A stretch of DNA of 60,041 nucleotides, counting the filler, from Hausera hauseri (taxonomy: Eukaryota): the NCBI GenBank assembly GCA_046269625.1. It is 10 parts of 10 records of this genome, joined end to end, with 100 filler letters (N's around TTAATTAATTAA, not from the genome) between each part and the next. Parts side by side here need not be neighbours in the genome. Positions count along the whole stretch, not along the records: positions 1 to 12,980 come from JBJURY010005567.1; 9 more parts are not named here. One strand, given 5' to 3'. Every line of letters begins with the position of its first letter. Positions within the stretch are counted from its first letter, which is position 1. This document shows positions 1 to 60,041 of the stretch, one piece after another. Both the position numbers and the translations under genes were made by a program. The notes beneath the pieces were generated by a model. It saw nothing but the letters and a program-made list of their open reading frames with translations. It had not been told where the DNA came from and made no database searches.

Positions 1-777
1 TAATCTGACTGGTACTCTTCCTGTCGTTACTCTTGTCAAAATGTTACTAAGTATGATATTTGGATTAAAGTCCTCTTGTGGCTCAAAATATACCGGATGG
101 TCATCCTCTTCGCGGATTTGAGCATAAATTAGCATTTCGGTTCTATGCGGAATATTTTCGTCAACGGTGATCCATACTTCTCCTTGCTTCCTTTCTTTCA
201 TTGTTTTAAAATCTTTCACTGGTCCAAGTTCAAGTAGTCTTCCAGTCTGTAAGTTTATTGCGATATTAAGTAATTATTTCAATATGTCGCAACTTAGTAC
301 TACATCGTCGTTTAATTGATCCATTACGGCAAACTCGTGTCGTGGAATTTGACCCATTAACTGGACTAAAGGATTCAATTTAAATTTTGGTTTGGATTCT
401 TGCCCGAAGGCTCCTATGCTGCCTGGATCTGCTGAGGATGCGGGCTGCAGTTGTTTTCGGAGTGTCGGCGGTATTGATTCTAACTTGTTAAACGATTTCT
501 CTGATCCAGTGTCTATTAAGGCATATACTTTCCAATCTTCAATAGTAACTTTTGTAAAGGATCTTCCTTCCATAACTGACCTATAACAACTCGACACGTC
601 TTTTGGTCGTTTAATCGAAGAAATATTATGTCCGTTTATCGTTATCTCTGGTGATAAAATAATATTTTCGGTCAGCTGTTTCAGTTCTTCGTTAGAGTAT
701 AAGTCGTTAACTGCCATGTTATTTGCATTGTTTCTGATTAATGGTTCTTGTAGTATTGAATTTTGGAACGATTTCAC
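1..777 (-). pseudogene. pro: Retropepsin (aspartic protease) and start of pol region
   Basis: VYALIDTGSEK active-site motif and DDVVLSCDIL (ILG.D.L-like) motif; the frame continues past TAA at 274-276 to the window edge. Confidence 0.88.
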
Positions 778-789
778 TCCTTGCGTTCC

Positions 790-3065
790 TCAGACTGTTG
801 ATCTTGTTTCTATATTCCGAACTATCCTCGGTGAGTATAATATCTTATGGTCATCTTGTACTCTTCTTTGATTAGTTATCTGATTTTTCTTTAAGACTCC
901 ATATTGTCTTGTTCCTTCATAAGGATCTTCACTGCTGAAGGGTTTCTGACAGAATGCCGATCTATATGACATCATGGATGTTTTGTCACAATCTTTGTAT
1001 ATCGCAGCCGTTGGCGGCATGATAGGTAAGGGTGCTGTAATTATTGAATACATTCTATGTCTATTTTGTCCGAGGACTGCTTCTTCTCCATTAGACTCGT
1101 CATCATCTGAATCATTTCTTTGCGTCATTGGTTTCTTAACCTTGCGTTTTAGGCGAAATATGGGTCTGGCTTGCCGTTTGTAATTATAGTAGCCGACATG
1201 GCGTTCAACGTCATTTTTCCATCGATTTTCCTCGTATGCTTTAAGCATTTTGCCAAACGGGGTGATAATTGCAGTTAAGATCTTGCAAAAAAATCCTGTT
1301 AGCGTGAATATTTCATACCCAATTATAGCCGCTTGAATTACCGCCTTTACTAGTTGTACCATGAAATAGATTGCTAAGAATCCAGATGCAGCTTGTCCAA
1401 AAATTAAAAATCTTCCCCATATTTTGTAAAGTATTTCTGTGGTTACCCGTTGGTAATGGTTTGCACCAAACAGGGATTCCCATTTCGCTTGGTATTGAGT
1501 ATCATCTACTACTGATGCCATAGCTCGATTTAGTTCGTGTGTTCGCTGTCGTGGAAAAGCAAGGAATTGTCGAAAAGCTTCGATTTCTTTGGGCCTGTAA
1601 ATGCCCTTTTGGGATGTGTCCTGAAACTTGTAATCAGTAATCCCTTTTGCTAAATTAGTTCCAGTTAGTTTCTTAGGAACGAGGGTTACACCTCCACTGG
1701 GTAAGCTTATCCTTTCTGTTTCGCTACGTCTAAACATCGGTTCACCCAAACTTGCTTTGCAATCCTTTAATATTGTAGGTTGTGTTGCGTTGTCTAGCAC
1801 TACTCTAGTAAGAGGCATGGCTAACCGTGGGGTATTCTGATAGATTACAGGGAGTTCTCGTATGCATCGTTTTTCTTCCACTTTAATTGGTACATTTCTT
1901 CTCGCATTCGTATGTCAATAAAACTTCGCAAGTAACTCGATCAAAAATTCCTTCTCTCATGGGATTAATCGGTGAGGATAACTCCGGATTCGCATAGATA
2001 AGAGCTAATTTTGTTCTCATAATTTCCGTATCTAATTTGCAATCGTTAGTTATCATTTTATGGTATAGTTTGGCTATCCCGACTTGGCCTTTATAATAGA
2101 AATAATCATCTCGGTTTTTCAGATAATCTTCTATTCTGATATCTTGTGTTTCTAAATTGTAGGTCTTCGCGTTTATCTCCGTTTCTGTGACGAAGAACGC
2201 TTCGTAGTTAGTAGTAAACATTACCACTTCACATCGTGAAATCATTTTCTTTTTTATGAATTTCAATCCATGTGGCTCAGAAATTAATATCGTAGGTGTA
2301 TGATGCTTCGATACGTCTTTACGTGCTCTTGAACTGGTGTCGGATTTATCTACGTATTGTTTTCCGGTAGTTTTATTAAATTTTAATTTCTTAATTTTAA
2401 TAAAATTACGGGCTTTTCCGGTGGGCGGTCCCCATATGATGACAACTTCTGAATGCACAGGTTCCGTCTTGCATGTGAAATTTTTGATTCTCATTATATA
2501 GCTTAGTGACGCTATGGAACATTACTTTTTGAACTCGCATTTCCGATTCGTAAAAGTCTACTACCACTATGTTTGCTTCCAGTCCTTTTCCGGTATCGTA
2601 TTCAGTTGTACTACAGTGTCCGTTATGCATATCCAGCCTTCCGGATACTATCTTGCACGCTCTAATTATTTTTCCGGGCTGCGTTTCCAATTCCATGTTA
2701 TCCCATTTTAGTCTTCCAGTTTCTCGGGCTTGTTTACAATGTTGCTTTATCAAATTCATGGGAATTGAGAGAGTTGTTGGTTTAATTATTAAGGAGTGTC
2801 CGTGCATTAGTCCACAATGAAAAATACTACTAGATCGTCTCAGCATACATTCCATGCCATCCAGAGATACCAACTCATGTTGTTGGTATATAAAATAGCT
2901 CTTCTCTTTTGTTTCCAGTTTATGTGGTTTGGCATATTCACATGATTCTAAGTCCATTAATGAATACTTTTGTCCAAGTTTGAATCTATTACAGTCATAA
3001 ACGGTAACAGCACCCATTTGTTTTATTAACATTATTATGGTGAGCAAACTGCTTAACCAATTAGA
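790..3065 (-). pseudogene. env: Envelope glycoprotein, chuvirus-G/herpes-gB-like (class III fusogen), split by two frameshifts
   Basis: Signal peptide WLSSLLTIIMLIKQMGA, then VYDC..YSLMDLESC, EC..R..FHCG..GHS, SG..D..GHC, NDC, ECEK..C..ELPVIY; hydrophobic C-terminal segment (~1260-1420) and cytoplasmic tail. Cys pattern matches the chuvirus-like G family as I recall it. Confidence 0.82.
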
Positions 3066-3203
3066 TTCGTTCTTCCGGTTGTTGTTATCCGTTGTCCTCA
3101 AGTTGCGTATGACGTCTTTGAGTCTATTGCTATTTCTCTTGTCTGCTTCCTTGTTAAACAATTTTGGTTAATTTACTTCACACGGGAGTTTTCTAGACGC
3201 TTT

Positions 3204-4541
3204 TCATGCCAAACTAGTAGCTCGATTTAGTTTATTTTCTCGATTAGGATTTGTCTTAATTGCCAAGTACAATAATACTTTTCTCAGCACTTCTATCGTA
3301 TTCTCCACCATGATCTTCTCGACTATTGCGTCGTCAGTTAGGCTACTTTTTGACAGTTTGAAAAGTGAACTTCTTATTGTTCTAGCTGCGTTAAATATTG
3401 CCTTTTCTTTCTCGTCTAATGTATTTCCGCGGAGACTCAAATAATTTACGATACGTATTAAATTTTTCATTAACTCGCTTAATTCTTCATTATCTGTACT
3501 GAGAGTAGGAATTGACATTTGTCTTAATTCTTTAATCAGTTCTCCATTATAATCAATTTCTTCTCGGGGCTTCCTGGGTCTGCCTACTGTGCGTTTCGGT
3601 TTCGGAGCATTCGGTGTCATTCCACTTAACGGTACTAGATTCTTGTCATATTGCTCTTTGTCTTTATCTGTTTGTAAATACTCGAAATACATTGCAGTGT
3701 CTCGTACTCCCATGATTTGTCCTACGCATTGTTCCGTTTTAGCCTTCCGTGTGGCTTCTTTTTTCGTCTGTTCATTGGCTATTATTACTATTATCCGATT
3801 TGTTTCGTCGGGAATAATTGCGACATCTATTAACTGTTTTAAATCGTCGAGTATTCTTCCTCTAAAGTAAAATCTGTAATTTAGCTCATTTGTTCTGCCA
3901 TTATTTACTAACCATTCTCTTACGTCCTTTACGTAGGAATGAGTAGTTAACTCACATTCTTTTATTTCCATCCACTCGGATGATATCATTATTTTCATCA
4001 TTACCTCAGGTTTAGTCTTCAAAATGTCTGCATATTTTTTTATCAGAAGTTTCGGCACCGTGCTGTAAATCGTATTCTGGCTAGATAGTTTAGTCAAGGT
4101 CGGAATAAGTTGTTTGAGCTTATTTTCAGTCATATTCACCTTAATTGATTCCATCAAGTCCTTCTCAGTTAACGCTGAGTCTAGGAGCATCTCTACATTG
4201 AATTTCCTATTCTGAAGATACGTTTGTATTTCATCGAGGTGCACTGGAGTCACCGGATTTTCTGTCGCTATTTCTTCTAAATAGGCATTCCATTCTGGTT
4301 CATTCTCAATATCTGGAAGTCCATAGTCTACTATAGCTGTGTTCGTTTTTTGCACATTTTCTCCAATTTCTTTAAATTTTGGTTGTATTTCTTTCATCTG
4401 CGTAGTTCGGAAACCTATTCCTTTTCCGCAAGCATACTGAATCTTTTTCAGTAATTCACCTAATTCATTAGAATCGATAAATCCTTTTTGGTTATAGTTA
4501 GTTGGTTCAGTAATTACATCTCTTTGCCATCTTTGCACCAA
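3204..4541 (-). pseudogene. Accessory polyprotein segment: ubiquitin-like domain (~3780-3998), AT-hook-like KRTVGRPRKP (~3567-3596), helical domain positionally equivalent to the Bcl-2-like domain of copy B
   Basis: MKIMISSEW...VKDVREWL...YRFYFRGRILDDLKQLIDVAI...IIVII aligns by eye to ubiquitin (MQIFVK...IENVKAKI...[21 protein letters not shown]...LHLV). Confidence 0.65.
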
Positions 4542-5709
4542 TTCTCGTTTATTTTTGATCTCTGACTCAGCAAAAGCATATTTGTTCTTAAAAGCTCTTT
4601 CGTTAGTTCGTCCAACCTTGTTGCTCTTTGTTTTGTTCTAATACATGTTTCTTCTACTTTCTGTATCTTGGGCATCAGTTGTCTCATTCTCGCATAACTG
4701 ATTTCCTCCATTTCTAACAGTAAATAACCTAACTCGTACATCTCATTTATAGTTTTTGAGTCGGGGTCCATTGCATCCGATAATTTCTTCACGAACTTGT
4801 GTTCCTGAAAGATAAAATGTGGGTCGTCTATTATTTTTGTCAACTTGGTATGAAAATTCTGATCTGATTCGGTCATCCATTCTTGTGGTTTATGCAAAAA
4901 TTTTATTGCCTCTGTTAACGTATCTCGATGTCCTGGGCAAATGTTTAAAATGTCAATGTCTTGATCAAATATCTCGTTGATCAGTTTTTCTGTTAAGTGT
5001 TGGATTCCTTCCAGTCGAGCAATCTTCAATTCTGAGGTTACATCGTTAATCATATTCCGTTTTTCCGTGAAGTTCGTCTCTTCGATCAATTTATATATCT
5101 TCTTCAATATCGACGTTTCTTGTTCCTTTCTCATAAATTTTAGTCGCTTAAACGCTTCGAATTGTGTGCGGATATCAATTTCTATTTGCATTGTGGCTAG
5201 GTCATGTGCACTTTCTTCTAGCTGTCTCTTTATCATTGGTTCGCTTTCCGGAAATTCTTTCCTGCGGTCTTCTACTAGTTTACTTAATCTCATTATTAAT
5301 TCGGACCATTCCGACAATTGATTTGCGATTATAGGTTTCGCCATTATAGCCTTGTCTAACATCTTATACGCATCTTTTAATTAATCATCTGGTCCCTTTA
5401 GGAAAATCATAATCCGGCCAACATAACTAAACTCGTCTTTATATTCGTCCAATTCTACGATGCAAGCTCTTATCACGTATTGAGTTTCTTCATGATTTGG
5501 AAACATAATTCGGTTTCTTAAAGTATTGATCTGGGATCTTTTCTCATTCTCATTTTTGATGCGGCTCTCTAAGTCTGCACATCGTCTATTCTCGACGAAG
5601 GCAATTTTTATCATTTCCATTAAAGGAGGAATGTCTACCGAGTCTATACCCAGTATTTCTAGATCGATATTAGTTCTATTGCTAACCGGTTTTTCTCTAA
5701 GGTGATTTG
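4514..5709 (-). pseudogene. Helical/coiled-coil accessory segment of the polyprotein, unknown function
   Basis: ORFs 5381-5620 and 4514-5362 are in the same frame (one TAA between); E/K/L/I-rich, no recognised motif. Confidence 0.5.
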
Positions 5710-7903
5710 TTATTGTAAAACGTATTTGTCCATCTTACGTTCTAAGTTACGGGCTGCTCTCTTCAACTTGGGATTAGCTTCTAAGTTGGATAGCATCGTT
5801 TGTACTTCAGCGACTTTTACGTTGACATTCTCTTCGTCTTTGCTCCATCCTTCTGAGAATTCTACTCCACTTTTGATCCATGACTCTAATTCGTGATTCC
5901 ATTTTATCAACGTATCCCGTGGCACCTCTTCCGGTTGTTTCATTTCAATTGCTTCATCGTATTTCCCTTCGCTCCACAATTTTAAGCTCTTGTATAATTT
6001 CTCCGCAAACTGTTGTTCCTTACCGGATATATCTGTTTGTCTACTAATCTGTTTAAGTCTTTCTAAATTGTGTCTGAGTATCTCTGGATTATAACATCTG
6101 ATTCTCATTTTCTTCAATTCATCGGCGTTCTTCCATGAACGTCGGACTTTCCATTTCCTCGCATCTGGATCATTATCATCTGTTTCTTCCTCACCAGTGG
6201 GAAGCGGGCAAATTTCATTTATCTCGTCATTAATATTTATCGTCTCTGGCGTTTCTAATATTTCTGGAATTCCTACAGGCGTAATAGAGATTTCTGAGGA
6301 CGAATCATCTCTTGGGATAGCAGTATGAAATTCTCCTTTTTCTTTTATGTCTCTTCTAATAGGAGATCGTGAGCGGGTCTTAGATTTTCTTTTAGGCGAT
6401 GGGCTTCTACCTCTGTTCTTCGTTATTTTGAGAACTAAGGGCCCAATAAATTCACTTTCAACTTCATCCGTCGTTTCTTCTGGGTTAGGCTTTGCGGCTT
6501 CTATTTGCGCATCTAGATCTATATTTTGTGATGTAGATGGTTTCTCGGACTGTCCTATTCCTTGCGGAGCAGACTTCTTGCGTGCCATATTCGTATTATT
6601 TGGTGCCAACTCCCATTCTTCTTCCGTTTGTGGCTCTCGTAATCCATGATAGACTTCCATTAGTCGTAATTTTTTTTCATATTCTTTCCTAGCGTTCATA
6701 ACTTGAAGATTAGTAGTTTCACTTAAATTTCGTACAGATCTTCGTAAATCTTGCATCTCAATGATTAGGCTTATATTACCTCGTTTACCATAAATGGCTT
6801 CTAAGTTATTTTTAATCATGCTTGTCTTGTTTGGTTCAGTAAATATGACACTTCTAGGATTTGGGCAAGACCTTGCAATGTGTCCTTCTTTTCCACATGT
6901 AAAGCAGATTAAGTTCCCATTTCGACCAATCTTTTGTCTGCCATCTTCATTTACAGGCGATTTTGATCTATTTGTATTCTTATTCTGTCTTTGTGATGTT
7001 TGTCTACTGTCCCCGTCATATCGATTATCGTTACTTCGATTATCAGTGTATTTAGTGTTATATCAATAACTACTTTGGTTTCTATCTGAGTTGTAGCTCG
7101 ATTTATTATACGAGTTATATGTATTTCGGTTACTACTAAAATTCCTATTGTTTCGCTTATTTCTACCTTTGTTATTTCTATTATCGAAACTTCGATTTCG
7201 ATTATTATTATTAAATCGTCTGCTATCTTGATTATCATTTCTATTTCGATTATTGCGGTCATTATTTCTTTCATATTTGTCACGTTGCTGGGCGTATCTC
7301 TCTAACGCCATTTCTAAGTCTTGAGCTAATTGCAGCGTCCGTTCAAAATTATCGGGTCTAGCCAGAATTAATTGTTTAACTAAATCTCTTGACCATATGC
7401 CGTTTATTAACTGAGTCGTCATCATGACGTCTAAATCTGGTGGCGTTGCTTTTTCCGCGGCTTCACGCTCCGCTTCTGTTTTAGCTTTTGCTACGTTAGC
7501 TATTCTTAAGGTACTCACATAACTATTAGCGAGTTTCTTTAATGCAAATGCAAACTGGGTAACCGATTCACCTTTCTGTTGCACTCTATTCTGAAATGCC
7601 ATAAGTTTCTGTTGTGGCGTTACTGTAGGCAATAACTTACGATTTAATGCTCCTACCAGGGAGGACCAAGATTTCTTTTCATCATTAGTAAGCTCACTAT
7701 AAGCATCGGCAGCTAAATTCTTAAGATATAGTGATAAGCGTTTTATTGTTACTTCAGGAGTAAGACTAGCACCCTCCGCGTGCAACTTATAAGTCCTTAA
7801 AAAGTCGTTTAGTCCGTCCGGATCACAGTCGTATGCCGGAAGGTTCAGAGTCAAATGTAAAAATGTCGAGCTTTTGTGATACGGCTGGATTCTCCGCTGC
7901 CAT
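5710..7903 (-). pseudogene. gag: Gag (capsid, N/R-rich linker, CCHC knuckle, RS-rich C-terminal extension)
   Basis: LSLYLKNLAADAY..W..L, RVQQKGESVTQFAFALKKLA (retrotransposon gag); CFTCGKEGHIARSC at ~6865-6906, in frame with both 7063..7854 and 5710..6819 across one TGA at 7063-7065. Confidence 0.9.
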
Positions 7904-8201
7904 ATCTATTTTATTCGTAGGAGGTTTATCCTTAAGTCGAGGAAGTTTAAACTTGCCGTTTGATTCTAAATTGATTTTAGTCTCAGAATTTGTTCTGTAT
8001 ATTACTCTGCGTGTCTCACGTATAGGAAATTGATTTCTACCGTTTATTTGGTTCTCAATGTTCGTCTTAATTTATCTATTTATTTTAGTCTCTGATAACT
8101 TATATCCCACAATTTATTTTTCTTTCGATTAATCGGTGTATTGGCGCTGATGGCCGATATGTCGTTATTTAATTCTGAATAGTACTAGCTAGGCACAGAC
8201 T

Positions 8202-8219
8202 GTCCTGATACGGTCGCCA
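8202..8219 (-). promoter_or_regulatory. Primer-binding site, probably tRNA-Arg(TCG)
   Basis: Minus strand TGGCGACCGTATCAGGAC, 2 nt after LTR end ...TAACA; near-complementary to the 3' end of metazoan tRNA-Arg(TCG) (...TCCTGTCACGGTCG-CCA, from memory). Confidence 0.8.
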
Positions 8220-8221
8220 AA

Positions 8222-8747
8222 TGTTATATATTAGGGTGGCCCTTAACTCACGCCCCTTATATATAACGTATTTACTCTTGAAATTAGATATTTCTGTGCA
8301 AATTCGGTCTAACGTTATCGTTAAACGAATGTGCCTAGTATGTCGATATTACGTGAATGCAAGTGTGGTGAATACAAATCCTGTGCGTAGTTTGAATACT
8401 TCTATTTACCTATATAGTTTACCGTGAATTTTAGACTTAGTGTAACTCAAATCAGCCTTAACGGCCGATGAAAAACTATAGTGGGATTTTAAAAGAAAAT
8501 AAATAATATACCGATATAATGAACACCAAGTTAAGAATCACAACGATTTCGATAATGTCTATAAGACTGACAGTAGGTAGAAAGNNNNNNNNNNGAAGTT
8601 ATTCAAATTCTGTTAATACAAATCGACGCTACAGTCGAAGAAAAACTAAGTAACTTCACTTAAAAATCTACACCTTATATACATTTTCGTTGACGTAGGT
8701 GTTATTTACCCACTTAATTGTTTCCGATTTCCGGCAGTTGTTTAACA
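8222..8747 (-). repeat. 5' LTR of copy A (distal end tentative, spans the 10-N gap)
   Basis: TGTTA at 8222 abuts the PBS; candidate inverted terminus TAACA at 8743-8747. Confidence 0.6.
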
Positions 8748-9826
8748 ATTCTCAACAATTAATAATCACACATGTCAGCTCCGAACAATGTCTAGACAAT
8801 ATTCACGATCAATATTTTCAATGCAATGTACACAATTTGCGACTAATGTAGCAAAATCTATAATTAATATGCATAATTTAATAGCTAAACGATTACTGTT
8901 TTTACAAGAACCAATGGTTCATTATTTACAACATTTATATTCTAACGAAATAAAAAATCTATCGAATAGTATGTGATTACTTATGTGCATAACCAAAATT
9001 TATGAGAAAATACGATTGATAATTAGACGAAATGCATTTTACATTGACAGAACATCAAGAAAAACAGTATAAATAGAGTATTTAAAAACGTAGTCCGAGA
9101 AATTGAACGAAACCTTTGTCAAGTTCAAAATATTGGGCAAATGTCGAATATCTATAATTTTGTTATTGTGACTTCACTATCAAAAACATTTTCATATCAT
9201 TACTCAGCTTTGTATTTTGAACGGATCTCCGATTATTTGTTGTAATAATGACTCTAATTTACAGTAAAATTCGCTTCTTTGTAAGTATTGTAATTTAACA
9301 TGACATTAATACAATTGCCGGATCCACCCGCATTCATAAAAACCACAATATAAAAATGCCAAAACAGTATTTGGTTAATCGACCTTTTCAATTCAAATAA
9401 CATTGTTGAATTTCAATGGCAGGTTAATAGAAAAAAGAGTTGTGAAAGCAAGTTAAAAATAAAAAGCATCTGGAAAATCCATTAGCACAGAAACAATGTG
9501 TGCCGTTTTCTTTGTTTCAGTTTCGACATACAAACATATTGGATGAGTCATTGGATTATGTGCAATTTACCAGACGTTGAAAATAATTAAAAATTTGATG
9601 AGATTAATTTGTAGTTGACATTTTAAAATATTACTTACTTGTGTTATTAATTGTTCAATCAAAGTTAAAATAGTGAAACAAATAAGTACAAAGGACTTCG
9701 GTATTTAACGATGTATATCACAAAAATTCACCATTATATCAAGTAATTCCATCAGTTACTAATTCATAATGAAATGCTGCAGATTTTTATTAGATGTTTA
9801 TCTTATTGCGCATTGTTTTTGTAGTA

Positions 9827-10102
9827 ACGGATTTTCCAGATGCTTTTATTGTACCATCTGTCAAGCATGAGTTTATATGCAGGAAGTGCCAGATGATTTT
9901 TGCTGATGAAGATTCAGTGGTACGTCATCAGAAGTCCTTCTGTTACTTCGGACATCATTTTACTGACCCGCAAGAAACAGTGCTTCGAAAAGCAGTGAGC
10001 AACTACACTTGTGTTGCCTGCAATGTGGTTGTTAATGGGAATGAAGCACTTGGCCAACACCTTCAGTCGAGCTTGCACAAAGAGAAAACAATCAAACAAG
10101 CA
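9827..10102 (+). pseudogene. ZFHX4: Fragment encoding the two C-terminal zinc fingers of vertebrate-type ZFHX4
   Basis: EFICRKCQMIFADEDSVVRHQKSFCYFG..DPQETVLR..YTCVACNVVVNGNEALGQHLQSSLHKEKTIKQA closely matches the vertebrate ZFHX4 C-terminus as I recall it; similarity stops abruptly at KQA; locally higher GC than flanks. Confidence 0.8.
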
Positions 10103-10624
10103 TTCGAGAACTTGGATTATCCATATGAACAGGATAATAAAGAGTATAATTAGTAAGGTTATTGGAAAACACCAATGTGTAAGCAATTGAGGCCTGCATA
10201 ATACGGGGAGCGATATCTTTATAAATAACCAATTGCATAATTTATTAAAATAATTAATTTCAAACCATTTATAAGAATTTAAAATTTTCATATCATTAAT
10301 GCACTTTATTAAATTGAAAAGACTTCAATATAAAAATCCATACTCCATACTCAAACGAGCGGCTAGCGCTTTAAAGAGTGAGGATTCAAATTGTCGTCCT
10401 TGATCGGAAATGAGATGTTTTGGTGTTCCTAAGCGGCTGACCCATCTGAGGATAAAGGCTTTAGCTATGATTGTGAGGATATAATTGAGAACAGAAATTC
10501 TAACTTTAAATTAGAAACATTTTTAAATTTAAATTAAAAATTTAATTTAAAAGTAATATTAAAGTCTGATTTAAGTTTGGAAAATTTGTTTCCAAATAAC
10601 TATTTTGGATTATAATAAAAATTT

Positions 10625-10945
10625 TCAATAACTGTTGTTACTTTTCAATGAGCAATTACAAACAATCAAGTTCTGATTTAGCGGACAGATCAGGGGCAGG
10701 GGTTTTCCAACCATACTCAAGCTGGGCGACGAGGTGGACTGCGTGGATGCGAATGCGGCCAACAATGGTATCATCTTGGATATTAGGAAATGGTATGATT
10801 TCTGGGCATGTTGTTGATTCGTCAAGCATGTTGAGGAAATAAGTGAATCCTCGGTTAGGCATCAGAGGACCAACGAGATCGATATAAGTATTGTCGAAAT
10901 GTGACGTTGTTGGGAAATTATATAATGGTAGTTTAATGTGTCACG
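10625..10945 (-). pseudogene. Gypsy integrase fragment
   Basis: HFDNTYIDLVGPLMPNRGFTYFLNMLDESTTCPEIIP = F..HIDLVGPLP.S.G..YLLT.ID..TRWPEAIP motif. Confidence 0.75.
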
Positions 10946-12574
10946 AAGTTTCACATTTTCAATTCAATGAGAAACCCGGAGTTTTACGTCTCTACGCACG
11001 GCTGGCCAGATTACTGGCCAGATACCGGAAGATGGGAGTCTGTCCCAATTGAAAATAAAAATATTGAAAATTTAAATTAAAAATACAAAGAAATTATTTT
11101 TAAAATGAAAAAGTACACTTAATTAATGTACTGATGACTAATTCCAGGCATGATTCATATGAGTCATATGGGTTGCCCAATTCACCAGACACTAGATGAC
11201 TAATTTCAAAAAATTAAAATTCAAATCATGTATTGGTCGAATTCAGCAGTATTTAAACTGCCATAACAACAATACCATAACCATAATTTCTCGAAACCAT
11301 AACTACACACAACCGTAGTTCCTACACTTGGAATTTTTCGTTATCTGATGCGATCATTAACTCCGACGAGTTCAAATAGTTCGAGGAGAGAAATCTCGCC
11401 TCTTATTGATCGCTGCGGTGTTTGACTGTAATTCACAGAAGATCCACCGATCCGATTATTGATGATCATAAAACTCCGATACTTTGAGTATACTTATAAA
11501 CTGCCGAATATTCTCGTTGATCAAAATATTACCATGAACAGAACAAATCATCTAAATGAAAAGGATTTCCGGAGCATGCATGCTCTGAACGACCATGAAA
11601 ATCCCATGGGTGAGTAAAAATTATTGTATCTTAATTTTCTTTATTTTTTTGACTAAAATTTGTTATGACTAGAATAAATAAGATTACATAAGCCACATAA
11701 TTATTTGTACCTTATGTTTCTTTAATGAAAATTTGTAATTCTGAAATTGATGAAGTTGCAAGTAAACACAAGAGTTTACCGAAGCACCGTCGAACCAGCC
11801 TTGAAGATGATTCACTCAGAATATAATGCTGATTAACAAAATGAACATTTTCGAAAAACAAAATAAAATGCTTACAAAAAATTCATGTAGCAATACGTTA
11901 AATTCCAATAAACATTTTAATCCCAGTCACAATCAACCATCGCAAATGTTCCATTTGTATGAAGAACTATAATTTCAAATTGAATGAGAATTGGTTTATG
12001 CATGTCATTTTAGGAATGTTTAGTTGGAAATTTTGTGAAAAATATATTTTCCACCGATTATTGATATTTTAGTGAGGCTTTTGACTTGTGGAACACGTAC
12101 AGTGCTTTGATTCAGTTTGCAAATCAAAATATTGTAAATGATGTGTATGTTTGCATATCATATTTTAATTATATGCATCCAAAATTAAGCAAAATTTGTA
12201 TTGAATTTTACTTGTCTGACACAGAATTCGTGAAATTTTTACGGTCTCACGGTTGGAAATTTGTCACTAAAATGACAGTTTCCTTGTAAGAGAATGGCAC
12301 TTTTTATGTAAATGGAAGAGTTAAATTAAAAGTTTAAATTTAGAGCCGAAGTATTGTGTGACCAATAAAGTAATGGCCAACCCTGCCTTAATATTACTTT
12401 TATATTAATTTCGCCAAATGAATGTGCTACACACGCGTATGTATGAAATTATGCTTATGTTGATATAAATTAATTCTACACTATAAACATTTACAAGAAT
12501 GGCTATTTCTATGTCCAATATTTACATCAGCATTAGTTATACTTTTTTGTCAAATCACAGATGTGGGAGCGTTT

Positions 12575-12790
12575 TAAATTCACAACACTACAATACAACA
12601 TTTCACAAGACACTTGAAATTTCTATAAAAATTCTTTCGGAAACTCATTCAAACCTCACAGCTATCCTCCCTTTTGTACTACTCGGGTGGCGCAACATTC
12701 CATTAACCACCGCAGGTTGTGTACCTGTAGAAACTCTTTTTGGCACTACAGTACATGCACTTTTTGAACTTACCGATCTAGACAATACGT
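12575..12790 (+). pseudogene. Gypsy integrase core fragment, same family as 24640-24860
   Basis: FHKTLEISIKIL...LPFVLLGWRNIP..TAGCVPVETLFG; homologous to ERFHRTMKISIKIL..LPLVLLGWRNTP. Confidence 0.75.
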
Positions 12791-12980
12791 CAACTGATTA
12801 TCTGACATCTTCCAGTAATAATAAGTACCATTCAAAATTTTCACTGAAAACTGTCAATAATCATTCGGTCAGCAAAATGAGTCATAAAAGAGACAGTAGC
12901 AATAAACCATTTAATTCTGTTGCATTGATTTTTACTGAAAAACAGTAAAATTCAATACAACGGAATTAAATGGTTTATTG

Positions 12981-13080
12981 NNNNNNNNNNNNNNNNNNNN
13001 NNNNNNNNNNNNNNNNNNNNNNNNTTAATTAATTAANNNNNNNNNNNNNNNNNNNNNNNNNNNNNNNNNNNNNNNNNNNN
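12981..13080. other. Artificial contig linker N44-TTAATTAATTAA-N44 (all-frame stop); same linker at 18713-18812, 23473-23572, 27896-27995, 33106-33205, 37415-37514, 44803-44902, 50300-50399, 55489-55588
   Basis: Nine identical 100-bp N/TTAATTAATTAA/N blocks; content changes abruptly across each. A separate 10-N scaffold gap lies at 8585-8594. Confidence 0.98.
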
Positions 13081-13449
13081 AAAAGTGATCCGCTGTACTC
13101 TACTCGTTTCGCTTCTGTCATTGGCAAATTCAAAGACGAAAGCAAGGGCAGCGTTCAATATCAAGAAGCTATTTTCTTACGTCCAAAATCATATGCCCTC
13201 AAAACCCAATCCAAACCAGTGCTCAAGTGCAAAGGAATCAACCTCAAGCAAACAGACTTACAATTCAGTAACTACTTGCAGGCGTATGAAACCGGTTGCG
13301 GCACTATGGTAGATCAAGAGCGAATTGGCAGTAAGAACCACCAGCTCATGACCATCACCTCAAAAAAGAAAGCACTGGATCCCTTCGATGACAAACGACA
13401 CTGGGTTGATAAAAACCATAGTGTCGCATATGGACATTATTCTATTTGA
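13081..13449 (+). mobile_element. pPolB: Polinton/Maverick protein-primed DNA polymerase B, C-terminus (copy 1)
   Basis: GKFKDE, FLRPKSYAL, KCKGI, KKALDPFDDKR, SVAYGHY motifs in one frame. Confidence 0.9.
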
Positions 13450-13849
13450 TTGCTTGTATATTAATAAATATTTATTTCTTGTCATCTTTTTTCACAAATA
13501 AGGGATGGGAATAGTGAAACCCTGTTGGCCCCACTGCTCCTTGACTGGTCCTCTACTCCTATTGGCAAATTTTTCCTTCACATGATGACGTGTTCGCCTT
13601 CCATTGGCTTCTTTCCTTCCCTGGGGGGGTTTTGGGCCAACTCCTCACTTCTAACTACTCTTATACAAGTTCGGTTTAACGTTCTCGTTAATGTACCCTG
13701 TGACTCATCCCGAACCACTTCTTTTCTCCTTCCCTGGGGGTAGGGATTGGTGCTATGCTCTCCCTTCTATCTACTACCGCCGTCAATCACCCCAATACCT
13801 AATTCAGTCTCAATTAAATTATTTAGTCGGTACAAACACTAATCTATCA

Positions 13850-14608
13850 AAAAGCCGAAACCTTGGCAGGAGCCGTGATGAAAAAAATCTTTTGCCGATA
13901 TGGACTCCCTGAACAAATATTGACAGATCGAGAAAGAAATTTTACAAACGAACTCTTCGAGAAAATTATCAAAGTATTTGAAATCGAATGATTAACTACT
14001 AAAGCATACCACCTCAATGTAATGGAATGGTTGAATGCAACTGTTGTACGTATCTTATCAACAGTAGTTACCAGGGACCAAAATGATTGGGACGAATTTT
14101 TAGAAGGCACCCAATTTGCTATTAATACAACACTACATCCGGCAACTAGATTTACACCATTCTTTATGATGTATGGACGAGTAGCTGTATTGCCAACCGG
14201 TCTAGGAATAACACCATACACAGTTAACCCTGAAGATTTAGAGAAGAATTTTGCAGAAGTGCTACAAACTCGACTACAGAAGTGCTGGGAAATTGCCAAA
14301 GAATTATCCAAAGAATATCAAAAGCAATTTAAAAAGCAATGTAATAAGAAAGCAAAACCGCACGATTTAGAACAAGGAAATTGGATATATGTACATTACC
14401 GAGTTGCCAAAAAGGCACATCATTGAAATTTACTCGAACTGGTAGAGGACCGTACGAAATTATCAGAACTACGCCAACCACAGCTTATATCAACAAAAAC
14501 GGGAAAGTAGAAGTCTTATCAGTACAGAGAGTCGTCAAGACAGATATACGACCAAATATGTGTTACAATCTACGTCAACGAGACAAAAACGTCCTCAATA
14601 ATCGCTAG
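13850..14608 (+). pseudogene. int: Gypsy integrase core, GPY/F module and YNLR tail (frameshifted)
   Basis: YGLPEQILTDRERNF, TTKAYH, WDEFL..QFAINTT.H.AT.FTPFFMMYGR, GRGPYEI, YNLRQR. Confidence 0.9.
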
Positions 14609-15700
14609 ACCTATATCGTGCGTGCAGATAGTCTTAGCACTGTCGCTAATTGCTTCATATATCTCAAAAACTCAAACCCAACGTGGGATGAGGAAACTAC
14701 GTTAGGTGACGTATATGGATTTCTAAGAAGTGGGCCAAAACCAAAAAACATAATAAAGCAAAGTAAGCCAACGGATGAAGAAATCCGAAAACGTGAAGAC
14801 CCTAAGCTGTTACGATCGATGAAGGCTTATTATTTCACGCCTGAGAATATGTGCGTTAGATTTAGAACTTGGAGACCACAGCACAAATTTGAAAAATTTT
14901 AAGTAGTATTGCATGATAAAGCGAGAAACGAAGTAAATAACTGTGATTTTGAACCCGGTGATTATGCACAATGCTGTGATATAAATTGCGGACGCATCTA
15001 CGTCCTTACTTATCGATTGTACCTAACGGATTCATCTGAAGTCCATGTCGAAGTAAATCCACAGCTTCAATTAGTTACGCCTATCCTAGACAGGCGATTT
15101 AAGTCAAAATTCGACGAATTGTTGCAATCTACTGATCCAAACATACGAGCGTTGGACGAGAATATCGAAGGATTTCGGTAAATAAGAAGAAACAATGCAT
15201 TCAAGTAGACGCTAAAACAGGATTAACTCTCGCACAAGACATTAGCATTATATTCGAGGCGGTAAATGGACAAACACCAAAAATAGAATACTGCTCCGTT
15301 CATAACGGGGTGCAACACCCGTGTTGTAAATTGCCAGTAAATCGAGAATTTAAGATAAGATTTGACTTATACCAAGTACGGCCAAACAAATCGAGCATGT
15401 GGTTGCGTACTTACCATCCAGAAAATAGAATATGGAGAATACCAATGAAAACGGCAACGAGAAGGCCAACCACTCGAATGAGTGCCATTACTGAAACCGA
15501 TACTTCAGAGAAAACACCTAAAAGAGAACTAGAAAATACACCTATTAAATATTCGGCCCACCGATATAAGATTGTGTCTTCTGTAGAAGTGATAGTAAAT
15601 TATGATATTCACCTAAGCTGCCAAACAACGTATAATAATCAAGTTGTGACATTACTTAAATATACTTATCAAACAGAATGCAATTTATTAAAACGATAAG
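14590..15700 (+). pseudogene. Post-integrase secreted/membrane Cys-rich ectodomain (second glycoprotein), decayed
   Basis: Signal-like SCVQIVLALSLIASYISKTQ directly after YNLR; Cys pattern and segments (QCC, PCCKLP, NYD..LSCQTTYNNQ.V) homologous to 35627-36720. Confidence 0.65.
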
Positions 15701-16238
15701 TCTTTTAGAGGAAAATAATGTTGCGAGTTATTTGGTCTGATATTTCGATCTTTCTAAGATCTTTCTACTCTGAAGATGATCTTAGAAAGATCAAAATATC
15801 AGAACCAAATAACTCGCAACATTATTGTCCCCTAAAAGACTTATCGTTTAATATACCATTAAATGTTGCTCCTAAAAAACTTCCATATTTTGAAATGTAT
15901 TAAAACCATAATAAGACTACATAATACAGGTATACGCACGAAATAAACAGAATCAAATGTTTACACTACGTACCTTAAGCGACGTTCATGCAGAACCACA
16001 TATATATGAAAATATAGACGATGAATTTACAATTCCAATCACTACATAAAAGCCAATGGGATTAACAACTTTACCAATCCTATAAATTGCCAAAAATTGT
16101 CATTGTAAGCGCCACAAAATCGAAGAAAGGGAATTAAGGGTAACGACACCCCGAGACGAAACCTATGATGAAATAACCTGACAATTACAGATCAGGTTAT
16201 GCTACCTACAAACAGAAAATTGGTTCTATTTTAAAACA

Positions 16239-16860
16239 ATGATCTGTTTTAGGATTAACCTGAAATATTTCATTTTTAGTAAAGTAAGTATTTCTATGGC
16301 GACGAAGGCCGAAGCCGGTCAGATTCGAGAATGCGACATCAATGATTTCCTGGACAAACACGTGACTGTCCTGATACCACAATCGAAATCCATTTACCTC
16401 CAAATAAACAAAGAATTACACGAGAAAACATTCGTCGAATTCAACTAAACTAATAAGATCCCCAACCATTTAAAAGTTACGACCAAAGAGAATAGGACTA
16501 TGCGTCTATACGCAATGAGACAAGATTCAGATGCTCAGGCATATTCCTTAAGAAGTCTGATAAAATACGAACTAGTATATCACCAAAGGATTTACATCCA
16601 CTTAGCTGAAGGTGAATTATAGTATCGCATAAGCTGAAGAACTGGGACGCTAACAAAGGGAAACTACGTCGTTTTAGAACTTACGCTACTCTTAACTGGG
16701 ATCATGAATGGACGCCGGGAAATCCCCGACAAAACTTAAAAATGAACACAAACCCTGAAGGACTGTATATGATGCATCGGAAAAATTACCGACCATATTC
16801 ACCAACCCGCACAGTTAGGACCACTAGAGAGAATAAAATTCAAGTTACAGTATGTTAGCC
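16239..16860 (+). pseudogene. Downstream accessory ORF of the same element; exonuclease-like core deleted
   Basis: INDFLDKHVTVLIPQSKSIY..NKIPNHLKVTTKEN..LYAMR..IYIHLAEGE matches 34703-35200; it then jumps directly to WDHEWTPGNP..NL..NPE, matching 33974-34150. Confidence 0.7.
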
Positions 16861-16924
16861 ATTGAAAGATAAAGGAAACCTTGAGTATGGGAAAAATGCG
16901 GGTTCTTCCTCACCCCCTGTGGGG

Positions 16925-17270
16925 TGTGCGCGTCGATAAATCTATAGTGCCAATCGATAGTGCACACGGAGCACTATCGATCCGTAAAATGCTAGGCGAC
17001 GGTGCGGCTAGACACCGTTGCTAATGGCGCTTTTGCACATTTTACAAATCGATCGCTGCACAGTGCAGTATTGATCGAATCGATCGGGACAAAGTGCTAA
17101 TTGATAGCGCAAATCAGTGCGCATCGATTGGTGCACCGTGCAGGTGTACAGCACACGTGCAAGTGTGCAAAAATCAATAATATCGGATTTTCGATATTCC
17201 CAATATTGATTATTGGGGCACGGCACCGCGTGCAATCGAAATCAAGCATGATGCACTGTGTATGTGCAGT
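16925..17270. repeat. Palindrome-rich fold-back segment (MITE-like or structured RNA)
   Basis: Perfect 11-bp hairpin ATCGATAGTGC-ACACGGA-GCACTATCGAT (16953-16981), stem CGACGGTG/CACCGTTG, many ATCGAT and GTGCAC words. Confidence 0.55.
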
Positions 17271-17399
17271 TAGAATTCCTCCATGTTTCACATATTGAAG
17301 GGCTGAAGGACTTAACATTTTCTTGTTACATATTTGTCCGTGATATTCGTGTGCCGGGTCTAACTGAGGTAAATCGGTAACCAGTTTCCGTTTATACTT

Positions 17400-18712
17400 C
17401 TGTCCTAGTGATTTTACCGAAAATCTTTAAAGTTTTTTTAAGTATCTGCCACTTCTCGGTTTGATATTTGAATCATCTTCGTCATTATTATTTTTAGCAT
17501 TTAGGGTATTATATGGCGAATTCTTCTCAATTTTGTTATTCCTTCCTTTAAGAACTTTTTTATTTTGCATCATGATTTGCAAGAAAACAACTAGCAACCG
17601 CTGGTATTACTGGTATTAGGATTTTCCATGAGCATCCTACTGCTGAATGTATTCTGTAAGCCTTACCGAGTATAATGAATATCGTTCGTAGAGCGCTGAT
17701 GATAAAATATATTTTTAAAAATCCTGAGGCAACTTGACCAAAATATATAAATTTTCCCACATTTTTTCCATAATATTTCGGGTGACTTTCTTGAAGTAGT
17801 CTTTCCCCATTAAATTTTCCCATTGTGGTGACCCATCTCCGTCCCACATTACTCTTGTTAATTCCGTTGTCACGCGTTGCCTCTGCTGGGATAACAATAA
17901 CATTCGTCAGTAGTCCTCTAATTTCTGTTGCGTATAAATTCCTTTTTGTGATATACCGGTAAGTGGTTCAAATTTCTGATTTCTTTGTAAATTAACCAGG
18001 CTTAATGTTTCTGGTTTCGTTAATGGTTCTCTTTTCGGCATTCTAATCCATTTGACTTTCAGTTTGAACATTGGCGACATATTAAAAGTACAATTGTCCA
18101 GCTGAGTTGGTCTTGCATTAGTGTCTAGTAATATTCTAGTTACTTTCACTACGTACTGAGACTCCATTTTATAAATTATTGGTAATTCTGCAGCACATTC
18201 CTCCGTTGGCCTAATGGCTACTTCTATCTTTTTACACTCAATAGTTATCAATACTTCACCCATCACTCTTCCGATCACTCCATCGCCGAATGGCATCACC
18301 GGAGCTACCATATCAGGATTGGTTATTACTAATGCCATCTTATTCCGTATTATTTCATAATTCAGTTAGCATTCGTTCAGTATAATTTTCCTATATAAAC
18401 TTCTGATCTCTTTCCTGATGTATTTGATTAGAAAGTCGATTTTATTATAAAGTATTGAGTCAATTTTATATCCTTCTTATCTATTTTTGTTTTAGCTTGA
18501 GCTATCTCTTTAGTCGAGAGGTGTATACCTTTATAGTTGGTTTTAAAATTTTCTTCATTACACTTATTAATCGTTCCAATGATTTTAAATCGCATCAATT
18601 CTTCGGGGTTTTCCGAATATACCACCGTTGCTACTTCTGTCATCTTTACTTCTTTAACTCCTTCCTTATATGTTGTCGATTCTCTTTCGGCCGTTTTTCC
18701 TACCGTCTTATT
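17400..18712 (-). pseudogene. env: Third copy of the class III env glycoprotein (C-terminal half, TM, tail)
   Basis: NPDMVAPVMPFGDGVIGRVMGEVLITIECKKIEV..ECAAELPIIY..SQKGIY..GKFIYFGQVASGFL parallels 790-2100; 18428-18643 parallels 50400-50599. Confidence 0.85.
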
Positions 18713-21700
18713 NNNNNNNNNNNNNNNNNNNNNNNNNNNNNNNNNNNNNNNNNNNNTTAATTAATTAANNNNNNNNNNNNNNNNNNNNNNNNNNNNNNNN
18801 NNNNNNNNNNNNCTATGATGCCATTATGTGGTACTGTGCGGTTTTAAGAAGCTGCTGTGGGATGCCATATAGGACGCTGTCTATGTCTGGGTTGTCAGTG
18901 TAGTGTAGTCCCTCTTTGCTCCTGGAATGTGGAACAAGACAGCTGATGGTGCTTCACGTATATGACTACTGTAATCAGCTGATATGAAGGATATTTCGAT
19001 GACAGCAGCTGTTACTTTATTTTTCCTCTGATCCCTTCTCTAACGACAAGCGTGGAAGTCCCACTTTAGGGGTCTCGGATTGACAATCGTTGCTGAGCGA
19101 AGACAATAGGCTCATCTGGATGTAGTTCTTGATAGTGCAGGTCGACTGCCTCTGCAAAAATTTCAGACCACTGAATCTTACATGTTAAGCTATTAGCCAC
19201 TGGCTCTTTAAGACGAACTGCTCGTTGTCTCGACGAAACTAACTTGGCTGACCCCAGTTCTTCTTGTTTTCACAAGACCACAACTGGCTGTGGACCTGAG
19301 CATCTGGCCTCTACCAATGCTGGGCACAAATTAAACTGTTGCTTCCCTACGCGTCATCTTATATTCTGGGTGGTTTCCATTTTGCGTGTCTAGGCCGTTG
19401 GTCAGTCTGTCTGTTTTCTCCGTCGACCAACCATATGTTTTAACGTCGCTCAATCAGCTTTTGTTTGGGCTTCTATGAATGTTCTTTTCCGATGTGTTTC
19501 CTAAACGCTGTATACTATTTTTTCGACTTGCATAGTGGACGCTGCCATTTTGCGTAGGGTGTAATTCTTTGTGTTATTTTATTGCGCTTTTGTACTGTTT
19601 TAGTATGCAATTTTATGTCGGAGGTTCGTTTATTTCTGCGGAGGATAAACACTATCATACATCCTTGTTTGACTTGAGCATATTCTTAACTTAGTCTGTT
19701 CACTGATCACTGTTTATATGTGTAATAGCAGAAACACTGACTTTAACATTGCTCCTTCTGCGCACTAATATCAGACATGTAAGAAACCCTTGTCTACAAA
19801 ATGAAAAGTGATACTTATTGCAAGATCTGGATCTCAGTTTTTGAAATCGGCTTCTCTTCTTAGGTTGGAAGAAGTAACGCATGACAATCTAAACAAGCCG
19901 GAGAGTCTCTGAGTGCTAACAGTAACAGTTCACCTGAAAGATATACGACCAACCACCTGAAGTCACCAACTACTTGAGTACCTCCTGGGCCCTGGGACGA
20001 TCTACCTCTGGCCGTTTACTACTCTAACTCTAAACCATAACACTACTGCATCAGATCTACCCGCTGCTGCAACAGGAACTACAACTCTAACACATCTGCA
20101 GTTATCAGTTCAACCACATCTACAGCAAACTGAGACATTAACTGGCTTATAAAATCTAGTTTTCTTTGTCTCTTGGCCGGCTCTGTCCATATGTTATTAT
20201 GTAAACGCTAATTCGAACTTGCTGCAACATACCGGGCAGACAAATTGACGGTCAAGATACAGACACAGATTAAGGCATAGAAAAAGCGGCATGCATGGCA
20301 CTGTCGTTTGTAATGCGCGGTCTTGTCGAGTATACATGACTTTAGCCAACTTTTCGTTTGCTGGAGCATAATGTGCTCTTCCTAGAGTGGCTAAAATGTA
20401 ACTAGGTGATACGATCTTCACTGCACGAGCTATATCCTCGTTAACTTGTTTCCGTCCTGCATGGTGTGGATGTGGGGCTGACATCTTTGTCTGTTGGGCA
20501 TCAACAGGTTACTAAATTTTCTCACCATAGGCAAAGTTCAAATCCAATGACCCTCATGTTAGAAGCCATGAGTCAACACCAACAGAAACAAGGACTAATC
20601 TTTACCAGTATGACATATCTGCAAATAACAATACATGTTTTAATGACACGCTCTCATGCGGGATATCCGGCACCAGGTGTTAGATTATCTTGCAGACATA
20701 GATGCAAATATGCCTGAATATGCAAATGTGTTTGGCAGAAAACGTGAAGTTTTATTGATTTCATCAGCGATGTCAGGTATTTATCTGTTTCTATCTGTAT
20801 ATTTATACATTCTTAATCCAGTTTTGTTCAGAACTTTTACGGATACACTTTGCCGAGAAAGTCCATTTCATTTAGACCGCCAGGCTTAGATAGCCGTGAG
20901 GTTCGGCGTGCCAATTTTCCTACTCAACCGTTACAGATAGTAAGGCGTTATAAAACAGCCAATTGTGTTAAACACTGAACTCTGGGTCATCTAAAATTTC
21001 AACTATCCATCTGTCTAATTAGAGCCATCACACCCCAAATTGAAATGCACTGCACCGATGATGTGTAATCCGTACAGTTATGAGTATTAATGGGTTATCT
21101 AGCTAGCAATATATCCTGTAGAATACGCATCTTTGTATGACATTAAATGTAAATGAACAAGACGCGCAACATTGTGTGAGACTCTGTTATTCATACTGTA
21201 TTACATTGTTTGATTTCAAATAATCTGATGGAACGAAACAACGTGAATGCGAATGTCGTGCCCTGAGCTACTTACGAGGGAGACAACAATTCGAAATGTG
21301 TCAACGTTTTCTTTTCTTGACATAAATGATGTAAATAAACGATACCACGATACGCGCATGACAAGTTAAATTTTGCGAACAATCGACATTCTGATGGACA
21401 GGTGGAGGTTGTAGCCGGGACAGCATAATTATAGATAACATGGAGGAAATAAAAACAAATTGATGTCAAGGAAACGACTAAGGGAGACAGATGGTCGAAT
21501 TTTGTACACATACAATTGTATGCTTGATTGCGCTTGAAGTGAAATGTAAAATTTGATTTTAATTTCACGTGAACATTTAATCAAAGAGAATCTGCTTCTG
21601 GTAGTGTACTAAGAATGACGCCATTGTGGTCCACACCAACCAAGCTGAGAAGTGTGTTAATCCAGAAATGCCATTGTGACTGGATTAGCTTTGTAAAATT

Positions 21701-21789
21701 ATGTACATAAGAAAAAAAATCACAGTAGTAGTATTATAGACAATAACCAGCCGTAAATCAGGCTGAGGGTCAGGCTAAGTATATACACT

Positions 21790-22565
21790 TTTGAGAGCGA
21801 GTCGGGGTAAAGGACGGTGAGATTTTCTGGTAAGGTCGTGTTCGTAAGGGTATTCCCGCTGGTTTAGGGCGACTTCGTCGCGCTTGAGGCTGTTTTTGGG
21901 ACCGAGTCGGGGTATGGGAGGGCGAGCTTTTCTGTTAAAATCGCGTTTCTTAAGGGTACTGCCGCTGGTTTAGGGCGACTTCGTCGCGCTTGGGTATGTC
22001 TTTGGGCCCGAATCGGGGTAAGGAACGGTGAGATTTTCTGTTAAAATCGCGTTTCTTAAGGGTACTGCCGCTGGTTTAGGCCGACTTCGTCGAGCTTCTA
22101 GATGTTTTTGGGAGCGAGTCGTGGGAAGGAACGGTGAGCTTTTCTGTTAAAGTCGCGTTTCTTATGGTTGCAGGTGTGGTTTAAGTCGTGTTTAGTGACA
22201 AGCAAGGGGAGATATTTTCTGCTAAGGTCGTTTTCCTTTGAGTGCTGCCGGTAGTTTTGGTTGACTTAATCGCGTTTGTGGGTGTTTTTGGGAGCGAGTC
22301 GGGGTAAGGGCCGGTGAGATTTTCTTGTAAAGTCGCGTTTGTGGGTGTTTTTGCGAGTGAATTGGGGTAAGGACCGGGGTATTTTTCTGTTAAAGTCGCT
22401 GTTCTTATGGTTGCGGGCGTGGTTTAGGACAAATTTCTCATGTTTAGTGACAAGTAAGGGGCGATATTTTTTGCTAAGGTCGTGTTTCTTAGAGTGCTGA
22501 CGCGAGTTTAGGTCGACTTCTTCGCACTTGTGGATGTTTTTGGGATTGAGTCGGGGTAAGGGACA
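21790..22565. repeat. Tandem satellite, ~105-106-bp G/T-rich unit, degenerating distally
   Basis: GAGTCGGGGTA-like anchor at 21799, 21904, 22010, 22116, 22296, 22548; GCTGGTTTAGG.CGACTTCGTCG recurs. Confidence 0.9.
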
Positions 22566-22639
22566 GGCTGGCTTATGAAAAAATAGATCATGCGTGGATC
22601 ACATACAGGTATCAGTACTACACGTAACAGTAGTACTGT

Positions 22640-22832
22640 TATCCCTGTACATTAACTTCATTGACTTTAAACGCGATTTTATATGGTAGCTAGGGAAGTT
22701 GGATGGAGGAATTTTTAGACATTATGGATTGTCAGTGAAGATTGTCAGCACAATTAAAAGCCTCTGTACTAACACAGAATGCAGAGTATTTCATAACAAC
22801 GATCTAACAGACACGTTTGTGGTTAGAACAAG
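22640..22832 (+). pseudogene. Non-LTR (LINE) reverse transcriptase fragment
   Basis: LYINFIDFKR..., RHYGLSVKIVSTIKSLCTNTECRV..TDTFVVRT (region leading to the GVRQG motif). Confidence 0.75.
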
Positions 22833-23149
22833 GGTGTATTCTGTCGCACGGTGCTTGCACATACCTTTGTTATGGGGGTTAGAGGGAGTCTTGTTCTCAA
22901 AGGTCATCCACCTGTATTTGGTGTTCCCTGGTTCCGACTTGTGACCGTATAGTTTTTCTTGTATTTTCTTGTCTTGTATTCTTTTGCCGGTTGAGGTCCT
23001 TTCCAGTTCAGTTAATTAATGCAATGGGGCTGTGCGTATATGGCACGGTCAAATACACAATGACTTGCACCCTTGATTGTGTGTCAATTCATAATCATAA
23101 GCTAGGCGTAAACTTACAGTCTTGCACCAACGTAACTTGTATGCAATTC

Positions 23150-23465
23150 CCAAGACTGATTATCACTAGTACCAAATGGAAGATAGAACAAGATAACTAC
23201 CACTATCCTGGGCGTGCTTGACAAGTGATCTCAGAACGGGACACAATCGAATGAACAGCCATCTACATAGACTCATATTTGTACTTCACCCATATGTGTA
23301 TGCAGACAGTTGAACATATTATACAGGACTACCATTTGTTCACTCAACCGCGTTTTGCCAACAGGAACACAAAGTTCACACTAAGCTGTATGGAAGCATA
23401 GATGAACTCACCAAGACAGCAACATTTACCAGGAAACAGGATTACTTGTGTAGACAGCATTAAAC
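23150..23465 (+). pseudogene. LINE ORF2 C-terminal zinc-knuckle region
   Basis: LRTGHNRMNSHLHRL..SP..QTVEHIIQD(Y/C)P..KLYGSIDEL pattern typical of LINE ORF2 ends. Confidence 0.65.
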
Positions 23466-23572
23466 AACAGCGNNNNNNNNNNNNNNNNNNNNNNNNNNNN
23501 NNNNNNNNNNNNNNNNTTAATTAATTAANNNNNNNNNNNNNNNNNNNNNNNNNNNNNNNNNNNNNNNNNNNN

Positions 23573-24166
23573 TCATACATTGGTCAAGCTGTTCTCGATC
23601 TTTCAAAGTTGAGAATGTATGAGCTTAACTACATTGAGTTGGAAGCATATAGGCAACAGTTCAATTGTGAACTTAATATTGTTGCTGGTGACACTGACAG
23701 TTTCTTTCTTGAGTGTCGTGGAATTGATCTCCGGTCTCAACTTTTACCTGCCATGATAACAAATGAACAGTTGGACACTTCTAACTACGACGCTACAGAC
23801 CCTCTTTATTCTGCTCGTTTTGCTTCAGTAATAGGAAAATTTAAAGATGAAAGCAAGGGCAGTGTTAAATATGAAGAAGCAATCTTCCTTCGGCCAAAAT
23901 CATACGCCCTCAAAACACAAACGAAACCAGTGTTGAAATGTAAAGGTATCAATTTGAAGCAAACCGATTTGCACTTTGACAACTACGTGCAAGCATACGA
24001 AAATGGTTGTGGGACAATTGTTGACCAAGAACGGATAGGAACAAAGAATCACCAACTGATGACAATGTGTACAAAGAAGAAAGCCCTGGATCCATTCGAT
24101 GATAAGCGACACTGGATAACAAAGAACAAAAGTGTCGCCTACGGACATTATTGTACACATGAGTAA
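23573..24166 (+). mobile_element. pPolB: Polinton pPolB C-terminus (copy 2), open frame
   Basis: IGQAVLDLSKLRMYE, AGDTDSFF (motif C), LDTSNY, GKFKDE, RPKSY, KCKG, DDKR, AYGHY. Confidence 0.92.
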
Positions 24167-24344
24167 ATATTTGTAAATAGTTTGTACTTGTTATATTAAT
24201 AAATATTTTGTGCAGAATTCTTTGTCTTCTGTTTTGTCTTAGTGTAAATTATTTTGTTGTTTCATTTTATTAAGTGACAAATTATTTTATTAAGTGTCAA
24301 TGGTATTAAGTGACAATGGTATTTTGTTTATAAAATTTAAACAA

Positions 24345-24470
24345 AAGTGGGAATAATGAAACCACGATCAATCAATATTGGGGGTGGGAATAGTGAAACC
24401 ACGATCACACCAATCAATATTTTTTCGGGGGTAGGAATAGTGAAACCACGATCACACCAATCAATATATT
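24345..24470. repeat. Three short direct repeats GGAATA(G/A)TGAAACCACGATCA downstream of pPolB
   Basis: Copies at ~24349, 24386, 24434; the core GGGAATAGTGAAACC also follows pPolB copy 1 at ~13507. Confidence 0.75.
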
Positions 24471-24639
24471 GATTTTCAAAATCAATTTTTGATTTTTAAA
24501 TTTCCACATATAAATTTCCCATACAATATTGATTATCGATCCTGGGGAGGGTTGGTGTGGTGTCCTCCCTTCCACCTACTAACCGGACCACCATTTCGAA
24601 CCCGATAAAGTTGCACAAGCGCAACTTCCATGAAAATGT

Positions 24640-26575
24640 TGGTAAAAAATTAAAACAAGCCTCAGCTGGAGCACAACCTGTAGTGGTGAATGGCGTGTTG
24701 CGCCAACCGAGTAGGACAAGAGGAAGAACTGAGGTCCAGTTATGAGTGTTGTTAGCCAGGATTTTTATAGAAATCTTCATGGTACGATGAAATCTCTCGA
24801 GAAGACCATTTGCTTGGGGATGGTACAGTGTCGTATGGAGATGGGCTATCCCCAAGTGCTTTACAAAAGATTTAAAAAGAGCAGCTTCAATTTGCGGACC
24901 CTGGTCCGTTATGATGTGACTTGGTGAACCAAAACGGCTGACCCATATTTTGATAAATGCATCTGCTACTGAGTCTATGTTGGTTGGTCCAAGCGGAACG
25001 GCTTCAGGTCAGCGGGAAGCACGATTCCCCATGGATAAGATGTATTGATAAGATCGAAATGCACAGTGTCAAAACGGGACGTACAACGAAAGTGGTAAAG
25101 TGGTGGTTTTAGGTGTTTGTGAACCTTGTATTGCTGGCATGCTGTACATCCCTTGACACAGATCTGTACATCTGTATGCATTGTTGGCCATACAACGTGG
25201 CGTTGCAGTAGGAGAAATGAGACTTTTGAACCCGGATGGTAAAGAGAGTGAAAGTAGTTGAAAGCTGTCTTTTGTAGCGATGGAGCAAGAATGATCTTCT
25301 TTTTGGTCGAGTTGGAAGTGTCATAAGCGAAGCCATCGATGATTTCAACAAATTTAAAAGCTTGGAGAATGTCAGACGATGGCTGATTGCTTCTCAGGAT
25401 CTCAGAGGAGAAAAGTGGCTAAACTGTAATTAAGTTAACTAACAGCGAAAGAAAATCCGCTACTAAATTTTCGGTACCTGAAATATACTTCATGGAAAGA
25501 GTACACGTCGACAGGTATGATATCTGTTTTCTTGTCCGGGTGGTGCCTGTTTCAAAGTCATTATATGAAGTAGAGGCTTGTGGTCGGTTTGGATGGTAAA
25601 TTGACGTGAAAGAAGCAAGTGCTTGAAATGCTTTACCGCTAGAACTACAGCCAAGAGTTCACAATCGAATGTTAAACATTGACTTTCAGGTTGCGTGAGC
25701 TTTCGGGAATAGAATTCTAATAGCTCATGGACGCCATTATATATTTGATGTAATATCGCACTAGTGGTAGAGGTATCGGTAGTTAGTATGAGTTCCGCGT
25801 TGGGTTTTGGAAAAGCCAAGATTTCCACAGTTTTCAGACCTTCACGAAAGCAATAAAATTGATTTACTAGGTCGTGAGTCCAATGGATTAATTGTCTTTT
25901 CTTCCCGGATGAGAGGTGTGCGAAAGGTGCCGTTAGTTCGGAGAAATGTAGCACGTATTTATGTACGAAATGCAATGTCCCTAGAAAACTCCTCATGTCG
26001 GTAGTGGTGATAGGTAATGTAACATTTTTCAATTGTTGTAGGCGATCAGGATCGAGCGAATGACCTTCGGGAGTAATTATGTGGCCCAGGAAGTTGACGC
26101 GTTTCTGGAAGAAATTGCATTTGGCAAAATTAATTTGCAGGTTGCTTTGATGCAATCTGTGGAAAATGATTCTAAGGTGCTCATCATGTTGTTTGATCGA
26201 GGTGGAAGCGACTAATATGTAATCTATGTATGGGTGAGTAAAATCAGGACCACAAAGAACGGTGTCAATGTGGCTCTGAATGGTCTGAAATGCACTACGT
26301 AGGCCGAAAGGCATGAAGATGTACTCATAAAGGCCAAATGGTGTGATGACAGCAGCTTTTGGAATGTCATCAGGTGCAAGAGGAATTTGATGGTAGGCCT
26401 TGTGCAAATCAATAGTAGAGTAGGCATTGGAGTTATTGAGACTATGAAGAATATCCTTAATGAGTGGTAGTGGATAGGCATCTATAATAGTCAAATTGTT
26501 TAATTGTCGGTAGTCTCCACATGGCCTGTAAGTACCATCTTTCTTTACTACTACATGAAGAGGGGAGTGTGGTGC
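24640..26575 (-). pseudogene. pol: Conventional Gypsy pol (RT-RNase H-integrase), decayed
   Basis: SPLHVVVKKDGTYRPCGDYRQLN, MPFGL, YIDY (YIDD mutated), TTDTS, ELLAV, TDHKPL, C..CQ, HPQANGLLERFHRT. Confidence 0.93.
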
Positions 26576-26809
26576 CCACATCGACCGCCGCCCTCTGGCC
26601 CATTCGGTTGGGCACGGCCGGGCGTCCGCTGCTAACGCCTCGGGCCCATAGGCAGGCAATCATTCAAAACTTTTGACGAGGCATAGTGACTCGATGAAAA
26701 GTTTTAAATCAAAGTCCCTCAAACAACAGTCGAATGCTCACTCTGTAAAAAGTTCCAACATGGCCAAATCCCAACAACTCAGTGATAACATCCGAACTCG
26801 AAATATATT

Positions 26810-27078
26810 ACACAATCGTAGGCGTTGTTGGCGGTGCATACAGCAGTGAAACATTGGTCATGTCGAAATATTTGCAGAACTCAAAAATTCCACAGATTTC
26901 CGGTCATTCAACATCGGATGAATTCACGGGTAACATGAACAATCCATTTCTGTTGAGACTCGTTTCATCCGGCAACTACCAAGCAAGTGCATTACTGGAA
27001 TTTGTCAAATTGTTAAAAATTCGGCATATCACTATTGCGTATCAAGCCAACACGATTGAAACGGGGTTGTTAAACTGA
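26810..27078 (+). pseudogene. Class C GPCR (mGluR-like) Venus-flytrap domain fragment
   Basis: IVGVVGGAYSSET...KIPQISGHSTSDEF...FLLRLVSSGNYQASALLEFV = VIG..SS..IPQISY.STS..L..FF R.VP.D..QA.A motif. Confidence 0.75.
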
Positions 27079-27091
27079 TTTTATAACACTC

Positions 27092-27895
27092 ATGAGTAAA
27101 ATGACCAAAATGAATAGTGTCTTTCCGTTGGAGATTTTGAGACATTTTTCTTGTTTCACGAAGCGTTTGCTTATGTTTTGTTTTTGCTTCGGCTTCATTG
27201 CTTTAATTATATGCCTAAACTTTGTGCACTGTCGAAAATTAATTAAGGTCCATACAATTGTACGACACGGTGAAAGAAGTCCATGTTTTTCCTATGAAGA
27301 CGATCCATATCGACATTTATTGGAACGAAGTTTAGGCCAATTGACAGACAAAGGTATAAATCAATTAAAGGAAGTTGGAAAGTTTATTATACAAGAATAT
27401 GATGAATTAATTCCAGCTATTTTTCACAAAAAAACAAGTTTACATCAGAAGTTCGGATACTGACAACTATAATAAGTGCAATTGCAGAAATAAGCACGTA
27501 ATTTGAAAACCAAATAGTGCCCGTCCATTCCGTTTTGAAGTCTTTGGATTATGAGCTAAAAATGACGAGCTATTGCCCAAAACATAAAAATCTCTCGTCC
27601 CATGAATACAAATCCGACAAATATAAGAAAATCATAGAATGACTTCAGCCTCTTTTCTATTTCAAAAAGCTAAGAAAGGGCACGAATTTAAACCGACTCA
27701 ACTTGAAAATGGCTTTGCTCATACAGTACAATATCAGCGTTTCTCGGTCATCTTGATGCATTCAACAATTTGAAACCGCCATTGGCAACGGCTGTCATTT
27801 TGAAATTTAATCATGATCCAACATCAGATTCTGATGATATATTCAGTGTTAGATTGTTACTAAGAAACGAAACAAACAGATCGCCGTTTGTCTTG
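27092..27895 (+). pseudogene. Secreted histidine acid phosphatase (ACP2/ACPP-like), intronless, frameshifted and internally deleted
   Basis: Hydrophobic N-terminal segment, RHGERSP catalytic motif, GQLTDKG..Q..G; downstream PVHSV, CPK, FAH, KPP, RNET segments. Confidence 0.8.
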
Positions 27896-28049
27896 NNNNN
27901 NNNNNNNNNNNNNNNNNNNNNNNNNNNNNNNNNNNNNNNTTAATTAATTAANNNNNNNNNNNNNNNNNNNNNNNNNNNNNNNNNNNNNNNNNNNNTTTTA
28001 TAGTTACAGCCTGAAATACAATTCCGAGCATTAGATCTAAATTTTGCAT

Positions 28050-28800
28050 GATAGATGCAAACTATGTTATCTCAGTGTAGATTCGGCGAATAATATCTAC
28101 ATCCTAAACAGCATTTATTTGCTTTGTTATTAAATTTGTTGTGGTAATAACATATAAATGACCGCGTTGGTGACGGTATTCAATTTCTGGAAATAGGACG
28201 CATTTGATGAGGCGAGGAAGCATTCTGTCGATGTAAGGAAAGGTCATTCAGCTTATCATTGATGGTGTTTATTGTATGTTATAGTGCCGCATTTTCGGCG
28301 CGTAAATGGTTCAATTAATGTTCGATAGATGTATGTCGTTGATTGTCATCGGTCTTAATAGCGGCTGATATGAGGGGTTGTGATTGGATTTGTAAGACTT
28401 CGTGTGCGTTATCGGCCAATTCAGCTAGTTTATCTAAAGCTGTAGAATCTTCAACTAAGGTAAATAAAGCCCTAATTTGAATGGGTAAAGCATTAAGGAA
28501 ATACCGTCGAAGTAAATCCGGGTTGTGTTCCTTGGTCACTGCTAGAGTACGTAAATGAGCCAATGAGGTACGTAGGAAATCACTAGGTTTTTGTGTCCTC
28601 ATTGCATTTTCATTAAAGAAGTGTTGTATTATCGAATCAATTGATGGTTCTGTCAGTTTTAGTACAGCATTGAACAATTGCGTATAACGGTCAGGGTGTT
28701 GAAAGATGTCCAATAAGTTATGGATTGAGGCCTTTATGGAGGTTGGTAGAAGGTAGAGTAGAGCCACATTTTTCTAGAATTTTCGTTGTCTATAAAGTAT
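28050..28800 (-). pseudogene. gag: Gypsy gag fragment (conventional family)
   Basis: Y..L..AVL..., QKPSDFLR, LLRRYFLNALP.QIRAL..LDKLAELAD; degenerate CIYHAKF..A.NC near 28020-28060. Confidence 0.7.
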
Positions 28801-29149
28801 TCAGAGCAATGTGGGAGTGTAATTGTAAGATTTTTGTGAAAAGAGTTAGTATCGGTTGAAGTAGGTGGATGGTTTGATTTGGGATAGTAGAGAATGGATT
28901 TGAGTTTTGTGGTCAACTTATCTGTGATGTCACCGGTTGGTGAAGAAATAATACCGCCGCGGACTCTAGGATGGATATGAATACATAGGTAGTAATGTGA
29001 GGACATGATATGTGGTGGATCAGTTAAAATGAAACCATTGTCAATCAAATAGAAATCGTTGATGGCGGTGGTATTATGAATGAGGGCATATAAGTGTAAT
29101 GTGTCGATACGTTGCGTAATGTGTACGGTCTTTATTAAGTCATTATTGA

Positions 29150-32100
29150 CAAAAAGGTAGAAGGAAAACGGTGGTGAGACGGCAAACCAGGTAATGTGGT
29201 ATCTCGTCGAAATTATCGTCGTTCGTTTGCGCGGATATGCTTGTTCCGTCGGCTGCTAAAGAATTGGGTATTGATGTCTATACATTGTATAGAATTTCAT
29301 CCGAAATAAATCAGCTTTTTCTGATATTTCCGCTGACCGTTAGCAAATGAGAATCGATGGATCCGCCGGTCTCGTTCTGCTGTGATGCAACGGAATCACC
29401 GGCGATGTTCTGGCTGCCGGGATTTAACTCGTACTGTCCGTAAGAAGAGCCATTTTGTGATGGGGAAGGCAATTGATGCGAAGAAGATGGCGTAAACATG
29501 CCGTACATAGCGGAATCGACGGATTTCATTTTTGTGAGCACAATGTCCGCCGATGGGAAATTGCAGTTGGATTTGCCGACCTCGGGATTATTCCAGACTC
29601 CAAGTCTGTCTATTTCGACAGCAAGAAGTGTTAAAATAAGATTTCGCTTTTTCAAATATTGCTGCGAAAATGAATCGTAAGACCATATTGGCTGATCTTT
29701 TACCAAGTGTGGATTTCTTGGTAGATGCAACAGATGCCGCACTAGACAAACCATTATATTCTCGAAGAGTGCCTTCAGGCTTAGAATACAAACGAATCAT
29801 CGAACTGGCAGATGAATTTCCTTTCGGGAGACTACCGGGTTTTTGCGATGGAAAAAAGAGTAATTCGGATCCAAACCATTGGACATGGTTTATTTGTTAT
29901 TATAATGAAAGTATTCCAAATCTTCAATACTAGCAGATTGTGCTAAATATTTCTTTTCTGATCGCATTGCATTTCAAAAATAAATGACCGTTGCTATGTC
30001 ACCCTTTAAGTCAGCAGATTTTTGAGGGGTATATCGTGGTTGATTGCAAAAATATTCAAAAGTCGCCGTATAAAGCTTTACTCTGAGAACAGTTTTGCTC
30101 ATAGAATTATCCTGCATGTGTTGAAGAATTGACAGCCCCATACTTAAAGGTCGGAATCGAACACCAAGTGCACTTGACGATTTCGAAAGTCCGGAAGATT
30201 TGCTTAAAGATCTCAATACAAGACTGGACAAAATCTCAACTTGTTGTTCACTGCTTTTGTCCCTATCTTGTGTGGCATGGTATTACAAATATTTGGACGC
30301 ATTTTAAAGTCTTCTCCAACAATTAACATGCTGCATTCTTCAACATCCGGTGCAAAAGCGCCTATTTTATTATCAACTGTTCGATGCCATGCACTGTTCA
30401 TTTCACAAATGAATATTAAAATTATATTGCTTTTAATATGGGCTGTGAAGTGATTATACGGCGCCCAGCACAATTCGTGTAACAATTTTCGGCTTACAGG
30501 ATTTGGTGATATAACCATAAGTGCACAAATTCTGAACAGATCTGAATTCGACCAAGTTTTTGTTTATAATTTCTTTTCTCTGTCATTGATAGATCGTTTG
30601 TTTAACCACTGTTGCTTATTTCTTCGGCTGTCGAACAAGCTTTCTTTAGATAGTTGATTAGATGATTGGTCATTGTATCAATGTTATCAAAGGCATCCAA
30701 CATTCCATGAACCTTCTCCCAGATAACGACTTCTCAGGTTTAAATTAGCCATAAAATTCGATGAATCCAATTTGAAAGATTCGGTAAATCTGATCTGAGA
30801 TAAACTACTAGTAATGTTTGTAAGGCTGGCATTAGTCTTATATCCAGCAAAAATTAAAACAGCCTGTGTCGCAATAGCCAATCCAATGTGTTGGCCAAAA
30901 TTTTCCACCGAATTCTCAAGTTTGAGAATATACTGAATCAAATGAGATCTGACGACATTCGGAACCCAATGCATGGCAACGTCAGGAATCGATTTACAAT
31001 TCTTAACGAAATCGTTCAAAATCTCCTCACGCACTTGAATATCGTCGACAATGTACAGTTTGAAATTCGTTCTCCGCACATCGTAAATTGGTGCCGAATG
31101 GTTGGAGTCAACATTCAGCTCCTTCTGCAAGAGTTGACTGATATCCAACATAGTACATAGAACTGTACCACTCCTAATTATGTGTTGAAACGCTTTGTTG
31201 AGATCCGTAGAAAACTGATCAGCTATAATTCGAACTCATTTTTGAACATGGTTAAATTTTACCAATAAAAATTGTGCGTGCATATCAATTATTCTTTCTC
31301 GTTCATAATTCAATCGTGTCTTCATTCTTTTTATATAGTTTTCGTAGACTTTCGAGCCAATTTGTATAATACAAGTCCACATTCCTGATTTGTCTTTCAT
31401 GATATTTCCATCCTCAATATATTTAAATATTCGATGCCTAACTAGCGGATCTTTCGAATGTTCCACGCATAACGATTCGAAACGGTAGGCAGCCATTAAA
31501 AATGCAATTTGAATTATGCTCATTCTTGCAAGTAACGGCGAAACTTCAGCGGAATTTCCAATGAGTTGAATCACTTTTGTTTTCATGTCATGGACTTCCG
31601 TTTGATTTAAAGTATTGGACAAAAATTCCGACTTATTCTCCAATTCGTACAAAAGTGGCTGAGGCGACAAAAAATCGGGCGCTTCTGCCGCTATTTTACA
31701 GACCCATTCATACCATTTTTGCGGCCACATTTTTGTATGGGTATCGGCAAATCCCATTATGATAATGTACTGCCAAAAATCGCGAAATTTCTTTTGCGAA
31801 CGTTTGTGCAGTTCAATTTTTGTCAATCGTCGTAACAGGATTGCTATTACGGGTATCATTTCACCCAACGTTCCAGCAATTGAATTCTTTATATTCGTTT
31901 TAACAGCCCGTCTGGCTTCAAGATTAAGATAAAAATAATGATGAAGCGATCTTAAAATCATGTCTATGATGGCTTCATTCCCTTGAATCTTTGTTGCAAA
32001 ATTTCCAAGGGTATTGACAATAGATTGAGACAAGTATCTGAAATGAGATTCTTTGGATTTAGTCTGTGTAGTATAAGACTTATTAATCTTTACTCTAATG

Positions 32101-32680
32101 TCTGTAAATATTGTCATGATCTGCAGATAAACCGTTAGACACATATTGGGCTCTGGGTTTTTAATAGTACATCCCGCAATTATGATATTGCCTAATTGTT
32201 CGATTATCTTTTCACCTAATGCGGACAGGAGATTAATTAATTGAAGACTTTGTTGAAAGAACTGTAATACTGATTCTTGAGTTCTTGGTATGTCCTTCAA
32301 CAAGACACTCATGTTGCTCAGAGTAAATACGGTATTGAAATACATCAGTGTTGTGTCCTTATCCAATATTTTAGCAGCATATATACATCCTTAGTCTAAA
32401 TGACTATCACTTTCAACGGCATTAAAGAATCGTTTTGACAAATCAGTTAAGAAATTCTGTATATAGCTAGAGTCTATCGTTAATATTTTGCGCATACTCG
32501 CGATGGCGATGTCTCTAATCTTTTCAAAAATCATCATATATCTCAGTTATTTAATATATCTATTTCCAAGTGTACCAGTCTCTTTCGAATTCAGATTTTC
32601 AGACGGTTTAGCCAAACATTCAGGTTTATTTGTTGCTATCTGACACCATTGTAAATTTGCAAGTTTAAATAAATCCATCT
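29150..32680 (-). pseudogene. PI4KA: Phosphatidylinositol 4-kinase alpha, intronless N-terminal/middle portion with stops, frameshifts and deletions; kinase domain absent
   Basis: KKFRDFW, DKSGMW.C, HAQFLLVKFNH, SGTVL.TMLDI, SNFMANLNLRSRY.GE, LLHELCWAP, LR.K.Y...F.YF, KKRNLILTLLAVEIDRL..W.NP follow PI4KA order. Confidence 0.9.
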
Positions 32681-33973
32681 TTGAACAAAAAGAAAACAAT
32701 TGAAATATAGCCACTAATTCTATATATATTTGTTTAGGTTCAAATTAAAAAAATCAATTATAATTTTTGATCAATTATGTACAGTTGTATATGGTTTATG
32801 TAGTTAAATATACTATGTGTAATCCATAGTGGAATAATCCACCATGGAATTCTGCTGAGTAAAATGTTGGCTAGTCGCATGACATCAGCCCGAGAATTTC
32901 GCAATGACGAGTTCTCAAAATTCGCTGAATATCTTTGTTTTGGCAGAATAATATAGATAAACAACAATTAATTTTGACAATTAGGACATTGATTTATGTA
33001 TTTTAGTGTACCATTAAGTAGCCATTTTCAAACGTAACTGTTAAATTTATTATAACTTCATTATTTTGAGCAAAGAGATCAACAATATGTTTTTGACTGT
33101 AAACTNNNNNNNNNNNNNNNNNNNNNNNNNNNNNNNNNNNNNNNNNNNNTTAATTAATTAANNNNNNNNNNNNNNNNNNNNNNNNNNNNNNNNNNNNNNN
33201 NNNNNATATATGCATTGTTAAATATAGGCAATTTTCATGATACAATTTCTTAATTTTTTTTCTCCAGAACTCTTCTTCTTCATTGCTCTATCTCTATGAG
33301 ATGACAGTAACAAATCTGACAGTGTTTATCTTTATTTTATATAAGGTCTATCGATTGAATTTTCCACAAAAAATTTCAAGGAGTCGATACTATTAAAGTT
33401 AATGAGTTAAGTGGCGATTTTAAGCATACGGCCGACTTTGACAAAACTAATTTTTTTTAAAACTGGCACTACAAGGTAGGTTCCAAGTTTAGTGTTTTCC
33501 CATACATAGGTGTTTTCGAATACCTCTCTAACCGGGGAAAGTTTAACGAAGAACATGGCCTACTTTATAATCTTTTCACTGTAATATTCTGTAATTACTA
33601 ACATTCTTGGAAAATCTTGATCTGTCTTAAAATGTGCGTCCTCTTTCCTTCTTTTTCCTATTAAGGCGTTAATTTCTGTTACCATGGGACTCCTAATCCC
33701 CTTTTAATTGGTTCTGTATTCTAAGAGGTACTCGGTTGATTCTGCTGGCTTCCCGCCCTCTGTCCTTCATCTGTCTTACGCCTTTTAAATAAATAGTTGT
33801 AGATGGATAATGTTTTTCTGGCTTGGGGTTTCTCTTCCAATTTCATCTTTTTAGTTATATTTCTGACCTTGCTTCTTCTCTTCGTTCTTCTGGAGACCTT
33901 GAGGATCCTTGCAGTGTCTTCTCTTTTACCTTGATCATCCGTAATCCTGTTTTGTCCTTTGGTTTTGGTTTTG

Positions 33974-34663
33974 TTACTGATATCTTGAGGCCGTGTTTGC
34001 CTGCTGGTTGAATGGTTTCATTGGGGAATAAGGTTTTATGTTTCTCTTATATTTACCGTCTATTTGTTCAGGGTTTATAAAGTTTCGTAGATTGTATATA
34101 GGATTTTTATAGGTCCATTTATGTTCCCACTTGAGCATTATATAAATTTCTTGTAAATATTGGGAACGTTGATTAGCTGTCAGAAGTAGAAGAATTTTAC
34201 TTCGATTGTCGCTCATCGCTTCGACGGTTATTTTAAAGAAAGCTTATGGTGCGGTTGGTCGGTTTTTTCCTTGCACGGTTTTCTCCATTCGCTTTTGAAC
34301 TACAAGATGAGTGGCTATTTCCCTAAGTCCGGCAATATTTGCGTCGGATATCCCTAATAGCCCGATTTCTCTTTTGACATTGTATCCGGTTATCATACAT
34401 CCATAAAGGCAATGTTCTAACTCCGAACGGACTTGTAAAATATCTCTTCCATTTATTAGTCGATCCTTTCTTAGGCCAGTCACTTTTGCATGTGACACCT
34501 GGACATGCTTTCGAGGGTTTATGATGGTGGAGTATAATTCGGTCCCATCTATTTCTCGAATCGATACCTCGATCGGTACTCCGTATCCATCATCTTCTCT
34601 CCCATAGTTCGTAGCTAGGATTCTTATGTTGCGACCGTCTTGGACTAATCTATACGATTTCAA
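33974..34663 (-). pseudogene. DEDDh (REX4/ISG20/DnaQ-like) exonuclease-fold protein lacking catalytic residues, carried by the LTR element
   Basis: IEVSI..DGTELYSTIINP..H.KVTGL..L.NGRDI.QVR.EL..L.G.MITGYNV..E..LL matches the DEDDh scaffold; ExoI reads ILATNYG instead of xxDxE. Confidence 0.65.
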
Positions 34664-34702
34664 ATGTTCATCTATTTCTACTTCTGTTGGAGTTTGTTCG
34701 AA

Positions 34703-35205
34703 CTATAAAACTGGCAAGCCTAAGTTGCAGCTCTCTTTGTAGGCTACTTCGAACATCAATTTAACAGGTAATACTGCTAGTCGGAATTCTAATCCGTAGT
34801 TTATAGTTTCTAAACCCTCTCCGCTTATTTTGAACATGCTGAATCGGTATTGGCGCCTTTCATTACCATCACATTGCTGGCTCTTTATTCTGTAGTAAAC
34901 TTCACCATCTGCTAGGTGGATAAATATGCCTTCTATTTGGGTGACTTTGCTTCTAATCATTTCTTTAAATTCATACGATTTGGCTTCATTGTTCTCACGC
35001 ATTGCGTATAGCAAGACTGTTAGATTTTCTTCAGTGGTACCTTTTAGATTGTTAGGTATCTCATTTACTTTCCGGTATTTGACATGTATTTCTGTCCGTA
35101 AGGCATCATTTATTCTCCGGTATATTCCCTTTGGTTTTGCAATGAGAACGGTTCCGTATCTCTGCAGGAATTCGTCGATCCTAGGTCGGCTGCTGGTACT
35201 TACCA
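34703..35205 (-). pseudogene. Unknown accessory domain of the LTR element
   Basis: Homologous to 16290-16633; follows a conserved splice-acceptor-like site at 35208-35235. Confidence 0.55.
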
Positions 35206-35279
35206 TTCTGAAAAAAAATACAAAATAAGGGTCAATCCTAAAATAAAGCATTGTTCGAAATTTGAACCAATTCTTTGTT

Positions 35280-36720
35280 TGATGGTGGAATAACCCGATC
35301 TGTCGTTGTGAGGATATTCCATCATTTATTTTATTCTGTGGTACCATCACCCTTAATTTACTCTCATAGATTTTGGGGCGTTTATTACGGCAGTTTTTGG
35401 TAATAAATCGACAAAACGCAATTAAGATTATGAGAGCGAACAATGATGTTCCAATAATCGATATTAACGACAAAGTTGTCTGTTCAGTTAAACTTTTTAT
35501 TTTAACCGTAGTTGTCATCTCATCTCCCGTTTCGTCATCAGTTAATGATTTCATTGAGACAATTTCATTTAAGGTTTGTACCGCGAACGTTCTGCTTTGT
35601 CTATTTTCAGCGTCCACTTGTACAATCTAATCCGTTTCAGGCTTCAAGTAAGTACATTTGATTCGATCATTCCCTTTTGTCAATACTACTTTCTGATTAT
35701 TATAGGATGTTCGGCAGCTTATTTTCACGTCGTAATTAAGTGCTTTTTCTACTACAAAAGTTATTTCACGCTGTTGTGTCCAGTATTTTACTGGAATTAC
35801 TTCTAGATCTTTTTGAAATAGTTTATTTGTTGAAATAGTTTTGATACGTGCCGGAATAGTAGGCTTTATTTTCGTGTTCGTTGTCATATTAAATAAGTTT
35901 GACTTAATTGAATTTCTGAGTCGGTAGCTTCCCAAATAAATATTCGACTGGTTGGTTCTGATTTAATATAAATGTAGCTGAATTCTATACTCATATTTCT
36001 GTGGTAACTTGCAACATATTGTTGGTTGTTTGACGTCGATTTGGCAGTATTGTTGATTATGAGCTTGCATTTTTCCCTTCAGAAACCGTACTGAGAGATT
36101 ACTCGACCGTTAGAAGTCCTTTTGTTTTTACTTGAACACAACTGTCCTGGGGGTTCTCTATAATACTGGCAATATTTTCTTCTAGCATCCGCTTTACTGG
36201 GTTGATGGACTGGAGCATTTCGTTAGGCTTTATCCGATGATGTTTATTCCAAGCAGGAATAACTAATTGAAATTGCGGCTTCATTTCATAGATTTCAGAT
36301 AATTTTGATGAATACAGCATATAAGTAAGGTTATAAATATGCCCGAATTCCGTAATGCAACATTTCGTATGCTCTCGGGGTCCGAAATAACAATTTCTTA
36401 TTTCTTTTGTCATTATATCATCTAGGGCAATTTGAAATCTTTCAGAATCGTAGTATATTTTCTGTATCGTAAATCCAACACATGAAAAATTCGGCGAGTA
36501 ATATTGAATTGCGATTGATTGTAATGACATGATATCTTTTTGTCTTTGAGTTTCTTCTAATATTGGTTTCTTTTCTGTTTTATTAATCTCATTCTTCTGC
36601 GTTTCGTATCCATTCTTTAAGGTGGATTTGTCATGCCACCATCCAGCTTGCGTTTTTGGTATATAGGAGGCAATTATCGATAGTGCTAGGATTATCTGAA
36701 CGTATGATATCTATCTGGTG
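35280..36720 (-). pseudogene. Post-integrase type-I membrane glycoprotein (signal peptide, Cys-rich ectodomain, TM)
   Basis: Same frame as integrase; YVQIILALSIIASYIPKTQA signal; SCV..C..CC twice; TM LSLISIIGTSLFALIILIAFC followed by basic RNKRPK. Confidence 0.7.
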
Positions 36721-36743
36721 ATGATTGACGAGGCCTTATTTTC

Positions 36744-37414
36744 TCATGGCCTTAAATTGTAATGTTTAGCTGGCCTTATATCTGTTTTAAATACTCTTTG
36801 AATTGATACTACCTCTTCTTTACCATTTTTATTGACATAAACCGTAGTTGGTGTTGTTTGGATGATTTCATGTGGTCCTCTTCCGGTACATGTTAATTTC
36901 AAGGATGTACCGTTCTTCGCGACTGGGTAGTGTATATAAACCCAATTTCCCTTTTCCAGATCATGAGGTTTAATCTTTTTATCATATTGTTTTTTAAATT
37001 GTTCTTGGTATTCCAGTGATAATATTTTCGCGACTTCCCAACATTTCTGTAATCTTGTCTGTAAAACTTCGGCAAAGTTTTGTTCTAGATCTTCGAGGTG
37101 ATTTTCATACGGCGTCATGCCTAGATCGGTAGGTAAGATTGCCTCTCGTCTATACATCATAAAGAATGGTGTAAATCCTGTTGCTGGATGTGGAGTCGTA
37201 TTAATCGCCAATTGTGTTCCTTCTAAGAATTTATCCCAATCTTTTTGATCTTTTGCCACTACTGTTGATAATATCCGAATAACTGTTGCATTCATTCGCT
37301 GGACCATTCCATTACATTGGGATGATACGCTGTAGTGGTTAAACGTTCAATTTCAAATATTTTAGTAATCTTTTCGAATAATTCGCTCGTAAAGTTCCTT
37401 CCTCTATCCGTTAA
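36744..37414 (-). pseudogene. int: Gypsy integrase C-terminal part, same family as 13850-14608
   Basis: LTDRGRNFT, TTAYH, WDKFL..QLAINTTPH.ATGFTPFFMMY, GRGPHEI, HYNLRP. Confidence 0.92.
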
Positions 37415-37867
37415 NNNNNNNNNNNNNNNNNNNNNNNNNNNNNNNNNNNNNNNNNNNNTTAATTAATTAANNNNNNNNNNNNNNNNNNNNNNNNNNNNNN
37501 NNNNNNNNNNNNNNTTAAATTGTCAGTGAATATATGTTTAGTTGGTGAATATAATCTAAGTACCGATGTGTTTGTAAAATAATTTGAAATATACTGCATA
37601 AGTTGGATGAACCAAGTAACACCTATATGGAAATATTTTCTAGACAAAAACAGTATAAAAATCCATTAACACTAGCTATAAGATAATTCCTGCTTTAACA
37701 CATTGACCGCAATCAGAAAAATTACCCAGACGCCACCGAAAACCGCAATATTAATTAAACATTTTACCACATATATGCATCCATACGCCAGCAAAAACTT
37801 TACCTGGGCGCCGAACATCCCAATATAAACCATATAATGACTGACGAGTATATTCGTCAGTGGCGCC

Positions 37868-40600
37868 CAGTCGCGCAGCCAGGAGTTTCCTGAGAGGGGG
37901 AATGGTGATACTATGTAAATGCCGTATTCTTCAAAAATGTGTACATTTTCTTAGAAAAACTTTTTTGTGAGAACCAGTGGGACTGTAGGTGGGTAACTGA
38001 GTGTCTTTAAGCATTTAGACTCCTTGACCAGATGCTACTGTTATGATGTGCTACTGATAATCCCCTTATTCCCCTATTTAGTTTGTTTTCTTTGCTCAAG
38101 AAAACTGTTTCCACCAGGCCCTGTAAGTGTGGATGGTATCTCCCGGCGCTAACTTATAGTTATCTTTCTCTCTACAAACCCAAGGCCTCTTGGAGACTGT
38201 GTTCAAAATATTTAAGAGAAGACAAGTGCACATGAAATCAACAATTCTCGTCAGTTTAAATCCCCATTTCACGTGAAGCCCATAATTCACAGATGTTGTA
38301 CAAAATGGCAATCGACGAGGAGCACGGTCAATGAAGATTTATAGAACTTGCTCTGGATCACATAGGATGCGCCGATGAACTTGGAGAAGTGCTAACCCAT
38401 TCAACCGCGTCTCAGATAAGGTGCTTCTCAATTCGGTTTGGAGGTGACGAAGTGCAGAAAAAGATCTTTCTGCTGAACAGCCGGTGACTGGGAGAGTAAC
38501 AATGAGCTGCAACAAAATGTTAACATTTGTGAGAGCCTCTGAGCACTGACCGAGGACATTCAATGCAGTTTTCCGTCTCAAATCGAAATCTGCAGTAAGC
38601 CACCGTCCTGGCCAAGCAAACAGTTCGCCTTGGAGGTCTGTGAAAGATCTCAAATCATCTTCGAATTGTTTCGAAGCATGCATGATCAATAAGATTCTTT
38701 CCTCAGAAATAATCATAATGGGAAGAATGTTTTGCAATTTCACTGTAAGATGCTTTTTCCCGAAAACTCTCTCGGAGATTGGTGATCGAATTTTCTGTAA
38801 ACTGCAGAAAGACGTTAAAGAGATAATAATCTTGCGGAGATTTAACATGAATGTCGGGACGATGGGTCATGCGTTTACTGATCCGTGGAACTGAAGGCTA
38901 AATGGTCATCGCAGCTGCAGTGTCGGTAGTTGGTTTGTAGATCTCGGAGTCGTAGTCCACATGCAGTGTTTTCAGACCAGACAATGTGGTTGATTGTAGC
39001 CGAAAGGATTCATACAGGTCAATGTTGGGTGCTTGCAATTGGACTGACACAAGGAGTGTTACAGAGAACATCGCGAAGCACATGGTCAAGGCATGGATAA
39101 AGGCGAATGTTGGGATGATATTTAGGAAATGAAGTGCAGCTGAAGCTGTGTGTGGGTTATTTGCATTCCCTTGAATGTCTTCCAGGGCGTTTAGCGTTGC
39201 TGGGAGAAGGTCACTGAACATGAAAATGACATCATACGCTCAATCCATCTTGTTTCGGGTACGGCTCTTAACTTTTTAGCTTTCGTAGACTCACCAAAGA
39301 CTTTTGCAATGCTTCTTTGTATCTGAAACATGCGGCTAGATGATTTATGGAAAAACAAAGGAACACTGCTTATCACTCCAATACAATCACGTACACCTGA
39401 AGCATTGCACGCTTTGGCTATAGATAAATTGAGTTTATGACTGGCTCAGTGTGAATAATGTGCTAGGGGTTGCAATTTCAGGATCTCTGACTGTGCACCT
39501 CGATATCGTCCATTCATATTGGCTCCACCATCATAGCCTTGTCAACGATGGTACTTCAAGCTTAAACACATGTTTTTGCAGATAGGTTTTAAGTGCTGCT
39601 GCAATCCCTGCGCATCTTGCGTCGGAGGATATATCAAGGAAACTTGTAAAATCCTCACAGATGGTCATGCCATCCCGTCGATGTCTAAATAACGAATACA
39701 TACAGATATTTGGGACTTACTTGCGACATCTGTAGTTTCGTCAGCAATTAAGGCGTAAAAGCAAACTTTTTGGATTGCACCACAAGTTGTAAATGAATGA
39801 GTGCACCACAGCTGTGGATAATTTGATTTTGAATGCCAAACTTGCCATTTGGACGTTGGCTTGACTTTCTTGTAAATGCCGAGTAAGTTCTTCGTCTCCA
39901 GCGTCCACCCTGAATCGCAGTAATGCGCGGAAATATCCATCATTTTGCTGACAGTCGTTCTTATCCGTTGTAATAGTTCCAAAATCACGATGTCCTCTGA
40001 GAGTAGGTTATTACATCTTCAGAAGATAACTGTTTTTATTATGGACTTTAGACGATTTCTATTTTCTTTCACAGCGGATGCATACTGATTGTCCAACTAG
40101 AAATGGATATCATCTACATTATTCTTCTTTTTTGCAAGAAGGGCGTCAGCCTGAAAAACGGAGAATGAATAGTACTGCGTACTTTCGTGAGTATCAAAGA
40201 CTTCCAGAGCATTCTTGTATTTTTTCAAGGGCTTAGTAACCAAACTCCCCAGATTTTGCGCTTCTGGTTACCAGTATATCGACAAAATAGTACCAATGGT
40301 CTACAGAATGCACCCTCACACTCTGGTAATGAACTCTAGAACAGAAATGGATAACGATACAAGTACTCGTGTTTGAATCTATGTTGTGATCCAGGGCGCC
40401 AACATGCTGTCAGGAGTTTATACAGTATCTCTTCATCAGTTGCTGGTGATGTGACGTAACGACCAATGTCTAGTGAATCACACTGGGCTGGTTGAGAAGG
40501 CTGACAACTTGAACTGTCGTAGACTGTGGTCAAATGAGGAGCGACCCGTGAAGTCACTGCAGGAGAATCATGAGGCTCAGATGATATTTCTAATGACATT
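37868..40600 (-). mobile_element. hAT DNA transposon (ZMYM1/P52rIPK-like transposase), decayed
   Basis: YALIADETTD, QGYDGGANMNG, H..ASHKLNL, ETRWIER, LPVTGCSAERSFSALR..LRSTLSETRLNGLALL; candidate terminus CAGTCGCGCAGCCAGG..GGGGG at 37868. Confidence 0.9.
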
Positions 40601-40803
40601 TACGTTAATGTTGTTAGTAGATTGCGTCTATACCATCCCGACCTCAACATTATTTGATGATTGTAAGATTGATTTGTCCATAAGATATTTATTATAAAAG
40701 TTTTTTATAACAATTATCTTCTTTACTCATTAAATGAGTCTTATTTTCCTCCTTTCCTGAATTTCCTGTCTTTTTATTGGTTATTTATTGAATTAACTTT
40801 GAA

Positions 40804-41100
40804 TTGAATTTAAACATTACTATCCGTTTAAATTCATCCTCACACGCCATTTTCTTTCGAAATTCAGCGGAATATAAAGTCAAAGTATATGGCTGTTATG
40901 AGCCAAACTACCTACACTGCATCAATTGTTTCTTGAATTGGGGAAAGAATGAATGTCCTCATTGTAAGAAACAAAATGACAGAGTGGTAATTTACAATGC
41001 TGCCTGTAAACCACTTTCAGTCACCTTTATTACAAACCTGACTAAAGTGGGTGACGAACAATGGTTGGATTCAGACGATGGTTTTCAATGTACTTTTTAG
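40804..41100 (+). CDS. Small Cys-rich (RING-like) ORF, probably a Polinton accessory gene
   Basis: GC..P...HC..CF..W....CP.CK pattern; lies just upstream of pPolB. Confidence 0.45.
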   Translation: MNLNITIRLNSSSHAIFFRNSAEYKVKVYGCYEPNYLHCINCFLNWGKNECPHCKKQNDRVVIYNAACKPLSVTFITNLTKVGDEQWLDSDDGFQCTF

Positions 41101-41569
41101 AATTTAATGTACTGTTCGAAATAAATAAATAGGTATTTTGTCTTATGTCTTATCAATTTACATTTCTTAACTTTACAATTGCTTTTTATAATATAAATAT
41201 CAGACCATCAATTGAAATATCATTACTAAATAAACTCTGAAGTTATCAGCTGTGACAAAATGATAACGTATTACAGAATATGTTATTTTATAAATGAATC
41301 TTTGTAGATTTTATATGTTAATAAATATTTGTGTTGTTTAGTCTTATTTTCTTTTGACTTCTTTGTAACAAAAATAAACAAAGACATTGAGGTTTCACAT
41401 ACTTCATCCTTAAATTTCATTGGCTGAAATTTACTATAAATAGTGTTGAAATTACTTTTTCGAAATACGATTTTATTACTTACTTTATTTTTATTTTATC
41501 ATATTTTAGAATTGCAACTACAAATATTGCACTAATCAATTCCAGACACAGGAAAAGTGTGACGCAGTC

Positions 41570-44440
41570 ATGGAGAAATATTATGACATTCAAATGGACG
41601 GATCTCAGTTTTATGTCTGCCCAAAATGCGAACTCATTTCCTAAGTTCAAAAAACATCATCAGCACTGCCTATGATATTTCACCAAATCCAAAAAATCAA
41701 TCCTGAAAGATCACACGGATATGATTAGAATGACCAAACAATTTGTAACAAATCATCAAATACCAATAACATCAGCCCATCAACAATAACAGCAACCAGT
41801 TAAGCAATTAATCAAAGGAAATACAAATAAGAAGACTGCCAAAAAACTGAAACTTGATGATCATTCGATGATTAAAAAGACTGCTCCTGTACAAAAAATA
41901 AGATTCGATATACCATCTGTTATCGACAGTAATTACATTAATCTTTGTTTTTATGTTGCGCCCGCCCAACTCATTTCTACTAGACCATCTGAAGAGATTC
42001 TGTCTATTTTACATATGTACACTTCTCGATTTTCATCTTACATGATTCAGTACGGTCTGGAAATTTTGTTTGCGAATACTGAAAGAGACTATAAGGAAGC
42101 TTACATTTCTCATAGGGCAGTCCCTTATAAACAGTCTTATCCCAAATCTGTAGCCGATAGTTTGTGAGAGCAAACTAGGAATTTTGCTGAAATGAATAGT
42201 GGATGGAAGATAGTTAAGATTTTGAAATACTGCTTTCATATAGTAAAAACAAGCCCACTACCTTATTTCTCTGGTAGATCAAATCTGCCAACACCTGACG
42301 CTTTTAATTTTGCAAAGGCAGTTATCAACGTACAAAATGAGGATAGCTTATGCTTCTTGTACTCCATACTTGTTGTGACAAAGTATTATTCTACTGATAG
42401 TCATAGGTATCGAGTCAGTAATTACATTCCATACTTAGGTGATTTGAAATATTCTTTGCATGATATGCCTATGAAAATTTGCAACATAAGTAAATTAGAG
42501 AGACAGAATCCACAACTTCCCATTAATGCCTTTTTGTATCATGAGGATGATGATGTTGACTTCGATGTAGATATAGTAAAAAATCCATTCGCTGATATTT
42601 TGTATATAAGCAAAATCCGAATGGTTCTGTAGTTAACTTGATTTTGAAAAATGATGATAATTTCCACTACGTTACGGTTCCTAATCTTAATCGACTATTG
42701 AACGCACGGTCTAACAGCATGAGAATTCAATGTAAGCATTGGTGTGAGAAATGTTTACATGACTTTAGACTTTAGACTGCTTACGCTAAGCATTTACCAA
42801 TGTGTATGTCTTCTTCCAAGTGAAGGGATTTGTACAAAATGCCCGAAAAGAAGTTTTGTAAATTTACGGACTGATCAAAATCCATAAGTCCACCTTTCGT
42901 TTTATATGCCGACTTTGAATCTGTTGCTTGTCTCGACGGTACGGTTAAACATATTCATTTGCCTGCTGCAGCCTATCTCTTGTTAGTTTTCTCCACAGGT
43001 ATTGAATATAAGCAATTTATAGGTGAAAATTCCATAGTTGAGTTCTTGGCTTGTTTAGAAGAATTGTGAAAACTGTAGTTTTCCCTTGGTACGAAAATTC
43101 AAAAAAACCGATGATCCCGTTAATATCTGCTGAATGGTATCGTTTTAAAAATGCCACAACATGTTACCTTTGTCACAAAAACGGATCGGACTTTGTTCTG
43201 TGATCACTACCATGTTACGGGTAAATTCTTAGGCCATGCTGCCAACAAATGCAACTTAGCACGACAGATCAGATACAATTTACCAGTTATGTTTCACATT
43301 TTGCGTGGATATGATCTTCATCAAATCTTAAAACACACATTAAGCAAATTTAATACTTGGAAATTAAATGCTATTCCACAGATTACTGAAAGATTTTTGA
43401 CTATATATGCAATGATAAGATGTTCGTGTAAAAAGTCTGTTACTATTAGATTTCTGGATACTCTTCAGGTTTTACCGGCTCCACTAAAGAATTCAGCCTC
43501 TAATTTATATAGTTACCCATTTACAAAATCGGCTTTTCCTTCGAATATCATTAAGGGAAATGGTATTTTTTAATACACTGCAACCAAATCTTTCAGTGAC
43601 TTGCAGTCGATTTCTGATTTACCATCTAAATGGAACGGTATTAGCGATAGTGATTATGAGGAGGCTCAACCTACCTGCTTGAGATATAGGTGTAACAGCA
43701 ATTAGGTTATATGTTGGTATACATGAAACTTTTTGTATACTTGTTAGGAGATGTTTTTGAACGGTTTAGAAAGGAGGTTAAGTTACAGAATGGTTTAGAG
43801 GCAATTCCCGATTATTTTGGGCAACAGCACTGAAAACAAGTAAAACAAAACCGGCGTACATTAGTGAGGCTGTGCTTTATCTTTCCCAGTTACGATTGTA
43901 TGAAATAAATTACGTCGAGTTGGAGACTTATAAGCAACAGTTTAATTGTGAACTTAATATTATTGCCGGTGACGTGGACAGGTTTTCATCGAATGCCATA
44001 AAGTTAACTTGCGAACGCAGCTCTTGCCGGCAATGATAGCTAATAAACTGTTGGACACTTCGAACTATGATAAAGTGATCCTCTATACTTAACTCGTTTC
44101 GCTTCTGTAATAGGGAGATTTAAGGATTAGAGTAAGGGCTGTGTCGAGCATTATGAGGGGATTTTCCTAAGGCTGAAACCATATGCACTAAAAACCCAAA
44201 GCAAACCAGTCCCCAAATGCAAAGGGATCAACCTCAAACATACAGACTTACAGTTCAGCAACTATCTACAATGCATACGAAACCGGTTGTAGCACCATTG
44301 TGGATCAGGAGCGAATTGGAACCAAAAACACCATATAGTGACAATCCAATCAAGAAAAAAGGCGTTGGACTCGTTCGACGACAAACGCCAGTGGATCCAG
44401 AAAAACAAGTGTCGCAAACGGACATTATTCTACTTGATTG
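41570..44440 (+). pseudogene. pPolB: Polinton pPolB (copy 3), near full length but decayed, with central deletion
   Basis: SGW, KAVINVQNED..CFLYSIL, PFVLYADFES, DHYHVTGKFLGHAANKCNL (endonuclease-VII-like), FH..GYDLH, RFLDT, GDV(D), FDDKR; polymerase motifs A/B missing near 43800. Confidence 0.9.
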
Positions 44441-44485
44441 TAAATATTTGTTATAAAAATAAAAGCTTTTTTGTATGTCTTTTTA

Positions 44486-44689
44486 TTAATAGTAAATACA
44501 TACACTTTCAGTTACAGTGCTTTTACATTTTGGACATAGCGTTACGTTAGAACACTTGTTACATACAACGAGATGACCATACATTAGGAATACCGTATCT
44601 ACGCTATTCTCTTTACATGGCAAACATACGAACTTTGACTCCACTCTCTTCTTTTGTATGTTCTTCAATTGTACACAAAACTTTTCCAC
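44486..44689 (-). CDS. IAP-type RING finger ORF (one Cys mutated)
   Basis: CLPCKENSVDTVFLMYGHLVVCNKCSNVTLCPKCK = C..C..VF.PCGH.V.C..C..CP.C pattern; convergent on pPolB. Confidence 0.75.
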   Translation of the reverse strand: MEKFCVQLKNIQKKRVESKFVCLPCKENSVDTVFLMYGHLVVCNKCSNVTLCPKCKSTVTESVCIYY

Positions 44690-46718
44690 AGTATTAAAAT
44701 ATTCTACAACAGAAAAAGCCTAGAATGATGTCAAGATATCTGGTTGAGACATTTTCATAAGTGACACTTACACAGCGGTATTTATAGAAATTTAAACAAA
44801 GTNNNNNNNNNNNNNNNNNNNNNNNNNNNNNNNNNNNNNNNNNNNNTTAATTAATTAANNNNNNNNNNNNNNNNNNNNNNNNNNNNNNNNNNNNNNNNNN
44901 NNAAGTTTGAAAATTCTCCCTCTCAATGCAGTAAAGCATAAAATTTTCTAAGTTCCTCTCTGAATGTATTTATATATATATGCCTTTCTCGCATGTCTTT
45001 AAAAATAATAAGCAAGTAAGACTTTACTTAGATGATTAAGACAATTCAATACAGACTATTGCAAAGATAATCGTAGCAAACATTTTATGAGTATTTGTAG
45101 TTTTAGAGATAGTCCGGTATTGCAAGCTAGATTAATCACTTTATGTGTATTTGTTCTGTCATGGGTTCTCTACTGCTCGCAGATAAGGCTAGATAATTAC
45201 AATTCATAAAGACAACATAGCGTTAAATTTTTCGAAGTCTCGTACATGTACTTTTAAAAATTGACCGATCCGTCTGGGGAAAAGGGGGTATGGATTAAAA
45301 TTATATTTATAGTTATAGCATCATTTTACAATTAAGAAATTTATTGATTAAACTCACATAAGACATTTTGTGCGTGATGGCAAGCATCTTGTAAATTTAA
45401 CTGTTTGTGTGTCAACCGTGTTCTAGCGTTAGAGGACTCGGGTTTGAGTTCCCATTAGGCGTTGAATTTACTTTAAGCTGTAGGTTGCAGTCTTCATTTA
45501 CGTTTCTAAATTAAAAATGTAGGATTGTGAAATTAAAAGTATGTTTACAAATCCCTGTGTATTAAGAATTATGTTTACAAAATTCTAAGTATTTAAAAAT
45601 TGTGTAGTCAATTCTAAAGTTGTCATAATCTAAAATTCATTGCTTTCGTAAAATCATGCGTTTAAACCAACCCTAGGAGCAGGGTTCGAGTGTCGAATAA
45701 GCGTGTAAAATCACTTTAAGCATTAGGTATTCCACTTTATGCATGTTAATATAAGGTTAAAAAGCAAAAAGGTAAAGTACTCGTAACCATACAGGGTCAA
45801 ATTCATATAAAATAGCAAAGTTTTGCCTTTTACAGTAAAAATAGATAGTCTTTTATGCTAACGAATTTTAAATTTCTATAACCCCAATTAATACATTTAG
45901 ATCCTAAAAGCCTTTCGCGAAATAATTATTCATTGATTCATACTTAAAAGTACATAGATGTGGGGGTACATTGTACCGGGTAGTGGTGGTGGGCCCACAT
46001 CTTACTATAAAACATATATTCTTTATTTAAATTTCAAGTAAATCAAAAAGTTTGTGTGACAAAATTCCTCATAGTCTAAAAATAACGTTCAAAGACCCCA
46101 TAGAGAGCACTACTCGTCAAAGCAAAAACCCATTGTTATTCGACCCATGAAGTCAGAAAACATGCCAGTTCCGAAAATCCTTCACATTTTAAAGTTTAAA
46201 ATTTTACAACTTTAAAAAAAAATTCGTAATTTAAAAAAATAATCTTGTAATTATTCACATGTAAACAATTACTATTAACACACAGTTCTTTCATCTTCGA
46301 AATACAATACCGCGGGTATATCCTATAATCGACTAAGTCCCGAAAAAGGTTACAAAAATCTAAATGTAGCCTAATTTCCTCGGTGAAAGTTATATTCGTA
46401 TACATTAGTACCTATTCAATAGTATGCTTTTGATGCAAAACTATTTGCTATTGCATTCTAAAACTGTTCAATTTATATTAAAAGTTCCCATTGTATATAT
46501 ATTCTCATATTAAAAAGGGTGTCACCATCGTGCAGCATTAAGTTTATTTAAAAATTTATATTTTAAAATGTATATGGATTCTTAAAAATTAAAATTAAAA
46601 TTACCACCTTTACTCTTTCGGTATTCCCCTTCAAAAAAAAATCACAAGTCCAAACATAGTGTGAAAAATATTCCAAGTCTCAAAATAACCTCTATTTAAA
46701 AAATAGTTTCAAAAAATC

Positions 46719-47675
46719 TCACGAGAGGGCGCCACCAGCGACCTAAAGCACCCTGAAAAAATTCTAACTCCCGCAATTAGCCATCATTAATTTTAATGAA
46801 TCCCCCATCGTTTATGCAATGCTGCACCAAAAATAAGAAGTTCCCTTTTTATCCGTGAGAGGGTATCACCCGCGACCTAAAGCCGCCTGAAAAATTCTAA
46901 GTCCGCAATTATATATAATAACTCATTATCCTTAATAAATCTTCATTCAACTTCCATTGTTTATTCAAAGCTGCGCTCGAAAAAATTACAAGTCCGAAAA
47001 AGTAAGAAGGATATTCCCTTTTCGCATTTTAATCCCAAGTCCCGTTGGCCGAGTGGTGAGAGCGTTGGGCTATCATGCCTCTGGTCCCGCGTTCGAACCG
47101 CGGCCACCGCACATTCTTTTGCAGCATGCACGCCGGTCTTTCCGATAGAGGGCGCCACTAAACATATTGGGTGAGACCTCCCATGAGTTCTAAGTCGTAC
47201 CCACAGAGGGCAGCACCAAAAAAGGTAAGTTCTAAAATTTCTTTCTAGGTAGTTTCCAAAAGGACCGCCAGGGGGCGCCACCACCGTTGTTGCCATACCA
47301 ACTCAACAAAGTTCCTATGTTGCCATCCCCCACAAGAAACTTCTGTGTTGCCATCTCAGAATCAGAAATTCTGAACCGTGACGTCATCCAGCAGCAGCAG
47401 GAGGTAAACCCCTCAACCTGCAGCAGCAGTCACCTCCACTCCACTCAACCTGCCTACGTCACTTCCCCTTCCGCCTACGTCACTTCCCCCTCCATCCCTT
47501 CCCCCTACGTCACTTCCGCTGCGACTGCTGCCTCCGCACTCCGCAGCATTTCGAGTGGCCGTGAACTCTCCTTTTTTAACTACTTGGAGGTGCCTCCCCA
47601 ACGACTCCCTTCGACTTCAAACTTCTCCCCTGATGTCACGTGACCTTTGGCCACGCCCCCTTAGGCCACGCCCCC
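46719..47675 (+). promoter_or_regulatory. Dense array of CTCF-like, X-box-half, CRE/ETS, E-box and GC-box motifs
   Basis: AG(A/G)GGGC(G/A)-type sites at 46719, 47142, 47200, 47265; GTTGCCAT x3; ACGTCACTTCC x3; GTCACGTGAC; GGCCACGCCCCC x2. Confidence 0.55.
47039..47110 (+). other. tRNA-derived (SINE-head-like) sequence with Pol III A and B boxes
   Basis: TGGCCGAGTGG (A box) and GTTCGAACC (B box) with a T-arm stem; acceptor stem does not pair. Confidence 0.6.
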
Positions 47676-50399
47676 TGATGCTCGGATGCTCACCATTTCG
47701 TATGAGTGTGAACCGGTAAAAATCATCTACTGACGCAAAGGCAGAAATAAGTGTCTCAATAGGATTTATTCAAATCGTTTCAGCTAGCAGTTTACAGTAA
47801 GCAAACAAAAATAAAAAATGCGATAACATTCATACTGATATATATATATATACAGCAGCATCTGCATTCTGAACGTGACCTTAGAAGTAGACTGTTACTT
47901 TAAAGAACATTATACCAGTTTCCTGAACTTCTTACAATTATATGTTTATAGAGTTAGGTTTACACCATTACAAGCAGACGGATATACTTTAAACCGTTTT
48001 CGAAAATACATACCTAATTCATTTGGGTTACATTATTTTATCAAAGTATTGTCAACATGTGCATAAGGAAAAGACGCTCTGTATCAGAAATAATTCAGCT
48101 CTGGGAAAATATATGGACTATATAGCTTCTAGTACGTGAATAATGTTCTCGGTTGTCATGAAATACGTCTAGGAACAGCATACAATTGAAATGTGTCTCA
48201 ATTATAAATGTTATGTAATGCAGTACGATAACGTATTCGAATGATTCGCAGTATTGAACTTATATACATTTTATTATTTAAGTTCGTATATAGAAGCAAA
48301 GTTTAGTTCACAATCATCAGCGTCCCAAACAACGAAGCCTTTCAAAATAAATTTCTGCACATATTAAAAAAATGATTTCTGATATGTCCCATTTCATTCT
48401 AGATGCCATTACATTCTGCTTCACGAACTCACATCGTATCATTCGATGCCTTTGCACATTCTGTCTACGTTCACGAATAAAGTCCGTTTCCTTTCGAAAT
48501 ACCTTCTGGAAGTGGATATGTTCTTTTCAAGTACCTCTACACTGAAACGTTGCTAATACCGCATCTCCAAGTACTTCATCGAAAGTGATTGGTGGAAACT
48601 ACGTACGTTCGGGATAATTCTCCTAAAATTTCCGAAGGAACTTCGGATAAAAGCGATTGTCCCGAGTTCTGACGTCACGAAAAACGATTGTCTGGACCCT
48701 TCAGTCCTGAATTGGAAAAGGCAATCTGATCGCTTTCATACAGGAAGCGATCGTCTTTAGCTCATGTTGTTTACGTAAACAAAGATGGCGCGTGGAACGT
48801 GGCTTTTCTCACGTTGCCCTGGGTGGTTTCTTCGGCATTCTCCTATGTTTCTACGGGTGTCAAAGTGCTGTCTTTTCTATGTAATCGACGGGGAGTTACA
48901 AGCGGATCAGAAGAATCAAGCGTAGAAGTCTCATTTATATATAATAAACCTGAATTTTGAAGATGGCGCACACCGTATTCCAAGGCAATCTAACGAAAGA
49001 CAGTCGTCTTCCAGACCAACAATTGTCGAAATTTGAAAGAATTCTCCATCTGATTGGAAAGAAATCTGTCAGTGGCATAACGGACGTGATCTGCGACATA
49101 GCGGAGGTAAGAAACGACTTAAATAATGTCTTTTTTTACAGTGCGACTTACATGAAATATATTTTAATGAATTAGTCTCAATACATATATTCAGAAAACG
49201 TATTGCAAAATGTTATGCATGTTCACCAGTATTCATATGGCATTTTCGTGTAGCTAGCTAATTGAACGTGAAGTTTAAATATTACTTACTGTTATGGCCA
49301 TGTTACGTCTAATATACCATGCATTTAATTTTTTCTTTATCGAACTTTGTTGAAACGGAAATATATCAGTTTCGGGGCGTTTTAGTTTGGGGAAATACAT
49401 GCAATTTGTAATACTTCAGGAAAGAGGGCCGAGAAACGAAGCCGAAACACCTATCATAAATATCATAATATTATATTTTAAAAAAACAAACCCTAAAACA
49501 TTTGTATATAGAATAGTTGCACATTATAGTTCTACCAGGTAACTATTTACGCATATAGTTAAATTGTGATTTTTGGAAAAAAAATGTGCTACCAAAGAAA
49601 AAAACAGAAACCATCAAATCTTGTTTTATTCTCAAATTTCAACGATTCACAGAAGTGCATTTCTTGTCACAAATAACGCTCTAACTGAAATGTATTCCAG
49701 GAGTGATTTTATCAAATTTTCGTCTGCCAACGATAAAAACTCTGGACATATTTATCTTTCTAATTTGACGACAATTTCACAATTCGTGTTCCTTTTATGG
49801 CGTTTTAATATATCTTTCCATCGGTTTTATATAAACAGTGCTGTATAATTTCCAATTTGATGACTAGCGGGTATATATTAATCAATCTCGTACTTGTGTG
49901 TTTGATGATTTCTCAGAAAGGAAAATCATTTACGTTTGAAACCGAGTACTGGCATCAAAGTTTGAAGTCTTCATTTATTTTTCATTCCACGAGATCGATT
50001 TTAAACCCATAGCGGGGTAGTGGTATATAATATATACAACTTAATATTGAAATTTTTATTTCAGTATCTATTGAAGCATTTTCTTCAAAAATTCTAATTA
50101 AAATACAGTTTGTCCTTACCTTTGCGTATAAAAAATAACAGCACCAACATTTGATCACTCTAAAAGTTATAAGAAAAGCATTCCGATATTGCGGCAAGGA
50201 AAGGACAGTGCAGCGAGGAAAGGGTCGCTGAAATGTCCCGCAGATAAAGTGTTAATAAACAGTCGTGTGTCCCATGAATAATAAGAAGATTTTGCGGCGN
50301 NNNNNNNNNNNNNNNNNNNNNNNNNNNNNNNNNNNNNNNNNNNTTAATTAATTAANNNNNNNNNNNNNNNNNNNNNNNNNNNNNNNNNNNNNNNNNNNN

Positions 50400-51325
50400 A
50401 TTTTCGTCTTTGATCCATTTATTTCTTTTGATGATAGAAAAATACCTTGATAATTAGTTCTCAATACTTCTTCACTACACTTATTTACTACTCCAGCGAC
50501 TTTAAATCGCATCATTACTTCTGGGTTTTCCGAATATACAATTGTAGCTAATTCCGTCATCTTAACTTCCTTTGTTTCTTCTTCATATGTCGCTGTCACT
50601 TTCTCCGCCGTTTTCCCACTGTCTTGTTAAATTATCCTTCTTTCAATAGCATCAACTGGCATTTAATTGCAGATATTTCCCACGTCATTTTTGACTCACC
50701 AGTATCGCATTAGACATTATCATATTCACACTCACTCACAGTCGTCATTAATTTCGTTTGTGAGTCGAATAATCCTTCGTATTCCTTCAATTGGATTTGA
50801 TAATCCTCTATAGCTACCGATCTAGGTGCAATGGTACCTCCAAAGTCGTAGTCCACTCCTTTGCGGTCCCTTCCGTTGTTTTGTCTATTCTTCCCGCTCT
50901 GAAGATTCTGGTGTATTTTATTCTATTTCGGATTGCGGGTATATGCGCATTTTGAATAGTTATTATGCCAATCTTAAAAACATCCTGACATTCTGCGCGC
51001 GATATTATTATCGGTTCAAACGATGTTGTGGGTTCGATGATGGCCGAATTTCCCGAATAATAGGCACAATTAAAAAGAAAAAAATGCCCTCTTTACGTAA
51101 CATTCCCTAACTTTCACTTTTATAAATTCAGATTCTTGATAAACCAAGTATGTATGGCAAATTGTTGTTTTCAGTTGTTCTGGGTCGGCTTCTGAACATT
51201 CCCTAAATCCAATAAAGAGTACTTTTGTCCTTCGCTAGGCTTTGAACAATCGTAGATCACTATACCTACTGCTCTTGGCATCAATAGTGACATTATTAAG
51301 AGGATCGGTAGGATTTCCATTATTG
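50400..51325 (-). pseudogene. env: Class III env glycoprotein, N-terminal half
   Basis: MEILPILLIMSLLMPRAVG signal, then IVIYDCSKPSEGQKYSLLDLG, ECYVKR..FNC, IIEPTT; homologous to 2406-3060. Confidence 0.85.
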
Positions 51326-51429
51326 ACATACCCATTATGCCTTGTCTAGGAGTGTTCGACTGAGTCACAGTTGGCATATCAATTAATCTTTCTCTTTCTC
51401 CGGACCTTGTTAGGCTGGTCATCAGACTG

Positions 51430-51820
51430 GTCAACCATCCACCTCTACACTGAACCCAATTTCCTAACGTATCTGTCAAGATCTTTACGGCTGTTTTTAT
51501 ATTTCTGTCAATTTCCTCTAAGTTCTGAGTTTGATGATTGATTACTATTATTTTGTATAAAAGATAGGATATAGCAGTTTGCGCTTTCTCTCTTGTAATT
51601 CCCGTTGCAAACAACTTTCCAAAATATCTAATTCGTGTAATTCGTTTACTCGTTCCTCATCGAGATTCTCATAGAATTGCCTACTAATCCGTAACATATT
51701 ATTACGAAAGATTTGGAATAGCTCATCGGGGATTATTACTTGCATGTCAAAGGAGACGAATGATGTATGTAATTTAGCTAGTAAGGTTCTTAATAAAGTA
51801 TTTATGTCCACAGATTCAGG
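51430..51820 (-). pseudogene. Bcl-2-family-like domain (one frameshift near 51615)
   Basis: BH3-like MLRISRQF (51674-51697), BH1-like LFATGITREKAQTAISY (from 51614), BH2-like LGNWVQCRGGW (51435-51467), in canonical order. Confidence 0.62.
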
Positions 51821-51904
51821 TGTAACGTTTGTTCCTGCTAATAATAAACGCCTTGCTATTTCTTCATTTCTGTCTTTCTTGTTATGAATATCACTTATCT
51901 TCGT

Positions 51905-52270
51905 TCCTTTTGGTCTACCTCTTCTTTTAGCTTCTGTTTGGACCGTAACGTCTTGCGTATCATTTACGGGAGGTCCTTCTACTTCCTGCGGGTCCATTTC
52001 CCTTAGGATATTATCCATCGTTGCCTGTGCTCTCGCCTCTGGATGTATCTCGGTTATAACTATTGGATTATAGTTTTCGCTTTTGCATCCAATTCTTAGT
52101 AATCTATCATAGCTGTAAAGTGTCCTTCCGTAATAATTTAATCCATAAGAGCTCCTTTGGTAGAATGGTTCCAATTCTTCTATCTTTTCTCATAAAGCTT
52201 GTATATCGTCTATTTCATTCATTCGGATAACTCTCATATCTTGATTTCCTTCTCTTACTGTTATCCTGAT
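51905..52270 (-). pseudogene. Ubiquitin-like domain (52055-52270) and AT-hook KRRGRPKG (51905-51928)
   Basis: IRITVREGNQDMRVIRMNEIDDIQAL*EKIEELEPFYQRSSYGLNYYGRTLYSYDRLLRIG..PIVI has ubiquitin beta-grasp spacing. Confidence 0.65.
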
Positions 52271-52999
52271 AGCTTAATTTCTTCCTTTCTCATCTTCGGC
52301 AGCTCTGGCAAATACTGTCCTGTCTATTTCTCTTATAGGACAGGGCTAGTAATACCAATTGAGGTAAAATTTCGTTCATCCTTTCTACTGTTACTTTATT
52401 AGCAATTACCTTCAGTATCGTAGTAGCAGTTTCGTCTACATTGTTTATATTATTGGGGTCGACAGTCATTACTGCTTGAATAACATCGTCTTCCTCGTCT
52501 AGATCTACACCTGGATTCTTTATTAATTGTTCTAATATAGCTTCATCAAATCTTGGTGTGGTTTGAGTTTCGTCTTGATCAAATGAGGGTGTACTGACGT
52601 TACTTTTCTTTCGTCCTCTTTTCTTTTCCTTTCCTACCTCTTCCCTCTGTTGATGTTTCTCTTAATCCAACATCTATGTCAATTATTTTCTTATTACCTT
52701 TCTTTCTTCCTTGACGGGATACTTTTTTCTCTGGCTAATCACTTACCATATAAATACTGTTTTCTTTTAGTCTTTTTTGTTGTGTTGTTTAGTATTTCAG
52801 TTCCATTTCTAACTGTTTCTTCATGCGTTGGGATAGTGTATCGTTTATATAATTAACACTTTCTTTCTTCTTGTCTTTTTTCTAAGTTTCGTGTTCACTT
52901 ACGCTATCCTCTGTACCGTATTCTTTATAGGACGATTCATCTGACGTGGCTGATATGTAATCTTTCTTCTGTTGTTTATTCTTATTACTTGATTTCGAG

Positions 53000-53880
53000 G
53001 GATCTCCTCTACGTGATCTACATGATTTTGCTATATGTCCTTATTTATTACAGTTAAAACGTTTCAATCTTCCTTCGGAGTCTATGTTGAGTAACGCTCT
53101 TCCATCCTTTTTGGATTTCTTTTTATAACTTGTCTTTTCTACGTCTTACTCAGCTTCTGTGGCCGACGTTTGTGACGGGCTTCTATTCTTTTAGTATCGT
53201 TGATACTTTTGTGTACCATTGTTTCTTCTTCCATAGTAGTTAATATTGCTACTTTTTGGACTTATTCCACATATATAGTTCCGCATCTTGTTCGGCTTTT
53301 CGTGCCTTCCTTATTGCTTCTTGAAATGTAGGAAGGTCTGCTTGAGAGATTATTGTCCTCAACCTTGCTTCCAATTCATACTGGAATTGGACTAACAAGG
53401 CATCAATTCTTATTGTAACGTCGGGGTATGCTGTAGTCGCTAGCTTTTCCAATGCACGGACAAAGTCGTGAACTGTTTCGTCTTTACATTGCCTCGTTCT
53501 TATAAACTCTTCAATTCTCCCCTTTCCAAGGGATCTATTAAAAACTTCTAAGGCAGTTTTTCTTTAACTCTTTTCCAGTCCTACTTATCGTCGTCTGGCA
53601 TTTGAAAACATATCATGAGAGCCGTTCCTTTTAGTTGGAGGGGTAATCTCTGTACTCTTTGTTTATTATTTCATCTAAAACTTCTGATTTGTAATTCGTA
53701 TTCCATCATAAAGTCGTGTATATCTTCTTTCCCAGAGAATTTCTTCATTGGTAAGATGAAATCAGCCTTCGACTGAATCACCTGTACTACATTATGGTTT
53801 GCCATTGGTTCTTCTTCACTTAGGTTTCGTAAATATTCTAATCCGTAAGGCTTGTTTTCCTCTGGTTGATATATCGTTCC
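53000..53880 (-). pseudogene. gag: Gag of copy B
   Basis: KFSGKEDIHDF, LPLQLKGTA, RQCKDETVHDFVRALEKLA..AYP, (C)FNCNK*GHIAKSC at ~53018-53060. Confidence 0.85.
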
Positions 53881-53932
53881 TTTTCTTGTCGTAATCTTGA
53901 TAGTTCTTATAATCTAAAAGTCTATCAAGAGT

Positions 53933-53952
53933 GATTCCGGATCGCGGCACCA
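53933..53952 (-). promoter_or_regulatory. Primer-binding site, probably tRNA-His
   Basis: Minus strand TGGTGCCGCGATCCGGAATC, 3 nt after ...GAACA; resembles the complement of the tRNA-His 3' end (..GAATCCGAGTCACGGCA-CCA, from memory). Confidence 0.7.
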
Positions 53953-53955
53953 ATT

Positions 53956-54538
53956 TGTTCAATCCTCACTAATTACGTCGGGAGAGACTTAAATTATTGG
54001 TTAATTAATGGGAAGAACAAATTTACTTTACTTATTGTTTATTTGATATGCAATGAAACTAAGGCATCTTACCTATCTGTATGATCAGTGATATGTAGGG
54101 AATACTCGTTAATTAACCTTTACTTTCCTACTGGTTAATATATTATTATTATTTAAGTTTATACGGGCCGTCGTCAGGTAGTTTGACCTGGTCGATGAAT
54201 GAGCCAATTTAGTGAGACGTTTACTCAATTAATATGTTTACTTTTGACAAAGATTAAAAATAAAACCTCTGTTAAATCAAGAATAAAGGTATATTTATTA
54301 AGATATCACAAACGTACAATAAAATTAACAATCAACCGTGTACATATAAAATGAATACTAAAGTGAGGTCATAATGGCGATAGCACAAAATGAATAAACC
54401 AAAAATCACTACTGGTCGTGCAAAATATCACTGTTTATATACTCATGAATTCAAAGATTATGTGCATAAATTAGGAAACATCACATCAATAACCGTTATA
54501 GGTGTACATAAATATGTGTATAAAACATAACTATAACA
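53956..54538 (-). repeat. LTR of copy B (distal end tentative)
   Basis: TGTT at 53956 abuts the PBS; candidate AACA end at 54535-54538. Confidence 0.55.
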
Positions 54539-54852
54539 TGAAACATTAGTATGAATGGGAAGAAAAATCTGTGACATTTACGTAAATGAAAAATCATTAT
54601 TTTCTGTTCAGTTAATCACTAAACTATGTTTTTCGGTGTGCGATGGAATTTCAATGTTTTCGATGATATTTGCGATGACATTTCATTTTACAGAATCGAC
54701 TGCGGTTCAAAGAAATTGACCCGAATTTATCATTGATCTATAGGTAGGGGCATATGGATGAATTTGCCCGTTGTCCTTGATTTGTAACGAATTGATTCGG
54801 GTTTGTAAACTTCATAATCCAATATTATAGTTTCGTTTAATTCTACTTTTCT

Positions 54853-55385
54853 CTATCGGGCACATTGTGATGTGGTTGGTGCTGTTTGCACCCGATTTTG
54901 AGTTATGAGTTCATCTGTCCATTTCACTTGTTTGTATATAGATTGGTAACAATGTACTGAGGCAGTGCTGCGAACGGAAAAAGCCTTTGTATCATAAAAT
55001 TTTCGTGTTAGTTCTTTGTATGTACCAGTCGACAACTGATACTTGCGGATCACCTCCTCGTGATATAGAATATCACGAACTCCGGCTAACCGCATGATTG
55101 GACATTTTAAATGGTTTACGACCATTTTGATCACGTCGGCTCCGATCAGCACTTTATCTATAAGTATTTCTTTGACCTTTTGATAGAAATCTAGTAGGTC
55201 CATCTGCTTGTTGATATTTGTTTCTGTGAGGCCCGTTATGTGCGTATCAAAGTTTTTGATACGCTGTCTAGGTGTTATTATTCCGTACCGCAAATTATCT
55301 CTATGCGAGGTCATAATCGATGCTTCAATAAGTTGGAGCTAGTTCCACTGGTCATAGGCCAAACTTACGCCGGCTATGACCATGT
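54853..55385 (-). pseudogene. Second DEDDh exonuclease-like ORF lacking catalytic residues
   Basis: IEASI..IITPRQRIKNFDTHITGLT...KVKEILIDKVLIG..LAGVRDI..SIYKQVKW; parallels 33974-34663 (IAGLREI, EIYIMLKW). Confidence 0.65.
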
Positions 55386-55588
55386 CTTTATCTGTTATTT
55401 TGTCGATTCTTCTAAAGGATATATTCTTGTATTTAATGTAATCGGGCTTTGGGAGTTTAAAACAATTTCCTTCTGAGAGGCTGGGGTGNNNNNNNNNNNN
55501 NNNNNNNNNNNNNNNNNNNNNNNNNNNNNNNNTTAATTAATTAANNNNNNNNNNNNNNNNNNNNNNNNNNNNNNNNNNNNNNNNNNNN

Positions 55589-55744
55589 CAAAAAAGTAGG
55601 AGACAAGACAATTTACAGAATCGAAAGCATTATAAGCGAAAGACGAATGCCTCGCGGTAAAGAAAATTAGTCAAATGGTTCGGTTATAATTCATCATTCA
55701 ACAGTTGGATTTTAGACAAAGAAGTAACTAGATATAAAGACTAG
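55589..55744 (+). pseudogene. Chromodomain at the C-terminus of Polinton integrase
   Basis: YRIESIISERR..LVKWFGYNSSFNSWI across a frameshift. Confidence 0.75.
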
Positions 55745-55746
55745 CC

Positions 55747-55995
55747 ATGGCCGAAGAAGCCGCTCCCGTCGATGGAAGAATAGAAAGAAGAGCCGTTACA
55801 TATTGGTTTGGTCAACTTGTTCCTCGTGTCGAAGTCGTATTTATTTCGCAACTGTTGGCAATATATACCGTCATAGGTGTGTCTCTTTTCAATCTGACTA
55901 CAAGCAACGAACAAGAAAACAAGTTGTGGATAGTTTTACTGTGTAGTTCTCTCGGTTATCTTTTACCAAACCCAAAGACAAGATCGCAACAATAA
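55747..55995 (+). CDS. Small two-TM Polinton membrane protein
   Basis: FISQLLAIYTVIGVSLFNLT..LWIVLLCSSLGYLLPNP; stop overlaps the next start (TAATG). Confidence 0.7.
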   Translation: MAEEAAPVDGRIERRAVTYWFGQLVPRVEVVFISQLLAIYTVIGVSLFNLTTSNEQENKLWIVLLCSSLGYLLPNPKTRSQQ

Positions 55996-56725
55996 TGAGC
56001 TTTTATGTGACATTACCGAGCAACGCGTCCATGTCGACTTTTCCAGATAACGAAGCCGATCATTTTTTCGTTAAACTTCCACAAACGATAGATTTGAATT
56101 CACAATACGAAGTAGGACTGGCCGAAATTGAATTCCCAAACAGTTAATTTAATGTTATAGAAGACGATAAATTACCTTCCACATAAGAACAGTAACAAGC
56201 CAGCATTTAAAATTACGCTGAGTCCCGGTCACTACAATTCTCACGAGGCTCTTTTTGACAAATTAAACAGACTGTTTCTATTACCGGTAACGACCCGGCA
56301 CCATTGAACCTCCATTACCGAAAAGCCCAGAAAACTATTTTACTCGAACGTTTTGAGTCTGGTGCAGAAATTATTATTAGCGAAAATTTGAAAAATATTC
56401 TGGGTTTGCCAAAAACCCACATAACGGCCAATGACCCCCTTCTACTGGGTAAAGTGCAGATGAACCTGAACAGTGATATACGAAATGTTTATGTGTACTG
56501 CGACTTAGTGGCCACCAGACTGGTGGGAGATATTATGGTCCCTTTGTTGCATACATTGGACAGGAATTTGACATCTGTATTTCGAAGTTACGATAAGCCT
56601 CACTACTTACCTTTAAACAGGTTTTCTTTCGATACGGTAGAAGTGCTTTTAACCAACGATCAAGGTAAACGTATTTCATGACGAGTGGGACGTCGGTGCT
56701 GACACTACATTTTCGAACCAAGTGA
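55995..56725 (+). pseudogene. Polinton minor capsid (penton) protein
   Basis: FYVTLPSNAS..FPDN..F.VKLP..L..YEVGL.EI; YVYCDLV..VGD..PLL; YLPL..F..VEV.L; LTLHFR end; internal stops. Confidence 0.85.
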
Positions 56726-56747
56726 AATTTCGATTTACAATAAAAGA

Positions 56748-57176
56748 ATGGTTCGTCACACCCCTTTACACCGAAATGCCAAAATGTACGAAGATTTTTA
56801 ATGCACTTAAGCCGGACACGGAATGCCCGTTTTTGTCAGAGGAAGAAGTCAAAGAGGAAGAGGGATAGGTAGTTTCTTTAGCGGTTTAGGTCGTATGGTC
56901 CTCCCATGGCTAAAGACTGGAGGGAAAGCTTTAATCCGCGAAGGCGTTGGTATGGGCTTGCAAGTCGCCCAGGATGCTTTAGCGGGTAGAAATGTAGGAG
57001 AATCCTTTAGAGACAGAGCCAAACATGCCGGACAGAGACTGCTGCAAGGAGCGGTGAATCATATGACCACCAACCAATCGGGTAGTGGCCGTAAACGACA
57101 AGCCCCACCCGGCGAAACGTTTTGGATAAAATCGCGTGTGAACCACAGAAGTGCTCATAATTCAAAGAAGATGTAA
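56748..57176 (+). pseudogene. Polinton PZ-like core/membrane-lytic protein
   Basis: (Q)AGHG, QRGRGIGSFFSGLGRMVLP, QSGSG: repeated xxGxG adenain-type cleavage sites and an amphipathic helix; two stops near the 5' end. Confidence 0.75.
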
Positions 57177-57202
57177 AAGCGTTCAGACATATTTGGATAG
57201 CC

Positions 57203-58438
57203 ATGTCACTCATTCATCCCAGTTCTTGCGAATGTCTTCATTCTGGACTGGATTTATTCAGCGTACCCCCGACACAAACAGCTGTAGAAGAAGGACAATT
57301 TGTAGAGATACATCCACAAGTATCACTGGCCCCTGGGGCACCTATAGAATTTGTAATATTCGGATCAGGGGAGGACTATCTAGATTTGTTCAATACATTT
57401 TTTCACGTGAGAGCCAAAGTAACTCTAGCGAACGGCAACAACCTACCCCACAACGCCGACGTGGCCCCCATAAATAATTATTTGCCTTCTTTATTTTCTC
57501 AAGTGGACACTTTGATTACACCCAGTGAAAACACATACGCTATGAAATCTTATTTGGAAGTGTGTCTTAATTTTGATCACGAAGCTAAAAGCAGTCATTT
57601 AACAGCCTTGTTGTATTATGCAGACACACCTGGCTTTTCCGAGGTCAGTGCCGGCGATCTTAATCTTGGACTGAAAAAGTGCAGAGAATTAGCAAAAGGC
57701 AGCCGAGAACTGGATATGATGGGAAAACTCCATTCCGACATTTTCACTCAAGACCGTTACATCATAAATGGAGTAGATGTCAAAATCAAGTTAACACCGT
57801 CCAAGGATTCGTTCAACCTAATGGCCAAGGAACCAGGATATAAGTCCATTATAAGTGAAGTCTTGGTCGTTCATAAAGCCAAACTCAATCCCACCATCGT
57901 CTTAGCACACGAAAAAGCGCTGAATGGTGCCAATGAAAAATATCCAATTAAAAGGGTTAACATGAAGACACTCGCGATTCCGAGAGGCATGCTGTTGCAT
58001 ACACAAGACAATCTTTTTCTCAGCCAATCACCAACGCGCATTGTGATTGGTCTTCTCGGCGCCACTGCTTTTAACGGAGTATACAACAAACCTTTCAATT
58101 TCGAAAACAACAATTTTACATATTTAAATATTACTGCCCATGGCAGAATCATCATAGGAAAACCAATAGTCACCGATTTCGAAAACGATCATTACGTCAG
58201 AGCATTTTTCAACACGAATCTGGCTTTAGGATTCGTCGGTAAAGACGTCGGTAATAATGTAGAATACAAAAGTTTCAAGTACGGATACTGTTTATTCGCG
58301 TTTGACCTGACCCCTAGTTTAATTGACTGTGACCAGTTTGAAATGGCCAAAGCGGGACCAATTTCTTTAGAGTTTAAATTTTCCTCAGCCCTGACGGAAC
58401 CGCTGCAGGTAGTCGTGTATGCAGACTACGTTTCGTAA
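57203..58438 (+). CDS. Polinton double-jelly-roll major capsid protein (small deletions, C-terminus probably clipped)
   Basis: EC..S.LDLFSVPPTQTAVE.G, PIEF.I.G.GEDYLDL, PINN..SLFSQVD, GKLHSDIF.QD..IINGV, GYCLFAFDLTP. Confidence 0.9.
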   Translation: MSLIHPSSCECLHSGLDLFSVPPTQTAVEEGQFVEIHPQVSLAPGAPIEFVIFGSGEDYLDLFNTFFHVRAKVTLANGNNLPHNADVAPINNYLPSLFSQVDTLITPSENTYAMKSYLEVCLNFDHEAKSSHLTALLYYADTPGFSEVSAGDLNLGLKKCRELAKGSRELDMMGKLHSDIFTQDRYIINGVDVKIKLTPSKDSFNLMAKEPGYKSIISEVLVVHKAKLNPTIVLAHEKALNGANEKYPIKRVNMKTLAIPRGMLLHTQDNLFLSQSPTRIVIGLLGATAFNGVYNKPFNFENNNFTYLNITAHGRIIIGKPIVTDFENDHYVRAFFNTNLALGFVGKDVGNNVEYKSFKYGYCLFAFDLTPSLIDCDQFEMAKAGPISLEFKFSSALTEPLQVVVYADYVS

Positions 58439-58440
58439 AA

Positions 58441-58887
58441 ATGAACACCCAACAAATTCAAACAATTTTACAATCTGACATTTTCGCCCGGCGCATTACT
58501 CTGATAGTGGTGGCACGTGACATGTTACCTACATTCATCAGACCAAACGAACCGGCGGCTTTTGTCGTAAACACTGATCCCAGCGATAAACCCAGTTCAC
58601 ATTGGGTAAGCCTTTATTACGACAGGCTCGGTACATTTCATTATTTCAACTCGTTTGGTTTGCCTCCCTTACACTCAGACATTTTGAATTTTATTAAACG
58701 AAATTCTAATATGCCTTACGTATACAACGCCAAGATTTTACAGGATGTGTTGAGTAATACTTGTGGGCTGTATGCCATTTATTTCATACTTATTAAAACC
58801 AGAGGCGGACCTATGAATCCACACAAGCTGGATCAACACCTTTATCTTTGTATGTCCAGTCAACGTCAAATAAACATTTACATATAA
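58441..58887 (+). CDS. Adenain-like cysteine protease
   Basis: VVNTDPSDKPSSHWV (His), YFNSFG, LQ..SNTCGLY (Gln/Cys). Confidence 0.88.
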   Translation: MNTQQIQTILQSDIFARRITLIVVARDMLPTFIRPNEPAAFVVNTDPSDKPSSHWVSLYYDRLGTFHYFNSFGLPPLHSDILNFIKRNSNMPYVYNAKILQDVLSNTCGLYAIYFILIKTRGGPMNPHKLDQHLYLCMSSQRQINIYI

Positions 58888-59442
58888 AGAAGAAGGAGAG
58901 GAGTGCGAAGAAACCAAAACTTGAACAATAATCAAAATTGTGAATTTATTGTCCTTGCTTGTTTCAAAATAAAAAAATAATGTAAATAAAAGCTTTTCAT
59001 TTCTTGTATTTTTAGTGTGTGTGTTTGTGTTTGTATGTATAAAATTATTCAACACAGGTATCTACCACAAAAAGACAGCCAACTGAAGAAATTCCGGCAC
59101 AGTTCTACCTTGTAATCGGCCTTGTTTCTTTCTTAAATTGACAACAAGGGAAAATATCTTTGATGTCCTGTCTTTGAATTTCCAACACGGAACATTAGTG
59201 ACGACCTTTAAATTGATAACATAAATTTACACTACGGAAAAATATCCGGGCACAGTTTTACACAATATAATTTCTAAACACTTAATATTCAAAAAAATAT
59301 GTCTTCATCTTACAAAATTAAAATCGCCTACAGTGTTATTGCAACTTGTCTAAAAATACCCTTTCCTAAAATACCACAGCCTTTTGTCTGATGCAACTGC
59401 ACGGAGGGATCCGTATCAAACAATCACACGAAAGGCCGCTAG

Positions 59443-59660
59443 CGCGGCTATTGTGTGGGAAAAAATTCAATTAATGCCACCAGTCCCTCGGCTAGTGTAT
59501 GGGGAGAAATCAATTACCGTCACGGATCCCGCGGCTATTGTCTGGGGAAATGTCAAAGCACGACTGACCGCTTGGGTGGCTACAGTGCAGAGAAAATTCA
59601 GTTCACAGCGTTGGTCGCGCGGCTATTGTCTGGGGGAATCATCAAAGCGTGATGCGATAA
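59443..59660 (+). repeat. Five ~44-bp-period repeats, core CGCGGCTATTGTCTGGGGAAA
   Basis: Unit starts at 59443, 59487, 59530, 59575, 59618. Confidence 0.8.
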
Positions 59661-59719
59661 GCGGGTCACGTACACCTGTGTTTAATTAAAATACCGGCGA
59701 TAACCAAGTGGGGTTGTGT

Positions 59720-59810
59720 GTGTATATAAACTGGGCCTTTTTGCGTTCCAATCTTCGGGACTTAGTGTTCAGTTATTTCGCCGTACAGCTGGCATATTTA
59801 AAAGTAAGTA
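59720..59810 (+). promoter_or_regulatory. Putative Pol II core promoter and first splice donor
   Basis: TATATAAA ~59724, TCAGTT Inr-like ~59769, GTAAGT ~59804 followed by AT-rich intron-like DNA. Confidence 0.4.
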
Positions 59811-60041
59811 CTTGTTTATTAAAGTTTTGTTTAAAATTGCTTCAAATAGTATTTATTTATGAGTAGTAAAGAAGACGCAAAACGGAAGTGTTTTTAATTT
59901 TAAATATACTATGGTTTGGAAAAAAAAAGATTAAAATATAACATTTTAAATAGGATATTTTAAGTTCTGGTTAGTAAAAAAATACAATGCACAAAACAAG
60001 GCGTGATTTTGTAATATTCTGAAAAAATTATTTTTAATGAA

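What the first reader, a model, noticed from the sequence alone, without database searches (positions are those of the whole stretch)
9810..10153. Vertebrate-like ZFHX4 fragment embedded in an AT-rich invertebrate-type contig
Seen: ~92 uninterrupted codons, higher in GC than the flanks, with sharp ends, preceded by an acceptor-like TTTTTGTAG (9816-9824) and given a new 16-aa tail and stop. Recalled: the peptide is very close to vertebrate ZFHX4, more than I would expect for invertebrate Zfh2. Inference: host-to-parasite DNA transfer (for example from a fish host), possibly exonised, or a chimeric/contaminant assembly.
Basis: partly seen in the sequence, partly recalled or inferred. Interest (0 to 1): 0.72.

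Follow-up and report, generated by a model that had tools for sequence, protein, structure and literature searches.

The report
Fish gene scrap in flatworm assembly
A 273-base, practically unmutated piece of a fish gene (zfhx4) sits inside DNA that is likely from a parasitic flatworm; it is most likely host DNA stitched in during sequencing or assembly, though a very recent real pick-up of host DNA is not ruled out.

Summary
Bases 9830-10102 encode 91 residues, 90 of 91 identical to three database proteins and 96-98% to named percomorph zfhx4 (human 73%), with no private change. The piece is cut from inside the coding sequence. The flanks are AT-rich and not CpG-depleted; a PI4KA on another scaffold groups with parasitic flatworms (100/100).

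New here: the left join lies in a 37-nt inverted repeat. Its other arm (9462-9498), in non-fish DNA, matches the fish for 21 nt. One low-depth run holds the left flank but dead-ends 7 nt into that shared core, and its word share fits 'fish part absent' better (weak). The right join could not be examined with reads.

Best reading (0.65): a host-DNA chimera joined through that ~20-nt match. Rival (0.28): real, very recent capture at a break, with a fold-back copy of the junction. Exonisation has no support: the 16-aa tail is expected by chance (P about 0.3) and no upstream exon was seen.

The scan noted a similar fish scrap (GART) on another piece of this genome; I did not check it. Interest is low unless reads span both joins.

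The parts
9829..10102 (+). Percomorph-fish zfhx4 coding DNA, 91 codons from 9830, with the two C-terminal C2H2-type zinc fingers (about residues 3273-3362 of a 3500-aa fish protein)
   Evidence: 90 of 91 residues identical to P0003, P0004 and P0164; 97.8% to Nothobranchius, 72.5% to human. Pfam zinc fingers. The X3 contig fits 9829-9890 with 1 difference in 62 and runs on upstream into fish codons.
9811..9847 (+). Right arm of a 37-nt inverted repeat: 18 nt of non-fish DNA, then the first 19 nt of the fish piece
   Evidence: 89% complementary to 9462-9498; all 4 mismatches lie in the first 18 nt (9819, 9823, 9824, 9828).
9462..9498 (-). Left arm of the inverted repeat, in non-fish DNA; its outer 21 nt (9462-9482) equal the fish sequence, including the Met codon where the right arm has Thr
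   Evidence: and the X3 loose end. No fish likeness beyond the core (201-391 of 400 shuffles score as well in 8 of 8 settings). X1 has depth 3.9-4.5 in the two bins over it.
9816..9824 (+). Acceptor-like TTTTTGTAG; use as a splice site not shown
   Evidence: Seen in the sequence; background counts; the AG is one of the places where the two arms differ.
10103..10153 (+). Non-fish read-through tail of 16 codons and stop
   Evidence: P = 0.30 by chance.
8595..9828 (.). Left flank, AT-rich (28.5% GC, CpG o/e 1.24), partly repeated in organism A
   Evidence: X1 contigs: 343 nt exact over 9493-9835, and 501 nt with 4 other letters and 2 gaps over 8907-9404; X2, X3 and X5 show nothing on it.
10340..10940 (-). 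Decayed Gypsy-type integrase piece, ending about 240 nt from the fish piece and antisense to it
   Evidence: 46-49% amino-acid identity to the element at 24496-25418.

Best explanation
The 273 bases are practically unmutated fish zfhx4 DNA, and they were most likely joined to flatworm DNA during library amplification or short-read assembly rather than in the living worm. Shown: fish origin, no private amino-acid change, non-vertebrate flanks, and a 19-21-nt exact match between the start of the fish piece and a local inverted repeat. The second join and its homology are untested. The acceptor-like site and the 16-aa tail would then be accidents of AT-rich DNA.
For: End branch 0 in the tree; every residue is shared with some fish protein; 61 of 62 nt identical to X3. 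A 19-nt match within 1 kb of a random insert has P of about 3e-8, yet about 1e5 exact 21-mers are expected between an assumed 100-Mb worm and a 750-Mb fish genome, and a k-mer graph holds them all at once. X1's contig ends at 9835, 7 nt into the shared core, with nothing laid beyond. X1's word share of 0.64 fits 0.62-0.69 (fish part absent) better than 0.75-0.84 (present), if the right flank is covered like the left. No target-site duplication (longest shared word 4 nt). The scaffolds are 4-13 kb, and 273 nt is a usual short-read fragment size (own knowledge). Fish DNA in a fish-parasite assembly is documented (PMC10898089, passages); earlier host-to-schistosome transfers were refuted or contested (PMC13155389, passages).
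Against: Only about 2 in 10,000 19-mers of the window have an inverted copy within 1 kb, so a chance join landing in such a repeat is costly. All 4 arm mismatches fall in the non-fish half (P = 0.046), as if the fish-like core had been copied later. Two joins are needed, and FCS-GX's authors expect internal chimeric contamination to be rare (said of inter-kingdom cases). X1's gap proves nothing: depth is about 3, there is another hole near 9405-9427, and the tool drops human-like contigs (X2 and X5 also laid nothing). The share argument fails if the AT-rich right flank is only 25-43% covered. X1 may be the source sample.
Confidence: 0.65

Rival explanations
1. Real, very recent and functionless capture of host DNA at a double-strand break. 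The fish fragment would have been joined by a short imperfect match. While the resected left flank was refilled, the new strand would have folded back on a native 16-nt imperfect palindrome and copied 21 nt of the new junction to 9462-9482. The long match would then be a result of the insertion, not its cause.
For: It explains the inverted repeat, the perfect outer and 78% inner half, the fish Met codon kept in the left arm and the abrupt end of fish likeness there. X1 appears to hold the left arm and holds 7 nt of the core on the right arm. Palindrome-perfecting template switches occur in break repair in yeast (10.1101/2023.08.09.552703, abstract). X1 depth over 9493-9835 (3.2) is under half that over 8907-9404 (8.5), which could mean one haplotype only (p = 0.007 with assumed 150-nt reads).
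Against: No divergence from living fish was seen. X1 should then hold the fish part, and its share leans the other way (weak). The arms are 312 nt apart, far for a fold-back (own judgement). Germline capture of unique vertebrate DNA by flatworms has a record of refuted claims.
Confidence: 0.28
2. Real insertion that has been exonised: splicing to the AG at 9823-9824, or the ATG at 9794, would give a worm protein with two fish zinc fingers and a new 16-aa end.
For: The frame is open 9794-10153 and both fingers are intact. The exact acceptor-like 9-mer occurs once in the window and lies 5 nt before the join.
Against: Tail and leader are open by chance with P = 0.30 and 0.40. No + strand frame of 80 aa or more lies between 3870 and 9794, and only one donor-like site lies in 8600-9820. 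An intact frame is what fresh fish DNA gives without selection. The one laid RNA-type contig that fits is the ordinary fish sequence.
Confidence: 0.03
3. The whole scaffold is fish DNA (a duplicated zfhx4 scrap in a fish repeat region) that contaminates the worm assembly.
For: The flatworm marker lies on another scaffold. The retroelement proteins of this scaffold gave no taxon.
Against: CpG o/e is 1.09 for the scaffold against 0.38 in the fish piece. The integrase scraps are 69-74% identical in DNA to an element on another scaffold. X3 leaves the window at 9829 and shows nothing on the flank. A fish run should also hold its own zfhx4 copy, which would lift X1's share to 0.76 or more.
Confidence: 0.04

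Closest known systems
Teleost zfhx4 (zinc finger homeobox 4), C-terminal finger pair; nearest named: Nothobranchius kadleci A0A1A8BKD2, Oryzias javanicus RVE58870.1, Dissostichus
   Same: 96-98% identical over the aligned 70-91 residues; three unnamed proteins are 90 of 91.
   Different: Only 91 of about 3500 residues are present, with no other zfhx4 piece in the window; both ends are cut inside coding sequence.
Host DNA in parasite assemblies (2.0 Mbp of fish sequence in the salmon louse assembly; FCS-GX internal-contamination class; PMC10898089, passages)
   Same: Near-identical host sequence in a fish-parasite assembly.
   Different: Here it is a short internal span with two joins, one on an inverted repeat; contaminants are more often whole sequences.
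Claimed vertebrate-to-Schistosoma transfers (salmonid repeats, MHC, albumin), refuted or contested as contamination (PMC13155389, passages)
   Same: Host-like sequence in a parasitic flatworm data set.
   Different: This piece is physically embedded in parasite-type DNA in the assembly; reads have not decided it.
Xenopus-like 5S rDNA in the monogenean Protopolystoma xenopodis, proposed transfer (PMC12294053, abstract and passages)
   Same: Vertebrate host sequence in a short-read flatworm assembly, transfer versus contamination.
   Different: That is a multicopy rDNA unit with some divergence from the host; this is single-copy coding DNA with none seen.
Quasipalindrome template switching in break repair (10.1101/2023.08.09.552703, abstract) and amplification chimeras (PMC5794965, passages)
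   Same: They give the mechanisms for the real and the artefact reading.
   Different: Both were shown within one microbial genome, not between a fish and a worm.

Membership tests
Teleost zfhx4 sequence | Best matches are vertebrate ZFHX4, closest in teleosts | tested here: met
   9 of 9 named hits among 35 are vertebrate; the best are 96-99%; the window groups with percomorph rows at 90/90, not starred.
Teleost zfhx4 sequence | Whole gene with homeodomains and many fingers | tested here: not met
   4 of 4 longer fish proteins hit the window only at this one place.
Invertebrate Zfh2 orthologue | Best matches among invertebrates | tested here: not met
Genuine host-to-parasite DNA transfer | Donor and recipient of different lineages | tested here: met
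   Fish piece in CpG-neutral flanks; the flatworm marker is on another scaffold.
Genuine host-to-parasite DNA transfer | Junction-spanning reads in independent data | tested here: inconclusive
   X1 reaches 7 nt past the left join and stops; the right join was not examined with reads.
Genuine host-to-parasite DNA transfer | Divergence from the donor or drift to recipient composition | tested here: not met
   End branch 0; 1 difference in 62 nt; CpG still depleted. A very young insert would look the same.
Genuine host-to-parasite DNA transfer | Present in more than one individual or related species | tested here: inconclusive
   1 of 24 listed runs holds half or more of the words of 9000-10700, and it may be the source.
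Genuine host-to-parasite DNA transfer | Expression from the recipient locus | not testable with these tools
   No worm RNA run with raw reads was offered.
Library or assembly chimera with host DNA | Near-identity to living host DNA | tested here: met
Library or assembly chimera with host DNA | Shared word of about k-mer length at the join | tested here: inconclusive
   Left join: 19 nt shared with the right arm, 21 with the left arm, but the copy could be a result of insertion. The right join is unknown.
Library or assembly chimera with host DNA | Raw reads follow the two natural paths and not the join | tested here: inconclusive
   The fish path is shown by X3; a worm path beyond 9835 is not seen.
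LTR-mediated retrocopy (paper named in earlier notes, not read here) | Insert in the element's sense, between its terminal repeats | tested here: not met
   The nearest integrase scrap is on the opposite strand; no long direct repeat brackets the piece within 8500-12500.

The most novel reading that the evidence does not exclude
A parasitic flatworm repairs chromosome breaks with pieces of its fish host's single-copy nuclear DNA, often enough that several such scraps (zfhx4 here, GART elsewhere) segregate in the population; the 21-nt inverted copy beside this one is the scar of the repair itself.
Probability: 0.25. Interest if true: 0.65.

Novelty: not a real feature. Interest (0 to 1): 0.25.

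Why it matters
If it is an artefact, it shows that this assembly holds short host pieces inside worm scaffolds, which whole-contig cleaning misses and which mimic gene transfer; other fish-like findings in this genome need read checks. If it is real, it would be a rare case of single-copy vertebrate DNA entering a flatworm germline without a mobile element of its own. The rate and route of such uptake would become measurable by a genome-wide count of inserts and their junctions.

Tried and rejected
No whole genome is held, so no genome-wide count of fish pieces was possible. A scan of JGI metagenome contigs for fish zfhx4 DNA found 246 pattern matches and 0 confirmed, so synonymous divergence over the whole piece was not measured.

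17 of 24 runs hold 0.12-0.14 of the words, and the piece can supply at most 0.146, which would mean 0-1 mismatches. Only X3 was shown to lie on it, and X2 and X5 laid nothing, so this is not counted as evidence. The same goes for the 6 runs at 0.05-0.07.

An older decayed zfhx4 copy on the left arm: rejected, no better than shuffles in 8 of 8 settings. A MITE family for 9462-9847: unlikely, as X1 depth there is 3-4.5 while true repeats nearby reach hundreds to thousands. An old insertion duplicated later: rejected, since the arms differ by 11% while the piece shows no decay. Target-site duplication: none. Rfam on 8000-9828: 0 matches at E up to 0.1.

Taxon of the finding's own scaffold from its retroelement proteins: uninformative. 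The best env-like hits are 27-34% identical, 9 of 10 clusters are unnamed and 1 carries a bacterial label; the atlas gave generic gag clusters. The host could not be named below percomorph fish. Earlier notes near this place or like the left flank: none. Paper searches that gave nothing on this case.

Full report
Setting. The window is 10 scaffolds of 4-13 kb joined by N44-12 nt-N44 spacers; the finding lies on the first, 1-12980, which has a 10-N gap at 8585-8594. Most scaffolds hold retroelement, Polinton-like or hAT remains. A PI4KA frame on another scaffold has its three best hits in Schistosoma and Heterobilharzia at 40-42%. In a 19-row tree it falls in the Neodermata clade at 100/100, on a long branch. 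For the finding's own scaffold the evidence is indirect: CpG o/e 1.09, and integrase scraps 69-74% identical to an element on another scaffold. No whole genome is held.

The piece. The frame 9794-10153 is open. Codons 9830-10102 give 91 residues with two C2H2-type fingers. A search of longer proteins gave 35 hits among 53 candidates; the 9 named ones are all vertebrate. Three unnamed proteins are 90 of 91 identical; Nothobranchius is 97.8%, Oryzias 95.6%, salmonids 81-86%, human 72.5%. The window has an end branch of 0 and groups with the percomorph rows at 90/90. It matches residues 3273-3362 of a 3500-aa fish protein, and no other zfhx4 piece is in the window. Fish proteins run on at both ends where the window does not. 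A contig of run X3 fits 9829-9890 with 1 difference and continues upstream into the fish codons E-P-K-T-E-T-K-S-T-M. So this is fish DNA with no sign of decay, cut inside coding sequence.

The GC step is real (42% against 26-28%), but 16% of equal windows reach it. The acceptor-like 9-mer is there and unique; looser motifs occur 0.7-2 times per kb over both strands, so one within 10 nt of the join is roughly a 1% event, noticed after the fact. No upstream frame of 80 aa or more lies on that strand after 3870. The 16-codon tail has P = 0.30. Nothing shows exon use.

The left join. A 37-nt inverted repeat, 9462-9498 and 9811-9847, straddles it. Its 4 mismatches all lie in the 18 non-fish bases (P = 0.046). 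The outer 19 nt are the start of the fish piece. The left arm matches the fish for 21 nt, keeping the Met codon that the right arm has as Thr, and shows no fish likeness beyond. Such a match is not chance for a random insert (about 3e-8 within 1 kb). Either the match made the join, or the join was copied afterwards.

Reading A, artefact. With assumed genome sizes of 100 Mb and 750 Mb, about 1e5 exact 21-mers are shared between worm and fish. An assembly graph with small k, or a mis-priming polymerase, can cross at such a word where worm coverage fails. That some assemblers start at k = 21 and write 10-N gaps is recalled, not checked. Amplification chimeras link non-contiguous regions (PMC5794965, passages). 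The cost: only about 2 in 10,000 19-mers have an inverted copy within 1 kb, and a second join is needed.

Reading B, real capture. A break is patched with a host fragment; during fill-in the new strand folds back on a 16-nt imperfect palindrome and copies the junction 350 nt to the left. Palindrome-perfecting switches occur in yeast break repair (10.1101/2023.08.09.552703, abstract). This explains the repeat and the Met/Thr difference. The cost: it must be so recent that no change has accumulated, and earlier claims of vertebrate DNA in schistosomes were refuted or contested (PMC13155389, passages).

Reads. 24 runs were listed; 1 (X1) holds 0.64 of the words of 9000-10700. I laid 4 of the 24 on 8595-10055. 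X1 covers 26 of 30 bins: 343 nt exact over 9493-9835 at depth 3.2, and 501 nt over 8907-9404 at depth 8.5 with 4 other letters and 2 gaps. Nothing from X1 is laid past 9835. This does not decide the matter: depth is low, there is another hole, human-like contigs are dropped, and X1 may be the source. Its share fits 'fish part absent' (0.62-0.69) better than 'present' (0.75-0.84) if both flanks are covered alike, but fits 'present' if the AT-rich right flank is 25-43% covered. The right join could not be examined with reads, so its homology and its support stay open.

Surroundings. About 240 nt right of the piece a decayed Gypsy integrase ends on the minus strand; its other half lies at 12601-12741 on the plus strand. 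The fish piece is antisense to the near half, no long direct repeats bracket it and there is no target-site duplication. Capture as a retrocopy by that element is therefore not supported.

Earlier scan notes (unchecked leads): a 376-base fish GART piece and a probably fish Penelope element in the same genome, and several notes on chimeric retrocopies. The first fits both readings; the second suggests host contamination. I tested neither.

Literature. Ten searches were run. The one for zfhx4 with parasite and horizontal listed 3 papers, none on this subject by title and abstract start. Most subscription journals are not searched and no supplements were read. Read as passages: PMC12677651 (host-contig removal in a Gyrodactylus assembly), PMC12294053 (abstract and passages), PMC10898089, PMC13155389, PMC5794965. 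Read as abstract only.

Verdict. The lack of divergence, the dead end, the word share and the record of such claims favour a chimera; the inverted repeat favours a real event. I put these at 0.65 and 0.28, exonisation at 0.03 and an all-fish scaffold at 0.04. These weights are judgement, not computed. Interest 0.25.

Noticed in passing
window 32531-29443 (-): PI4KA aligns to fish and schistosome proteins over 500-700 residues almost without introns, with an in-frame stop at 31236-31238 and deletions towards the 3' end; looks like a decayed retrocopy.
   Followed up: partly
window 26749-27463 (+): A receptor ligand-binding piece (ANF_receptor) is directly followed by a histidine phosphatase piece; a possible two-gene patchwork.
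   Followed up: no
window 9031-9062: A 32-nt motif with depth near 6000 in X1 and many different loose ends on both sides; a short high-copy repeat with no Rfam match.
   Followed up: partly
window 10340-10940 (-) and 12601-12741 (+): Two halves of a Gypsy integrase on opposite strands, with a 24-nt inverted repeat (10539-10562 / 12388-12411) and an 81-nt imperfect palindrome ending the scaffold at 12900-12980.
   Followed up: partly
window 790-8071 (-): Retroelement with gag, a zinc knuckle and a Monjiviricetes-type fusion (env-like) frame; the best relatives are only 27-34% identical. Similar env-like frames seem to lie near 17560-18365 and 50814-51656.
   Followed up: partly
window 56811-58887 (+); 13033-13449, 23525-24166, 43782-44456: Decayed Polinton-like genes: adenain-type protease by Pfam; capsid and polymerase-like frames recognised from memory; the three latter stretches are 71-77% alike.
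   Followed up: no
window 15686-15853: A 168-nt palindrome, 89% perfect, between two retroelement remains.
   Followed up: no
window 21789-22564: Tandem-like repeats with a period near 105 nt, 70-85% alike.
   Followed up: no

Follow-up and report, generated by a model that had tools for sequence, protein, structure and literature searches.

A Bcl-2-like segment within an LTR retrotransposon has a published precedent in planarians. The Burro-2, -3, and -4 elements are described as containing a BCL2-like motif (Arkhipova and Yushenova, 2019; PMC6431247, with reference to Grohme et al., 2018); in Burro, according to the text of that paper, this motif is preceded by a ubiquitin/SUMO-like one and followed by an in-frame Env, after which comes the protease. 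BIR and ubiquitin-related motifs accompany the BCL2-like one in Burro, and the authors of the paper propose that the element interferes with apoptosis. The original prediction had implied that a Bcl-2-like domain in an LTR retrotransposon is new; given the BCL2-like motif already published ahead of an in-frame Env in planarian Burro, that priority belongs to the earlier work (PMC6431247). More recently, nine flatworm elements with a gB-type Env and GAG-ENV-POL order were reported (Chary and Hayashi, 2026; PMC13524379), in a paper whose main text and seven supplements do not contain the string “bcl.” We found no paper testing the Bcl-2-like domain (figures and subscription papers fell outside this search, and the supplements of Grohme et al. 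may say more).

The locus described here lies in a window of 60,041 nucleotides (the whole stretch of DNA that was analysed) from the Hausera hauseri assembly GCA_046269625.1. Gaps of constant make-up, with 12 bases between two runs of 44 N, occur at 10 places, e.g., 12,981-13,080 and 50,300-50,399; the window thus consists of short contigs joined by a linker, and neighbors need not adjoin in the genome. Elsewhere it holds a long, apparently intron-poor and broken N-terminal region of PI4-kinase alpha (PF19274; 28,300-32,400, minus strand), possibly a captured or processed copy, a tandem array of ~106-base units (21,772-22,590), and a hAT transposase dimerisation domain (38,339-38,866, minus strand). 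Fragments with matches to DNA polymerase B and an adenovirus-type protease (PF03175, PF00770), together with a three-copy repeat, lie at 13,087-13,386, 23,525-24,166, 43,124-44,376, and 56,259-59,689, and these are presumably pieces of Polinton/Maverick-like elements.

The element that carries the Bcl-2-like domain, here called copy B, occupies the minus strand of a contig of 5,089 bases (50,400-55,488) flanked by gaps. Its probable 5′ LTR end (53,940-53,957), found by pattern scan as a CA with a TGG primer-binding-site-like sequence after it, was one of four candidates within 53,750-55,488 and was picked for its position just upstream of gag and for the drop in contig depth beyond it. A Gag capsid region follows at 53,279-53,766, broken by stops and spread over two frames, which aligns by tblastn to residues 17-182 of P0001, an unbroken natural relative described below (41-48% identity, E 7e-28). 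The next feature, a ubiquitin-like region at 52,052-52,285 (a weak call), is also broken; it aligns to residues 458-545 of P0001, with 15 of 39 residues identical over 52,052-52,186, and taken alone gives no Pfam match. A basic RGRP motif at 51,908-51,928, shared with P0001, bears what we take to be a resemblance to an AT-hook. The N-terminal half of the Bcl-2-like domain (51,620-51,810; 37-42% identical to P0001) comprises predicted helix 1, the sequence IIPDEL at the BH3 position (51,736-51,719), and helices 2-4, which include MLRISRQF; the C-terminal half (51,410-51,614), in a different frame, comprises the BH1-like LFATGITREK, helices 5-6, and the BH2-like WVQCRGGW. A hydrophobic segment identified by Kyte-Doolittle hydropathy (51,258-51,320), ending at AVG before IVIYDC, leads into a broken Env of the class III (chuvirus/herpes gB-like) fusion glycoprotein type (50,400-51,257; 36-38% identical to the P0001 Env), cut by the gap at 50,400. 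The distance from gag start to Env is 2.5 kb.

Copy B is thus a decayed, high-copy LTR element of Gag-Env type. Its alignment to P0001 is colinear over 53,766-50,402 and falls into six segments, of which five carry in-frame stops, indicating that copy B is dead; it cannot itself make a Bcl-2-like protein. The domain is divided between two ORFs (51,548-52,189 and 51,171-51,656), with the change of frame near 51,615-51,620, and since P0001 reads through the same region, the break is a lesion and not a programmed shift. The family itself is large and diversified, judging by the contigs of one public run: 9,431 of 15.5 million map on 50,420-54,300, most of them less than 95% alike and together covering all 30 bins, in a run that may be the window's own source and is not independent of it. 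Ten contigs of that run (about a quarter of the local depth) differ in length from copy B at the domain break. A third Env fragment (PF24664; 17,560-18,712, minus strand), 75% alike to the copy B Env over 188 bases, is cut by a gap, and a gypsy-type reverse transcriptase, RNase H, and integrase occur on a separate contig (24,496-26,659, minus strand).

The intact relative, P0001 (1,130 amino acids; 43% identity, E 1.7e-26), was one of 468 candidates, found with the downstream ORF as query. In a single frame it encodes Gag, a zinc knuckle, a ubiquitin-like region, the RGRP motif, the Bcl-2-like domain (residues 602-760), a stretch of hydrophobic residues, and a fusion protein of the PF24664 family, with ~810 residues from the Gag start to Env. 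Its residues 25-178 match the Drosophila-type Arc2 capsid entry 6taq (E 0.0068) and residues 793-980 match PF24664 (E 6e-19); residues 473-522 match the ubiquitin-like family PF00240 below the cut-off (E 0.031), and the same search of P0001 gives a weak match to the Bcl-2 family PF00452 (E 0.055). The sequences of P0001 and copy B both end inside Env, and the order Gag then Env is seen in both. No relative beyond P0001 was recovered among 765 and 7,828 candidates or 1.84 billion representatives (P0001 itself was the only one returned), and none of 103 pattern matches in metagenome contigs or 12 in viral contigs was confirmed as a relative. The comparisons below draw on a single intact relative, and copy B and P0001 are not independent of each other.

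Several sequence searches, each weak when taken individually, converge on the Bcl-2 family. Among 24,736 Pfam families, PF00452 is the best match of the C-terminal half of the copy B domain (E 0.0063, 17.5 bits, profile positions 40-100 of 100), and it is also the top family for the P0001 domain (E 0.003, 18.5 bits, positions 5-100 of 100); both scores lie under the family's gathering score of 31.4 bits. The N-terminal half of the copy B domain alone has no Bcl-2 match in Pfam, and TIGR00865 (bcl-2) matches one of three alignment members (E 0.017), again under the curated cut-off. When a profile built from the P0001 domain and the two window pieces was run against 177,635 PDB sequences, the two highest-ranking entries were both BOK (E 0.038 and 0.41), with a colinear alignment that extends from BH3 to BH2; PDB searches with single sequences had proteins outside the Bcl-2 family at the top, with Bak second in one of them (E 0.66). 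These values need to be read beside those of unrelated helical ORFs in the window, which score comparably (DUF5798, E 0.005; Stathmin, E 0.0024; cavin, E 0.007), and beside a match of the P0001 domain itself to SDR (E 0.019). The predicted helix pattern is compatible with a Bcl-2-type series. The AlphaFold2 models were poor (pLDDT 38.8 for the sequence alone, 46.4 with the three-row alignment); Foldseek gave no match at E ≤ 0.001 in the PDB and viral sets, which is uninformative given the low-pLDDT model, and VIA-align with the same poor model reached a best Z of 6.1, with no Bcl-2 protein among the matches listed. The ESM Atlas returned no usable match for the domain.

Conservation points the same way as the searches. 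The BH1-BH2 half is 60 residues long in both copy B and P0001 and identical at 34 of these (57%), compared with the flanking linkers at 7 of 26 and 7 of 33 residues (21-27%; 14 of 59 in total; Fisher p 0.00035), and it is better kept between the two elements than either Gag (41-48%) or Env (36-38%). Together with the published precedent, these results support the central claim of the original prediction, that a Bcl-2-like domain sits within a retrotransposon polyprotein, as far as homology goes; the score cut-off and the BH1 signature did not come out in its favor. Because of those two shortfalls we file the domain, on its sequence, as “Bcl-2-like” and not as a canonical member of the family, and we are highly confident that it is a diverged Bcl-2 homolog. 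Its ancestor was very likely a Bcl-2-family gene of a host, with BOK as the nearest solved relative of the domain.

The individual motifs can now be read more precisely. On the minus strand of copy B, MLRISRQF (51,697-51,674), LFATGI/ITREK (51,614-51,585), and WVQCRGGW (51,458-51,435) occur in the order originally proposed, ahead of the likely Env signal peptide, and the same region lies in one frame in P0001. The reading of the GGW motif as BH2-like stands: WVQCRGGW in copy B and WVKCRGGW in P0001 align to position 100 of the PF00452 profile and to BOK, and the pattern W-x4-GGW turns up a single time across the six frames of the window, and in 3 of 200 windows after local shuffling. The assignment of MLRISRQF to BH3 has to be revised, as the Pfam and PDB alignments both place BH3 at IIPDEL, with MLRISRQF three to four turns further on. 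In this register, which is taken from the Pfam match of P0001 (positions 5-100) and the alignment to BOK, IPDEL (copy B) or IPDSL (P0001) stands against GDEL in BOK, so that the Asp is kept and the Gly has become Pro. For BH1, the proposed replacement of NWGR by TREK is right in that the Trp-Gly pair is lost and overstated as a wholesale replacement, since the T and K of GITREK match GITWGK of BOK. The corresponding sequence in P0001 is GISRNK, and the conserved Gly of the NWGR signature is thus Glu in copy B and Asn in P0001; we found no literature on BOK with TWGK in BH1. The Gly and Arg of NWGR are described as important for interactions among members of the Bcl-2 family (PMC9027176), and loss of this Gly has been read as a sign of different function (PMC8998228). 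The change of the BH1 Gly to Glu or Asn and of the BH3-position Gly to Pro casts doubt on BH3 capture of the classical kind. Binding of pro-apoptotic proteins is nevertheless described for several Bcl-2 proteins of poxviruses that have no recognizable BH motifs (PMC11209288).

Downstream of the BH2-like motif of copy B comes the hydrophobic segment (51,314-51,264), followed by the Env start IYDCS (51,257-51,243). Its Kyte-Doolittle means are 2.9 over 11 residues and 2.2 over 19 (2.75 and 1.77 in P0001), and 38 residues separate it from the BH2 Trp in both copy B and P0001. An Env placed between Gag and Pol in a polyprotein needs an internal signal peptide, and the hydrophobic core is short and signal-peptide-like, with Env directly after it; it may be cut away. 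The segment is probably this signal peptide and, at the same time, a candidate anchor for the domain ahead of it. The suggestion that this segment doubles as a Bcl-2 membrane anchor fits the anatomy, in particular the 38-residue spacing. BOK, for comparison, is tail-anchored (PMC7523462) and, according to abstracts, located at the ER.

Combined, these features allow a mechanism to be proposed for active elements of this family. The hydrophobic segment would insert in the ER membrane and signal peptidase would cut before the YDC motif, freeing Env into the lumen, while the upstream part would stay on the cytosolic face of the ER via the leftover helix of the Env signal peptide, in the manner of a tail-anchored Bcl-2 protein such as BOK. 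The element's protease might separate the Bcl-2-like domain from Gag, and the domain could bind host Bcl-2-family or ER partners through its altered groove, blunting host cell-death or ER-stress signaling while fusion protein and particles are produced. We consider the chances about evenly balanced that the domain acts in active elements as an ER-tethered modulator of cell death, with both the binding and the control of death being predictions.

The particular placement of the domain could also be due to a purely structural reuse of a Bcl-2 homolog, as a membrane-bound, matrix-like spacer that would hold the Gag side at the ER beside Env during assembly and play no role in death. The missing canonical BH1 and BH3 glycines in both elements and the constant position between Gag and the Env signal peptide speak for this explanation, as does a second, distantly related Gag-Env-protease element in the window (copy A; 1-8,223, minus strand), which has an unrelated-looking helical stretch of similar size at the same place. 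It is countered by the fact that no part of the region is better kept than the BH2 GGW and the BH1 flank, and by the BIR of Burro, another death-related module, and we regard the spacer as possible and on the whole unlikely. Copy A has a primer-binding-site-like sequence at 8,223, 4.9 kb from gag start to Env, the RGRP motif at 3,564-3,584, and a weak aspartyl protease match (E 0.1) after Env. The helical stretch at 3,207-3,575 in copy A had been proposed as a diverged version of the same domain, and this we reject, as there is no measurable likeness: the local score was 32 against a shuffled mean of 33.4, 1,125 of 2,000 shuffles scored as high, and the hhalign probability was 0.3%. The lack of a detectable Bcl-2 domain in copy A indicates that such a domain is dispensable for some elements of this kind.

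A different role, as a BOK-like, BH3-independent membrane permeabiliser that helps particles to leave the ER or the cell, would suit the BOK entries being the nearest PDB matches and the ability of BOK to permeabilise membranes without BH3 ligands (PMC7523462), but the lean toward BOK amounts to a few residues and an E-value of 0.038, a domain that kills constitutively would be a heavy cost to a many-copy family, and helix 6 appears rather polar by eye, and we hold this role to be improbable. That the likeness is accidental, an element-specific helical domain happening to end in W-x4-GGW, is suggested by the sub-threshold scores, the similar E-values of unrelated helical ORFs, and the ESM Atlas result, and is equally hard to credit since Bcl-2 heads the Pfam ranking for two sequences with ~45% likeness and also leads the PDB profile search, there over ~100 colinear positions, and related elements have a published BCL2-like motif in the same place (PMC6431247).

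Our preferred reading thus remains a Bcl-2 homolog that would be anchored at the ER and modulate cell death. The layout of ubiquitin-like region, BCL2, and Env was already known; what is new here is a compact, Burro-like Gag-BCL2-Env relative, its BOK-like lean, and the corrected reading of the motifs. The Bcl-2-like module persists in a compact element that lacks the other cargo of Burro, and it is better conserved there than Gag or Env, and this speaks for a module that does work for the element. Should it turn out to be an ER-anchored, BOK-derived death modulator, the suggested link between Burro and apoptosis (PMC6431247) would become a mechanism that can be tested on a natural domain of 160 residues. 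A far broader scenario, which we offer as speculation with the chances against it, is that capture of a BOK-type gene took place in a wide lineage of flatworm Gag-Env-Pol retroelements, beyond the giant planarian Burro, and that the Env signal peptide was put to use as the tail anchor of the product, making an ER-tethered viral BOK mimic that would steer ER calcium or death signaling in host stem or germ cells. If this were true, a retrotransposon would carry an apoptosis regulator in which one helix does two jobs.

Among described systems, the closest to copy B and P0001 is Burro / GYPSM1, the planarian giant gypsy-like element, which shares with them a CCHC-knuckle Gag, ubiquitin/SUMO-like and BCL2-like motifs, and an in-frame Env akin to mononegaviral fusion glycoproteins, lying ahead of the protease in Burro (PMC6431247, text). 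P0001 has ubiquitin-like and BCL2-like matches, both weak, followed by an in-frame Env, and copy B is colinear with it. The giant ORF1 with MATH/TRAF before the ubiquitin-like motif that characterizes Burro proper is lacking: ORF1 of Burro has 4,873 residues (PMC6431247, text), as opposed to 2.5 kb in copy B and ~810 residues in P0001 from Gag start to Env, and no match to MATH, BIR, or ankyrin was found in the available part of the compact elements (MATH being specifically absent in P0001). The RGRP motif of copy B and P0001 is unmentioned in the text of PMC6431247, and the likeness to Burro described here is one of layout. With the GAG-ENV-POL errantiviruses of Platyhelminthes, which have an HSV/gB-type Env, Env type and, as far as the sequences of copy B and P0001 extend, gene order are shared (PMC13524379); judged by eye, six Smed errantivirus C1a rows in supplement 3 of that paper look similar to the Env of copy B and of P0001. 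The pol of copy B lies beyond the gap. BOK (PDB 6ckv, 5wdd) shares with the element domain colinearity over ~100 positions, G-I-T-x-x-K in BH1, W-x-x-x-RGGW in BH2, and a hydrophobic segment after BH2; the element domain differs in the replaced Trp-Gly of BH1, the Pro in place of the BH3 Gly, its polyprotein context, and an anchor that would be shared with the Env signal peptide. Like the viral Bcl-2 proteins of large DNA viruses, it is in all likelihood a Bcl-2-type domain that a mobile element has captured and whose BH motifs have eroded; those proteins, as PMC11209288 describes them, are encoded by stand-alone genes, are often mitochondrial, and have functions established by experiment, whereas the domain described here is known from its sequence.
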